Shown here in pieces: positions 1 to 64,000 of a DNA stretch of 64,000 bases (position 1 is its first letter; every line of letters starts with the position of its first letter). The DNA comes from Macrostomum hystrix (lineage: Eukaryota; Animalia; Platyhelminthes), in NCBI GenBank assembly GCA_950097015.1, contig CATNEN010000011.1:5828001-5892000 (forward strand). The letters run 5' to 3'. A model generated the notes under the pieces. It was not told where the DNA came from and searched no databases. It saw only the letters and a program-made list of their open reading frames with translations. The position numbers and the translations under genes were made by a program.

Positions 1-393
1 CTAAGAATCCTGTATTTCCATATGATGACTGATATCTAGAAGTGTAGGTAGGCCTGGGTAGGATATGACTGACACAGATTGTACAGTCATTAGGCTCTGA
101 ACTGCTCCTTTTAGAAACAACAAAGAAAAAATTGCGGTTGCACAAAATCTTTCCAGCAATTTAGGTGTAATTAACTACAAGTAAACCAAATGCAAGTGTA
201 TAAGGAGCCACATTCACGTAATGAATGGCGGGGTGTAATCAATGAACCTTGTAGGACAGGTATCGGTAAACTAGCAATCCTTGCTCATCATTCTCCCGCC
301 TCATCTCTCTCTTGTGTCCTGTCTAATATACGACAGACTAAGTCTGTACCGTCCTCTCTCTCGCCTCTCATCTCTCCCCAGTCACATCTCTAT

Positions 394-588
394 TCTGTCT
401 CATGTCTCCCATATCTCATCTCTCCCTTGTCTAATCTCTCCACTGTCTCATCTCTCCCCTGTCTCATCTCTCCCCTGTCTCATCTCTCCCCTGTCTCATC
501 TCTCCCTTGTCTCATCTCTCCCTTGTCTCATCTCTCCCCTGTCTCATCTCCCCCCTGTCTCATCTCTCTCCTGTCTCATTTCTTTAAA
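394..588. repeat. 16-bp minisatellite (TGTCTCATCTCTCCCC)n
   Basis: Unit read directly in tandem. The same family recurs at 47070-47790. The CLISPLSHLSPVSSLP ORFs over it are artefacts. Confidence 0.9.
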
Positions 589-1240
589 TGAAGTTACTTT
601 AAAATTGACAGTTTCCTTAGATAAAGAATGGCAAACCAGTTGCAAGAACCAGGTTAAGAAAATAGATATCCTGTTCCCAAGTATGCTGAAACTGATCAAT
701 ACCAGGTTTAAAAAACACAGAAACAATAATGTGAGAAGCCTCATGGGTGCTTTCAGTGAGAAAGCGAAGAATGACAAAACAACACCAGGCTAACCTTCAG
801 GTGAGCATGAGGGATGAGAAGTGGATTTTACCCTATAATACTGTACGCCTTTTATCAGTCACTCCCCGACACCAGTGTTTCTTATCTCTCTCAGTAGTGT
901 GTATTGTCTGTCAGTTGCCCGGTCACTCCCCAGTGTGTAATGTCTGTCAGTTGCCCAGTCACTCCCCAGTGTGTAAACCATCTTGATAACTAGGCACTGA
1001 ATATACAAGGCACTGAAATTTAGTAAAATTCTGACAGCAAAGTCAGTAATCAAAATCCACCATGTACTACCTTCAGTGGTAATTTGCTCATTTTACAGTC
1101 AGCAAGTGTCACGCAATAAAATACAAGATAACTTATACAAGATGCCGTCAAACAGTCAATAAACTCTGTCTTGCACAAAAGACACTGTTTAAGAGCTAAG
1201 ACGATTTCAAACAGATAAGATACAGTTTAACTATATTATC

Positions 1241-4200
1241 CTACCTCTCTTTCATTCTCCTACCCTCTCCTTCATTCTCCTACCCTCTCCTTCATTCTCC
1301 TACCCTCTGCTTCATTCTCCTACCCTCTCCTTCATTCTCCTACCCTCTGCTTCATTCTCCTACCCTCTCCTTCATTCTCCTACCCTCTCCTTCATTCTCC
1401 TACCCTCTCCTTCATTCTCCTACCCTCTCCTTCATTCCCCTACCCTCTCCTTCATTCTCCTACCCTCTCCTTCATACTCCTACCCTCTCCTTCATTCTCC
1501 TACCCTCTCCTTCATTCTCCTACCCTCTCCTTCATTCTCATACCCTCTCCTTCATTCTCCTACCCTCTCCTTCATACTCCTACCCTCTCCTTCATTCTCC
1601 TACCCTCTGCTTCATTCTCCTACCCTCTGCTTCATTTTCCTACCCTCTCCTTCATTCCCCTACCCTCTCCTTCATACTCCTACCCTCTCCTTCATTCTCC
1701 TACCCTCTCCTTCATTCTCCTACCCTCTCCTTCATTCCCCTACCCTCTCCTTCATTCTCCTACCCTCTCCTTCATACTCCTACCCTCTCCTTCATTCTCC
1801 TACCCTCTCCTTCATTCTCCTACCCTCTCCTTCATTCTCATACCCTCTCCTTCATTCTCCTACCCTCTCCTTCATTCTCCTACCCTCTCCTTCATTCTCC
1901 TACCCTCTCCTTCATTCTCCTACCCTCTGCTTCATTCTCCTACCCTCTCCTTCATTCTCCTACCCTCTCCTTCATTCTCCTACCCTCTCCTTCATTCTCC
2001 TACCCTCTCCTTCATTCCCCTACCCTCTCCTTCATTCTCCTACCCTCTCCTTCATTCTCCTACCCTCTCCTTCATTCTCCTACCCTCTCCTTCATTCTCC
2101 TACCCTCTCCTTCATTCTCCTACCCTCTCCTTCATTCTCCTACCCTCTCCTTCATTCCCCTACCCTCTCCTTCATTCTCCTACCCTCTCCTTCATACTCC
2201 TACCCTCTCCTTCATTCTCCTACCCTCTCCTTCATTCTACTACCCTCTCCTTCATTCTCATACCCTCTCCTTCATTCTCCTACCCTCTCCTTCATTCTCC
2301 TACCTCTCCTTCATTCTCCTACCCTCTCCTTCATTCCCCTAGCCTCTCCTTCATTCTCCTACCCTCTCCTTCATACTCCTACCCTCTCCTTCATTCTCCT
2401 ACCCTCTCCTTCATTCTCCTACCCTCTCCTTCATTCTCCTACCCTCTCCTTCATTCTCCTACCCTCTCCTTCATTCTCCTACCCTCTCCTTCATACTCCT
2501 ACCCTCTCCTTCATTCTCCTACCCTCTGCTTCATTCTCCTACCCTCTGCTTCATTTTCCTACCCTCTCCTTCATTCCCCTACCCTCTCCTTCATACTCCT
2601 ACCCTCTCCTTCATTCTTCTACTCTCTCCTTCATTCTCCTACCCTCTCCTTTATTCCCCTACCCTCTCCTTCATTCTCTTACCCTCTCCTTCATTCTCCT
2701 ACCCCCTCCGTCATACTCCTACCCTCTCCTTCATACTCCTGACCCCTCCTTCATTCTCCTAACCCCTCCTTCATTCTCCTACCTTCTTCTTCATTCTCCT
2801 ACCCGCTCCTTCATTCTCCTACCCCCTACTTCATTCTCCTACCCTCTCCTTCATTCCCCTACCCTCTCCTTCATTCCCCTACCCTCTCCTTCATTCTCTT
2901 ACCCTCTCCTTCATTCTCCTACCCCCTCCGTCATACTCCTACCCTCTCCTTCATACTCCTGACCCCTCCTTCATTCTCCTAACCCCTCCTTCATTCTCCT
3001 ACCTTCTTCTTCATTCTCCTACCCGCTCCTTCATTCCCCTACCCTCTCCTTCATTCTCCTACCCTCTCCTTCATTCCCCTACCCTCTCCTTCATTCTCCT
3101 ACCCTCTCCTTCATTCCCCTACCCTCTCCTTCATTCTCCTACCCTCTCCTTCATACTCCTACCCTCTCCTTCATTCTCCTACCCTCTCCTTCATTCTCCT
3201 ACCCTCTCCTTCTTTCCCCTACCCTCTCCTTCATTCTCCTACCCTCTCCTTCATACTCCTACCCTCTCCTTCATTCTCCTACCCTCTCCTTCATTCTCCT
3301 ACCCTCTCCTTCATTCCCCTACCCTCTCCATCATTCTCTTACCCTCTCCTTCATTCTCCTACCCCCTCCGTCATACTCCTACCCTCTCCTTCATACTCCT
3401 AACCCCTCCTTCATTCTCCTAACCCCTCCTTCATTCTCCTACCTTCTTCTTCATTCTCCTACCCTCTCCTTCATTCTCCTACCCTCTCCTTCATTCTCCT
3501 ACCCTCTCCTTCATACTCCTACCCTCTCCTTCATTCTCCTACCCTCTCCTTCATTCTCCTACCCTCTCCTTCATTCCCCTACCCTCTCCTTCATTCTCTT
3601 ACCCTCTCCTTCATTCTCCTACCCCCTCCGTCATACTCCTACCCTCTCCTTCATACTCCTAACCCCTCCTTCATTCTCCTACCTTCTTCTTCATTCTCCT
3701 ACCCGCTCCTTCATTCTCCTACCCACTACTTCATTCTCCTACCCTCTCCTTCATTCTCCTACCCTCTCCTTCATTCCCCTACCCCCTCCGTCATACTCCT
3801 ACCCTCTCCTTCATACTCCTAACCGCTCCTTCATTCTCCTACCTTCTTCATCATTCTCCTACCCGCTCCTTCATTCTCCTACCCCCTCCGTCATACTCCT
3901 ACCCTCTCCTTCATACTCCTAACCCCTCCTTCATTCTCCTAACCCCTCCTTCATTCTCCTACCTTCTTCTTCATTCTCCTACCCTCTCCTTCATTCTCCT
4001 ACCCTCTCCTTCATACTCCTACCCTCTCCTTCATTCTCCTACCCTCTCCTTCATTCTCCTACCTTCTTCTTCATTCTCCTACCCTCTCCTTCATTCTCCT
4101 ACCCTCTCCTTCATACTCCTACCCTCTCCTTCATTCTCCTACCCTCTCCTTCATACTCCTACCCTCTCCTTCATTCTCCTACCCTCTCCTTCATTCTCCT

Positions 4201-6238
4201 ACCCTCTGCTTCATTCTCCTACCCTCTCCTTCATTCTCCTACCCTCTCCTTCATTCTCCTACCCTCTGCTTCATTCTCCTACCCTCTCCTTCATTCTCCT
4301 ACCCTCTGCTTCATTTTCCTACCCTCTGCTTCATTCTCCTACCCTCTGCTTCATTCTCCTACCCTCTCCTTCATTCTCCTACCCTCTGCTTCATTCTCCT
4401 ACCCTTTCCTTTATTCTCCTACCCTCTCCTTCATTCTCCTACCCTCTCCTTCATTCTCCTACCCATTCATTCTCCTACCCTCTGCTTCATTCTCCTACCC
4501 CTTCATTCTCCTACCCCTTTATTCTCCTAACCCTTCATTCTCCTACCCTCTCCTTCATACTCCTACCCTCTCCTTCATTCTCCTACCCTCTCCTTCATTC
4601 CCCTACCCTCTCCTTCATTCCCCTACCCTCTCCTTCATTCTCTTACCCTCTCCTTCATTCTCCTACGCTCTCCTTCATTCTCCCACCCACTCCTTCATTC
4701 TCCTACCCCTTCATTCTCCCACCCTCTCCTTCATTCTCCTACCCCTTCATTCTCCCACCCTCTCCTTCATTCTCCTACCCTCTACTTCCTTCACCTACCC
4801 TCTCCTTCATTCTCCTAGCCCTTCATTCTCCTACCCTTCATTCTCCTACCCTCTCCTTCATTCTCCTACCCCTTCATTCTCCTACCCCTTCATTCTCCTA
4901 CCCTCTACTTCCTTCACCTACCCTCTCCTTCATTCTCCTACCCCTTCATTCTCCTACCCTTCATTCTCCTACCCTCTACTTCCTTCACCAACCCTCTCCT
5001 TCATTCTCCAACCCCTTCATTCTCCTACCCCTTCATTTCCTACCCTCTGCTTCATTCTCCTACCCTCTGCTTCATTCTCCTACCATCTGCTTCATTCTCC
5101 TACCCTCTCCTTCATTCTCCTACCCTCTCCTTCATTCTCCTACCTCCTTCATTCTCCTACCCCTTCATTCTCCTGCCCTCTCCCTCATTCTCCTACCCCT
5201 TCACTCTCCCAACCTCTCCTTCATTCTCCTACCCCTTCATTCTCCTACCCCTTCATTCTCCTACTCTCTCCTTCATTCTCCTACCCTCTCCCTCATTCTC
5301 CTACCCTCTCCTTCATTCTCCTACCCTCTCCTTCATTCTCCTACCCTCTGCTTCATTCCCCTACCCTCTGCTTCATTCTCCTACCCTCTGCTTCATTCTC
5401 CTACCCTCTCCTTCATTCTCCTACCCTCTGCTTCATTTTCCTACCCTCTGCTTCATTCTCCTACCCTCTGCTTCATTCTCCTACCCTCTGCTTCATTCTC
5501 CTACCCTCTCCTTCATTCTCCTACCCTCTCCTTCATTCTCCTACCTCCTTCATTCTCCTATCCCTTCATTCTCCTACTCTCTCCTTCATTCTCCTATCCC
5601 TTCATTCTCCTGCCTTCTCCCTCATTCTCCTACCCCTTCACTCTCCCAACCTCTCCTTCATTCTCCTACCCCTTCATTCTCCTACTCTCTCCTTCATTCT
5701 CCTACCCTCTCCCTCATTCTCCTACTCTCTCCTTCATTCTCCTACCCTCTCCTTCATTCTCCTACCCTCTGCTTCATTCCCCTACCCTCTGCTTCATTCT
5801 CCTACCCTCTGCTTCATTCTCCTACCCTCTCCTTCATTCTCCTACCCTCTGCTTCATTTTCCTACCCTCTGCTTCATTCTCCTACCCTCTGCTTCATTCT
5901 CCTACCCTCTCCTTCATTCTCCTACCCTCTGCTTCATTCTCCTACCCTCTCCTTTATTCTCCTACCCTCTCCTTCATTCTCCTACCCTCTCCTTCATTCT
6001 CCTACCCATTCATTCTCCTACCCTCTGCTTCATTCTCCTACCCCTTCATTCTCCTACCCCTTTATTCTCCTAACCCTTCATTCTCCTACCCTCTCCTTCA
6101 TTCTCCTACCCCTTCATTCTCCTACCCTCTCCTTCATTCTCCTAACCCTTCATTCTCCTACCCTCTCCTTCATTCTCCTACCCCTTCATTCTCCTACCCT
6201 CTCCTTCATTCTCCTACCCTCTGCTTCATTCTCCTGCC
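1241..6238. repeat. About 5-kb 20-bp satellite (TACCCTCTCCTTCATTCTCC)n, pyrimidine-rich on the plus strand
   Basis: 20-bp period is visible line by line, with variant units (CTGC, TACTCC, CCCC) and shorter deletion units towards the 3' end. Confidence 0.97.
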
Positions 6239-6967
6239 TTTTCTCCAAGCTCTTACTAGAATAGTACAAATTATTGTCAAACAAGGATGGCCTCAAACAA
6301 AGCAAATAAAATTTTGCAAGAAGTTCAGACCAAACATGACTAGGCAAGTTTTCGCTTTGGCATCAGCTGCAGAATTGAAAGATGCGTACAAGTATAGCAG
6401 CGCCTAGAATAGCTAGAATTCTATATAAGGCATCAAATAATTTCAAGATTCGTGTCTGCAAGTAAACAAATTCAGCAAGTTCAGTTTCCAAGTGGCTATG
6501 AAATCGCTTGACAATCTGAATTGAACGGAAGTCTATGTGCCGATATAATATACTATTTTGTGTCCATTGGCATGCACACGCATTTAAATGCATGATGTTT
6601 ACATTTAACTTGTAAAATTCAATTTCAGAAATGGCAATGAAGAGTTTAGCAGTGTAAACTTTCCTATTATAGAAAATTTCTGCTTGAAGATTATATATGA
6701 TAAATTCGCTATAAGCTGATAAAATCCTGCCAAGCAGAGTCGACACCGCACAGGAAGTAGCGAATTTCAGCTATAGCTTTCATACTGCTGGGCCTGCTAG
6801 GCTGGCTGTGCTAGGCGGTGGACAATCCTTCTTTGACGACAAGATGCTGCAGATTAATGAGTATGATGCGCACTAGAGTCACGAACAGCACAGCACAGTT
6901 ACTGCTGGACTGCATCAAACTGTACATAGCTTTGTGCTGAGATTAGTCTAGATATAGGATAAATCTT

Positions 6968-7620
6968 TCCTATCCTCTCCTTCTCTCTCCTATCCTCTCC
7001 TTCTCTCTCCTATCCTCTCCTTCTCTCTCTTATCCTCTCTCTCTCTCCTATCCTCTCCTTCTCTCTCTTATCCTCTCCTTCTCTCTCCTATCCTCTCCTT
7101 CTCTCTCCTATCCTCTCCTTCTCTCTCCTATCCTCTCCTTCTCTCTCCTATCCTCTCCTTCTCTCTCCTATCCTCTCCTTCTCTCTCCTATCCTCTCCTT
7201 CTCTCTCCTATCCTCTCCTTCTCTCTCCTATCCTCTCCTTCTCTCTCCTATCCTCTCCTTCTCTCTCCTATCCTCTCCTTCTCTCTCTTATCCTCTCCTT
7301 CTCTCTCCTATCCTCTCCTTCTCTCTCTTATCCTCTCCTTCTCTCTCCTATCCTCTCCTTCTCTCTCCTATCCTCTCCTTCTCTCTCCTATCCTCTCCTT
7401 CTCTCTCCTATCCTCTCCTTCTCTCTCCTATCCTCTCCTTCTCTCTCCTATCCTCTCCTTCTTTCTCTTATCCTCTCCTTCTCTCTCCTATCCTCTCCTT
7501 CTCTCTCTTATCCTCTCCTTCTCTCTCTTATCCTCTCCTTCTCTCTCCTATCCTCTCCTTCTCTCTCTTATCCTCTCCTTCTCTCTCTTATCCTCTCCTT
7601 CTCTCTCTTACTCTCCTTCA
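6968..7620. repeat. 20-bp satellite (TATCCTCTCCTTCTCTCTCC)n
   Basis: Direct tandem repeat. The unit is a variant of the 1241-6238 satellite. Confidence 0.95.
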
Positions 7621-7916
7621 CTCTCTCCTATCTTCTTCTTTTTCTCTCTCATAATCTTTCCTTCTCTCTTATCCTGTCTTATCCTCTACTTTACTCTCTT
7701 ATCCCTTTCCTTTTCTATCTTTCCTATCCTCTACTTTCAACCCTTCCCTACTCTCTCTGATTGTATATTTTATAATATCATTCTCTCTCTCTCCTACTCC
7801 GAATACTCAGAGTATTCGAATATTCTAGCATGAACCCGTAGACGATCCCAAAACCCATAAACTGTACCTGAACCCATGGATAACACACCTGAAACTATTT
7901 ACTACTCGCGTGAAGA

Positions 7917-8090
7917 CCATAGACTACACCGAAGCCCATAGACTACACCGAAGCCCATAGACTGCACGGAAGCCCATAGACTACACCGAAGCCCATAGAC
8001 TACACCGAAGCCCATAGACTACACCGAAGCCCATAGACTGCACGGAAGCCCATAGACTACACCGAAGCCCATAGACTACACCAGAATCCA
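7917..8090. repeat. 19-bp minisatellite (GAAGCCCATAGACTACACC)n
   Basis: Direct tandem repeat sharing the core CCCATAGACTACAC with 8893-9505. Confidence 0.9.
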
Positions 8091-8892
8091 CAGACTAAAG
8101 TAGAAAGTTCAGGACCCATAGACTACACCAGTATAAAAAAAATTAAACATCTAACAGAGTTCAAAATGACTCAAATCTTCAAAGATTTACTGTACTAAAA
8201 ATTTAGTTTTTAATAATTAATAGGGAATTTAAATAATAGTTTTTAAGGATGGACTAAAGAATTTAGTAAACGGAAAATTCAATCTAATCAGTCTAGTTTA
8301 AACTAGTGATCGCGTCACGGTGCTGTGCTGTAGCTCCTTGATCACGCAGTGACAATGCAGTTTACAGCGCTAAACGAGGTCCAATAGAAACAGGAGCGGA
8401 TGAGGTGGGTGGCTGGCCAGACCTAGCTTTAAATGCGCCAGCAATTGTTGCAGACCGCTTCAACGAGAGTTACTGGGCATGGCTTCGCCTCCGCAGCCTC
8501 GGTGCCTTGACTATAAGCCTGCCATTTGGTAAGTTTAAGTTATGGTTGACTGAATCGGCCGGCACAACACTGATAACAATCCCACACTGCAAAGCTGGTT
8601 TGAGGCTGTCCAAAACAGATCGAATATAGTGCCAATTGATTTCTGTTTCGATTGCTAATCTGCAGAAATGGCTGTTTAAGAAACTGCCTTTCATTTTTGG
8701 TCCCCTTAAACCAGTTGCGCTGTACGGATCGCACAGCTCCTACTCGGACTTAAACCGTTTAATAAGTTAACATTTATTTCACCACAAAAAATAAACCGAC
8801 TGCAACATTTTTTATTGCAATTTGATACCGTCTTTCCTGTCTTTCATTTTACAAGTATAACAGTATCACGCTAGTAACTGAACAAACAGCGA

Positions 8893-9505
8893 ACCTGAAC
8901 CCATAGACTACACACCTGAACCCATAGACTACACACCTGAACCCATAGACTACACACCTGAACCCATAGGCTAACCAACTGAACCCATAGACTACACACC
9001 TGAACCCATAGACTACACACCTGAACCCATAGACTACACACCTGAACCCATAGACTACACAACACACCTGAACCCATAGACTACATACCTGAACCCATAG
9101 ACTACACACCTGAACCCATAGACTAACTAACTGAACCCATAGACTACACACCTGAACCCATAGACTAACTGAACCCATAGACTACACACCTGAACCCATA
9201 GACTACACACCTGAACCCATAGACTAACTGAACCCATAGACTACACACCTGAACCCATAGACTACACACCTGAACCCATAGACTACACACCTGAACCCAT
9301 AGACTACACACCTGAACCCATAGACTAACTGAACCCATAGACTACACACCTGAACCCATAGACTAACTGAACCCATAGACTACACACCTGAACCCATAGA
9401 CTAACTGAACCCACAGACTACACACCTGAACCCATAGACTACACACCTGAACCCATAGACTACACACCTGAACCCATAGACTACACACCTGAACCCATAG
9501 ACTAC
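8893..9505. repeat. 21-bp minisatellite (CTGAACCCATAGACTACACAC)n
   Basis: Direct tandem repeat with interspersed shorter variants. Confidence 0.95.
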
Positions 9506-10321
9506 GAGTACTAGCCAAAACACCATGGGCTACATTCCTTAAGCTGAGAAACCAGCATGATGCGAACCGTCGATCTCAAACGTGACAGACGACAATGATG
9601 CAATGAAGCAAACGAAAATGAATGAAGTGTAATACAATATATTTTATTAAAACTAGCTTTTTCTTGTGAGCAATGGGGTTGGTACAAATAAAAAATGTGC
9701 ATTTTCGTATTTATTTTTGTAATGTCCAAATCTGCCAAATGTAATCACGTAAAGAATAAATTATACTGAATATAATTACAGCGAAATAGAAAATAAATAA
9801 ATTTAGTTTATAAGTAGCTACACGCGCAATGGTTTTTTGACGGGACTAAACGTATAAAACTTATTGATCTAATCATGGGTCCACACAGGACAGACTTTCA
9901 GAGGACTGTGCTTTCCTTTCAACCTCTTCAGCTTCACATAGATATAAAAAAGCAAATATACAAGCAAGTTTACTATAAGAAAATGGCAAAATTAGAAAAT
10001 AGAAAACAAACACTTAACTGACTATTGCCAGTAGCTATGTATGAACGATAACGAGATGAATTCGCGTCTACTACTGATGTAGTCCTCTAATGTGGCATTA
10101 TACTGATTTAAATGTACTCGTTATTAGGCGGTATACATGATACGCTACTAACAATAGTATAATGCATACAAAATAAAAGGCCTATTTAATTTCTGTATCA
10201 TTGGGGCACGTCAGTAATTGAGAAGTAAGAAAAAAACTTGCCATATATTGAGGCTTAAGTACAAACGTTCAACTATTAGACTCAATAATATGATAAGAAT
10301 ATAGTCAGAGTTCAACCAATC

Positions 10322-10910
10322 GTTGAGGTGTGGGTCTGGGCTGGGGTGAATCTACATCTGCCGGGGGTTGAGGTGTGGGTCTGGGCTGGGAGTGAATGTA
10401 CAACTGCCGGGGGTTGAGGTGTGGGTCTGAGCTGGGAGTAAATGTACAACTGCCGGGGGTTGAGGTGTGGGTCTGGGCTGGGAGTGAATGTACATCTGCC
10501 GGGGGTTGAGGTGTGGGTTTGGGCTGGGGTGAATGTACATCTGCCGGGGGTTGAGGTGTGAGTCTGGGCTGGGAGTGAATGTACATCTGCCGGGGGTTGA
10601 GATGTGGGTCTGGGCTGGGGGTGAATGTACATCTGCCGGGGTTGAGGTGTGGGTCTGGGCTGGGATTGAATGTACATCTGCCGGGGTTGAGGTGTGGGTC
10701 TGAGCTGGGAGTAAATGTACAACTGCCGGGGGTTGAGGTGTGGGTCTGAGCTGGGAGTAAATGTACAACTGCCGGGGGTTGAGGTGTGGGTCTGAGCTGG
10801 GAGTAAATGTACAATTGCCGGGGGTTGAGGTGTGGGTCTGGGCTGGGAGTAAATGTACAACTGCCGGGGGTTGAGGTGTGGGTCTGGGCTGGGAGTGAAT
10901 GTACATCTGT
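10322..10910. repeat. About 46-bp G-rich minisatellite (GTTGAGGTGTGGGTCTGGGCTGGGAGTGAATGTACAACTGCCGGGG)n
   Basis: Period of 45-47 bp read directly. Each unit has four G-tracts. Confidence 0.93.
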
Positions 10911-11555
10911 TAGGGGTTGCTGGCATACCTGTTAGGGTCATTAGCATTAGCACTTCACAATTGATATAACTGATTGTTAATATTGTCGGAATTTAAGGCG
11001 AAAAATATGGCATAAGTAAGACAACTGCACAAGAACGAAAAAATGCATGAACTCATAAAGGTTAACATTAAGTTTAACCCGTCAGCGAATCACTGTAGCG
11101 TTGCAGCAAATGTTACTATTTACTAATTACAGCAGTACAGATGTGACTCAAACTACAACTAACTCAGAAGCAAATAATTCAGCAGGCTGTAAAAATAAAA
11201 TAACAGTAGTTAGATGGACAGGCTAAAGACATGCACAAAATATGCTAACAAGATCAACATCTTCTTAGCAGTCGGCAGATCATTGGAAACTGGCAAAATT
11301 TGAAGTTAATTTAAATAGTTAAGCCAGGGTAGACAAATACTAAAAATAGAGCAGACACGAATAATTTGATTAATGCTTTATAGGGTTTAAAACAGAGAAA
11401 GAAAAGTTCAAATTGGTTAAAAAGCAGATTGGAATATCTTTCTGGTCAGATTTTTCCCCGCAAATTAGCGCAGAAAATTGAAGCTAAAAACGAAGGAAAA
11501 TAGTGCCAGTATGCGCCTTTGACACTGCGATTAACCATGTCCAACTGAAAAACTA

Positions 11556-12212
11556 GAGAGAGGACTGACAAGTCAGAGACAGGACTGACAAGACAGAGAG
11601 AGGACTGACAAGTCAGAGAGAGGACTGACAAGTCAGAGAGAGGACTGACAAGTCAGAGAGAGGACTGACAAGTCAGAGAGAGGACTGACAAGTCAGAGAG
11701 AGGACTGACGAGTCAGAGAGAGGACTGACAAGTCAGAGAGAGGACTGACGAGTCAGAGAGAGGACTGACAAGTCAGAGAGAGGACTGACGAGTCAGAGAG
11801 AGGACTGACGAGTCAGAGAGAGGACTGACAAGTCGGAGAGAGGACTGACAAGTCAGAGAGAGGACTGACAAGTCGGAGACAGGACTGACAAGTCGGAGAG
11901 AGGACTGACAAGTCAGAGAGAGGACTGACAAGACAGAGAGAGGACTGACAAGTCGGAGAGAGGACTGACAAGACAGAGAGAGGACTGACAAGTCAGAGAG
12001 AGGACTGACAAGTCAGAGAGAGGACTGACAAGTCAGAGAGAGGACTGACAAGTCAGAGAGAGGACTGACAAGTCAGAGAGAGGACTGACAAGACAGAGAG
12101 AGGACTGACAAGACAGAGAGAGGACTGACAAGACAGAGAGAGGACTGACAAGACAGAGAGAAGACTGACAAGACAGAGACAGGACTGACAAGACAGAGAC
12201 AGGACTGACAAG
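11556..12212. repeat. 20-bp minisatellite (AGAGAGAGGACTGACAAGTC)n
   Basis: Direct tandem repeat. Confidence 0.95.
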
Positions 12213-12748
12213 GCATAGGGACAGAAAACATGTCAAAGACAACTCTCAACAGAACATCCGTTGGTGACAGCTCTAAAGAAACGCATATAAAAACAATCCA
12301 GTTATTAATTTAGAAAGTAACGCACTAAGCTAAGCAATGAACTGCTGATATATGATGATTATATGATGATTAATAATACTACGAAAGGCACCGCTCATTT
12401 TTGCGCATTTTTGGACGAAACAAAGACAGGGTTTTAAGAAACAAGAACAAATTATCGCTTAGAACCTTTGGGAGCTAAAAAACATAATTTATAATCTTAG
12501 TAAAATTGCACTGAAAGTTTTTTGTTTGATAATTGTACTCTCCGTATTATGTCATTCAACTCATCGAGGATTTAGAATGAAGTTTTTATTAAACAAAAGT
12601 CAAAGGCTATAACGTTACAGAGCAAAAGAATAAAGGCGTTATTTAAAAGAAGCAAAGTATTTTAGTAGATTAATGGGAGAGCAGAGCAAAAAAAACACGG
12701 AAAGACACGGCGGACAAACAAACAGGCGGGTTCTAGCGCACAGCTGCA

Positions 12749-14464
12749 TCAGCTGGCTGCCTTATAGAGCAGACGTTTTGGCGCCTTGGAGTCTGACTGC
12801 AGGGCCATGAGCAGGTCGCGCAGTCCAATCCTGGTGAGCTTCGGCCGCTTCGCTGTCAGCCCGCTGCCAACACCGCCGACTCCACCAGATCCGCCGATGC
12901 CACCGGCTGAGCCGCCGCTGACAGAGCCGGAGCCGCCAGCGCCGAAGAAGGGGCGCTTCCGACTGCTGCCGAAGATGGCCAGAGCGGCAGTCTCGTTGGC
13001 CTTGTCCTGCTTATCCTGCTCGTATTCGGCCTCTTGCAGCTCCTTGGCCTTCTGCTTCAGCTTCTGCTGCTCCGGATCGTCCAGTTTGGCGCGCGATTTC
13101 GCCGCCCGTAGGAGCCGCTCTCGCTCCTCTTCGTCTTTGCGCTGCTTCTCCTGGGCGTCCAGGCCGGCGAGGAACTTCAGGCGCCTGGACGGGTCGTCGG
13201 TGCGGGCAAGGTAAGGGCAGGCGGCTGCCAGCGGCTCGGCCCGGTGCTCGGCAGCTGCCGCGGCGCGTTCAAGAATGCCCGTTAGGCGACGCTCGACAGC
13301 GGCGGAAACGAAGGCAACGGCGCTGTCTGAGAGGTCAACGAGACCGGCAGTTCGCGCGATGTTCAGCAGTCGTCGACGAAGGGAGCCAGAGCCGAACAGC
13401 ACGCCTTGCTCCGGGCACTGACGAACTGCTGACGTCACTGCTGAAGACACGGAGGCAACTGCTGATGCAGGGACGGAAGCGGCTGACGCAGCCAGGGACG
13501 ATGAGGCTGATGACGCTGTGTCCTTCTCGGAACGAATATTGACACCGCCCAAAGCTTTGACGTCATTAAAATCGTCTTCGCGTTGCAGCGATGCCTGCCC
13601 CGACGCAGGCGCAGATGTTGGCGTTGCTGACGCAATCGTTGTTGGCGCTGAAGAATTCGCCGAAACAATGGTTGTTGCCGAGACAGCCGGGGAGGTAATA
13701 ACAGAAGGCGGTAGGAGAGTGCGGACCATGGGTAATGCGGTAGGCTGCTTCTGGATCTGCACCGGAGCTGGCTGAGTCAGCTGGGCTGGCCTGTGGACAG
13801 CTAAAGTTGGCTGCTGCTGCTGAACAGAGTCAATTCTGACCAGCCCTTGGCGATAGGCCCGCCTATAATTAGGCAGATGATTGTTTAAGAAGCCTAGCAA
13901 CTGCTCCGAGTTAGTGCTGGATCCTAGCGCCTCTTTCAGCTGGTCAACAAACTCTGGCACAGGTAGTCGCTCTTCCACAACGTCTCGAATCAACTGGGAC
14001 ACCCGCTGTGGCCTGCTTTCATCCTCGCAGTTCTCTCTTGATAGGCGCTGGAGTACGTTTAGAAAATTCGAACACTTGGCTATGCTCTCATTGCTACCCA
14101 AATTGACGTTGGAAGCAACTGGGATGCCGGTACTGGCTACACCGCTGACAGTAACGTGAGACACAGGAGGCCTTTGCTGAATAGGCTGCTGCGGCTGGTG
14201 GATGGGTCCAGCCGGCCTAGCAATGATCTGCGGCCCCGCGTTGCCGTGTACAAATACATACTGCGGCATGCCCGGATGCCTGAGCATAATATTTGGCCCA
14301 ACTGTGAATTGCTGGCCTCCAGCCATGCGAATCACTGAGCCGCCGCTGGCCGCCGCAGCTGAGCCATCCGCCGGCCTGACTGGCTGCGGCGGCAGCTGCG
14401 GCGCCATTTGGACTAATCTGAGCTGGGCTCCGTTTGGCGCTTGAAAAGCCCGACTGTCGCCCAT
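12749..14464 (-). CDS. TAF4: TFIID subunit 4 (TAF4-like), 571 aa, single exon
   Basis: TAFH/NHR1-like segment KCSNFLNVLQRLS...FVDQLKEAL, histone-fold segment LRRRLLNIARTAGLVDLSDSAVAFVSAAVERRL, the characteristic RERLLRAAKSR...DPEQQKLKQKAKELQ and a C-terminal LLYKA. An in-frame stop lies upstream of the ATG, so an extra 5' exon cannot be excluded. Confidence 0.93.
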   Translation of the reverse strand: MGDSRAFQAPNGAQLRLVQMAPQLPPQPVRPADGSAAAASGGSVIRMAGGQQFTVGPNIMLRHPGMPQYVFVHGNAGPQIIARPAGPIHQPQQPIQQRPPVSHVTVSGVASTGIPVASNVNLGSNESIAKCSNFLNVLQRLSRENCEDESRPQRVSQLIRDVVEERLPVPEFVDQLKEALGSSTNSEQLLGFLNNHLPNYRRAYRQGLVRIDSVQQQQPTLAVHRPAQLTQPAPVQIQKQPTALPMVRTLLPPSVITSPAVSATTIVSANSSAPTTIASATPTSAPASGQASLQREDDFNDVKALGGVNIRSEKDTASSASSSLAASAASVPASAVASVSSAVTSAVRQCPEQGVLFGSGSLRRRLLNIARTAGLVDLSDSAVAFVSAAVERRLTGILERAAAAAEHRAEPLAAACPYLARTDDPSRRLKFLAGLDAQEKQRKDEEERERLLRAAKSRAKLDDPEQQKLKQKAKELQEAEYEQDKQDKANETAALAIFGSSRKRPFFGAGGSGSVSGGSAGGIGGSGGVGGVGSGLTAKRPKLTRIGLRDLLMALQSDSKAPKRLLYKAAS

Positions 14465-15884
14465 TTGCTGCTGCTGCTGGGTTGCTCTTGGCTGTCTGTT
14501 GCCAAGTACTTAATTGATTGTTGCTGTTTTGTTGAAACATATGAGACAGTATGTTTGTAATTTATGGTTTTTATGATAGATACCAAATTCACTTGACTAA
14601 TCTAAAAATTGACATTAAAAAATTGAAAAAATAACTACACTACTACAAGTAATATGCATACTAATTGATGTCTATTCGGTTCAAGCTCAGAGTTATCATG
14701 GAAATATATCACAACTTCAGGTTTTCAATATAAAAATCCAAATGCATGTAAATAAGTGATATCTCAAGTCTCAACTGATGACTGAATGACAGATATAGTT
14801 GAAATATGACAATAAAAAAGTAAAACTTTTGAAACAATTAATTCATATATTTAAATATAAACAGCAGTATTACACATACATATTCGATGTGTAATTTTAT
14901 GGTAAATGGCTTTTTAACCAATACATTGTCATAAACCAATAGTGCCATGGGTTTGCTTCCAAGCAGTGGAAGGGCTACTCAAAGGGCATTTAGATAGTGA
15001 TTCTATAATAAGCTATTGTACACATGCTTAAATGTTTAATTCCATAGAATAAATTTATCATCATGTGATTGAAATAATTTGCAAAAAGTCCTTTAAGCAA
15101 AACTAGAAATGATACAGGGCATGGGACACAATTATAATCAATATTTAGGTGGTGTTTTAAGATTTTGGGATTGACAATTGAAATTTGTAGACCAAGTCTA
15201 AAATAAAGATTTAATTAAGCTTACACACAATGTCTACAACCACAAATATCAGAATTTGGATTAAAAATTTGGCTCCAACCCCATGTATTATATTATCGTG
15301 ATCCTAAACAACTAGTTATTTTCAAATCAGAATACAAGATCTAGAAATATACAACCTGTTTTAAGATCACAGACAGTTAGTTAGGCCTATTTGATATATA
15401 GCCAAAGGACCTGTTTAATTTTTAATGCATACTTATTATCTTGTGCAATCTACTTTGTGCAACAACTTGTAGATGCTAACTACTTTGCATTTTTGGTCTG
15501 ATGACTAGAACAAAGTTAACAAGAAAGTTGATTTTAAGTAACCAAATTGCTTTAATTACTCCTCATAGTAGGTGGTAGGCCTAATATAATGCCTGATCCA
15601 ATCCACCAATGAATCAAAACATTTTTGGTTCATAACATACCATAGGAACTTCTAATGGTGAACTTTTTAAAAGTGCAATGCATGGCCCTGAATTGACACT
15701 TCCATGTGTCAATATAAATTATGCAGTTTTTGTATGAAAATTATATACTAGCCTAAGGATTAACGAACAAAATATGGATATCTCAATGTGCCAACTAAAT
15801 TCCTGATTGGTTAGATGTATTTTTTCTTACATTCTATGTGTACTTATCATACATGCACAACCTCCCAAATCTTAGCCAGCCAGG

Positions 15885-16715
15885 CAACTTAGTTTTTGCT
15901 CTATTTACGACTTAGTTTGCTCTCATTTGCAACTTAGTTTGTTTCATTGCTCTATTTACGACTTAGTTTGCTCTCTTTTTCTCTCCCCTTTTTCCTTTTC
16001 TTCACACCTTCCTTTTTTGTCCCTTGGTCCCCCCTTTGATTTTTTTGCACTTGGTCAATTGGTTTTTGCGACTTACATTGCTTGGCCCTCGTTTCACCTG
16101 GCCGGTTCGGCCGGGTGTTGCGCATGTATGGTACTTATGTACATAAATAATGTATATATTTAAACCATACTATATATAGCAATGCAAATTTTAAGTACTT
16201 AAAAGATATAGACCAAATGTAGTTTTCATAGCAAATATATATTAATATTTACTACTTTGATTGCTATAACCAGGCCAGACGAAGTTTAAAAAAAAATATT
16301 TTTAGGTTGAATTGGACACTCAAATAGCTATGTTGAGATATACCTAAGCTTAGAAGTGAGATATACATAGCTATCCAATGCTTTATAGCTAGATTGGCCA
16401 CTACTATATTTTTGTTTAACATATAGGAAATGACCTGGCCAACCCAGTAGACTCAAATTGGCTGGGGCAATTGAGGACCAAGTAAAGTAAGTCAACTGAA
16501 AATCAACTGAAAAAAGGCAAAAAATTAAAGGGGGACAAAGGGACAAAGAGGGGAAAGAAGAAAGCACAGAGAAAAGAAAAAAAACAGAGAGAATTGGAAG
16601 AGAATTGAGAAGAAAGAAGGAAACTAAGACATGTGAAATTTTGAATAAAGAAATGTATTTGAAGTTGTAAAAAGCAAAGAAATAAACGAAGTTGCAGATG
16701 AGCGACAACTAAGTT
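15885..16715. repeat. Degenerate long inverted repeat (foldback/MITE-like) with an internal GC hairpin
   Basis: 15910-15940 matches the reverse complement of 16684-16714 at 26/31. 16016-16037 matches the reverse complement of 16527-16547 with one mismatch and one indel. A 10-bp hairpin CACCTGGCCG-GTT-CGGCCGGGTG lies at 16095-16117. Confidence 0.55.
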
Positions 16716-17977
16716 GTAGTTGAGGAGAGAAGGCAAAATAAAGTGGCAGATGAGGATGTTAAGGGAAAACTAAGTCATAGATAAGGGAAAACAAAAGTGG
16801 CAGATGTAAGAATTGTCTGTAGTCCTTCAAGGAGGGCAAACTAACTACAATATTTATTTCATCTTTCCAAAATGGTTTGTTTGATGCCAATTGATGGGTT
16901 TATTGACAACAAAAATTTTACTAAATTTCTTTGCTCTAACTCACATATCCCTGTCTTCAGTTTTTCTTTTCTTCTTCTCTCTTTACTTTTTCTTTCTCTT
17001 CTACTCTCTGCTATTTTTCTCTCTTCCCCCCTATGATTTTTCTCTGCTTCTCTCTTGAGAAAAAAACAAAGTTTTAGTTAAGGGAAAAAAAGCTTGCAAA
17101 TTAGAGAAAGCAAAGTTGATAAGACAGATCTATTTATAAGTCATGAATTAGAATTAAAAAATGAGCCAAAAAGTTTGTTAACTTCCCAAAAAAGCAAACT
17201 GTTCTTTATTCTCTTTAGCAGACTTTGCTTGAAGGTATTAATTTTAACAAACAAAGGAATAATTTTTTTCATATGCATTGATTTCATATTATTGTTTAAT
17301 CAGATCTCACATCAATGTAGTCTATAGCTTTGACATACATATAACATAGCAGTCATACTATTGTAATAATCTGATTGCACTTTTCCTAAACCTCAAAGTG
17401 TGGCTTTGTGATAATTGTGCAGCATAAAGACCCTTGCATTTTTACAAGATGAAATCTTCCATAGTCTGATGATGAATCTGTTTCTGATTGGAAACAGTTA
17501 AAATTGCTAATAAACTAGTAACTAGTGGACTAAGTCATAATTTAGATTTGCAGCAGTGATTTTTTTTTGTTTCACATTTCTGTTTTCTATAGAAAACCCC
17601 ATCACAAAGTAGGCCTATTCACAAATTTGCATTAGCAATTAAAAGTGTATTTAAGCCTATCAAAATAATATGCTTCCACAATCCATGTCACATTTATAGG
17701 TTCAAAACAAAGTTGTACAGCTGGCTGAGATGCAACCTGGCGGAGGTTGCATATGCATGTTTTGGTTAATTAATATTTTTTATTAAAACACAAATTTACA
17801 AGTTATCTATTATATGTGACTTATTACCTTATGTTAAACTGCATGTTTATTTAGATTCTAAATTTGGGCATTGGTGTATATTTGTTTAAATAGCCAAATC
17901 AGAGTTTAGTTGGCAGTTTCAAATTCAGTCACATTTCAAGGCAGTTTAATGCACGATCAGACTGGTGACAAGTCAAA

Positions 17978-18904
17978 ATGGCTGGAATCAACAACGCCAT
18001 CGGTCTACTAGCCAAAGAACTTTGAAACAGATTGGAATTAGGACCACTAAGACATGTAAAAATACAGAAATTCACACCCAGCCAAGACATAAGGATCTGG
18101 CTGACAGCTTTCGACCAAAGGTGTGACACGGAAGGAATCGATGAGGACCACCGAAAGCAAGAGTTACTGGTCAATCTAGACCTATCAACTGCTTTTGCCG
18201 CCGTCCAAAGACTGAACCTACCGGAAGAACTCACTTATGACGAGTTTAAGGAAAGTTTAATTGAGAGATTTGGAAGACTGGGTAACTCCAGCGAATTCAG
18301 GGAAGAGTTCAGAGGTCGGATGCAAGGTCGTAATGAACCTACCGACGCATTTGCAGACATCCTGATTGAACTTGCAACCCGAGCCTTTCCGAACATCAAT
18401 GGTGAACAGAGAGAAGAGGAGGTAGTGGAGCAACTTATCAAGGGAGTCAGAATTCCAGCGGACACCCGTGAAAAGCTGATATTTGCCCAGCCCGCCAACC
18501 TCCAGGAAGCTCGTCGTATGCTGCGCAGGATCGAAGCAGCCTGGCATATGTCTCACAAATCAAGCGGTGTCTGAGCTGTTAAGAGTGAGGAGGATCGCCA
18601 GCTTGATAAATTTGATCTCATCATGAGAGAACAACAAATCGAGATTGAGAGACAAAAGCAGGTTATTCAAGAGCTGAAACAGCGGATTGAAGAACAACAA
18701 CAGTCACAGCCACAACCGCTGATAAGCCAGCAATTTCAGCCCAGATATCCTGGAAACTCACAGTACCGACCCATGCAGGGACCGCATAACTATGCCAACA
18801 GCAGGGGCAGAGGTGGTGGTCAGCCTGGGCCAATGAGAGCTGGACATCAGTACAGTGTGAGTCGTCCACCCCAGTCCCACCGGAACCCGGCCTCGGGAAA
18901 CTGA
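17978..18904 (+). pseudogene. gag: gag (capsid-like domain plus coiled-coil and Gln/Gly-rich tail) with two in-frame TGA stops
   Basis: ATG at 17978 is in frame with ORFs 18032-18574 and 18623-18904. TGA at 18023-18025 and 18572-18574 interrupt one frame. Gag-like motifs include WLTAFDQRC, YDEFKESLIERF and FRGRMQGRNE. Confidence 0.75.
18895..18904 (+). promoter_or_regulatory. -1 ribosomal frameshift slippery heptamer GGGAAAC followed by the gag stop
   Basis: G GGA AAC TGA (Ser-Gly-Asn-stop). The pol ORF starting at 18913 is in the -1 frame and is open across the site. Confidence 0.75.
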
Positions 18905-19071
18905 GTGCCAAGGTGCGGATGAGGCCACGCCCCTCCAGTCAAGTCCCAGCAAACGTTCAGGCCTCCCAGTTTCGAATTCCGTCCCAGTACAAGTTTTGCT
19001 ATCCTCGCAAAACGGTACCTGTCTGGAAGGCATGTAAAAACAATGCGATCACACATCATGTGATTCCAACA

Positions 19072-19335
19072 TCACCAAATGCGTTTGCGTTACTAGCACC
19101 CAATGCGTCAGCACCCAATGTGTCAGCACCCAATGCGGCAGCACCCAATGTGTCAGCACCCAATGCGTCAGTACCCAATGTGTCAGCACCCAATGCGTCA
19201 GCACCCAATGCATTAGCACCCAATGCGTCAGCACCCAATGCGTCAGTACCCAATGCATCAGCACCCAATGCGTCAGCACCCAATGCGTCAGCACCCAATG
19301 CGTCAGCATCCATTTCCTCAGCTCCCAATGCATGT
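19072..19335 (+). repeat. In-frame 15-bp repeat (GCACCCAATGCGTCA)n encoding (APNAS)n upstream of the protease
   Basis: About 16-17 units read directly inside pol. Confidence 0.9.
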
Positions 19336-22300
19336 GATTTTTCCAAAATTGAGAGAAAATCCTGCAAAGCAAAAATGGCGATAAAGAAATTTGCCCCCAC
19401 AGCCAAAGTGGAGCTGACCAAGCTGAATGGCTATGAAGCAGTTATCACTGGAAGTGTCAAGAACCAGTCCGTAGACTTCCTACTAGACACTGGAGCTAGG
19501 AACAACTTCCTTAGCAAATCGACATGGTCAAAAATTTTCAAACCAGACCAAGTTCAAGAGACCAACAAGAGAGTATCCACATTTGATGGTACTCAGGTAC
19601 AACTAGAAGGAGAAGTAACAGCTAAAATGAGATGTGGCGACATCGAGTTGGAAGTGGAATTCTTGCTTTGTCAGCATGACTGTGACGACATTTTGGGAAT
19701 GGAGTTCTTTCTTAGTCACTGTGAAAGCATCCACCTTGCTAAGGGCATGTTGGTACTGAAGAGAGGTACCTGTGTTCCTATGAAGTATACTCGCCTGCCA
19801 GTTCGAGTTTGCCGGGTATATACCCAAGAGAGAGTTGTAATTCTGGCTAATAGTGCACTCAGAATTCCAGTGAAACTCGCCAGAAACAGTGAAGCCAACT
19901 ATGGCACTCCTATGACCATCGAGACTATTGGAGATGGAGTGAGAACTAAAGAAGTAACTCTGGAAATGGCACCGACTCTGGTCACGATGCAAGAAGGAGT
20001 TGGAATCATTGAGATCGTGAATCAACATGCAGTCGATGTCACCCTGTCGAAGTCAGCACTAGTAGGATTGGCGAAACCCATGAAAGTGCAAGAACTTACC
20101 TATTGGCAGCAGTCCATAGAGGCAGAAAGTCGACCTACCGGACGTGTGAATCAGACTCTGACAACAGAGGACGAGTGGATCAACGAAATAAACATTGGCC
20201 CTGAATTGGATGAAGAACAGCGGAAAGCTGTGATTGAATTAATAAAAGAACACAGAGAAGCATTTTCACAGGATGACTTGGACAAACCTTGGGTTTGACT
20301 AATCTTGTTACCCATGAGATTTTACTTAATGATAAGACGCCAGTAAGAATCCCAACTCGTCGGATTCCTCCCCATCTGCAAAAGCAAGTAGACGCGCAAT
20401 TAGACGACATGTTAGCAAAAAACTTAATTAGGCCGTGTTATTCACCATATTCAACACCTTTAGTGATTGTACCAAAGAAGGATGGGACAATTAGAATCGT
20501 GAGTGACTTCCGAGTGCTCAATTCTCGAGTCAACTACGTGCCATATCCGTTGCCAAACATTCAGGAAACATTCTCACATCTAACAGGCAGTGAGTATTTC
20601 AGCAGCCTGGATCTAAACTCAGGATATTGGCAGGTGCCAATCAAAGAAGAACATAAGCACATGACAGCATTTTCAATGCTAAACAGAGGACAATTTGAGT
20701 ACGAAGTAATGGCGCAAGGACTATCGAATGCCCCAGGGACATTTCAAAGGCTAATGAATTTAGTACTGTTAGGAATTCAACACAAGTTCGCCATGTCTTA
20801 TGAAGAACAGTTTGAAGAACACCTAGAACATCTGAAAGAAGTATTCAAAAGATTAATTACAGCAGGATTGAAACTGAGGGCAAAGAAGTGCAACTTATTT
20901 CACCATGAGTTAAAGTACTTAGGGCACGTCATCGGAAGAAATGGCCTTCGTACTGATGAGGCCAAGATAGAAGCAATTAGAACATGGCCGAAGCCCAAAG
21001 ATGTGAAAGAACTGCGTAGCTTTCTTGGTCTATGCAACTACTATTGCCGCTTTGTAAAGAATTACGCTGAAGCAGCTCATCCACTTTTCCAGCTGACCCG
21101 GAAGGGTGTCCAGCAGTTCCAGTCTAAATGGAATGAAGTGCATGACCGAGCTTTTGAGTCTCTGAAACAACGAATGATGTCCACAGAAGTCCTAGCATAC
21201 CCTGAATTTGTCGACTATGAAAAAGTAAGAATGGTCTTAGACACTGATGCCAGCGATGGACGCATTAGAGCCTGCCTTGGCCAAATCCAATCAGACGGCA
21301 TAGAAAGACCAATTGCTTATTTCAGCCGTGCGATGAAAGAGTCAGAGAAACGTTACCCCATTACCCGGAAAGAACTGTTAGCCCTTGTCGATGCAATGAA
21401 GCACTTCAGGTTTTACCTGATTGGAAAACGATTTTTGGCCCGAACAGACCATAAAGCGATCCTTTGGCTATTGAAACAGACGGAAGCAACAGGGATTCTT
21501 GGTTGTTGGGTGGAGCGCCTAAGTGAATTCCAGTTCGATCTTGAACATAGAAGCGGCGCAAAGCACTCCAACGCGGACAGTCTGTCCAGAAGACCAGCTG
21601 AAACTGTGGAAGTAGGCCAAGAGGAGAATCAAGGAGAAACCCCAGCTACAACCCCACCGACAGTCGAGAAAGATAACCCGGCCCAAGCTGTCAAGAGTGA
21701 AAGTGTGGAACAGCCTAGCAAAGATGGAGAGACCCAGACTCCGCATCCCATTGCAAGGATCGAGTCAATTGTCTCCGGTAATGAAGGTGAAATGAGCAAT
21801 CAGGAGGCCTCGAATGACTCATGTGTACTACAGCCGAGTCTGCCAAATGATCAATCAAATCATAAATCAGCCACACCTAACTCAGAGAATTTCAAATGTG
21901 AAGCCCTACTGACCAATTTTCTACCCATTCCCCTGAAGCGAGAACAGATTCTGGAAGCCCAAGGAGCTGACCCAGTAATCTCAAAGCTGATTGAGTGGAA
22001 GACTGAAGGTCTGACACACCTACCCATCACACGTAATGTGTCCCCCGAGTTAAAGAAAATGAGTAAGAAATTTGACGCCATGAAGATTGACCGCGACATA
22101 TTGCTCATCGAAGAAGATGAAAAATGGAAAGTAGTGTTGCCATCATCACTGGACAAACAAGTACTAAGCGATCTACACAGCAGCCCCTTAGCTGGACATC
22201 TCGGAAGAGATAAGACAACCCAGAGAGTCCGTGAAAGATTCTGGAGACCAGGCTTGAGTACTGCTGTCGAAAAGTACATTGCTGAATGCATTCCGTGTCT

Positions 22301-23875
22301 GGAAAGCAAAACCAGCAATTACATCCAGGCACCGATTCAATCTTTTCCCATCAGCGAGCCCTTCTATCGCTGCCATGTAGACATTATCGGTCCTTTATCA
22401 AAAGAAAGTAAAAGAGGACATAAGTATGTACTGACTGTGGTAGACAGTACAACACGTTACCCCTTTGCTTTTCTGATCAGGAATCAGAAATCGGACACCG
22501 TAATCAAAATATTGCAAGAACGAATATTCTCCGAGTATGGCCAATGCCATTGGATACATACTGATAACGGAAAGACTTTTACCAGCAAACAATTCAAGGC
22601 ATTCTGCAACCTTTACAACTTGAAACACACATGCACCACGCCGTATCATGCGCAGAGCAATGGTCTTGTAGAAAGGTTTAATAAGCAGATCAAGTCCATT
22701 ATTACTTGTTTGATCAAGAAAGATCACAGTAACTGGGATTTGATGATTCCTGCCGCCCTAGTTGCTGTCTGCACTAGTGTCAACAAAACAACTGGTTTTA
22801 CACCCCACTTCCTGTTGTTTGGCAGAGAAGCTGTAATGCCGTTAGACAGCCAAATCAAAGAAGCAGTCGAACATGCCGATTATCCATCGTACATCGCCAA
22901 ACATGCTGAAAGGTTAGTCGAAGCTCAGGAGATTGTGAAAAGAAAACTAGAGGGAGTAGTCAGCAAAAGGCAGATAGCAGCAGAAATTAACAAACCACCG
23001 AAAGAAGTTCCCATCGGATGCCTAGTGTTAATTAATAACCCACAACTGAACATTGAAGAATCACACAAGTTTCATCGGAAGAAAAGATCCGCCTTTCGAG
23101 TGCTCAACAAGATTTCAGAGGTAGTTTTTTGAGTGCAGAAAGAAGAGAATGGAATTCGTAGTGGCAACGTAATGTTAGTCCACCGAGACAATTTAATGCC
23201 CATTCCTAATTCAACCACAGATGTAACAAATAAGGGAAGCCAGGAGGGCCCCTCAGCCAGCAAGAAAGGACAGAAAATTAAGGGAAGCCACCCCAGAGCA
23301 CAGAAACAAATAATTTGCATTGAGTCGGAAGAGTCATCATCGGAGGATGAAATTAATTGGCATTGCGATATCCGCAGCAAAGCCACAGAAGAAATAAATG
23401 AAGAAACAGAGGAATCTGCGATTGAAGAAGAATCTGAAGAGACGGACAATGAAGAAGAGCTTATTAACGAAGAAGACATCGAAGTTGGAGCTGAAATAGA
23501 AGTAGGAGAAGAATTATCTAGTGAAATTGAGCCGGCAGTAATTGCAGAGGCTGAGTCAGACAATGCCGAGATTGAAAGAGAGGGCGGAATAATCGATAAG
23601 GAGCCAACACACACAGAACAAGAAAGAGAGGCTGCCCACCCCACTCAACGATATAATTTATGACAACAACCAAGGGGTACGGCACAGTGTGGTTGTCACC
23701 TAAAGAGGTTATTGTCCACTCTCACCTTCCTAGGGAGCATTAAAATCTAAGCCAAAGGAAAGATAGGGTCAGTGTACATGAGGGGGGAGAAAAGAGAAGG
23801 GGTTGGTGCGACCAATGGAAGGCCTGGAGGCTACGAAAGGAAGGAAACTATTATGTAACCCCCTCTTCAGAAGTC

Positions 23876-23883
23876 TATATAAA
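23876..23883 (+). promoter_or_regulatory. Candidate TATA box (TATATAAA) upstream of hairpin cluster A and the extra ORF
   Basis: Motif match only, 118 bp upstream of ATG 24001. Confidence 0.3.
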
Positions 23884-23916
23884 CAGAGCCCCTGTGGCAT
23901 AAAGAAGTCAATTGTT

Positions 23917-24005
23917 TTCTCGTATTGAGAATTCCTCAAGCTCCTCAATTCGTATTGAATTTTGAAGCGACCAGCAAATCACATCAATCTCGTACTGAGA
24001 ATGAT
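23917..24005 (+). other. Cluster A: three stem-loops with GTAYT loops
   Basis: TTCTC-GTATT-GAGAA (23917-23931), AATTC-GTATT-GAATT (23947-23961) and ATCAATCTC-GTACT-GAGAATGAT (23983-24005, one mismatch). Confidence 0.8.
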
Positions 24006-24556
24006 CAGGACCGTATCACAGGAGGACATCGCTCAGCAATTAATGTTAAGCGATAGCAAGAATGAGGAAACAGACCTCGTAGACTAATTGTTTCTAAGTG
24101 ACAGTGACAATGTCGCCCAAGTGTGGGAACGAGAAGCAGAGAATGAAGCACCCATGAAACAGCCAACCCGGCCTAAGCCTGTAGGAGTTACAAAGAAGTT
24201 AATCAAGCAAAAGGGGCCGGAGGTGCGTACTGCGCCTACCGTGCCAACAGCTTTGGTAAAATCACAACCGCTACCCACGGTTCTTCAGGCAGTAAAGAGT
24301 TGGCCGATATGAAGATAAACGATCGCCACCGAAGCGAGAGGAGATTGCACAAGTAATCAATAAACTACAGCGCAATTTCTTGCCTGAACTTGCAGTGGCT
24401 GCATGGCGGCGAGCCACACAGTATGCTCTACATTCATTGGATTTAATCGTCAAGGGATTTGACGTATTAAAGATGCGCACCAAAGCAAGCTGGATCGGCC
24501 AAGAGGTCGGCTGGCCCTTCAAGGATCAACTTCCCGAAGAATTTGCGATGGACTAA
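24001..24556 (+). pseudogene. Degenerate accessory ORF (ORF3) downstream of pol, about 185 codons, unknown function
   Basis: ATG 24001 (MIRTVSQEDIAQQLMLSD...), a TAA at 24085-24087, ORF 24088-24312 in the same frame, then a +1 frame open to TAA 24554-24556 (...EEIAQVINKLQRNFLPELAVAAWRRATQYALHSLDLIVKGF...EEFAMD). GC content is coding-like and drops right after the stop. Confidence 0.55.
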
Positions 24557-25066
24557 AATTTTATGTAAATTGGACTTTCTTTTTAGTATGCCTATCCCCA
24601 TGCCTATACCTATATCTCTGTCTATGTTTTATCTTTTATGCCTATGCCTATGTTTTATTCTTTGTGCTTATCCTATGTGCTTTTATTTTTGAGTGTTTGA
24701 TTATTTTTTCACTTTTATTTAAAAATCATCTTAAGGGAAGCCAGTTGAGATAGATAGAATTTTATTAGTATTGTTTTAAACCTTTTTGATGTAAATAAAT
24801 TTTGTTAACGAATTATATTACAAAATGTATTCTATTATTATACTAGGCGCTTTTATTTTTCATATGGTAAATAGTATTTTCCTTTAAAAAAAGAAATTAA
24901 TTACAACAATTGTTTTATTTTTTCCCGCCACCTCAAATATTTCATATAAATAGGAGTGATTTTTATGTCCTCAAAATATACGCTCATCTTTGGCGATCAA
25001 ACTAGAAAGCCATATTAACTAGTGCTCTCTAAAATTATATAACTTAGTGTTAATTATTTAAAGGTT

Positions 25067-25326
25067 CTAGAACTGTATTAGTTCTGGTAACGAGGAAGTA
25101 TACGGTGATCATAGTGTTGAACTGTACTAGTTCTATACTATTATCTAGGGTATATCAACGTATTGTTGATCTAAAATAAAGACGTATTGTCTTTATTACT
25201 TAGGTTAAATCAACGTATTGTTGATCTAAATAAGACATATTGTCTTATTAGTTTGGATATATCAACGTATTGTTGATAAAATTAAGATGTATTGCCTTAC
25301 TGTTTAGGGTGTATTATCCTGGACAG
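25067..25326 (+). other. Cluster B: nine consecutive stem-loops with GTAYT (one ATATT) loops
   Basis: Hairpins at 25069-25085, 25111-25141, 25154-25170, 25175-25197, 25209-25225, 25229-25249, 25260-25278, 25283-25299 and 25300-25326. Stems are 6-13 bp with G-T pairs. Confidence 0.85.
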
Positions 25327-25840
25327 ATAAATATAGTGAGATCATACATAGTGTACAGCCAGTAAGGTATAAATATACAATTCCCGACTGTATTAAGAAA
25401 GAATCCTCACTCCTGATCGTGACTACGGGGCAACTTCAATCCACCGCGTAAAGCCCCGGAAGACTGGAAATAGAGTTTTAGGGAGTGCCTTACCGCTCGG
25501 GCACATTTAGCTACCATAGTAACACGTCATTCATGTGATACTAGGCCTAATAGACAAATATTAGAAACTAGGATAAATAAAACCGCACGGCGAGAACGGC
25601 TTTTACATATTTCTTGAACAAATAGAAAAATCTAAGCTACAAGGCGTACCTAAAAGCTAGGTCTAGTCTAAGCTCAGATGGCGCAAAGATACGATTGTAA
25701 CCATCCCTATGTGAATCAGCCGACAGTCTCATAGTTTAGAATTTAAACAGAATAATGAACTGAACAGATTTGGCATTGGCGATATACCACTTAAATTCCA
25801 ATGGCTAGTTAGCGGGATTTATGACTATTTAGTAAGTTCA

Positions 25841-28800
25841 CTAGTAAGTAAGAAGACTGCAGTCTTTTACGTGGGGGCGAACATAAAGGGATTTCTACTC
25901 ACTGCTATATTCTTTCCTGCATTTAGATGCACAAAAATGCACAAACGGAATATGCACTTGTTTTAATAAAAGCTATTCAAAAATTTCGACGCAAGCACTT
26001 TCTGCAAGGAGGTCGTTTTATCAATAAAAAGAAAAATATTTTTCTCTGAATTGAACCTTTCCCTTTAGGCTCGAATTGAACAAATGTATTCGCGAAAACC
26101 AATGAAGGAACTATGGGTGAATAGAGACAGAAAGGTGGCATATGATATAAACAGCATAGTAAAGCATATTTCCGCTTAAATCGCAAGTCGACGGAAAAAC
26201 GGCTCAAACAGAGGAACAAAATGCTCAATAAAAGAGTCAAAATCGTTTGGAAGCATTTAGAAGCTATATGGCTGCCTTGTGCCCCTAATCATACACACAA
26301 CTGCAGTAAACTATGCCAATTTCAAGTTACACCACTACACTGCAATTGACGAAACAATGCAACAACTGGACTGCAATCAAGGCAACAATTCAACAAACAG
26401 AGTGCAATCAACGGAATGATTCAACCACTGAAGTACAATCAAAGCAATTTAATGCAAAAAATGTAATGCAAACGGAGCAGCAACATACTCGTATTAATTG
26501 CAATCTAAGCAAACGAACGCAACTGACATGTCAACAAGGGAACGTACGATATGAAATACAAACAAGCCAGCCATTTATTAAACTTGAATGAAATTCCAAA
26601 TTACTGCATGCAACTGGAATACAATCAGCGAAATTTACACAATTAAAAAGCGATTCGATGACTTGAAAAGTGGAGGCTATGCTATATGCACAGCATATAA
26701 GCAGCAATTAAATGCAATTTAAATGCAAAATTAAATTGACTAGGCCTATTGAGGGCTGGCTAAGACATTTTTTTAATTAGATTAAAACTAATCTTACAAT
26801 AGCACCATTATGTGCTAGAGCAAATTTATAAAGGAGAATAATGATTCATATGACTGGCCAAGTACATTAAAAGCAATTAAGTATAAATGCATAGAAAAGA
26901 TAGGGAAAATATTACACAGCTTGAAGCAGACTTTTTGACCTGAATTTAAATATCTAAGATGTCATCACTTGCACAAAATTTGTGATGACTGTAACATAGT
27001 GTTAATTCAATAAAAAGGCATCCTACGTATTGAACATTATTAATAAGACTTTGTAAGAGAATATAAATGCACTTTTTGTGCATATGGCATATACTTTCGA
27101 ATACTGCAAGATGTGAGTCAATAAAAGAGTATAATCGACATTATCAACACGACAATGAAGACCGACATTTAAATGCGCATCAATTACATTATCCATGCAA
27201 AAGTAAAAAAACCCAGACAAATCATAGGCCTGCGCGTGTGTGATGTGACAAGCGTCAAAACACGTCCTGAAAGGCGATAATGTTCAAATAAAAAGTTTCA
27301 ACGACACAAAGACGTGCGCGCTAAAAGGAAATACAACATAAGGTGATTTCTACTGACTGCTACATTCCTTCCTGCATTTAGATGCACAAAAAATGCAGAA
27401 ACTGAATATGCACTTGTTTTAATAAAAGCAATTCAAAAATCTCGACGCAAGCATTTTCTGCAAGGCGGTCGGTTTATCAATGAAGAAGCTTAAAAAGTTG
27501 CAATCATTTAGGATTTAATCATCAAAATGAAAACCGTTTGCCAAACGGCAAGCAACCAAAAAAAGTTTAACTACCACAGATACTGTTTATCATCAACGGA
27601 ACTTGCAAAATCTTTCAATAGCAAATAACGGATGCTTCAAAAATGATAGTGTCCAAAATTTGTACCCCTTACCTTCATGTACTCAATAGGATCCAGACAC
27701 GACACACGTTAACCAATCTAGCCGTGTGAGATGTCGTTGGAATGTAGACAACATTCCGCGTCGATTGAAGCCATCCGCGCTTAAAGCCATCAGGAATTCG
27801 CAGACTTATACACAAAAGTACACACAAATATGCACAATGTACACGCTGTGCATAATTACATTTTCAGGTACTAATCCTAACAGGTAATACGTGTATCGAC
27901 GGCAGTATTTTTTCCATATACCCACATGGGATGTGCATCTTTAAATACCAAGCTCAATGAGTATTACGCCCTTTTCGCCTCCAGCCGTAGGTTTGAGCAC
28001 AGCAAAGTCTGCACCGGTCCCGAACCCGACCTTTCACCAGTCTGGGTGGACTTTCTCAGCCCGGGTAGGGCCGAAAGGTGCGCGCAATATCTTGTTAGAC
28101 GCAAAACAATATTTCCAGTAGATTGACGCATCATTCGACAAATTCGGAGCCGGATTTCGCGAAATGCGCGCGTCGAAAGGAGAAAAATACAAATTTTTCA
28201 CGAAAGTGTATGTGCACTATTATGTACTTTTAATACACTTGCGATGTACTTTTATCAACGCCGACTCAGTATGTCATGTGCCCTAATGTTGTGCATACTA
28301 CATCGCTTGCGGCTAAGCTGTCCGACTGTTTGTCTTCGAAAAAAAAATTTTTGACTCCACCAAGGTCGGCATGCATTTTCGAGAAAACGGCAAAAATGCA
28401 CGTTTTGCACTGCATTTCCCAGTACTGCTTGATAACCGTGCATTGCATAGAGTCGCCTTGCAAAGCGTCGTGTAGCAGGCATCCGTGCCGAATTTTTGAC
28501 ACCACTTGCGCAGTGCAACTACCTGCCATTCAGCTGCAGTACCGTGCAGCACGCAAGTGTAAAATCTGGCTGCGCCATATTTTACACTTGCTTCATCAGA
28601 TATCAGGCGCGCGGTACACTCGCAGTCCATTGAGTCACACCTCGCTGGAAAGAACTCACCGAGTAGAAAAAAAAGACACCACCCGCGTGACAATCGATTC
28701 AGCCCTTGGGGAGCTGCGCTGGAAAATGTAACCCAAAAAAGCAGTACCTAAAAGTATGTTTTTTGCACTTTTATCATACACTATGAGGAAATTGAAAAAT

Positions 28801-29219
28801 CGCTTTCCTGCCTCGCCTGGGCCAGGCCTGCCCGCAACTTTTGTGTCTCAACTTTTCTCCGTGCCAGAAAAAATGTGCGCTGGAAATGAGTTTGCGTAAA
28901 ATCGATTTCCAAAAAAATGGCAGTTTTACGTTGCCATGGCAACCCTCACGGGTTGCCATGGCAACCAACCGCCATAAATCGGATAACCCTATAAGTTACC
29001 TACCCAACGACACCACCCGCGAGGCAAACGGTTGAGGCAGTCTCAAATGGCGCCCAATATGCATTGAAAATGCGTGATTTTCGAGGTGTTTTCTATCTCA
29101 CTACGTACGCTGGATCTTAGGTGGGGCTCACTCCGATTTCGCCCCTCGGCCTCTACCGAGGCCTCGGTGCTCGGCGCTTCGCGCCTCGCGGCTCAATACT
29201 ACGTTCGCCCCCAACTAGT
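25841..29219 (-). mobile_element. Non-autonomous Helentron/Helitron2-type (HINE-like) element
   Basis: 11-bp sub-terminal inverted repeat TGGGGGCGAAC at 25872-25882 and 29203-29213. On the minus strand the 5' copy is followed by a GCGAAGC hairpin (29173-29185) and a 14-bp palindrome (29155-29168). The 3' copy is followed by palindrome AAGACTGCAGTCTT (25853-25866), 8 nt, then CTAG and T. An internal direct repeat of about 145 bp links 25881-26025 and 27336-27482. No transposase ORF. Confidence 0.65.
28930..28966. promoter_or_regulatory. Two perfect RFX X-box-type palindromes GTTGCCATGGCAAC
   Basis: Exact 14-mers at 28930-28943 and 28952-28965. Function is not shown. Confidence 0.45.
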
Positions 29220-31707
29220 TAAATCGTGAAAATTGGAAGTTTAATTCCTGCCTTGCCAGCCTTGTATGTATGTCGCAGACTTTTGTAGAAATAAACTACT
29301 CATTAAAGAAAATTAATTTTTAAATGCTTATGTGCTAAGGCTATAACAAAGTTTATAGCCTTCATAGAATACTTAGATTTACGCTGCATAATAACTATTC
29401 TGTAAAAATTACGTTACAATTAAAAACAGTTTCTAGAATAAAAAACTAATGTGTTTCTTAACTTTATCTTTGAATTTCAATCTGATGTTCTAAATCAGTA
29501 CTACAAGCTTCTGCGGCCCACAAGGCGTTACGAGCAAGATACTATAAACAAACTTTATTTGATAGTTATAGTACTAATGTTGTCTAGTTTTTAATGTAAA
29601 ATCATGATAAAATTAGTGACCAAATGTCTTTATCTGTCTTCTAGATTCAGATGTTAAAAAAGGAAGGGCATTTACAAATTTAAAAAGAAAAAAATTTACA
29701 AATCTACAAATTTTTACTTCAAGCACCGAGCACGAAGCACATAAACAATAAAAATATAAGCCAATGGAAAAAAGAATAGTGAGACCACAAATAAATAGGC
29801 TCTATTGTTTGCTATATCTCGTCTAGGCTTATGGTCCTTTTCAAAGTAATAGGTTTTGCTTACTGGACTTTTAATGATAAGCTAGGCCCTATTAATAACT
29901 TATGTTGGCCTAATCATGATGTATGTATTGTATACCACTTTATCCATTAGTTTTTGCCACCATGATTGTATTTTTTCTCTGCTATTTTCAATATAATTTA
30001 GTTGTAAAAAATAAATATTATAAATTAAACTATGATTAATTTCCCTATTTTGAGCCTAGTAGGCCTATTATTCTTAAGTCTTAACTGTGTAATCCAAACT
30101 GTTACTTCTTATTTTTTTAAATGTCATAGTTTTTTCACACCATTTTATGTAACAACTTAGGCATAGGCCTAACACAATTATCCAACTACAAAAAGCAAGT
30201 TGTCAAAAGAGCTAGGCCTACTTATTTATCTAGTGATAATAATAATAACTATAGGAGGGCTACAAGCCAGTGGCACATCATTTAGTTACACTAGACCCTC
30301 AGCCAGCAAGGAGGCAATTCTGCCCATTTCACTGACTCCTGAGCACACACAAACAGATACTGTATGCAAGGTATATGCTCACATAGGTGTGTAGGTCCCA
30401 AGTCATTTTGGTGACAAGACATTTCGGTGACAGAATTGGTCAGTTCGGTGATAACTATTTTTGCACCTAAATATGCTGAGAAAACAACCGGTGTGTACAT
30501 CTGCCCTGACTTTCTCATCATCAGGCAATGTACATTTATCTGTGCCTTGGAGGTTGGCCCTCAAGGGGCCAAGCCTTCTCTCTGCGGCTGCACCCCAAAT
30601 AGTAGCCTTGCCTTGAAATCAAACTTATGGACTGTGGTACAAGAGGCAAACGTAATAACTACTCTGCCACTGACCCCCTTTTATCTAGTGATACATAGGC
30701 CAAACATCAAAATGGACACAAAAACTGAATAGTGTTAAATAAACAGAATTAGCTTGGATTTATTACATTTGGTTATCCTAATAGTGAGGTCTACCTATAT
30801 TTTGCCTTTCCTTTTTGGGATACTTATAACTGTGATGTCCCACTTGAAAACCATATAAGAATTGATGCTGAAAATATAGTGATAAAAATAATATATATTG
30901 CATTTACAAAAAGGGCTATAATGAATATAAAGTTGTTTGAGATACTATTTCTGGCTATTATAGCTTAGGGGCCTAGATACTTAGTCTTTGATCCAGAGAT
31001 AATTGCTATACTCCATGTCCTCTTTTCAATATACTTTGGAAGTGTTTTATTTATGCACTCGATGTACCATTAATTAAATGGTCTAGCATTCAGCTAAGCC
31101 AATAGAGGTCAAAGCAATAAATAATAACGTACTTACTTATGAAGTATCAATAGTAGAAAATTGTGAAGGTTTTAGCTAGTTTTGTAAATATCCACAATTA
31201 CCTAAAATGTGGAAACATACTAAAAATCCTAATAGTATTCAGTAAAAGTTAGATATTAGGCCTAACAAATAATAGGCTGTGCCCATTATTTCTGCAATAG
31301 GTCTAGTTGGTTTTGTGCTAGAGAAATCAACAGTTTGCTTTATTGCTTAAAGCTCTTGTATTTTTAGATTTCTGTGCTGTAGCTATCAGTAATTATATCT
31401 TAAATATTAAGTTTATAAATGTGTCATTGGGCTTGTATAACTTTACTCATAACTAGCCCCTACTAGACTTAACAACTTATTGAAATGTAAATATAATTAA
31501 AATAATTATTGTATTATTATGTAAATTATCAAGGAATTGACAATTTTCTTATTTTGTTTATTTTGGAAGTTTGTCATTAAAATAAACTGATTCTTATTAT
31601 TTTTTATTATTCCAGTTGTAGAGTGCTCATCTTTTAATTTATAATTGAATCTGAAAGAATTGGAAACCATCATACCAAAAGTAGTCAAAGTACTTAATAT
31701 TTGAACT

Positions 31708-34700
31708 ATGCAGCAGTGGAATAATAGCTTTCAAGCTGCCGGCTCTTGGTATCCACAACAGCAGATGCCACAGATGGTACCACAGATTATGCCCCAAATG
31801 GCCCAATATATGCCTCAGATGCCACAGCAAATGTCTCAGATGCCTCAACAAATGTCTCAGATGCCTCAACAAATGGCTCAGATGCCTCAACAAATGTCTC
31901 AGATGCCTCAACAAATGTCTCAGATGCAGCAGCTGATGTCTCAGATGCCACAACGTGTAGTGCAGCAGCAGCAGCATCAGGAGCAGCTAAGCAAGCAAAC
32001 TGAACAAAATAAAACAAAGCAACCGCCGTCGCTAATGTCAACAATATTGCCCAGTTCAGTTGGCTCTAGTGTTGGAGGCTCCAGTGTTCTAGGCTTAGGC
32101 ATGCCCACTGCTCCAGCTACTCAGCCAGCTATTGCAGCGGGTCTCTCAGCCCAGACGAGGTCTCCAATTGGTTTGGCTGGGGGTGGCGGCAGTCACCCGT
32201 TCGCCAGAGGTCGAGCATTCAATGCGGCTTCTAATTTGCCTCCCGCGGCGGCGGCGTCCTTGTCTGCTAGTGCGTCTTCGACTACTCCGCCATTGTCATC
32301 TCCTGTGGCATCCACGGATTTGCCAAATCAGTATAAGCAGCATCAGCAGAAGAGGAGCCTGTCCCCACCTATTGCAAAGCCTCACTCAGCTTCATCATCT
32401 TCTGGCATGCTTGATAATGCGTCCCCAACTAATTCTAGTCATCCGCGTGGCCTTCCACCGCCTTGCACAATGGTCCGGCTAGATACTACTCGTAAGGATT
32501 TCAACATCCTGCTGGATCAGAGCTCCGGAGGTGGCATCAGTTGTGCAACTCTGTCGCCAACCGCTTACGCCGAAGATCCATTAGACGAAATGGAATTCGG
32601 TTGCTATTATATCTGGGGCACCGTGCTAGGGAATCACGGCGTTACAGAAGGTCGCACCTACTATGAGGTGGCCTTCGCTGAGGCCATCAATTCCTCTCAG
32701 GCGCCGTTCACTTTTGCCTGCTTTCGCGCCGGCTGGACACTAGCGCCGCGCTTCTGCGATTGGCACCTACCTGGCGACAGGAAAAACACTTGGTGCTACT
32801 CTTCGTATGGCGCTTCATTTAACGAGGGTCAAATGTATTTAGACTACGGTATCGAATTGCATACGGGCGACAGTCTGTCTCTGCTCATTGATGTTAAATC
32901 GTTAGGCGACTGCAACGCCACCGCCGAGTTCAGCGTAGAGATTCGCTGTGAAGATGGCAGAAAATTTGTGGGGCCAAGTCAGCAGATTTTCTATCGCTGT
33001 CTGGCTAGCGACGGCAAATCTAGGCTGGCCTGGTTTCCCCACCTGGCTCTCATGAACTGCAGGCTAGACTGCAACTTCGGCGCTATGCCAGTGGCCTTGG
33101 ACGAGAGGATGAACGCTGGAAGGCTTATTCTAGGAAAGATGCCAGCCAGGTATGGGCGAAATCTTGTCTGTGTGTTGGATTTTGGGAAAAAAATATTTAC
33201 ATATCGGCAGGATAATTTTTATATTCTGGTTTTTATTAGTGTAGAAAACTTTGATTCTGGGATATTATTAGTCTTCTCTAAGTATAATTCTAGATTTTCT
33301 ATCTGATTTTTGATACATATCGGGTAGAATCAAGTAGATTTCCGTCAAAATGCTGAAGGGTAACTTCCTTTCTAATTGATAGTCTATGGCATAAAAGGTT
33401 GTTTGAGCTTCAGCTGCTTCGTCAAAGTCTAACAAAATTTTTATAGGGGTTAATTTTGTGTGAAAGCAATGCAAAAAAGGCAAAGTTCGATGATATTAGA
33501 ACGAGAGTAAAGAATAGATCACAGATACTATAATAACTTATTATAGTATCTTATTAACTTATTTTAGTTATTATAGTATCTGTGGAATAAATTAGAGTTT
33601 AGAAGAGTTTAAAACGAGAAGTTAACAGTTAAAGTTATTTCAACTCAGTGTAATTAAGTTACTCAAAGCACCGTTATTGAGACGTGCATTTAGTTTTGAT
33701 GAAAAATTCGAGTGGTTGCTAAGGCCTCCACCTTCAGTTTTTTATCCGGATGGATTGCTTTAGATGTCGTCAATCTACCCCTGATTTTGGTTTTTTCTAT
33801 ACATATCGGATAGACTTTGTTACACCAATCCATCATTAAACAGAGCTCTGCAGGCAAGTGAGTACGCCGATCCGGTCTCAAGCGCTCTGCCGCCCAAGCC
33901 TGAGCTGCATCTGACTGTCGGCCTGCCATCTAGCGGCAAGACCTACTACGCTCGCACCCTGCCTTATACTAGGCGAAGACTGCTAATTGGCATGGATCAG
34001 CTGGTTGAGATGACACTCATACCTGAGCGGGGCATCACTCGCAGCATGGGCCAAGATGTGCATACTAGAGACCGGGTCAACTACTTTCTGTACACCTACG
34101 GTTCCAGGATTATGTTTATGCAGGCGGACGAAGCGATCGCAATGGGGTGTGATGTGCTAATCGATCAGTGCAACGTGTCCATATTTACACGGGCAAAGCG
34201 GGCTAGGAAGTTTGTGGAATCCGGCTATTCGGTCACTCTGCATGTTGTTCATCCAACTCCGGCTATGATGGCCGAGTATAAATCTAAACTATTGGCCGAA
34301 TTCGGACTGAGAGGCTCTGAGACAGCTAGGCTACAATTGCAGGCTAATTTCACTTTGCCTACTGAGCAGAGCGATCAGGTGCGTTTTTATGGCGCTTTTA
34401 TGGTTTCCAATTTCAGGATGCCGAAATTGGCTATTTAAAAAAATTTGCACTCGTATAAGTAGGATTATTGTTTCTGAGTGATGTCTCTGTGTGAGGTATG
34501 GGATCAATGTGTGAGGTATGGGATCAATGTGTGAGGTATGGGATCAATGTGTGAGGTATGGGATCAATGTGTGAGGTATGGGATCAATGTGTGAGGTATG
34601 GGATCAATGTGTGAGGTATGGGATCAATGTGTGAGGTGTGGGATCAATGGGTGAGGTATGGGATCAATGTGTGAGGTATGGGATCAATGTGTGAGGTGTG

Positions 34701-36365
34701 GGATCAATGGGTGAGGTATGGGATCAATGTGTGAGGTATGGGATCAATGTGTGAGGTATGGGATCAATTAGTAAGGTATGGGTTTAATTTGTAAGGTATG
34801 TGATCAATGTATGAGGTATGCGATAAATATGTGAGATATGGGATCAATGAGGGAGGTATGGGGCCAATAAGTAAGGTATCACATTAATTTGTCAAGTGGG
34901 AATCGGAATGTGGCGATACGTAAAGTATGGGACCTATAGGTAAGGTTTGGGACCTGTGGGTGAAGTTTGTAATCCATGTAAGATGTTTGGGATTAGATTA
35001 GGTTTGGGATCTATAGATTAGGTTTGGGATCTATAGTTTAGTTTTGGGATCTATCGATTAGGTTTGGGATCTATCGATTAGGTTTGGGATCCAGATCTGG
35101 GATGAAATTCGCAGGTCTCTTTAGATTATATTTGGTCGCTGGCCTCTGGGTGACGGGAGATTTTCGCTAGCACTCACCATCTAGCTACACTCCGAACTGA
35201 CCCACCCAGGGCGTGGACATTCAGTACGTTCGCAGCAGCCGCAGTCAGCTGAGCAACGCCATCAAGAAGCTCATCGCTGAAGCTCAGCAGGCTGGCTACG
35301 AGGAGCAGTCGCCAGATGAAATCGACGAATACTTTCTGGAGCACTGCAACAAGCTGGGCATTCCCATAGCCAATCCGTTTGTGCCCTCGCTGAGGCGGTT
35401 AGATAGCCACGCTGAGCAGTTGTTTAGCCGGCTGAATAGCGCCGCGAAGGCGCGACAGCAGCAACGGCAGGTGGGTTACAGTCCCGTGTGAAATTTCCAG
35501 CGCGTTTATCTGTAATGAAGCCTTAATGAAGTAATAAAGTCGTTTTCGCTGTATATTTTAGGAGGAGCAGCAGAAGATTCAAGAGAAACAGGAGCTTCAG
35601 CAAAAGCAGCAGCAGCAGCAGCAGCAGCCTGTAACATTAAACAGTGCGTCTGTACTAGACCGCATCAATTTCGATGCTTCCGTCTTGAAAAATGTCCTGC
35701 AGTCAGTGAGTGCCTCTAACAGCCAACGCGAATCCATGGTGCAGCAGCAGCAGCAGCAGCAGCAGCAAACGCAGCCGCTTCAAACGTCGGCCTCATCTGG
35801 CCTGTCCCGTTTCTTACTAAATGCAACAGCTCAGCAGCAGAAGCAGCAGCAGCAGCAGATTTTTCAGTCCCAAGTGGCCCCTGCTGCTGCTGCTGATGCT
35901 GCTGTACCAAGCTCTGTTCCTGTTTCTGCTCCTCCAGCGTCAAATGCAATCAGAGTAGAGGATTTGACAGACAATCTGCTAGATGTGCCGAATCGCCTGC
36001 AGCAGCAAAGGCAGCAGCTGCCTAGCGCCGCCTCCAGCCTATTCCCAGCCTACAGTTCAGCCTCGGCAAAAGACGCCACCGCGGCATCTCCAACCGCAAT
36101 TGTTGAATGCTTTGTTGACATCTGCCGGCTGAGGGAGCCAGCTGAATTGTTGGCGCAGCTGCCAGCTAGCTTGAGGTTTGACTTGTTAACTACAGCTAGG
36201 AGGTTAGTTTCCATTGGCGATTGCGAGAGAGCCTCGCCTGCGTCTGGCAAGCCGCAGCACCAGCAGAGGTCTGCTCAGCCTTCAGCTGACCGCCCTGTCG
36301 GTGGCGGCGGTGGGAGCGCCTCCGGTTCGTCTAGCTTTAGTCTAGCCGCATTCACTCGCAATAGC

Positions 36366-36431
<66 letters not shown>

Positions 36432-36593
36432 AAGCAACGAGAGACGTCCTCCATAGGCAGACGATCCTCTGGTACTTCGAAACGATCCAGGTCCAGGTCG
36501 CCAACTGGCAACGGTCAGCGAGTTCGCAGACAGCAGGATCGCTTCGATTCTAATAGTGGCGGTCATAGCCAGTATTCGCATAGGAAAATCTAG
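31708..36593 (+). CDS. hnRNP U-like protein 1 of 2 (Gln/Met/Pro-rich N-terminus, SPRY, AAA_33-type P-loop, polyQ tail), about 1089 aa
   Basis: Exons 31708-33149, 33844-34378, 35210-35470 and 35562-36593 have GT-AG ends and matching phases (3270 nt). SPRY: VLGNHGVTEGRTYYEV, FRAGWT, GDSLSLLID. Walker A: VGLPSSGKT. Walker B-like: VLIDQCNV. Confidence 0.8.
34487..35095. repeat. Intronic 20-bp minisatellites (GTGTGAGGTATGGGATCAAT)n grading into (GATTAGGTTTGGGATCTATA)n
   Basis: Direct tandem repeats in intron 2 of the first hnRNP U-like gene. Confidence 0.9.
36364..36432 (+). repeat. (CAG)n with CAA interruptions encoding a polyglutamine run
   Basis: Read directly in the last exon. Confidence 0.95.
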
Positions 36594-36694
36594 TAGTTTA
36601 ATGATATGCCTCCGCATTGCTGTTTTGCATCTTGTGACTTTGTTTCGCTTATTTTTTGTTATTTCCTTTCACTAAACTAGCATTTTAGTTGAAT

Positions 36695-36865
36695 CCTCAG
36701 GATGTGGTCGAAATTCTCCCAGATTCTAAAGATGGGGTCGACGTTCTCCCATATATTCATGATGGGGTCGAAATTCTCCCAGATCCTCAAGATGGGGTCG
36801 AAATTCTCACAGATCCTCATGATGGGGTCGAAATTCTCACAGATCCTCATGATAGGGGTCGAAAT
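36695..36865. repeat. 30-bp minisatellite (GATGGGGTCGAAATTCTCCCAGATCCTCAT)n
   Basis: Direct tandem repeat of about 5-6 units. Confidence 0.85.
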
Positions 36866-37844
36866 GCTTTAAGATCCTCCTACGCAAACTTACATATTTG
36901 TTGAAAATCGATGAAAATTGTTTATTGATGAAAATGTGTATATTGTATGAATCTGCAGCGATTCACATGAAGCACATTTCACATACAGTGAGTGAGATGT
37001 GCTTTTGCTCTGTTTTTTGACTTACTTTATTCATAATAATTTTTCCCTTTAGGATTCTGTAACTAATGCCATTCAAATAAAGTAAAAATTACTCTTATGA
37101 GGCTTTAGTTATTTAGCTGTGTTATAGCATTGCAAACAGTGTAGCAAATTTCATTCATTGTTTATTGTTTATTTGGTCATACATTTGCTGCACGTGACAT
37201 TGCTTGTCTGTCTAATATTATTGCTTTGTTGCTCCTAAATAAATAGAAATTTAATTACTAAACTTCTTTATCCCCCTCTATACAAACGTTTTTTAATGTT
37301 CCTTATCAGTCTCTATCCAATCTGTTCCTTATCTTTCTGGAATCTATCCTTTCCTTATCATTCTCCACCAAAACATCATTTTTCGAAAAAATGTTTCTAA
37401 GCTCTTTTCCCCAAAATGGGAAATTTATGTTTTCTCTCTGATAAGTTTGTTAATCTGCATTTTCTTTAATTTCTTCCGGTCTGAAAATGTTAAAATGATA
37501 ATTATCCTCTGTTGGGATCGTTTTTATGTCTAGTTTTTTCATAGCTTTCTCCTGCTAGTTGGTTGGCTTTGCTGTCCTAAAATTGGGTGTTTTTTGTTTT
37601 TCATTATCCATTGTGTTGCATTCGGTTCCCTCTCGCACTTATTTACTTAACCACCCGATGATAATTATGATGTAAAAACTTTTCTAATAAAATTACCTAT
37701 TATAAGTTGGTCAACGAAAAACATTCAATGGCCCAATTCAATTGATTTTTTTTTCGTTCTAGTTTTTGTTTTTGTGGGGTCATTGGAATATGATCTAGTT
37801 ATTACAAATAGATTATACAAGACTTACACTGGAGCTCTATTATA

Positions 37845-38080
37845 ATTTAAGTATCCCATTTTGGCGACTCTGATCTGTTCGTTGAATATCCCATTTAGGG
37901 ATTCTGATCTGTTAGTTAAAAATCCCGTTTAAAGATTATGATTTGTTACTTAAATATCCCATTTACGGATTCGAATCTGCTAGTAAATATCCCATTTAGG
38001 GATTCTGATCTGTTAGTTGAAAATCCCATTTAAGGATTCTGATCTGTTACTTAAATATCCCATTGGTATTCTGATCCAAT
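37845..38080. repeat. Degenerate about 40-bp minisatellite (AATATCCCATTTAGGGATTCTGATCTGTTAG core)
   Basis: About 6 diverged units. Confidence 0.75.
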
Positions 38081-38317
38081 TGTTAAATATCAAATTCAAT
38101 TTGAGGATTTTTACCATTTTTTAAATGTGCTATTTGGATTTAGGGTCATTTTTCAGAGTTTCCTACAGTACCATGGATAATTGAGGTAAATTCAGTGTGC
38201 AATTATCCTACTTAGCAGGCTGCATCGTAAGTAGTATCCAACTGTTAGCCAGCCAGTTTCGCTTTTCGTTTTGAACCTTGCAGCAGTAGCTCGCACCGCG
38301 CTCGAGTCTTATCCCAA

Positions 38318-41300
38318 ATGAGTGCGCCCGCACCAAACGACGCTGCGGCCGCTGCTGCCGAGCGTTTGGCTGCAGATTTCCTGGAATTAGTTAACAAAGA
38401 ATTCGACAGCGAATCAGCCGATTCTTCTTTCGTCGCCGAGGCGTTGGCAGATCGCCTATTGGCTAGAATGCCTCGGAGCACCGACGCCGCTATTGCCATA
38501 GCAACAGCCGAAGCCGTTGCTAAATCGTTGCGTGCTACAATTCGCGCCTGGCTGTGCGATCACCTGCGCGCTCAGCTGCGGTCAAACCGCTGCATCGACC
38601 TCCGGCTCCAGCACCTCCGGGCCAGCTTGTCGGCCCTCGCAGTCCGGTTTGGCTTCAAATTCTCCGACAGAGATCTGAGACGAGCCCAATTAGCTGCCGA
38701 GTATCAGTGCGTTGCTCATCAACTAGGCGTGCCTGACAGCTCGGAGCTGACTGGCATCAGTAGCCTGGCCGACTACTTCCTGGCTGTTGGCAAGCGGGCG
38801 AAGCTAAAGCCCACTGTGAGACTGAAACGCTGCTCTGAGCTAGACGCATTGGCCCTGCAGGAGAAGTCTGAGCAGCAGCAGCAGCAGCAACAACAGGCGC
38901 CGAAGCAGAAGACCAAGCGGCGGACAGCTCAGACGAAGGCAACGCAATCTTCAAAGCGTCGTTATGCTTCAATTTCGTCTGGCAGCGAGTCGTGGACCGA
39001 CTCTTTGAGCAGTCTGTCTTCTGACGATGATTCAAAAGCCAAAAAAGATCAGTCTGAGGCTAAGAAATCTCGTAAAGAGGCCAAATTAAAGACAGCGTTA
39101 AAGGTGGAAACGTCTGAGGCCGCCTCCGGTGAGAAACGACGCAAGCGCGTTGATTCCAGTCCAAATTCAACATCGATCGGCGGCAATAAAAAGCTGAAAA
39201 AGCTTAAAAACAATCTTGCTGAAGAGTCAGCGATAGCCGAGGCCGCTGAGGCGCCGCTAGCGACACCGGCTCCGCCGCAACGTGGGGAGGCAGCCAACTC
39301 CAGGCAGTCTTTGTTTAACTCCCTCCGTGAATCCACCGCCGACAACGGTGACAGCGGCAGCAGTCAGGCTGGTAGCTGCTCCAACGGTCCAACAGCGCCA
39401 TCAAAACACAAGCGTCCAGTTGCTGAGCCCACCAAATCTGCCGCCCCTGCTGCTGCTGCGCAAAAGCAGCAGATAGAACAGACGACGGTCAAAAAGCTGC
39501 CAGCGGAACAAAGACCACCATCGCAGATTCAGAAGCCAACGGAGTCTAGTCGTTCTTCAGCGGAACTGCAGTCAAAAAAGTCATTGGATTCCGCCCGATC
39601 ATCAGAACAAAGACCTGAGAAGCAGCAGCATCAGCGGCAAAATTCATCTGATTCTATCCGACCTTTGGAACAAAGACATGAGCAGCAACCACAGAAGTCC
39701 TCGAATTCCGCCCTATCTTCAGAACAAAAACCTCAAAAGCAGCAACAGCAGCAGGGGCAAAAGTCGTCGGAATCTGTTCGACCTTCGGAACGAAGACCTG
39801 AGCAGCAACAACAGAAGACGTCGGATTCCACCCTTTCTTCAGAACAAAGACCTCAAAAGCAGCTTCAGCAGCTGGGGCAAAAGTCGTCGGATTCTGTTCG
39901 ACCTTCGGAACGAAGACCTGAGCAGCAACCGCAGAAGTCCGCGGATTCCGCCCGATCCTCAGAACAAAGAATTCAGAAGCAGCAGCCACCACTTTCACAA
40001 AAATTGGTAGATTCCGCGCGATCGTCAAAACAAAGACCCCAGCAGCAGCCTCAAAAACCTGTGGATTCCGTCCGCTCTTCGGAACAAAGACCAACACCAC
40101 CCGAGCCGGATCGCTTATTAGAACAAAGACCTACCGTGCCAAAACCGCAGAATACGCCAACGGAAGCTGATCGGGTCTCTTTGGAACAAAGACCGACCCC
40201 AAGTTCCAGCCAGCAGCGCCAGCAGCCACCTGTTGACAAGCCTGCAATAGCGCCCACAGTTCGTCTGCTGTGCCTGGGCAATGATCCGTTTGTTACGGTG
40301 GACCCCGTGAGCTCTACCATCGCCTCTACCGGCTTCGGTGATCGCCTAAAAAATAGGATGTGGGGCTGCGCCTACGCTTCTCACGGTATCTCCGAGGGTA
40401 AGGCCTACTTTGAAGTGACCAGGTCGGCCACTGATCAGCCCGGTGTCCCTAGCAGCGGCGCCGATCGATCGCTATTTCGCGTCGGTTGGACTCTGGCGCC
40501 GAAGTCGTTCAGACAGTTTCTACCTGGCGGCGCCAAGTTCAGCTGGGCCTATTCCTCTGTTGGCTCCGTTCTAGTTGAAGGCGACAGTCAGCCAGCTCCA
40601 GACGGCGTGGGCGTCTGCGGACCCGGCGACTCGGTGAGGACCGCTTTAGGGTCCCTTCTTAATCCTTATTCAGGACCGCATCTTAATCCTTATTCAGGAC
40701 CGCTTCTTAATCATTATTTATGGCCGCTTTTAATCCCTATTTAGGACTGCTTCCTTGTCCTTCGTGACCTTTTTTAATCCTACTTCATAACCTATTTCTA
40801 ATCCTAATTCAAGACACACACGCACACAGGTGTGAACATGCGAGTACACCTGCCCTGACTTTCACGTCGTCAGGCAGTGTACACTCTCCCTGTACACTCA
40901 TGTTGCCTGCCGTTTCCACAGGTGGCCGTCTCCCTTGAGATCAGCCGCATCGGGGTGGACTCAGCTCAGGCGCAGTTCTCTCTAGCTGTCATACCGCGCC
41001 ATCTGGACCGTGGCGAGCGACGTTCGAGCCAGACATTCTCGGTTCGCTACAACCTAGACCCGGCTGTGGACTTGGAGAATGCCTGGTTTCCTCACATCGC
41101 CGTGCTCAACGCCAGGCTGGATATCAACCTCGGCCGAGTGTCGCCTCTGTCCATCCGGCAGCCCGGCTATCGCCTGCTGTCGCACCGTCCGCGCAGCGCT
41201 CTCTCTGAACTATCCGAAGCCGACTCGTCATTTGCCGCGACCAACCAGTCAGCCGAGCAGCCCGAAGTGATGTTCTGCGTCGGCCTGCCATTTGCAGGCA

Positions 41301-43853
41301 AAACTAAATTCGTTGAAACTTACAGAAAATCTATTGGCATCACCAGCTCAGTCTGTTTGAGCATTGACGCCTTGGGCGAGGCTCACCTGGCGCCTGAACT
41401 TGGCGACAGCATGGACAAACTCGAGACCCGACAGTGCATCGGGCGGCACCTGTTAGGCAACTGCTCCGAGTTGCTATTCGAGCTGGCAACCTACGCCATT
41501 AACCGCAAGCTCAATGTCATCATGGATATGTGCAATGCCTCGCCTATAACCAGGTAAGAGTGTCTCCACTCACCTCTCAGATGTCAGTTGAATCGCTTTC
41601 TCGATGGTTGCGGGTTGATGCATCAGTTCTCCACAAACACAATGTCATTTATTCCACTTGGCAAGATCCTACTTGTAATTTTGCAACTGAAATGCTTCCA
41701 GATCCTCATTTGGCACCTGACTTGCTCCCAGATCCTCATTTTGCAGCTGAAATGCTCCCAGATCCTCATTTGGCACCTGACTTGCTCCCAGATCCTCATT
41801 TTGCAGCTGACATGCTCCCAGATCATCATTTTGTAACTAACATGCTCCCAGATCCTTATTTTGCACCTGAAATTCTCCCAGATCCTCATATCGCAGCTAG
41901 CTGTTATACTCTGAAATCCGTCTTACTCTGAAACAATCGCGCAGGTGCCTGCGCCTGAATCTATTCAGGCCCGCTGGCTACTTGTCCAAGGCCATCATCT
42001 TCTGCCCGGGCCCGAAGACCGAGGCCGAACTGCGCCAGAAATCATTAGCCAGCCTGCGCCTAACCGAGCCGCCAACCGCTTATTATCAGCTGGCAGCTAA
42101 CCTGGCTTATCCGCGCCTCCTGTCGCCGAAGATTGACAGCGACGCTTTCGATGAGGTGCGCTCCTATTGCGACATTCAGCAGCCAATGCTGGACGATCGG
42201 CAGGCTGCGGCTAATGCCGAGGCTTTGGAGCGCGGCTTCAGCTGTCAGACGGAGGATGAGATGGACGAAGTCATGCTGGAGGTGTGCCAGAAGTTCGGCT
42301 TGGATCATCTGGCCGAGTCTGCCGCTTCTCAGTCTGCTGAACCTGTCGATGGCGTTGGAATTGCGGAGGCGGAACAGCCGGTCATTCCGATCGCCTCGCC
42401 ACGCCTCTTGCGGCCGAAGTCGCCAACCGTTTTGCAGCGAAACCCACATCTGGAACGGCCTCGGCCCAACTATGATCATCAAAGGGTCGAGCGGGAGCGC
42501 GACTCAATTCCTTACTCGCAGTCTCGATCAAGATCACGCTCTCGGGACATTGTTGGCGGTCATCATCGCGACGTTGTCAGAGGAACTTCTCGGGACATTG
42601 TCAGCGGTCATCCACGCGACGTTGTCAGGGGAACTTCTCGGGACATTGTCAGCGGTCATCCACGCGACGTTGTCAGGGGAACTTCTCGGGACATTGTCAG
42701 CGGTCATCCACGCGACGTTGTCAGAGGAACTTCTCGGGAAATTTTCAGCGGTTATCCACGCGACGTTGTCAGAGGAACTTCTCGGGACATTGTCAGCGGT
42801 CATCATCGCGACGTTGTCAGAGGAAGTTCTCGCGACGTTGTGGGCAGTCATCCACGCGACGTTGTCAGAGGAAGTTCTCGAGATATTGTCGGCGGTCATC
42901 CTCGCGACGTTGTCAGAGGAAGTTCTCGAGACGTTGTTGGCAGTCATCCTCGCGACATTGTCAGAGGAAGTTCTCGAGATGTTGTTGGCGGTCATCCTCG
43001 CGACATTGTCAGAGGAAGTTCTCGAGACGTTGTTGGCAGTCATCCTCGCGACGTTGTCAGAGGAAGTTCTCGAGAAATTGTCGGCAGTCATCCACACGAC
43101 AGGGTTGGAAATTATCAGCGAGGCATAGACGCAGCTCATCCTCGAGACCTTGAAAGAGCTCATGCACGTGACCTGGAGACAGCATATCCACGCAGCTTGA
43201 TCGGCAATCACTCACGCGACACGGAGAGAAGTTATCCACGCAATATAACAAGCGGGTATCCACAGTCAGCTCGTTCATCGTCTCATTTTATGTCTCGCGA
43301 GCCTCAACGACCGTTTGCAGATTTGTCAACGGACACTTATAAACAACATCATCGTCATCATCGTGATGTGAATAATTATGATGCCGAAGCAGATAGCCCT
43401 CTATTAGCCCAAGAGCCGTTTGATTGCCTAGACCAGCCAGCCAGCAGCTACAATCGGCGAAATAGCTTGCTGTTCGACCCAACGATCTCTGACAGCATCG
43501 GTGCCAGACAGAATCCGAATTATTTCCTAAACGATGACAGTGACACCCTCACTCGAATGCCGGCTGTGGCGCCCTACAGCCTCACGCGGACGTCCGCTGA
43601 CTGTGTGGGCGTTGGTTCGAGGCCGCCAAATCAGGACAGGCTTCAGCTGTCTAGAGGACCCCAGCCGCTAACTCAACCTGTGGGCAATGCCATCGCTCCT
43701 GCGCATCGATCGTCCCTCTGGCAGGAGCTTCACCCGCCGCCTGTGGCTGGCTACGCTACACAGCAGCAGCAACAGCAGCAGCAGCCGAGGTCTTTGCTGG
43801 CCTCCCCGCATTCGCAGCAGCAGCACAAAAGTATAACCAGGGAGAACTTTTGA
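38318..43853 (+). CDS. hnRNP U-like protein 2 of 2 (long low-complexity N-terminus, SPRY, AAA_33-type P-loop, RD/RG-repeat tail), about 1618 aa
   Basis: Exons 38318-40633, 40922-41553 and 41945-43853 have GT-AG ends and matching phases (4857 nt). SPRY: WGCAYASHGISEGKAYFEV, FRVGWT. Walker A: CVGLPFAGKT. Walker B-like: NVIMDMCN. LFRPAGYLSKAIIFCP resembles the hnRNP U segment LFAGFQRKAVVVCP. Confidence 0.82.
41690..41890. repeat. Intronic 30-bp minisatellite (GATCCTCATTTGGCACCTGACTTGCTCCCA)n
   Basis: Direct tandem repeat in intron 2 of the second hnRNP U-like gene. Confidence 0.88.
42541..43100 (+). repeat. Coding 48-bp repeat (two 24-bp halves) encoding (RDVVRGTSRDIVSGHP)n
   Basis: About 11-12 in-frame units read directly. 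Confidence 0.92.
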
Positions 43854-44344
43854 ACACGTCTAAGGCGCCCAGTTACTGACTGAGTTGTTTTTTATTTTCT
43901 GCATAGATCTCAACTCAATCCCTAATGCACATGCAATCTGCCTGACTTTGCTGTTTATTTTGTCTCAACTTGTCCTTCCTTAGGAGGTCATTTTTCGTCA
44001 AATTTTGACTTTTAAATTGTGTTTGCACAATTCTTCCCAAGAATTCCTGATTGGCAATAGTAAATCACAGAATCAGTTAAACTTGCTGATTCTTAATGTA
44101 ACTAAAGTACTGGCGCGATATGCATTTACTGCCAAATTACATAGCGTTGAAAATCATTAGCTAAACTTTAGCAGCAGTAGTCTGCTCATTTGCTTGTATT
44201 TAGTTTGTAATAAAGCTATTTTGAATTGTGTATTTTCATCTATTAGTTTAGCTTTAGTATATAAGCAATCACTTGTGCACCCGCTTGTCAATCACAGATT
44301 GGGCAACCTTTAACACTCAGATTGGAAAACTTCTTCAGACCGTC

Positions 44345-44552
44345 AGGTTTGGAGACTTCAGATCCTCAGGTTTGGAGACTTCAGATCCTCAGGTTTGGAG
44401 ACTTCAGATCCTCAGGTTTGGAGACTTCAGATCCTCAGGTTTGGAGACTTCAGATCCTCAGGTTTGGAGACTTCAGATCCTCAGGTTTGGAGACTTCAAA
44501 TCCTCAGGTTTGGAGACTTCAGATCCTCAGGTTTGGAGACTTTAGATGCTCA
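44345..44552. repeat. 23-bp minisatellite (CAGGTTTGGAGACTTCAGATCCT)n
   Basis: Direct tandem repeat. Confidence 0.92.
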
Positions 44553-44837
44553 GGTTAGGATCATCAATCATCAACTAATTTTAAGTCTTAGTATTGTGTA
44601 AATCGGCCTGGGATTTACACTAAATCCCAGGGATTTACCTGTCCCACTAAACGTCTCACTTGTCTCGCATTTACGGTTTGAAAATAAAATTAAAATTAAA
44701 GTTTGACTCATTTTTGCCGATGCTTTTGCAGAGCCTGCTTTCAATTATAAAATTGACGGCTATCTGATTTTTCCCATGTTAGTGATTTTTTTAATCCATA
44801 ACCATCATTAAGCAAACGATTCTTGGACCCTTATTTG

Positions 44838-45730
44838 TGACAGTGAACACTCCCAGATCCCCATTTTTGACAGTGAACACTCCCAGATCCCCATTTTTGA
44901 CAGTGAACATTCCCAGATCCCCATTTTTGACAGTGAACACTCCCAGATCCCCATTTTCGACAGTGAATACTCCCAGATCCCCATTTTTGACAGTGAACAT
45001 TCCCAGATCCCCATTTTTGACAGTGAACACTCCCAGATCCCCATTTTCGACAGTGAATACTCCCAGATCCCCATTATTGACAGTGAACACTCCCAGATCC
45101 TCATTTTCGACAGTGAACATTCCCAGATCCCCATTTTCGACAGTGAACACTCCTAGATCCCCATTTTTGACAGTGAACATTCCCAGATCCCCATTTTTGA
45201 CCTCCAACCCTCCCAGATCCCCATTTTCGACAGTGAACACACCCAGATCCGCATTTTCGACAGTAAACACTCCCAGATCCCCATTTTTTACAGTATGCAC
45301 TTCCAGATCCCCATTTTCGACAGTGAACACTCCCAGATCCCCATTTTCGACAGTGAATACTCCCAGATCCCCATTTTTGACAGTGAACATTCCCAGATCC
45401 CCATTTTTGACAGTGAACACTCCCAGATCCCCATTTTCGACAGTGAATACTCCCAGATCCCCATTATTGACAGTGAACACTCCCAGATCCTCATTTTCGA
45501 CAGTGAACATTCCCAGATCCCCATTTTCGACAGTGAACACTCCTAGATCCCCATTTTTGACAGTGAACATTCCCAGATCCCCATTTTTGACCTCCAACCC
45601 TCCCAGATCCCCATTTTCGACAGTGAACACTCCCAGATCCGCATTTTCGACAGTAAACACTCCCAGATCCCCATTTTAATTACAGTAAGCACTTCCAGAT
45701 CCCCATTTTTGACCTACAACCCTCCCAGAT
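44838..45730. repeat. 30-bp minisatellite (CAGTGAACACTCCCAGATCCCCATTTTTGA)n with a 390-bp higher-order duplication
   Basis: The variant unit CCTCCAACCCTCCCAGATCC occurs at 45201 and 45591, 13 units apart. Confidence 0.93.
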
Positions 45731-46744
45731 CTAATTTTTACCGTCATTCACTGTTTAGTTTATTAAATTTATCTGAATTACAAATAATTGCTTACCCAGG
45801 TTAATTTTAATAATCGTGTGCCGTGTTCGTAAATAATTATATTTTTGCAATCGGCATCTTGTCTGTATCTGGCCCATGAATTCAGTTTTGTCTGTTGATA
45901 TCTAGCATATAAAAATACACGTACAAGATTATTCTTGTGTTACAAAAGCCGCAGCTTTATAAAGTTGTTGGCCTTAATTTTTGTGAAATTGTGAAATACA
46001 TGTCTTGGTTTTGTTGTTCCTGTTTTTTATAGCTGTTTCTTTCGACATTTGTCCACTGACATTTTGTCCACCAGCATGTCACGTTAATCAAACCTGTTAG
46101 ATATGTTATAAAAAACAAATGGTTTAACCAAAATGCGCTTTGATCAGAAAGGGACATATATGCTATTTCTCCATCCTCGCTCGTGCTACTTAAAGTAGCC
46201 AGGGCATTCTGTGCCAGTCTATTGAATAGAAAATCAGTCCAAATAGATGAGCAAATAATAGACTGTGTTGAAAATTGCGCGGGCTTTTGACACAAAAAAT
46301 AAGAAAAGTATTGAATAATATTGGCAGTGAACTGTACCCCCAATTTAGCTAATTAGCGGCTTTGACAGTTTTGGTTAAAGATGAGTTTTATCTATAGCAT
46401 TGTGGGATGCTTATTAATGCATATATACGAGTATGTACTTTTGCACGCGTCATTTTGGCTTGGTCATTCTTGAAATTAAATGTGCGTTGTAGGATTTGTA
46501 AAGCTCGAATTATGCTTGGAAATTTCTGAAGAAGATGATATAAAATGAAGCGAACCAACGACTAGACGGGATAATTGTTTTACATTTAAAAACCTCACTT
46601 TCATCGCACCCTACTGCTACTACAGTCGGATTATTAAGTAGTCTGTGACTGTGACGCGTATGTTCGTTCGGAGTGTCCTTGTCGATATATATAGTCTCTC
46701 TTGAAGTTCACGGTTCGTCGGTGAAAATCGGGGACTCGATTATT

Positions 46745-49700
46745 CTAGTCACTCAGGGTGGGATATTTATCCCGCTGGGCTGAGCGCCGGCCGGTTCGGC
46801 CCTCGCTGCGGTTGCTGCCGATGCGGTTGCGCACCAGCATGTAGGTTGGCAGCTGGATGGTGCGGGTCACTGGGTTCACTTCGAACACCGGCTCATTGGT
46901 CCAGATCTGCTGCTGGCGAATAATTTGACAACTCGGCAGTTAAAGCATTGTGCTTATTTAATTAAAGTAGCTTTAATGTAGGTTTATCTGTTCTTTCCAA
47001 GAAAACTCCGACCTAAAGGCCTAGATACAGCCCCATGAGCCCTAAATGCACTGACCTCTGACCCCTTTTCTATGTTTTATCTCTCACCTGTCTCATCTCT
47101 TCTATATCTCATCCCCTCCCTGTCCTAACTGTACTGTGTCTCATCCCCTCCCTGTCCTAACTGTACTGTGTCTCATCTCCTCCCTGTCCTAACTGTACTG
47201 TGTCTCATCTCTCCCGTCTCATCTATCCCCTGTCTCATCTCTCACCTGTCTCATCTCTCCCCTGTCTCATCTATCACCTGTCTCATCTCTCTCCTGTCTC
47301 ATCTATCACCTGTCTCATCTATCACCTGTCTCATCTCTTTTATGTCTCATCTCTTTTATGTCTCATCTCTCCCCTGTCTCATCTCTCCCTGTCTCATCTC
47401 TCCCCTGTCTCATCTCTCCCCTGTCTCATCTCTCCCCTGTCTCATCTCTCCCCTGTCTCATCTCTCACCTGTCTCATCTCTCCCCTGTCTCATCTCTCTC
47501 CTGTCTCATCTATCACCTGTCTCATCTCTCCTGTCTCATCTCTTTTATGTCTCATCTCTTTTATGTCTCATCTCTCCCCTGTCTCATCTCTCCCCTGTCT
47601 CATCTCTCCCCTGTCTCATCTCTCCCTGTCTCATCTCTCCCCTGTCTCATCTCTCCCCTGTCTCATCTCTCCCCTGTCTCATCTCTCTCCTGTCTCATCT
47701 ATCACCTGTCTCATCTCTCCTGTCTCATCTCTTTTATGTCTCATCTCTCCCCTGTCTCATCTCTCCCCTGTCTCATCTGTCGTCTCTCCCGTCTTATTTC
47801 CCCTGTGTCGAATCTTTCTGATTCTCTAATCTCTCCGCTTTCACAGTTTACTAAACGAAAGTTCGAAAGAAGTGTCAGTCTATCCGTTAGAGCTCACTAC
47901 TGAGAGTTCTCAAAGCTTGCCATTGTAGAACAAACAGAACTGAAATCAAGTACAATAGCTTTTAGCTAATGAGAATAGTGACTTAAAATAGAGGATCTAA
48001 TCATTTTGTGAGCACTCACATCCGAGCTCTCGGGTCTCCACTTGAGCACGGCTTCATCTTCGCTGAATCGCCGACAGCAGGACACAATGCAGCCGCCGGG
48101 TGCTCCCAGCCTGTTGGGGCGGCAGTGAGAGGTAGTGAGTGGAATTAGCATGCAATACTCGCTGTATCATCGGTTTGGCGAAGTTCGTCAAGCAGTGTAC
48201 TCTCCCACTGTGCCTTGGGCGTTGATGGCACCATTCCTAGCAGTTCTAGCGGTCTCACCTGACAGGAATCAGGCACACAATGGGCGACTCGGCGACTTTG
48301 TTGCGCACAGTCAGCTCCAAGTCGCAATTGTAGACAGTCGACTCGGCAAAATCTGTGGATGCCGACAGGGTCGTCCTGTCGCCATCGTCCTCGTCGCCCT
48401 CGTCCGTGCCGTCGGATGGAATCTCCGGAGCTGCAGCCGCGGCGGTTGGCGTTGGCGGTGGAGTTCGTCCTTGCCGGGCATCGAAAACCTCGCTGCAGCT
48501 GTCACTGTCGTCCTCCTCGCTCTCGCCTTGGTCCAGCTCCTCGCCAGATAGCTCGCCATCAGATTTGCCAAAGTCCTTCACGTCGTAGACAATCAGATCG
48601 CCGGCGCCGGTGCCAATCCACAGCTGCTGTCGACCTCGATGCGGCCACTCAGCTCCGGTTGGCAGGAGTGACGTCACCCTGAAGGGACTGGCTGCCCCGC
48701 TGCTCCTGTCCGTGGCGTCGGCGTCCAGCTCGCTAAGCCGCTCAGCCGGCCGGCTCATTGTGCGAATGTCGAATCGAAGACGACAATTGGCACCGTCGCT
48801 GGACCAGAGCTCAACAACTGGCGAGCCGCGGACCGCCAACCACACGCCGGCGCGATTGTGCGCGGTCCTCAGGCAAAGCACCGCGTCGAACGGGTTCTCG
48901 GACACTCGGATTCGGCGCGCATTGTCCAGACTGTCCGAGCTGAGCAGCTGCACAAAGTTGCCGCAGGCCACCCAAAGCAGTCGCTGCCGATTCCGCCGAG
49001 TCTCTGCCAGGGCCAGCGCCGTGGCAGGACAGGCTCCGCCCAGGTTGATGACGAACACGGAGGAGGCTGGCTGCTCCCGGCCGATGTCTTCAAGTACAGC
49101 CAGGGAGCCGCTGGCCAACGCAGCGAACACCCGATGATTCCGAACTGTCGGGAACTTGGCGCCGTCGTCCTTGTTCACCGACGTCAGCTCCTCAGAGCAA
49201 ATGTCCAAGACGGCGTCTGGCACGCGCATCTCCCAGAGTCGCTCGCTGGGATTGTCGAATAGCAGACTTTCTATTACGAACGAATTCGAATGATACCCCC
49301 TGCTTTAATCTCTGCCAACGTCGCTTTCTAACTTCGAATTTCTGACTGAGAGGTCAGGAGTTCGAATCTTGGTCCATAAGAAAACAATTTGTGTACTCAG
49401 GCAAGACACTTAATCTTCTTGCTACATGTAAATAGCACTCGATACTTTCAGCGGAGTCGCGAATCGAACCCCGGACCTTTAAGTCGGATGTCCTACGTCT
49501 TTACAACCTGTAGGTTTCAACCTCCTTCATGGACAGGGTTAGGGTTAGGGTTATGGTTAGGGTTAAGGGTTAGGGTTTGTGTTAGGGTTGATCATACATG
49601 ACCAACCTTTAGGTCATGTTACGCAAGACTCACCCGCTGTCTGAGTCCACGGCCACAATGCACATGGCCAGTGTGCCCATTAGGATCACTCCGCAGCTGT

Positions 49701-52700
49701 CTAGTGAGCACATGCAGCTCACCGGACAGTCGATCTGACAGTTTCAGGAAAAATCATTTGTGAAAGCAAATCATAGCTAGCCAAATGAGGGTCAATGAAG
49801 TCGCTTAAATTTCTCACATCTCCGCCAAGGTTGAACATGAGATTGTCCTCGGTTTGAAGTCGACAGGCCCGACTCCTGGTGCTGTCACCGTAGCAGATCC
49901 AAACTGTGCCGCTGTGGCTGCTGCAGGCCGCACTAACCAGTGGCTGGTTGGGCGGATCTGCGGTGGAGTCATTCTCCTAGGGTGAGAGGGAGAGTCAGCG
50001 GTGAGAGGGAGAGTCAGCGGTGAGAGGGAGAGTCAGCGGTGAGAGGGAGAGTCAGCGGTGAGAGGGAGAGTCAGGGGTGAGAGGGAGAGTCAGCGGTGAG
50101 AGGGAGAGTCAGCGGTGAGAGGGAGAGTCAGGGGTGAGAGGGAGAGTCAGCGGTGAGAGGGAGAGTCAGCGGTGAGAGGGAGAGTCAGCGGTGAGAGGGA
50201 GAGTCAGCGGTGAGAGGGAGAGTCAGCGGTGAGAGGGAGAGTCAGCGGTGAGAGGGAGAGTCAGCGGTGAGAGGGAGAGTCAGCGGTGAGAGGGAGAGTC
50301 AGCGGTGAGAGGGAGAGTCAGCGGTGAGAGGGAGAGTCTGCGGTGAGAGGGAGAGTCAGCGGTGAGAGGGAGAGTCAGCGGTGAGAGGGAGAGTCACATG
50401 TGAGACGGGATGTAATGGGTAGGAAGAGCCATTAGCTAATTTTAGAGCCTTAAACCTGAATTAATAGTATTTACAGCTTAAAAAAGTTCTCAACTGCCTT
50501 CTCATTTGTCAAAAAGCCCTAAAAATAGCACTATCGGAGAATATTCTACTCGACACGTAACAACCGCTCGCTAAATTGTCACATGCCAATGAGCAAAGGC
50601 CGCTGAGCACTAGGGCACATGACTCTCTGGGCGTGTCCCGCTACAGCTTGCTTTTGCGGCAGCTGCAAATCAATATGCAGCGCAGTTTATAAGCTTTAGT
50701 TTAGCTGTGCGATGTGCAGGTAATGCCAAACAAGAGATCACAAGCTATGTTAAGTTGTTTCTCATCTTTCATACAAATACTTCTCTGTCCACTGCTGTGT
50801 TTTGGTCATCTTCAATCCTAGAAACTAGATATACTGTGTAGTTAAATCCCCCTCATATATTAACAGAGTACGAGCGTCTCACGGAAAACTCAAGGACGTA
50901 AATTATTACGTGTAAAATAACTTGTCTTGTAATATTTTGTATCTTGTATGTTTTTAATATCAGCCAATTAGACCCGCCTAAATCCTTCCCTACTCTCGAC
51001 AGCATGTACATTGAATCAAGTGAATGTGCATAGCCCGCAAACCCCTCTTACCCTCCGTTTCAAGCGACACCCTCTCACCCCAGTCAGTGTACATTCAGTT
51101 CCACTAAACGCCGCGCCCCTCTCACCCCAGTCAGTGTACAATTAGTTAAACTAAATGCCGCGCCCCTCTCACCCCAGTCAGTGTACAATTAGTTCAACTA
51201 AATGCCGCGCCCCTCTCACCCCAATCAGTGTACAATTAGTTCAACTAAACGCCGCGTCCCTACACCCCAGTGAGTGTACATTCAATTCAACTAAACACCG
51301 TGCCCCTCTTCACCCCAGTCAGTGTACATTCAGTTTAGTTCCAGTAACCGCCACGCCCCTCTCACCCCATCCAAGCTCTGCTCGTCTTCGGCCTCCGCCT
51401 CCTCTTGAAAGGCCCTCCGCCTCAGCCTCTTGCGCCTCTCCTCCGCCTCTGACAGGGCCGCAGTGTACACGCTCCTACGCGCGTCCAGATCCCGCCGCGA
51501 AGCCACACCGGCGGTGACTTCGGACGAAAAGGCGGTTCGCGCCAGTCCGTCAACGTCAAACGCAAGTCGGGCAGCCGCTTTGAGATGGCGCCACAGTCCG
51601 ATGGTGTCCGTCTGCTGCAACAGGGCCACTTCGACGGACTTCAGAATGGCCAGAGCGAACCAGAAGAGTACTTTTGGCCCTTCGAGCAGGAAACAGTCCC
51701 ACAGTCGCAGCAGCGTCTCGAATGGTAATGCGTCAAAGTAGATGGCTAGAAACCAGTTCAATGTCACAGTGCCAATGTCAATGTCCAGGCTGATGAGATG
51801 GTTGTGCAACTGGGGCAGCTGATGCCGCAGAATGTCCTTCAGCACCAGCTGGTCGGCTTGTGCACCTATCAGGCTGCCAGTGAAGTACAGCGGATGGAAG
51901 TAGGCCTCGGTGACGGCAACCAGCAGCCAGAATGCGTCCTCCTTACTGAGGAACAGCAGCCCCATGCCCGCTATGAAGTTCATGCCCTGGCAGTAGCCGA
52001 TACCGGGGTTGTGCAGACAGAAGGCTTGCAGAATCTCCTGTAGCTTCTGGGTCTGCGGTTCGATATTTTCGGGTTTTGAGGTAAGGAAATCCTCAGTCAT
52101 CCACCCCACGAGAAGGGAATCCCGGTCACCAACGCCAGAAGAAGGGAATCCCCAGTCACCCAACCCAGAAGAATGGAATCCCCAGTCACCCACCCCAGAA
52201 GAAGGGAATCCCAGACACTAACCCTAAAAATGGAATCCTCAGTCACTCACCCCTGAAAAGGGAATCCCCAGTCATCCAACCCTGAAAAAGGGAATCCCCA
52301 GTCACCCACCCCAGAAGAAGGTAATCTTCGGTCACCCACCCCAGAAGAATGAAATCCACGGTCACCCACCCCATAGAAGGGAATCCCCAGTCACCCACCC
52401 CAGAAGAAGTGAATCCCAGACACTAACCCTAAAAATGGAATCCTCAGTCACTCACCCCTGAAAAGGGAATCCCCAGTCATCCAACCCTGAAAAAGGGAAT
52501 CCCCAGTCACCCACCCCAGAAGAAGGAAATCCACGGTCACCCACCCCAGAAGAAGGAAATCCACTGTCACCCACACCAGAAGAAGGATATCTACGGTCAC
52601 CCACCCCAGACGAAGGAAATCTACGGTCACCCACCCCAGAAGAATGCAATCCCAGTCACCCACCCAGAAGAAAGGAATCCCCAGTCTCCCACCCCAGAAG

Positions 52701-54570
52701 AAGGAAATCCACAGTCACCCACCCATAGAAGAAGGGAATGCCCAGTCACTCACCCCCTCGCTATCCGGTGACTCGAAGCGCACATTGCCCGGCATTGTTC
52801 GCATCAGGTCGAGTGCGATCTGCTTGCGATGTCTTGCCACAATCTCGGACTCCGCTGCGCGTTGCACTAGGCTGCAGTAGTACTGCTGACCCCGCACAGA
52901 TCTGGTCTCCTGCACCTGGGCGTGGATCAGCTCGCGCCACACAGCCGATCGGTACATCCGGGGAATGCCGCCCCGGACCAGGGCTTTTAGCTCCGTCTGA
53001 TGTACGGTGAAGATTATTAGCATCAGTGGCATCAACAAGTGCTATGATGTTTACAATCGTAAACACATACTACTTACAGTAGTTCAGCTTCACCAAAACA
53101 CTTAAGTACCATACGCAAAATACTCTCGACCTCATTTTATTAACGCATTAATTAAAAGTACAAGCCTAGTTTTATAGGAAGCTGTGGTCGCTAACGCATC
53201 ATTTGACAATAGTCGGCCCACAGCCAGGGAGGCGGCGATTCTGCCAATTCAACTGAATACTAAGCACCCACACGGATACCGTACGCATGCACACACGCAC
53301 ACGTTTGTGTTCGTCTGTCCCCTGACTTTCTCAATGTCAATCAGTGTGCCCAAATAAATGTGGCCTCGCCCAGGATTCGAGCTCATGGACTTTGTTATTA
53401 GCATTGAAGGCGTTACCGTTTTAGTAAAAGCTCGACTCGACGCCATGAAAGCCTTCCAGCGTCGTTGGTGCTCGTCGAAGCGGTCTAGCACGGCGGCGTA
53501 GTGTTCGTGTAGCTGCCTGCTGATGTAGTGCAACTGCAGTGATTCGCTCTCCTGGTTGTGTCGGAAGCCGTAGCTGTCAACGTGACCGTCAGGAGCTGTT
53601 AAACTGCAAATAGTGCGGCATTGATTTGAACCTTAGCTAAGCTAAGCTAAGCTAAGCTTAGTATATCAGAGTACTACAGTCATACTCTGGGCACAATGGG
53701 CAAGCGCCCAATTACCTCTCGAAAGTCGGAAGCCTGGGGTTGGTTGTTCTGGCTTCGTCTAGCAGCTCTCTTAGCCGCTCCTTGTGCCTTCCGCCACCGA
53801 AGAGATTCAATTCGATGCCATCAGCCACATCTCCGGTTGGCACGGTGATGCAGGACTGCAGCAGGAACAGGTAGTCCCGCTTCCAGTTTTCTAGCTGCAG
53901 TTTCAGCTCGTTAAATAGCCTGATTCGTGCGATTAGAGATTTGCTTTATCTTTTATTTACACTTTCTTTTCTAAATTTCGTGTGTATCAAAGCGTCACAA
54001 TGCGTCACTATGCATGTGTACATGGTCTATCTATACTCGTCAGGCAACGGAGCTTCCGCGCTGTCAGCAGGTCGTCTACCTCGGTGGTCTGGGACCAGAC
54101 GTCCGCGAAGATCTGCGGCATCGCCTGGGCTGCCTTTCGTTCTGTGAGGGTGGTCCTGCAATCCGAGGCCCTACCTGATCGCCAGAGGGCAGCGCTGTTC
54201 CAGGCGGTGGTCGAGACCGTCCTGTTGTATAACGCCGAAACCTGGACGATGGCTGACTCGCTGAAACAGCAAGTAAACGCGGCGCAGGCCGGCCTGTTGC
54301 GCGCCGCCTTTAGGATCAGCAACGAGCGAGTCACTAACGCGGCACTCTATCGCCGCGCCGGCCTGACCCGTCCAAGTGAATTGCTTCGCCGTCGGCGACT
54401 CCAGCTGGCAGGCCACATCATCCGCGCCGAGTCCTACTGCCCATAACCGGTGCAGGAGGTGCTGTTCACGCTGCAGGCACCCTACCGTCGGTGCCGCCTT
54501 TGTTCGCGCCCAGTCTCTGAAGCGCGCCCTGTGACGCTGCCTTTTATTTTCATCCGGCCAGAGTACTTCG

Positions 54571-54620
<50 letters not shown>

Positions 54621-57600
54621 ATACTCGTCAAATCATTGATTCTCTTCGAGATTTACCCATAGCTTCTAAATCAGGCCGCAATCGTTTACCCATATAATCT
54701 GAAAATATGCGAGCTTGTATGTATACTCTTGATATCCCTTTCTTACCTGTCCTGATTTCTGAACTTCTCCTGCTCCATGCGTCTGAGCTCGCTGATGCGT
54801 CTGACCTCCGTATTAACAAATCGATTATTGTTCTGCAGCACCCGGCACTGCTCCTCTAGATGTTTGAGATCGACCGATCGATCACTATCCCAGTCTAGCA
54901 TGACTCTAAAAATAAATTTACATTTGAGCAGTGAAATTCGACTGTAAACAACTACTGTAGAAGCCAAAGCGGTCTTTAGAGTGTACTCACGATTCAGACT
55001 TCAATGATTTGGCCGCTCTGGATCGCATAACATTCGCCTTCGCTGCTCTGAAATCAAATAGTTTTAGGGATTATAATCGGCCTCAAATGAAAGAATCCCA
55101 ATTCTTGAAGCTAAATTTAGCCTTGGCTGTTTAGCAACCTGGCTAGTCATGCATTTACGAGTAGCTAAGCATCATGCGAGCTGCCGTGTGTGCTGTGAGA
55201 CTGTCATTCATAGATAGATAATAACACAGAATGATAGGACAAAGATTATACAGGAACAGATAAGGAACAAAGACTACATATATGCACTCCTATAGCTCGT
55301 TTACTTTGTTTTAAACGTGTTGACCGGATATCAATAGAAAAAAAATACTTTTTTCGTGACTAACGAGTATACTTTATTAAGTAAAAGTACATTTTACAAC
55401 AATTCGCTTTATTGGTGCATCAGTACGTGAAAATAATTTGGCTGTGTAATCGCCTAGAAAAAGACACATCTTGGTACAAACAATTTAACGAAGGTTGTAT
55501 TCGATTGTCATGCCTCCAAAATTACCCATTCTCTTGCTGAGCGCATTCCAACTGCTCAAATCTGGAGTTGTGACGGAGACGGACTTATCAAACGATTGTC
55601 TTTCAATTAGCTGTAGCCAAGCCAGGAATAGTTAAAAATTAACTCATCAGAAGTATAAAATGTATATTTTTTCTACTAGATAAATGATGTACATGGAACA
55701 AACCTGCTCAGCTTGAGGTCCAGCTCAGCGATCAGATTGTCACGCTTGCGCAGAACTTCTTTCAGCGCCGAGTTTTGCTTCTGCAATTCCTCCAGCTCTT
55801 GTCGATTGCTGATAGACAAATCGAGAAAGGGAGCAAGTTGACAGATCAGCTAAACACCACCCGCCACTTCATCTGTACAGTTCTTTCCACCAACCATTCC
55901 CAACCCACCCCAAACCCTCCATTTTCTACCCACCTCAAACCCTCTATTCGCCACCCACCTCACACTCTCCATTCCCCACCCACCTCACTCCGCTTTCACT
56001 TTCTTCCCATTCTGTGATTGGCCATGCCACTAATGCGATTAGCGTCCTCCCTGGACGTCACTATCCACCTGGACTCACCTGGCATCAATTTTTTTCACAG
56101 CCGCAGCAGCCGCAGCAGCTGAGGCGCCGCCTGAACTGCTCGCCTCTGAGGAGCGGCAGCTGCTTCCGGATCTCTCCCGGAGGTCCTGCGGGCTGTCCGC
56201 ATTGAAGCTGACCTGCGGATGGCCGCCGGAGCCGTAGCGCCTCGGCTGCCGCAGCCTCCTACCGGGTGATTCCTCGGCCTGGTTGTCATGTTTGAAATCA
56301 CCGCCCGCTGCCAGATCCGATCCCTGATCCGAGTGCTGCGGCGAGGCCTTGATGAGGCTCACTTCGAAGCTGTGCGAAATAGACAAGCCGAATCGGTTGC
56401 TCAGGGAATCGCTAAGCTTGCGGGATGCGTGGCCTAGGTAACCTGGAGACGATAATTGGATTAGGAAAAATTGCGAGATATTTCCATACCTTCCGAATCC
56501 TGTTTAGAATCAAACCAATATTTTCTCAAGAATCAGCTTAAGTATTTTGTGAAACTTCTCAGATCATTCCAAGAATCTTCCAAGAATCTTCCTGGAATCT
56601 TCCAAGAATCTTCCTGGAATCTTCGAAGAATCTTCCTGGAATCTTCCAAGAATCTTCCTGGAATCTTCGAAGAATCTTCCTGGAATCTTCCAAGAATCTT
56701 CCTGGAATCTTCCAGGAATCTTCCAAGAATCTTCATGAAACCTTCTCAGAATCTTCCTGGAATCTTCTCAGAATCTTCCTGGAATCTTCTCAGAATCTTC
56801 CTGGAATCTTCACAGAATCTTCTCAGAATGTTCACAGAATCTTGTCAGAATCTTCCTGGAATCTTCTTAAAATCTTCTCAGAATATTCACAGAGTCTTCC
56901 CAGAAACTTTTAAGAATCTTCCCAAAATCTTCTCAGAATCTTCCGAAAGCAAGAGTATTTTCGCTCTTTCAAATGTTGCCAAATTTCTCATCATATTTTT
57001 CATCAGCAGTCGATTTGACTAGTCTCTGCTCTCAGAATTGTCTAGTCTTGAGTTACTTTCAATGGCTTTACTAGCAGCATTACCATTTTATTCTTTACCG
57101 AAACAAATATTCCTAATGAAGCAAGTAGAAATAATTATTTTCCTGTCTGACTGAAAGTAAAGCAAGTCGAAAAAAGATCTATCAAGTCCTGCCTCTTCCT
57201 GGGGTGACAAAAAATCTGAAATCCTATAGAGCTTCAAGTTTAATCCCTTCGGCGGGGGTGGTAAGAAATGCTGATTATAAGAAATTCCTAAGAAACGCCC
57301 GACATGCACGTTCAAAACAGCTAACGAAGCTACACACACAGGGGACAGAAGCACTTCAGCTCACACAGTCGCAGAAGCAGTGTTTGAGCACGCATGACTG
57401 ACTACAATGGTCCGACAGTAAAAATTCTCTTTGGCGTCGTATTAAAAAAACGAAGGCTCTTAAATCGCTGTGTCCTGTCTCTGATTGCTTGAGTGCAGAC
57501 TCTGGACCTCAGAATTGCTACGGAGACAGTTTTAGTAGGCGAACATGCACATATTGACTTCCGCACACAATACCTGTCAGAGTGTACAGTCCAAGGTGAG

Positions 57601-60247
57601 GAATCAACTGGGCGCAGGTAGGATATGAATAGCACAATGAACGAGCTATACGGTTTGAAAGAATCAGGGTGTAGACGATAGACCCTATAGAGTGAGGGGA
57701 CAGAGGACAGACCCTGAAGAATCAGGGGGTGGAGGACAGACCCTGAATAATGGGGGGTAGAGGACAGACCCTGACGAATCAGGGGGTAGAGGACATACTC
57801 TGAATAATCAGGGGGTAGAGGACAGGCCCTGAAGAATCAGGGGGTAGAGGACAGGCCCTGAAGAATCAGGGGGTAGAGGACAGGCCCTGACGAATCAGGG
57901 GGTAGAGGACATACCCTGAAGAATCAGGGGGTAGTGGACAGACCCTGAATAATGGGGGGTAGAGGACAGACCCTGACGAATCAGGGGGTAGAGGACAGGC
58001 CCTGAAGAATCAGGGGGTAGAGGACAGACCCTGACGAATCAGGGGGTAGAGGACATACTCTGAATAATGGGGGGTAGAGGACACACCCTAAAGAACAAGG
58101 GGATAGAAGACACACAGAAGTATCGCATGACAGAGAGTAGATTCACTCGGAGGATAAAATGCAAACCCAAAAATGTGAGGTAAATTAGTCCATTCTGAAC
58201 CGTTAAACATCTGGCCCGCTATAATAAATAAAAAACTCACCATCGTCTTCTTCCTCAATGGCCGACCGGGTCATCAGGGCACTGGCGTCCAGTACACTGA
58301 TACGAGAGGCTCGTCTGTCAGCACCATGGCTGCCACCTGCACCGTAGCGTCTGCTTCCATAGCCGAAGGACACGTCTGGTGCGGACTCACGCTGTATAAA
58401 TAAAAAATTATGAAGAGATAGTATTAAGCCAACTATAGCCCAACGGGATTTTCGTTTCGAAAATCTTCGATCGTTTGCTTAGGTAAATTATTGACTATAA
58501 ACTTATCGCTTCGCCTTCGTCAAACTTGGACACAACCACCCCGCATCGTTAACACAACTGTGACTAAATTCCGTTATCTAGTCAATGTGTAGACACACAC
58601 CGGCTACTTCAAAGCCAGTCATGTTTTTTAGAATTCGATTTGTCCCACCCCACTCCTTCACACCCTACTCGTGTTTTTTAGTCTAAAATTTGGTCAGACA
58701 AACAAACCATCCCCACTCCTTTACACGCGACACTTGGACTTGAAATGTCTATCAGTTTGTCAAACGGTGGGGGTGTGACATTCTAATTCACATTCAAATT
58801 TACACGCGTTATCGATTCTGCAATTAGGCTATTTGGCCAGACTTAAAAACACCCATCCGATGTTAATAATGTTATCAGTTAATTTTAATTTTAACCCACC
58901 CCACTCCTTCACACTCCTCATGCTATCTGTCATACGATCAGTCTACCAAAAACACACCCACACTCCTTCACACCTCAGTCCTCATTCTATCTGTTAAACG
59001 ATCAGTCCTCAAAAGCCACATCCAACCCACACCTTTACAAGCCACAATTTTTTTAACTGCGATAAAAACACCCACCCCACTCCCCTCTCACTCTTTTCTG
59101 AGCTTGCAGAGCCAGCTGTTTACTGCTGCCCACACCAGACGTGTCCGGCCGCATTTCCTTAGCAAAGAAGGCGTCCCTATTAGCCTGGAGAGCCAGCACC
59201 CAAATCATCATTGACTCGTGATTCTCCGCCTGCAGAACAAACTCTTTGCCCTCGGACCTGCATAAAAATGCATTTGTGGATTATAATTGCATGAGAAATG
59301 AGCATCCACTATTTTGGTGCGAACGTTGTTTCTTGATTTAGTTTAGTAAAATGTTGTCGATGCAAGATTAACTACCAGGTTATGTCAGGGTCAATGTGCA
59401 GCGTTGAGAATAATCATCAAATGGTTTATTTAAATATTTTTAAACCTAAATGTACTTTAAGTACTTTTACTTATCAAATTAAAAAGCAATTAAATTCAAA
59501 CAAAAAATACTCTCATATGACACAATTTCACACCAGTAAAACTCACAGGATTCCAAAGCTGTTTGGCTCGTCCACGCGCAGCGTAATGGCGGCTCCTTTG
59601 ATGTTGATGCAGCCCAGAGGCTGGGCATCGCGCTGCAGAGCTTCCTTCTGGTCCCTATAGAACTGCAGCCTGCAGCTAGACTCTTCGAATACGTAGTAGT
59701 GCGCCTTCTTTGACTTAAACCGGCTGAAGGCTGCGTGTTGTGGCGGTATGTGCTCACTGCAGCTGCATCGCCTGTTCTGGCTAGCTACAACCTGCTCAAC
59801 TCAACTACCTACTGCCCTCTGCCCTCACCTGTCTAACCTACCCTCTCTACTCCATCCCAACTGCATGCCCTTCCCTCTCTCCCCTCCCCTCTCTACCATC
59901 CCCTCTCTAACCTCATCTCTCTACCATCCTTTCGCTACTATCCCATCTCCACCCTCCCTTCTCTACCATCCGCTCTCTACCCTCTCTCTGCCCTCACCTC
60001 TCTGCCCTCACCTCTCTGCCCTCACCTCTCTACACTCTCCCTTTAAATTCTTCCCTCGCTACCCTACCGTATCTATCCTTCTCCTTTCGCCTTCCCATCT
60101 TTGCCTCCACCCTTTCGTCACAATAAGCAGCTACAGACTGCTTCTAAACAATCTACCGCATCATGAAGTGCACAAAAGCAGTTAGAATTTCTTACCTCCA
60201 GTAGGTTTGCTGTACAACAAGCCAGACAAACTATGCCAAGGCCCCAT
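46745..60247 (-). CDS. TBC1D2: TBC1D2-like RabGAP: PH, coiled-coil, TBC and a C-terminal beta-propeller-like region, about 1352 aa, 17 exons
   Basis: Exons: 60247-60196, 59730-59547, 59257-59092, 58391-58241, 56442-56079, 55808-55704, 55047-54991, 54905-54747, 53919-53716, 53603-53417, 52996-52754, 52052-51366, 49976-49818, 49734-49634, 49245-48259, 48110-48020, 46906-46745. All are GT-AG with consistent phases (4059 nt). PH: HYYVFEESSCRLQFY...IWVLALQ. Also NNRFVNTEV, DSYGF, Arg finger IALDLMRT and Gln finger YCQGMNF. The family call is from motifs; orthology is untested. Confidence 0.85.
47070..47790. repeat. 16-bp minisatellite (TGTCTCATCTCTCCCC)n in the last intron of the TBC gene
   Basis: Same unit as 394-588. 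Confidence 0.93.
49535..49589 (+). repeat. Short degenerate interstitial (TTAGGG)n tract
   Basis: AGGGTTAGGGTTAGGGTTATGGTTAGGGTTAAGGGTTAGGG read directly. Confidence 0.7.
49979..50397. repeat. 19-bp minisatellite (GGTGAGAGGGAGAGTCAGC)n abutting a splice acceptor
   Basis: About 22 units. On the gene strand the unit reads GCTGACTCTCCCTCTCACC and the last unit runs into CTAG and exon 13. Confidence 0.95.
51060..51365. repeat. About 47-bp minisatellite starting at the exon 12 splice donor
   Basis: The gene-strand unit begins GGGGTGAGAGGGGCGCGGC; about 6 units. Confidence 0.85.
52090..52753. repeat. About 30-bp minisatellite (CACCCACCCCAGAAGAAGGGAATCCCCAGT)n starting at the exon 11 donor
   Basis: Fills most of intron 11 of the TBC gene. 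Confidence 0.88.
54043..54619 (+). mobile_element. 5'-truncated RTE-like non-LTR retrotransposon with a (GTT)n tail
   Basis: C-terminal RT/thumb motifs VLLYNAETWT and RRRRLQLAGHIIR. (GTT)n tail at 54569-54619. Target-site duplication TATACTCGTCA at 54032-54042 and 54620-54630. Antisense to the host intron. Confidence 0.85.
56555..56945. repeat. Degenerate 11/22-bp repeat (GAATCTTCCTG/GAATCTTCCAA)n
   Basis: Read directly in TBC intron 4. Confidence 0.85.
57700..58095. repeat. 29-bp minisatellite (GAATCAGGGGGTAGAGGACAGACCCTGAA)n
   Basis: Direct tandem repeat in TBC intron 4. Confidence 0.9.
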
Positions 60248-63163
60248 GTCGATTTCGTCTGAGCTAATTAGCAGCTAGTTAGCCTACTTGAGTATTTCTC
60301 GATTCTTCTTCAGAGTAGCAAACAAAGCAGTTAGAAGTAAGCTTGACTATCATCAAGAAACGGAGTCAACACAATATAAACGCCGAACGGGGAGAGCTGC
60401 TGGTTGAGCAGAGGCTACAGCAAGGAATGAGAAAGGGAAAACGCTGTATTTAGACGGTTAGACAGGGATTTTTGGGGAGAACAACGTCTGGTTGGCTGCA
60501 GGGGTGAAGGGCGAGGGCGTCTGTGGCTTGTATGCATTGTAGGAGTAAAGCTATAGGACCAGCTGTACGCGTACCAAGGACGAGAATGAGAGAGAGAGAA
60601 CAGCAATGAGAGCTGCCATGCTAAGGGGTGGCTTCAGGGTTGAATAGAAAAATTGGCACTGCGGCCGGGTTGTGGTGCGCACCGCATTGCTGAGTACTAT
60701 CGTATTCTCATCGGCAGGTAAAATGAGGTAAGTTGTTAAATAGCATCTATACTCCGTCTCTAATTTGAGGCACTAGGATAAATTATTTTTATCAAATTTA
60801 AAATTAAAATGATTTGAAAAAGAAAAATACATTAACAAAAAATATTTTACTAAACAACCAAGTGGAAACTTAACTATGAGTAAAATGAGAATGAGAGGGT
60901 ACAAAGGGTAGAGGGGAGAGAAAGGGTAGAAAGGGTAGATAAAAGTCACAATAGACATAGTACGAGCAGATCTTTAACGAACTGTTTAGGAATAAATGCA
61001 GAAACTGCTACTTAAAAGTGCAAAAGCAATGGAAAAGCAGCAAAAATGGCTATTCTATTTGCTTTTTAAGCGATGCGGGGCATATGAAAATGTATACAGT
61101 GCATATTGAATATTAAATAATTTTCTGTGTCAATATGTTATCCAAGGAAAAAATACCATCGTAAGTCCCAAAGGAGAATAATAAAGCGCCAATCGATATA
61201 TTATAATTAGTTGACTCTGTCGAAACTTCCGTCTGTGTATTGATGAAATTGCACATAATCGCGGGCGAAAAGAGCTCCTTGTGCTTTAAAATTGCTATTT
61301 TTTTTATTATTATTAATATTATTTGATTATATTAAAATTTTATTTATTATTATTATTTTTATTTCTGCTATTGTTTTTTTAATATTGTTTTTGAAGTCTA
61401 GTACTTTAAGTACACGAGCACTCTAGTACTCCGGTGTTTGTGGTATTCTAAGGTTTCTGGGAAAGGGAAAGTACTTTCAGTACTCGATTACGAATTGTAT
61501 TGTATCACGCTCTCCAATTATATTGTATTCCATCTCTTCTGTTCTGATTCTGGTATGATAGCAACGAATAAATTTCAAAGAAGCAGACGTTTGTACATGC
61601 ACTTGAAAATTTAAGCAATTCCGTGCAATTCTTTTACCTGAGACAGATTTTACCACAGACAAATATGGATCTATCCAAAAAAATTGCCTTCTAAATTGAA
61701 GGCAAGGCGAATAAAATAAAGTTTATTAACTGATGAATTCAAGAAAGATCGGTTTAGCAAGCCGTCGTTAAATTGTAAACGGAAGCTGCTATACCACCAT
61801 GAACTATAAGCTGGTGGTGCTATTGTGTCGGGCAGCAACGTGTCTCATCCTCATACTACTGGCCAATACTCCGCTCGGGATAATTTGCATGCCAGCGCAT
61901 AGTGCTATGTACAGACGGAACCAACATTACTTCGGCAACGACTCGGTCCTCAATGCCACCGTTCTAAGAGGCCAGTCAAGACTTCTCTATACAAGTGGCG
62001 CTCCAGCCTTCAGCACCGAGAATCACATCCTGCCTCAGGTGGTCTTTGTTTTATATGCTGAGCACACTGACTGACAAGTTACAGTGCTGATGGCAAGTTT
62101 GCGTCCAATTTGAACCGGCAAAAAATCTTTCTTTTATTTCCACAAAAAGTAACACGCAACGAGTGAAAATCGCATTGGCTACTGCAACTTACCACGATAT
62201 TTAATATGAAAATTTTCCTCAAAATAAAAAACCTAAACAACAAGCTCGAAGTACTACTTGTAGTTATGTCATATTCCTTATAAAATAAAACTACTTCTGG
62301 TTAAAAAAGTGAAAACGGAAAACATACTTTTTTATTATACTACTAATAGTATCGGTTTTAGTGCTTTTTATTTAGTTAACTCAAGTTAATCGAGTTATTT
62401 AGATGAGCAGTGAACCGTTGTCTGCAGCCACCGAGTTGTTAGAAAAAAAGGCCAAAATTCAATTAGAAAATCAAAATCAAATCAAAATCAAAATCAAAAT
62501 GACTGTCATCAAAATGACAGCCATAAAAATCACTGACCCAATTTGACTACAAAAAACTGACTGTAAAAAGTTTGACTACCGAGAATAATTTTGATTTAAA
62601 TAGTCATTCATCAAGCTTCTCAGTTAATTACCTGTCATCTGTACAATTCTCTCGTTTAACTTTTACTACTGAACATATTGTGGCAGTCAATTTTGGTAAA
62701 CCCCTCAGTTGAAAACCCGGCAATTTCAAAGGCCACGGAGGGGGCACAGCTTGCTACCAGTGAGAGTCTTAATGAGAGAGAGTACATCTCCCTTTATGGT
62801 TCAGGAGGACATTCATTGGTCTCCTGGATGCAGGTGACCCAGTCATTAAGCTGCATGACGATTAATGACGGCGGTCGGCATCGGGAACGTCGGCGAGCTT
62901 TCCGTTCCCACGGAAACCCATGTAACTGGGAATCCCATGATAGTGTTTGCATCTGCCAAGAGGTTAAGTAACTGGACACAGTCGGAGACTATTCGCTCTG
63001 GCCAATACTCTATTTGCTTTTTAAGCGATGCGGGGCATATGCTTCTAAACCTTCTATGCTTCACCAGCGATGTTGCTGAATAATCTCGTTATTTTAAGTG
63101 CTGCAGAGGGCTTTGAGAGCAGCCTGACAGTCAGAATCGATAACTACTTCTCTGCCACTGAGT

Positions 63164-63727
63164 CTATTGACGCTGGAGAGTCTTCCAGAAGGTTGCGATC
63201 ACTTGATTGCCTTCCATAAAGTCCGCCTTCAAGTCATCGAGCGACAACTCCATCGACATCGTCAGCTCGACCAGCTTCGACATGTCGCCTGCAGCCTCCG
63301 CCATCGCCGTCTCCTGCCTGTAGCTTCTCACATCGTCCATGTCCCGCTGCCACACACGCGCTGTTTCAATCCGAGCTGTCATCAGGCCTGTCAGTCGATC
63401 TTCACTCGAATCCAGGTATCTCCGCATTGTCTCAAACAGCTGCTTCGCCCGTCGCAGCTGCTCCTCCATCTCGTGAATCCAATCTCCTCCACCACCTGCT
63501 GCACTGCCACCTGCAGCTTCGACATGTAAGTAGCCACGCAGCACCTCATCGACCTTCTCTTTCAGCTTGATGGCATCCGCCACTTCAACACTCAGGTGTT
63601 CCGAGCACAGGTAGCGCCCGGAGAATGGACCCCGGCCGACTGCAGCTTCTTGGCAGACGACGCAGATTGGGATGGCTTCAGGAAGTCCTTCGGAACTCGA
63701 GCTGTCGCTGGAGTCTCCACGCTGCAT
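63164..63727 (-). CDS. Small protein with a B-box-like Cys/His motif and a coiled-coil (TRIM-fragment-like)
   Basis: CVVC...YLCSEH followed by a charged helical heptad-rich region; GC-rich coding-like composition. An acceptor-like TTCCAG just upstream suggests a possible 5' exon. Confidence 0.5.
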   Translation of the reverse strand: MQRGDSSDSSSSEGLPEAIPICVVCQEAAVGRGPFSGRYLCSEHLSVEVADAIKLKEKVDEVLRGYLHVEAAGGSAAGGGGDWIHEMEEQLRRAKQLFETMRRYLDSSEDRLTGLMTARIETARVWQRDMDDVRSYRQETAMAEAAGDMSKLVELTMSMELSLDDLKADFMEGNQVIATFWKTLQRQ

Positions 63728-64000
63728 TTCAGATTCAAGGTCTGGAAAGAGAGTCGGAAACAGGCCGTGTGAGTTGAAGACTGCTGCTGGAATCTACATC
63801 TGATCGGTATCTCAAAGATGGCTGCTCATGTTAAACGTCGGGATGCTCCAGACGGCGATGAAGGAGACCCCGGTGCCAGGGATGCTGAGAACAAAGGTCT
63901 CTACGACTGATGGACGATGGACGATGGTTCAGATTATTGAACCAATGCGAGCAATGGATTGGCCATAGAGGCTTATGCATAGCATTGTTGTTGTCCTTGT

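Follow-up and report, generated by a model that had tools for sequence, protein, structure and literature searches.

Iron-responsive elements occur singly in a 5' UTR and in five copies in the 3' UTR of the transferrin receptor, with one controlling protein. Tandem repeats in the U3 region of LTRs usually act as DNA enhancers, and dimerisation sites usually lie in the 5' leader. Elements bound by Roquin have stems of free sequence, 6-8 bp long, and a loop of the type YRN, of which YAU is the most effective, and tandem elements cooperate (PMC6294493). A closing G-U is the one stem change that significantly lowers the activity of these elements, and a TNF element with a 9-bp stem is non-functional (PMC6294493). 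In some single-stranded RNA viruses, packaging signals are described as numerous stem-loops with stems of free sequence and one short loop motif in common (PMC7793301).

The window, i.e. the whole 64 kb stretch of DNA analysed here, contains on the plus strand at 25067-25326 a series of short inverted repeats with five near-constant bases at the centre of each (Table 1). A sequence-only reading had described this series as nine stem-loops with an invariant GTA(T/C)T loop, making 12 copies with those of a cluster A. The letters agree with that description, and eight of the hairpins fold as proposed; the ninth (B8) is a decayed copy without an independent fold. The loop is nearly constant rather than invariant, that of the hairpin with its loop at 25237 (B6) being ATATT. 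Three more copies lie at 23917-24005 (cluster A), and a possible thirteenth, hairpin X, is present at 24221-24237, which may be a chance occurrence.

Table 1. Features of the carrier element and its hairpins, in window positions; the TATA-like boxes, the polypurine-tract-like run and the poly(A) signal are candidates read from the sequence.
Feature	Position	Strand	Basis and remarks
gag remnant (broken)	17979..19443	+	72% identity to L001 Gag by tblastn, with outer bounds 17990-18676
pol remnant (broken)	19444..23663	+	protease, reverse transcriptase, RNase H, integrase; Pfam, tblastn
TATA-like box, pol-ORF3 spacer	23876..23883	+	
A1	23917..23931	+	5-bp stem, loop GTATT; -3.9 kcal/mol, z -3.4
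A2	23947..23961	+	5-bp stem, loop GTATT; weak, minimum-energy fold favours another register
A3	23983..24005	+	4+4 bp stem around one mismatch, loop GTACT; -6.5 kcal/mol
ORF3 remnant (broken)	24061..24557	+	at least one in-frame stop and at least one frame change; tblastn outer bounds
X	24221..24237	+	6-bp GC-rich stem, loop GTACT, within the ORF3 remnant; -9.1 kcal/mol
B1	25067..25087	+	8-bp stem, loop GTATT; -8.6 kcal/mol, z -3.7
Polypurine-tract-like run	25092..25098	+	putative; resembles the L001 polypurine tract
B2	25111..25141	+	13 positions, one mismatch, one G-U, loop GTACT; -10.7 kcal/mol
Candidate 3' LTR, ~757 nt	25123..25879	+	likeness to the L001 LTR start and repeat boundary
52-nt tandem unit	25139..25298	+	3 copies, two hairpins each; TRF, repeat search
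B3	25154..25170	+	6-bp stem, loop GTATT
B4	25175..25197	+	9-bp stem, loop GTATT; -8.1 kcal/mol, z -6.2
B5	25209..25225	+	17 nt identical to B3
B6	25229..25249	+	8-bp stem, loop ATATT; -7.6 kcal/mol, z -5.4
B7	25260..25278	+	7-bp stem, loop GTATT
B8	25283..25299	+	decayed B4/B6-type copy, no longer folds; -0.5 kcal/mol, z -0.65
B9	25300..25326	+	11-bp stem, 3 G-U pairs, loop GTATT; -13.7 kcal/mol, z -5.0
TATA-like box, proposed LTR promoter	25368..25375	+	putative; 42 nt past the array
AATAAA, candidate LTR poly(A) signal	25576..25581	+	putative

All 13 hairpins are sense-oriented. Their loop columns read G (12) or A (1), T (13), A (13), T (10) or C (3) and T (13), i.e. four departures in 65 positions. 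The pair adjoining the loop is C-G in nine hairpins, U-A in three and U-G in one, and each of the six pairs outward of it is made up of three to five pair types. With a strict scan rule (GTAYT loop and at least four contiguous flanking pairs), plus-strand loops start at 25075, 25124, 25160, 25184, 25215, 25267 and 25311 inside the array, and at 23922, 23952, 23992 (cluster A) and 24227 outside it; further strict matches in the 64 kb number just three on the plus strand and three on the minus strand. Shuffled 200 times, 23900-25330 contains on average 0.055 strict hairpins and never more than one, compared with ten in the real sequence, and a chance origin of the hairpins is excluded. Among the hairpins of the window whose loop is 5 nt long, no loop is as frequent as GTATT or sits on as many distinct stems: it occurs in seven hairpins with five stems, while the next loop reaches four. 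In an unbiased count of perfect hairpins the array region comes second in the window, behind a plain minisatellite at ~57.7 kb.

Folded singly, the eight array members reach -4.5 to -13.7 kcal/mol (z -3.0 to -6.2), and the array as a 276-nt piece has a z of -5.9, its opposite strand one of -6.4. ViennaRNA gives the triloop form for four hairpins and the pentaloop form for seven, the remaining two not folding as proposed. Taken as a stretch of 111 nt, cluster A has no fold beyond the level of shuffles (z +0.37); the stems of its members A1 and A3 are related. The only canonical AATAAA of the array (25175-25180) is fully paired in the 5' arm of B4, and variants of it occupy the equivalent positions of B6 and B8.

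The placement of the motif in a gypsy 3' region also holds: the carrier is of the Ty3/gypsy type, and the motif occurs in no part of it but the non-coding 3' one, always in sense. A covariance model of the motif, a scan that had been proposed as a check, found no further copy on either strand of the 64 kb, and in this window the motif is confined to that part and that orientation. No Rfam family matches 23000-27000 up to E = 10, the sole hit being an unrelated snoRNA model with 16.4 bits against a threshold of 45. A separate DNA transposon with palindromes had been named as the case that would speak against the motif; no terminal inverted repeats bound the array, none flanking 25067-25326 within 24500-26100, and an identity of the array as MITE or DNA transposon was rejected on that ground. 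The motif pattern had no hits in a metagenome collection, and in a viral collection one 17-mer matched at 54 isolated, scattered places and nowhere as an array, a number at chance level. No tRNA-like features were found.

Within the array, the stems belong to four families (B1/B2; B3/B5/B7; B4/B6/B8; B9), and cluster A adds two more, giving six, or seven. The sequence-only reading had counted at least five unrelated stems, a number that is reached when cluster A is included (six) and missed in the array taken alone (four). The core of the array consists of the three copies of the 52-nt unit, and B1 and B2 are covered by a 16-nt repeat 49 nt apart (repeat search). Five of the nine array copies are therefore duplicates, and four founder stems are left; the claim that tandem duplication does not explain the array fails for these five copies and stands for the four founders (six with cluster A).

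The 17-nt hairpin shared by B3, B5 and B7 is identical across the three units, whereas the whole units are merely 73-81% alike. Compared with B4, B6 has lost one base per arm and its stem stays perfect, and the G-to-A change in its loop replaces a G-U pair by A-U. The 5' arm of B9 is the counterpart of linker sequence in the 52-nt unit, and yet GTATT is once more presented there on a stem, of 11 bp. When the 13 hairpins are aligned, 86% of the cells are paired; shuffles reach 53% and slid controls 31-48%. Two-sided changes are seen in 45 cells. Because the hairpins were picked for pairing, the 86% is a description and not an independent test. Loops are kept far better than linkers, which together with the matched deletion in B6 indicates constraint on both pairing and loop sequence. 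As had been claimed, this is a genuine hairpin motif with a fixed loop and differing stems, the near-constant loop being placed on six stem families: the hairpins exist and are not due to chance, stems and linkers are much less well kept than the loop, and pairing is kept via changes in both arms.

The array is carried by a Macrostomum element of the Ty3/gypsy type that is broken and truncated at its 5' end. According to Pfam, its longest open pol frame holds reverse transcriptase, RNase H and integrase, and the preceding frame holds the protease; the domain order is that of Ty3/gypsy (protease, reverse transcriptase, RNase H, integrase). The best protein matches of pol are Ty3-type polyproteins of M. 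lignano with 70%, 58% and 53% identity, and the pol of the window has no exact match on record. The gag remnant has two in-frame stops in its aligned part, and its C-terminal third is unalignable; the pol remnant shows one frame change relative to the single frame of the closest relative, the family L001, and at least one in-frame stop. These stops and frame changes, together with those in ORF3, mean that the copy is dead. At 19095-19331, a 15-nt unit is repeated ~16 times in the gag/protease frame and encodes (A/S)PNAS-like pentapeptides. An LTR pair was found in the window neither by self-BLAST nor by sensitive local searches, and no primer-binding site of the relatives' type lies near gag; the 5' LTR is therefore missing and the copy 5'-truncated.

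The third frame, ORF3, encodes an orphan protein of roughly 290 residues that the L001 family also has; Pfam and database searches with it found no family and no homologue. Its identification as env, as in an errantivirus-like gypsy element, was rejected, since it has neither a Pfam family nor relatives in the databases. A third frame of ~260-290 residues follows pol in the window (24061-24557), in L001 (14475-15349) and in L002 (13848-14675). Cluster A is located in the spacer between pol and ORF3, 35-120 nt past the TATA-like box at 23876-23883. This box may be the internal promoter of an ORF3 mRNA, judging from its sequence, in which case the motif would be present at both ends of the ORF3 message, in the leader as well as in the tail. 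In L001 a TATA-like box lies 89 nt upstream of the ORF3 start, and the similarity between the pol-ORF3 spacer of L001 and that of the window is not significant.

The LTR of L001 extends from 15637 to about 16366, as delimited with three further copies, and LTRs of this family are ~730 nt long. Its first 41 nt match the window at 25123-25162 with a score of 17, versus 8.7 +/- 1.5 in shuffles, and in whole-LTR alignments with L001 a start at 25100-25123 is the best among 37 offsets (z 2.2-2.3). A 150-nt direct repeat occurs at 25880-26031 and 27335-27488 (90% identity, 1456 nt spacing). The first copy of this unrelated repeat begins at 25880, where an LTR of 730-760 nt would end. This modest similarity to the L001 LTR and the repeat boundary at 25880 are what would place the array in U3. 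On the map that we lean towards, B1 would lie just before the polypurine run, B2 would straddle the LTR start, and B3-B9 would fill the first ~200 nt of U3. A map with an LTR start near 24826 and the array in R/U5 is kept as a minority one, its whole-LTR alignment being weak (z 1.1) and its proposed start unmatched; the one local match of this map is a TATA region at 24945-24963 that resembles that of L001 (13 versus 8.0 +/- 1.4). On either map, the array would belong to the RNA of the element.

The hairpin array is absent from all seven M. lignano loci of the three related families (70%, 58% and 53% pol identity). The L001 family possesses a single weak look-alike hairpin 48 nt past pol (13.9-16.2 bits, E 0.35-4), with a loop that is invariant in five copies. 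One of these copies has a pair-breaking change in the stem, and another has the same change and a gained closing pair; these changes neither clearly keep nor clearly break the pairing. The Gag of L001 ends in a CCHC knuckle. At 7735-24077, L001 is arranged as LTR-internal-LTR-internal-LTR, i.e. two tandem elements that share the middle LTR, with 99.8% identity. The U3 of another relative, L003 (15680-16005), contains tandemly repeated palindromic blocks just upstream of a TATA box at 16024, including two perfect 11-12 bp hairpins, and three hairpins whose loop is AAAA. We take these blocks to resemble sites of the MADS-box, CRE and AP-1 types, a resemblance that serves as a lead only.

Minisatellites with units of 15-46 nt abound in the window (1231-6235, 11404-12283, 34488-34862, 57600-58100 and others), one of them 5 kb long. 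The minisatellite at ~57.7 kb (57600-58100) has a 29-nt unit with the same 6-bp hairpin in every unit. At 28925-28965, the 14-nt palindrome GTTGCCATGGCAAC occurs twice, 8 nt apart, and forms a perfect 16-bp stem. A host gene is located at 31708-36600; it contains a glutamine-/methionine-rich repeat (21-nt unit, 31810-31954) and shares 66-76% identity with M. lignano proteins, a level which shows that the window derives from a Macrostomum species other than M. lignano.

The explanation that we favour, tentatively and as read from one decayed copy, is that the array serves a single RNA-binding protein as a multivalent platform of RNA hairpins. The hairpins would constitute a family-specific cis-acting motif read on the sense-strand RNA of the element, each of them a short stem of free sequence presenting five loop bases or, in an equivalent view, a U-A-Y triloop closed by a G-U pair, with a pyrimidine-purine pair next below it in the stack. 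With eight or nine copies in 260 nt around the polypurine tract and the U3 start, the motif would be present in the 3' untranslated end of every element transcript, and three further copies would be carried in the pol-ORF3 spacer, downstream of the putative internal TATA-like box. The likeliest partner would be a protein of the element itself, either the orphan product of ORF3 or Gag, whose counterpart in the closest relative has a terminal CCHC knuckle. Through such binding, the RNAs of the element would be marked for assembly into particles or ribonucleoproteins, or the fate of the ORF3 message would be set. That RNA rather than DNA is read, that a protein binds and what the binding achieves is inferred.

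Counted in favour of an RNA platform are the loop enrichment, the matched loss in B6, the rebuilt motif of B9, the common orientation of the hairpins and the Gag knuckle of L001; counted against it are the closest relatives without an array, the strand evidence, the z of +0.37 of cluster A and the probable U3 position. G-U pairs had been thought to work only on the plus strand, which the count does not bear out: five G-U stand against two A-C (p = 0.23, not significant), mostly from one hairpin, under a tally rule that treats G-U and A-C alike and is blind to strand. As this tally of 5:2 is not significant and the fold z-scores are equal on both strands, the strand evidence is weak. The hairpin arms have no common half-site. 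Variable complementary arms around a fixed, asymmetric centre that always points the same way favour a single-stranded reading, since a dimeric DNA-binding factor would leave the opposite pattern.

A more specific version of the RNA platform is possible but unlikely, namely that a flatworm Ty3-type lineage evolved an operator code of its own, with a fixed five-base loop on free stems, three copies in a leader and nine in a tail, read by the Gag knuckle or by the ORF3 protein. Such a code, if true, would be a natural counterpart of engineered coat-protein hairpin arrays, undescribed for this group of retroelements.

Among the alternatives, the one that survives best, a serious rival though we regard it as unlikely, is that the array acts as double-stranded DNA in the form of tandem factor sites upstream of the LTR TATA box, its hairpin potential being a side effect of palindromic sites. 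This agrees with the best map, on which B2-B9 fall into the first ~200 nt of the LTR and the array ends 42 nt before a TATA-like box, with the tandem repetition of the 3 x 52-nt core, and with the U3 of L003, which has tandem palindromic blocks upstream of its TATA box. Working heat-shock elements have been acquired in the promoters of M. lignano LTR elements (PMC12801592), and the identical 17-nt block of B3, B5 and B7 would be explained equally well by a protein that reads DNA sequence. However, the arms differ between types and the asymmetric centre is constant, which is the reverse of a dimeric factor site, and the array arms lack the constant factor sites or half-sites expected of a U3 enhancer. 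That each arm of B6 has lost a base would be pointless if DNA were read, cluster A lies outside the LTR and downstream of a TATA-like box, and 13 of 13 centres point one way. No canonical heat-shock element (pattern from general knowledge) is present in 23600-26000, which likewise counts against an enhancer.

We give somewhat less credence to a neutral origin, in which slippage or template switching during replication or reverse transcription produced a hairpin-prone minisatellite, and quasi-palindrome correction copied changes from arm to arm without any function. Such correction could yield the matched deletion of B6, and simple duplication accounts for five of the nine copies. Minisatellites are numerous in the window, that at 57600-58100 having a hairpin in every unit, and the copy is dead, with B8 already decaying. 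Arm-to-arm correction cannot protect loops, however, and the loop is the best-kept part of the motif, with 4 departures in 65 positions against a divergence of 19-27% between units. The same loop is placed on six unrelated stems, B9 builds the motif from non-homologous sequence, and the array differs from the plain minisatellite at 57.7 kb, where all units have one and the same stem.

Decay or silencing by a host factor of the Roquin/Regnase type is improbable. Under this explanation, UAY triloops in a 3' UTR would recruit a ROQ-domain protein, which would bring deadenylation or granule localisation to the RNAs of the element. The sequence-only reading had noted the resemblance to triloops bound by Roquin and Regnase-1, and the loop rule (YRN/YAU) does fit: with a G-U pair, once A-U, as the closing pair, ten loops are UAU and three are UAC. 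Stem length fits in part, about seven of the 13 stems being within 6-8 bp, all of them within 5 to 12 bp and several at 9-12 bp. The resemblance fails at the closing pair, which is G-U in 12 of the 13 hairpins instead of Watson-Crick and of the kind that lowers activity (PMC6294493). Moreover, a reader of shape would not keep the G and the last U invariant, and the element has no obvious gain from recruiting a decay factor. Loop-loop contacts that pair two genomic RNAs, or two ends of one RNA, are very improbable: the first four loop bases are self-complementary (GTAC and ATAT perfectly, GTAT with two wobble pairs) and retroviral genomes dimerise via intermolecular base-pairing (PMC5874298), but a 5-nt loop leaves scant room for a 4-bp helix, the probable position is U3 and not the 5' leader, and hairpins with complementary loops are absent elsewhere in the element.

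If the array is a true RNA signal, it would be the first clustered hairpin code with a fixed loop and free stems reported for a Ty3/gypsy-type element, and the motif could be scanned for in flatworm genomes for the purpose of annotation. It would offer a simple sequence handle on how an element discriminates its own RNA from that of the host, or on how host stem-loop readers are borrowed, and it would link the unexplained third frame of this family with a candidate RNA partner. If it is instead an enhancer in U3, or a minisatellite of neutral origin, the array exemplifies palindromic LTR repeats that imitate structured RNA.

Among the known systems, the U3 enhancer repeats of LTR elements, among them the heat-shock elements of M. 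lignano Ty3 families (PMC12801592) and the blocks of L003, are similar to the array in its probable U3 position and its tandem repetition. They keep their half-sites and vary the spacer, whereas in the array the spacer is fixed, the variation of the arms is compensated, and copies occur outside the LTR. The tandem decay elements bound by Roquin in UCP3 and TNF are, like the hairpins described here, small hairpins of free stem sequence with a triloop of the U-A-U type (PMC6294493). Further common points are the close spacing of several copies within a 3' untranslated region and, as the reading rule, shape plus a minimal loop requirement (PMC6294493). They differ from the array, in which the closing pair is nearly always G-U, the flanking loop bases are invariant and several stems are over-long; the Roquin elements number one or two copies, compared with 9-12 here, on a retrotransposon carrier. 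Iron-responsive elements, which together with packaging signals are the nearest analogues in function, share with the array a fixed loop on varying stems and, if the internal ORF3 promoter is real, the combination of a leader copy with a 3' array; their loop, bulge architecture and protein are different, and the ORF3 transcript of the present element is a deduced one. The packaging signals of RNA viruses are distributed genome-wide and were defined by selection experiments or particle structures, in contrast to the hairpins of this element, which are clustered in 260 + 90 nt and were recognised from the letters of the DNA. Like those signals, the array and cluster A combine one loop with six or seven stem families, an arrangement which in the viruses provides cooperative, multivalent contact with protein (PMC7793301).
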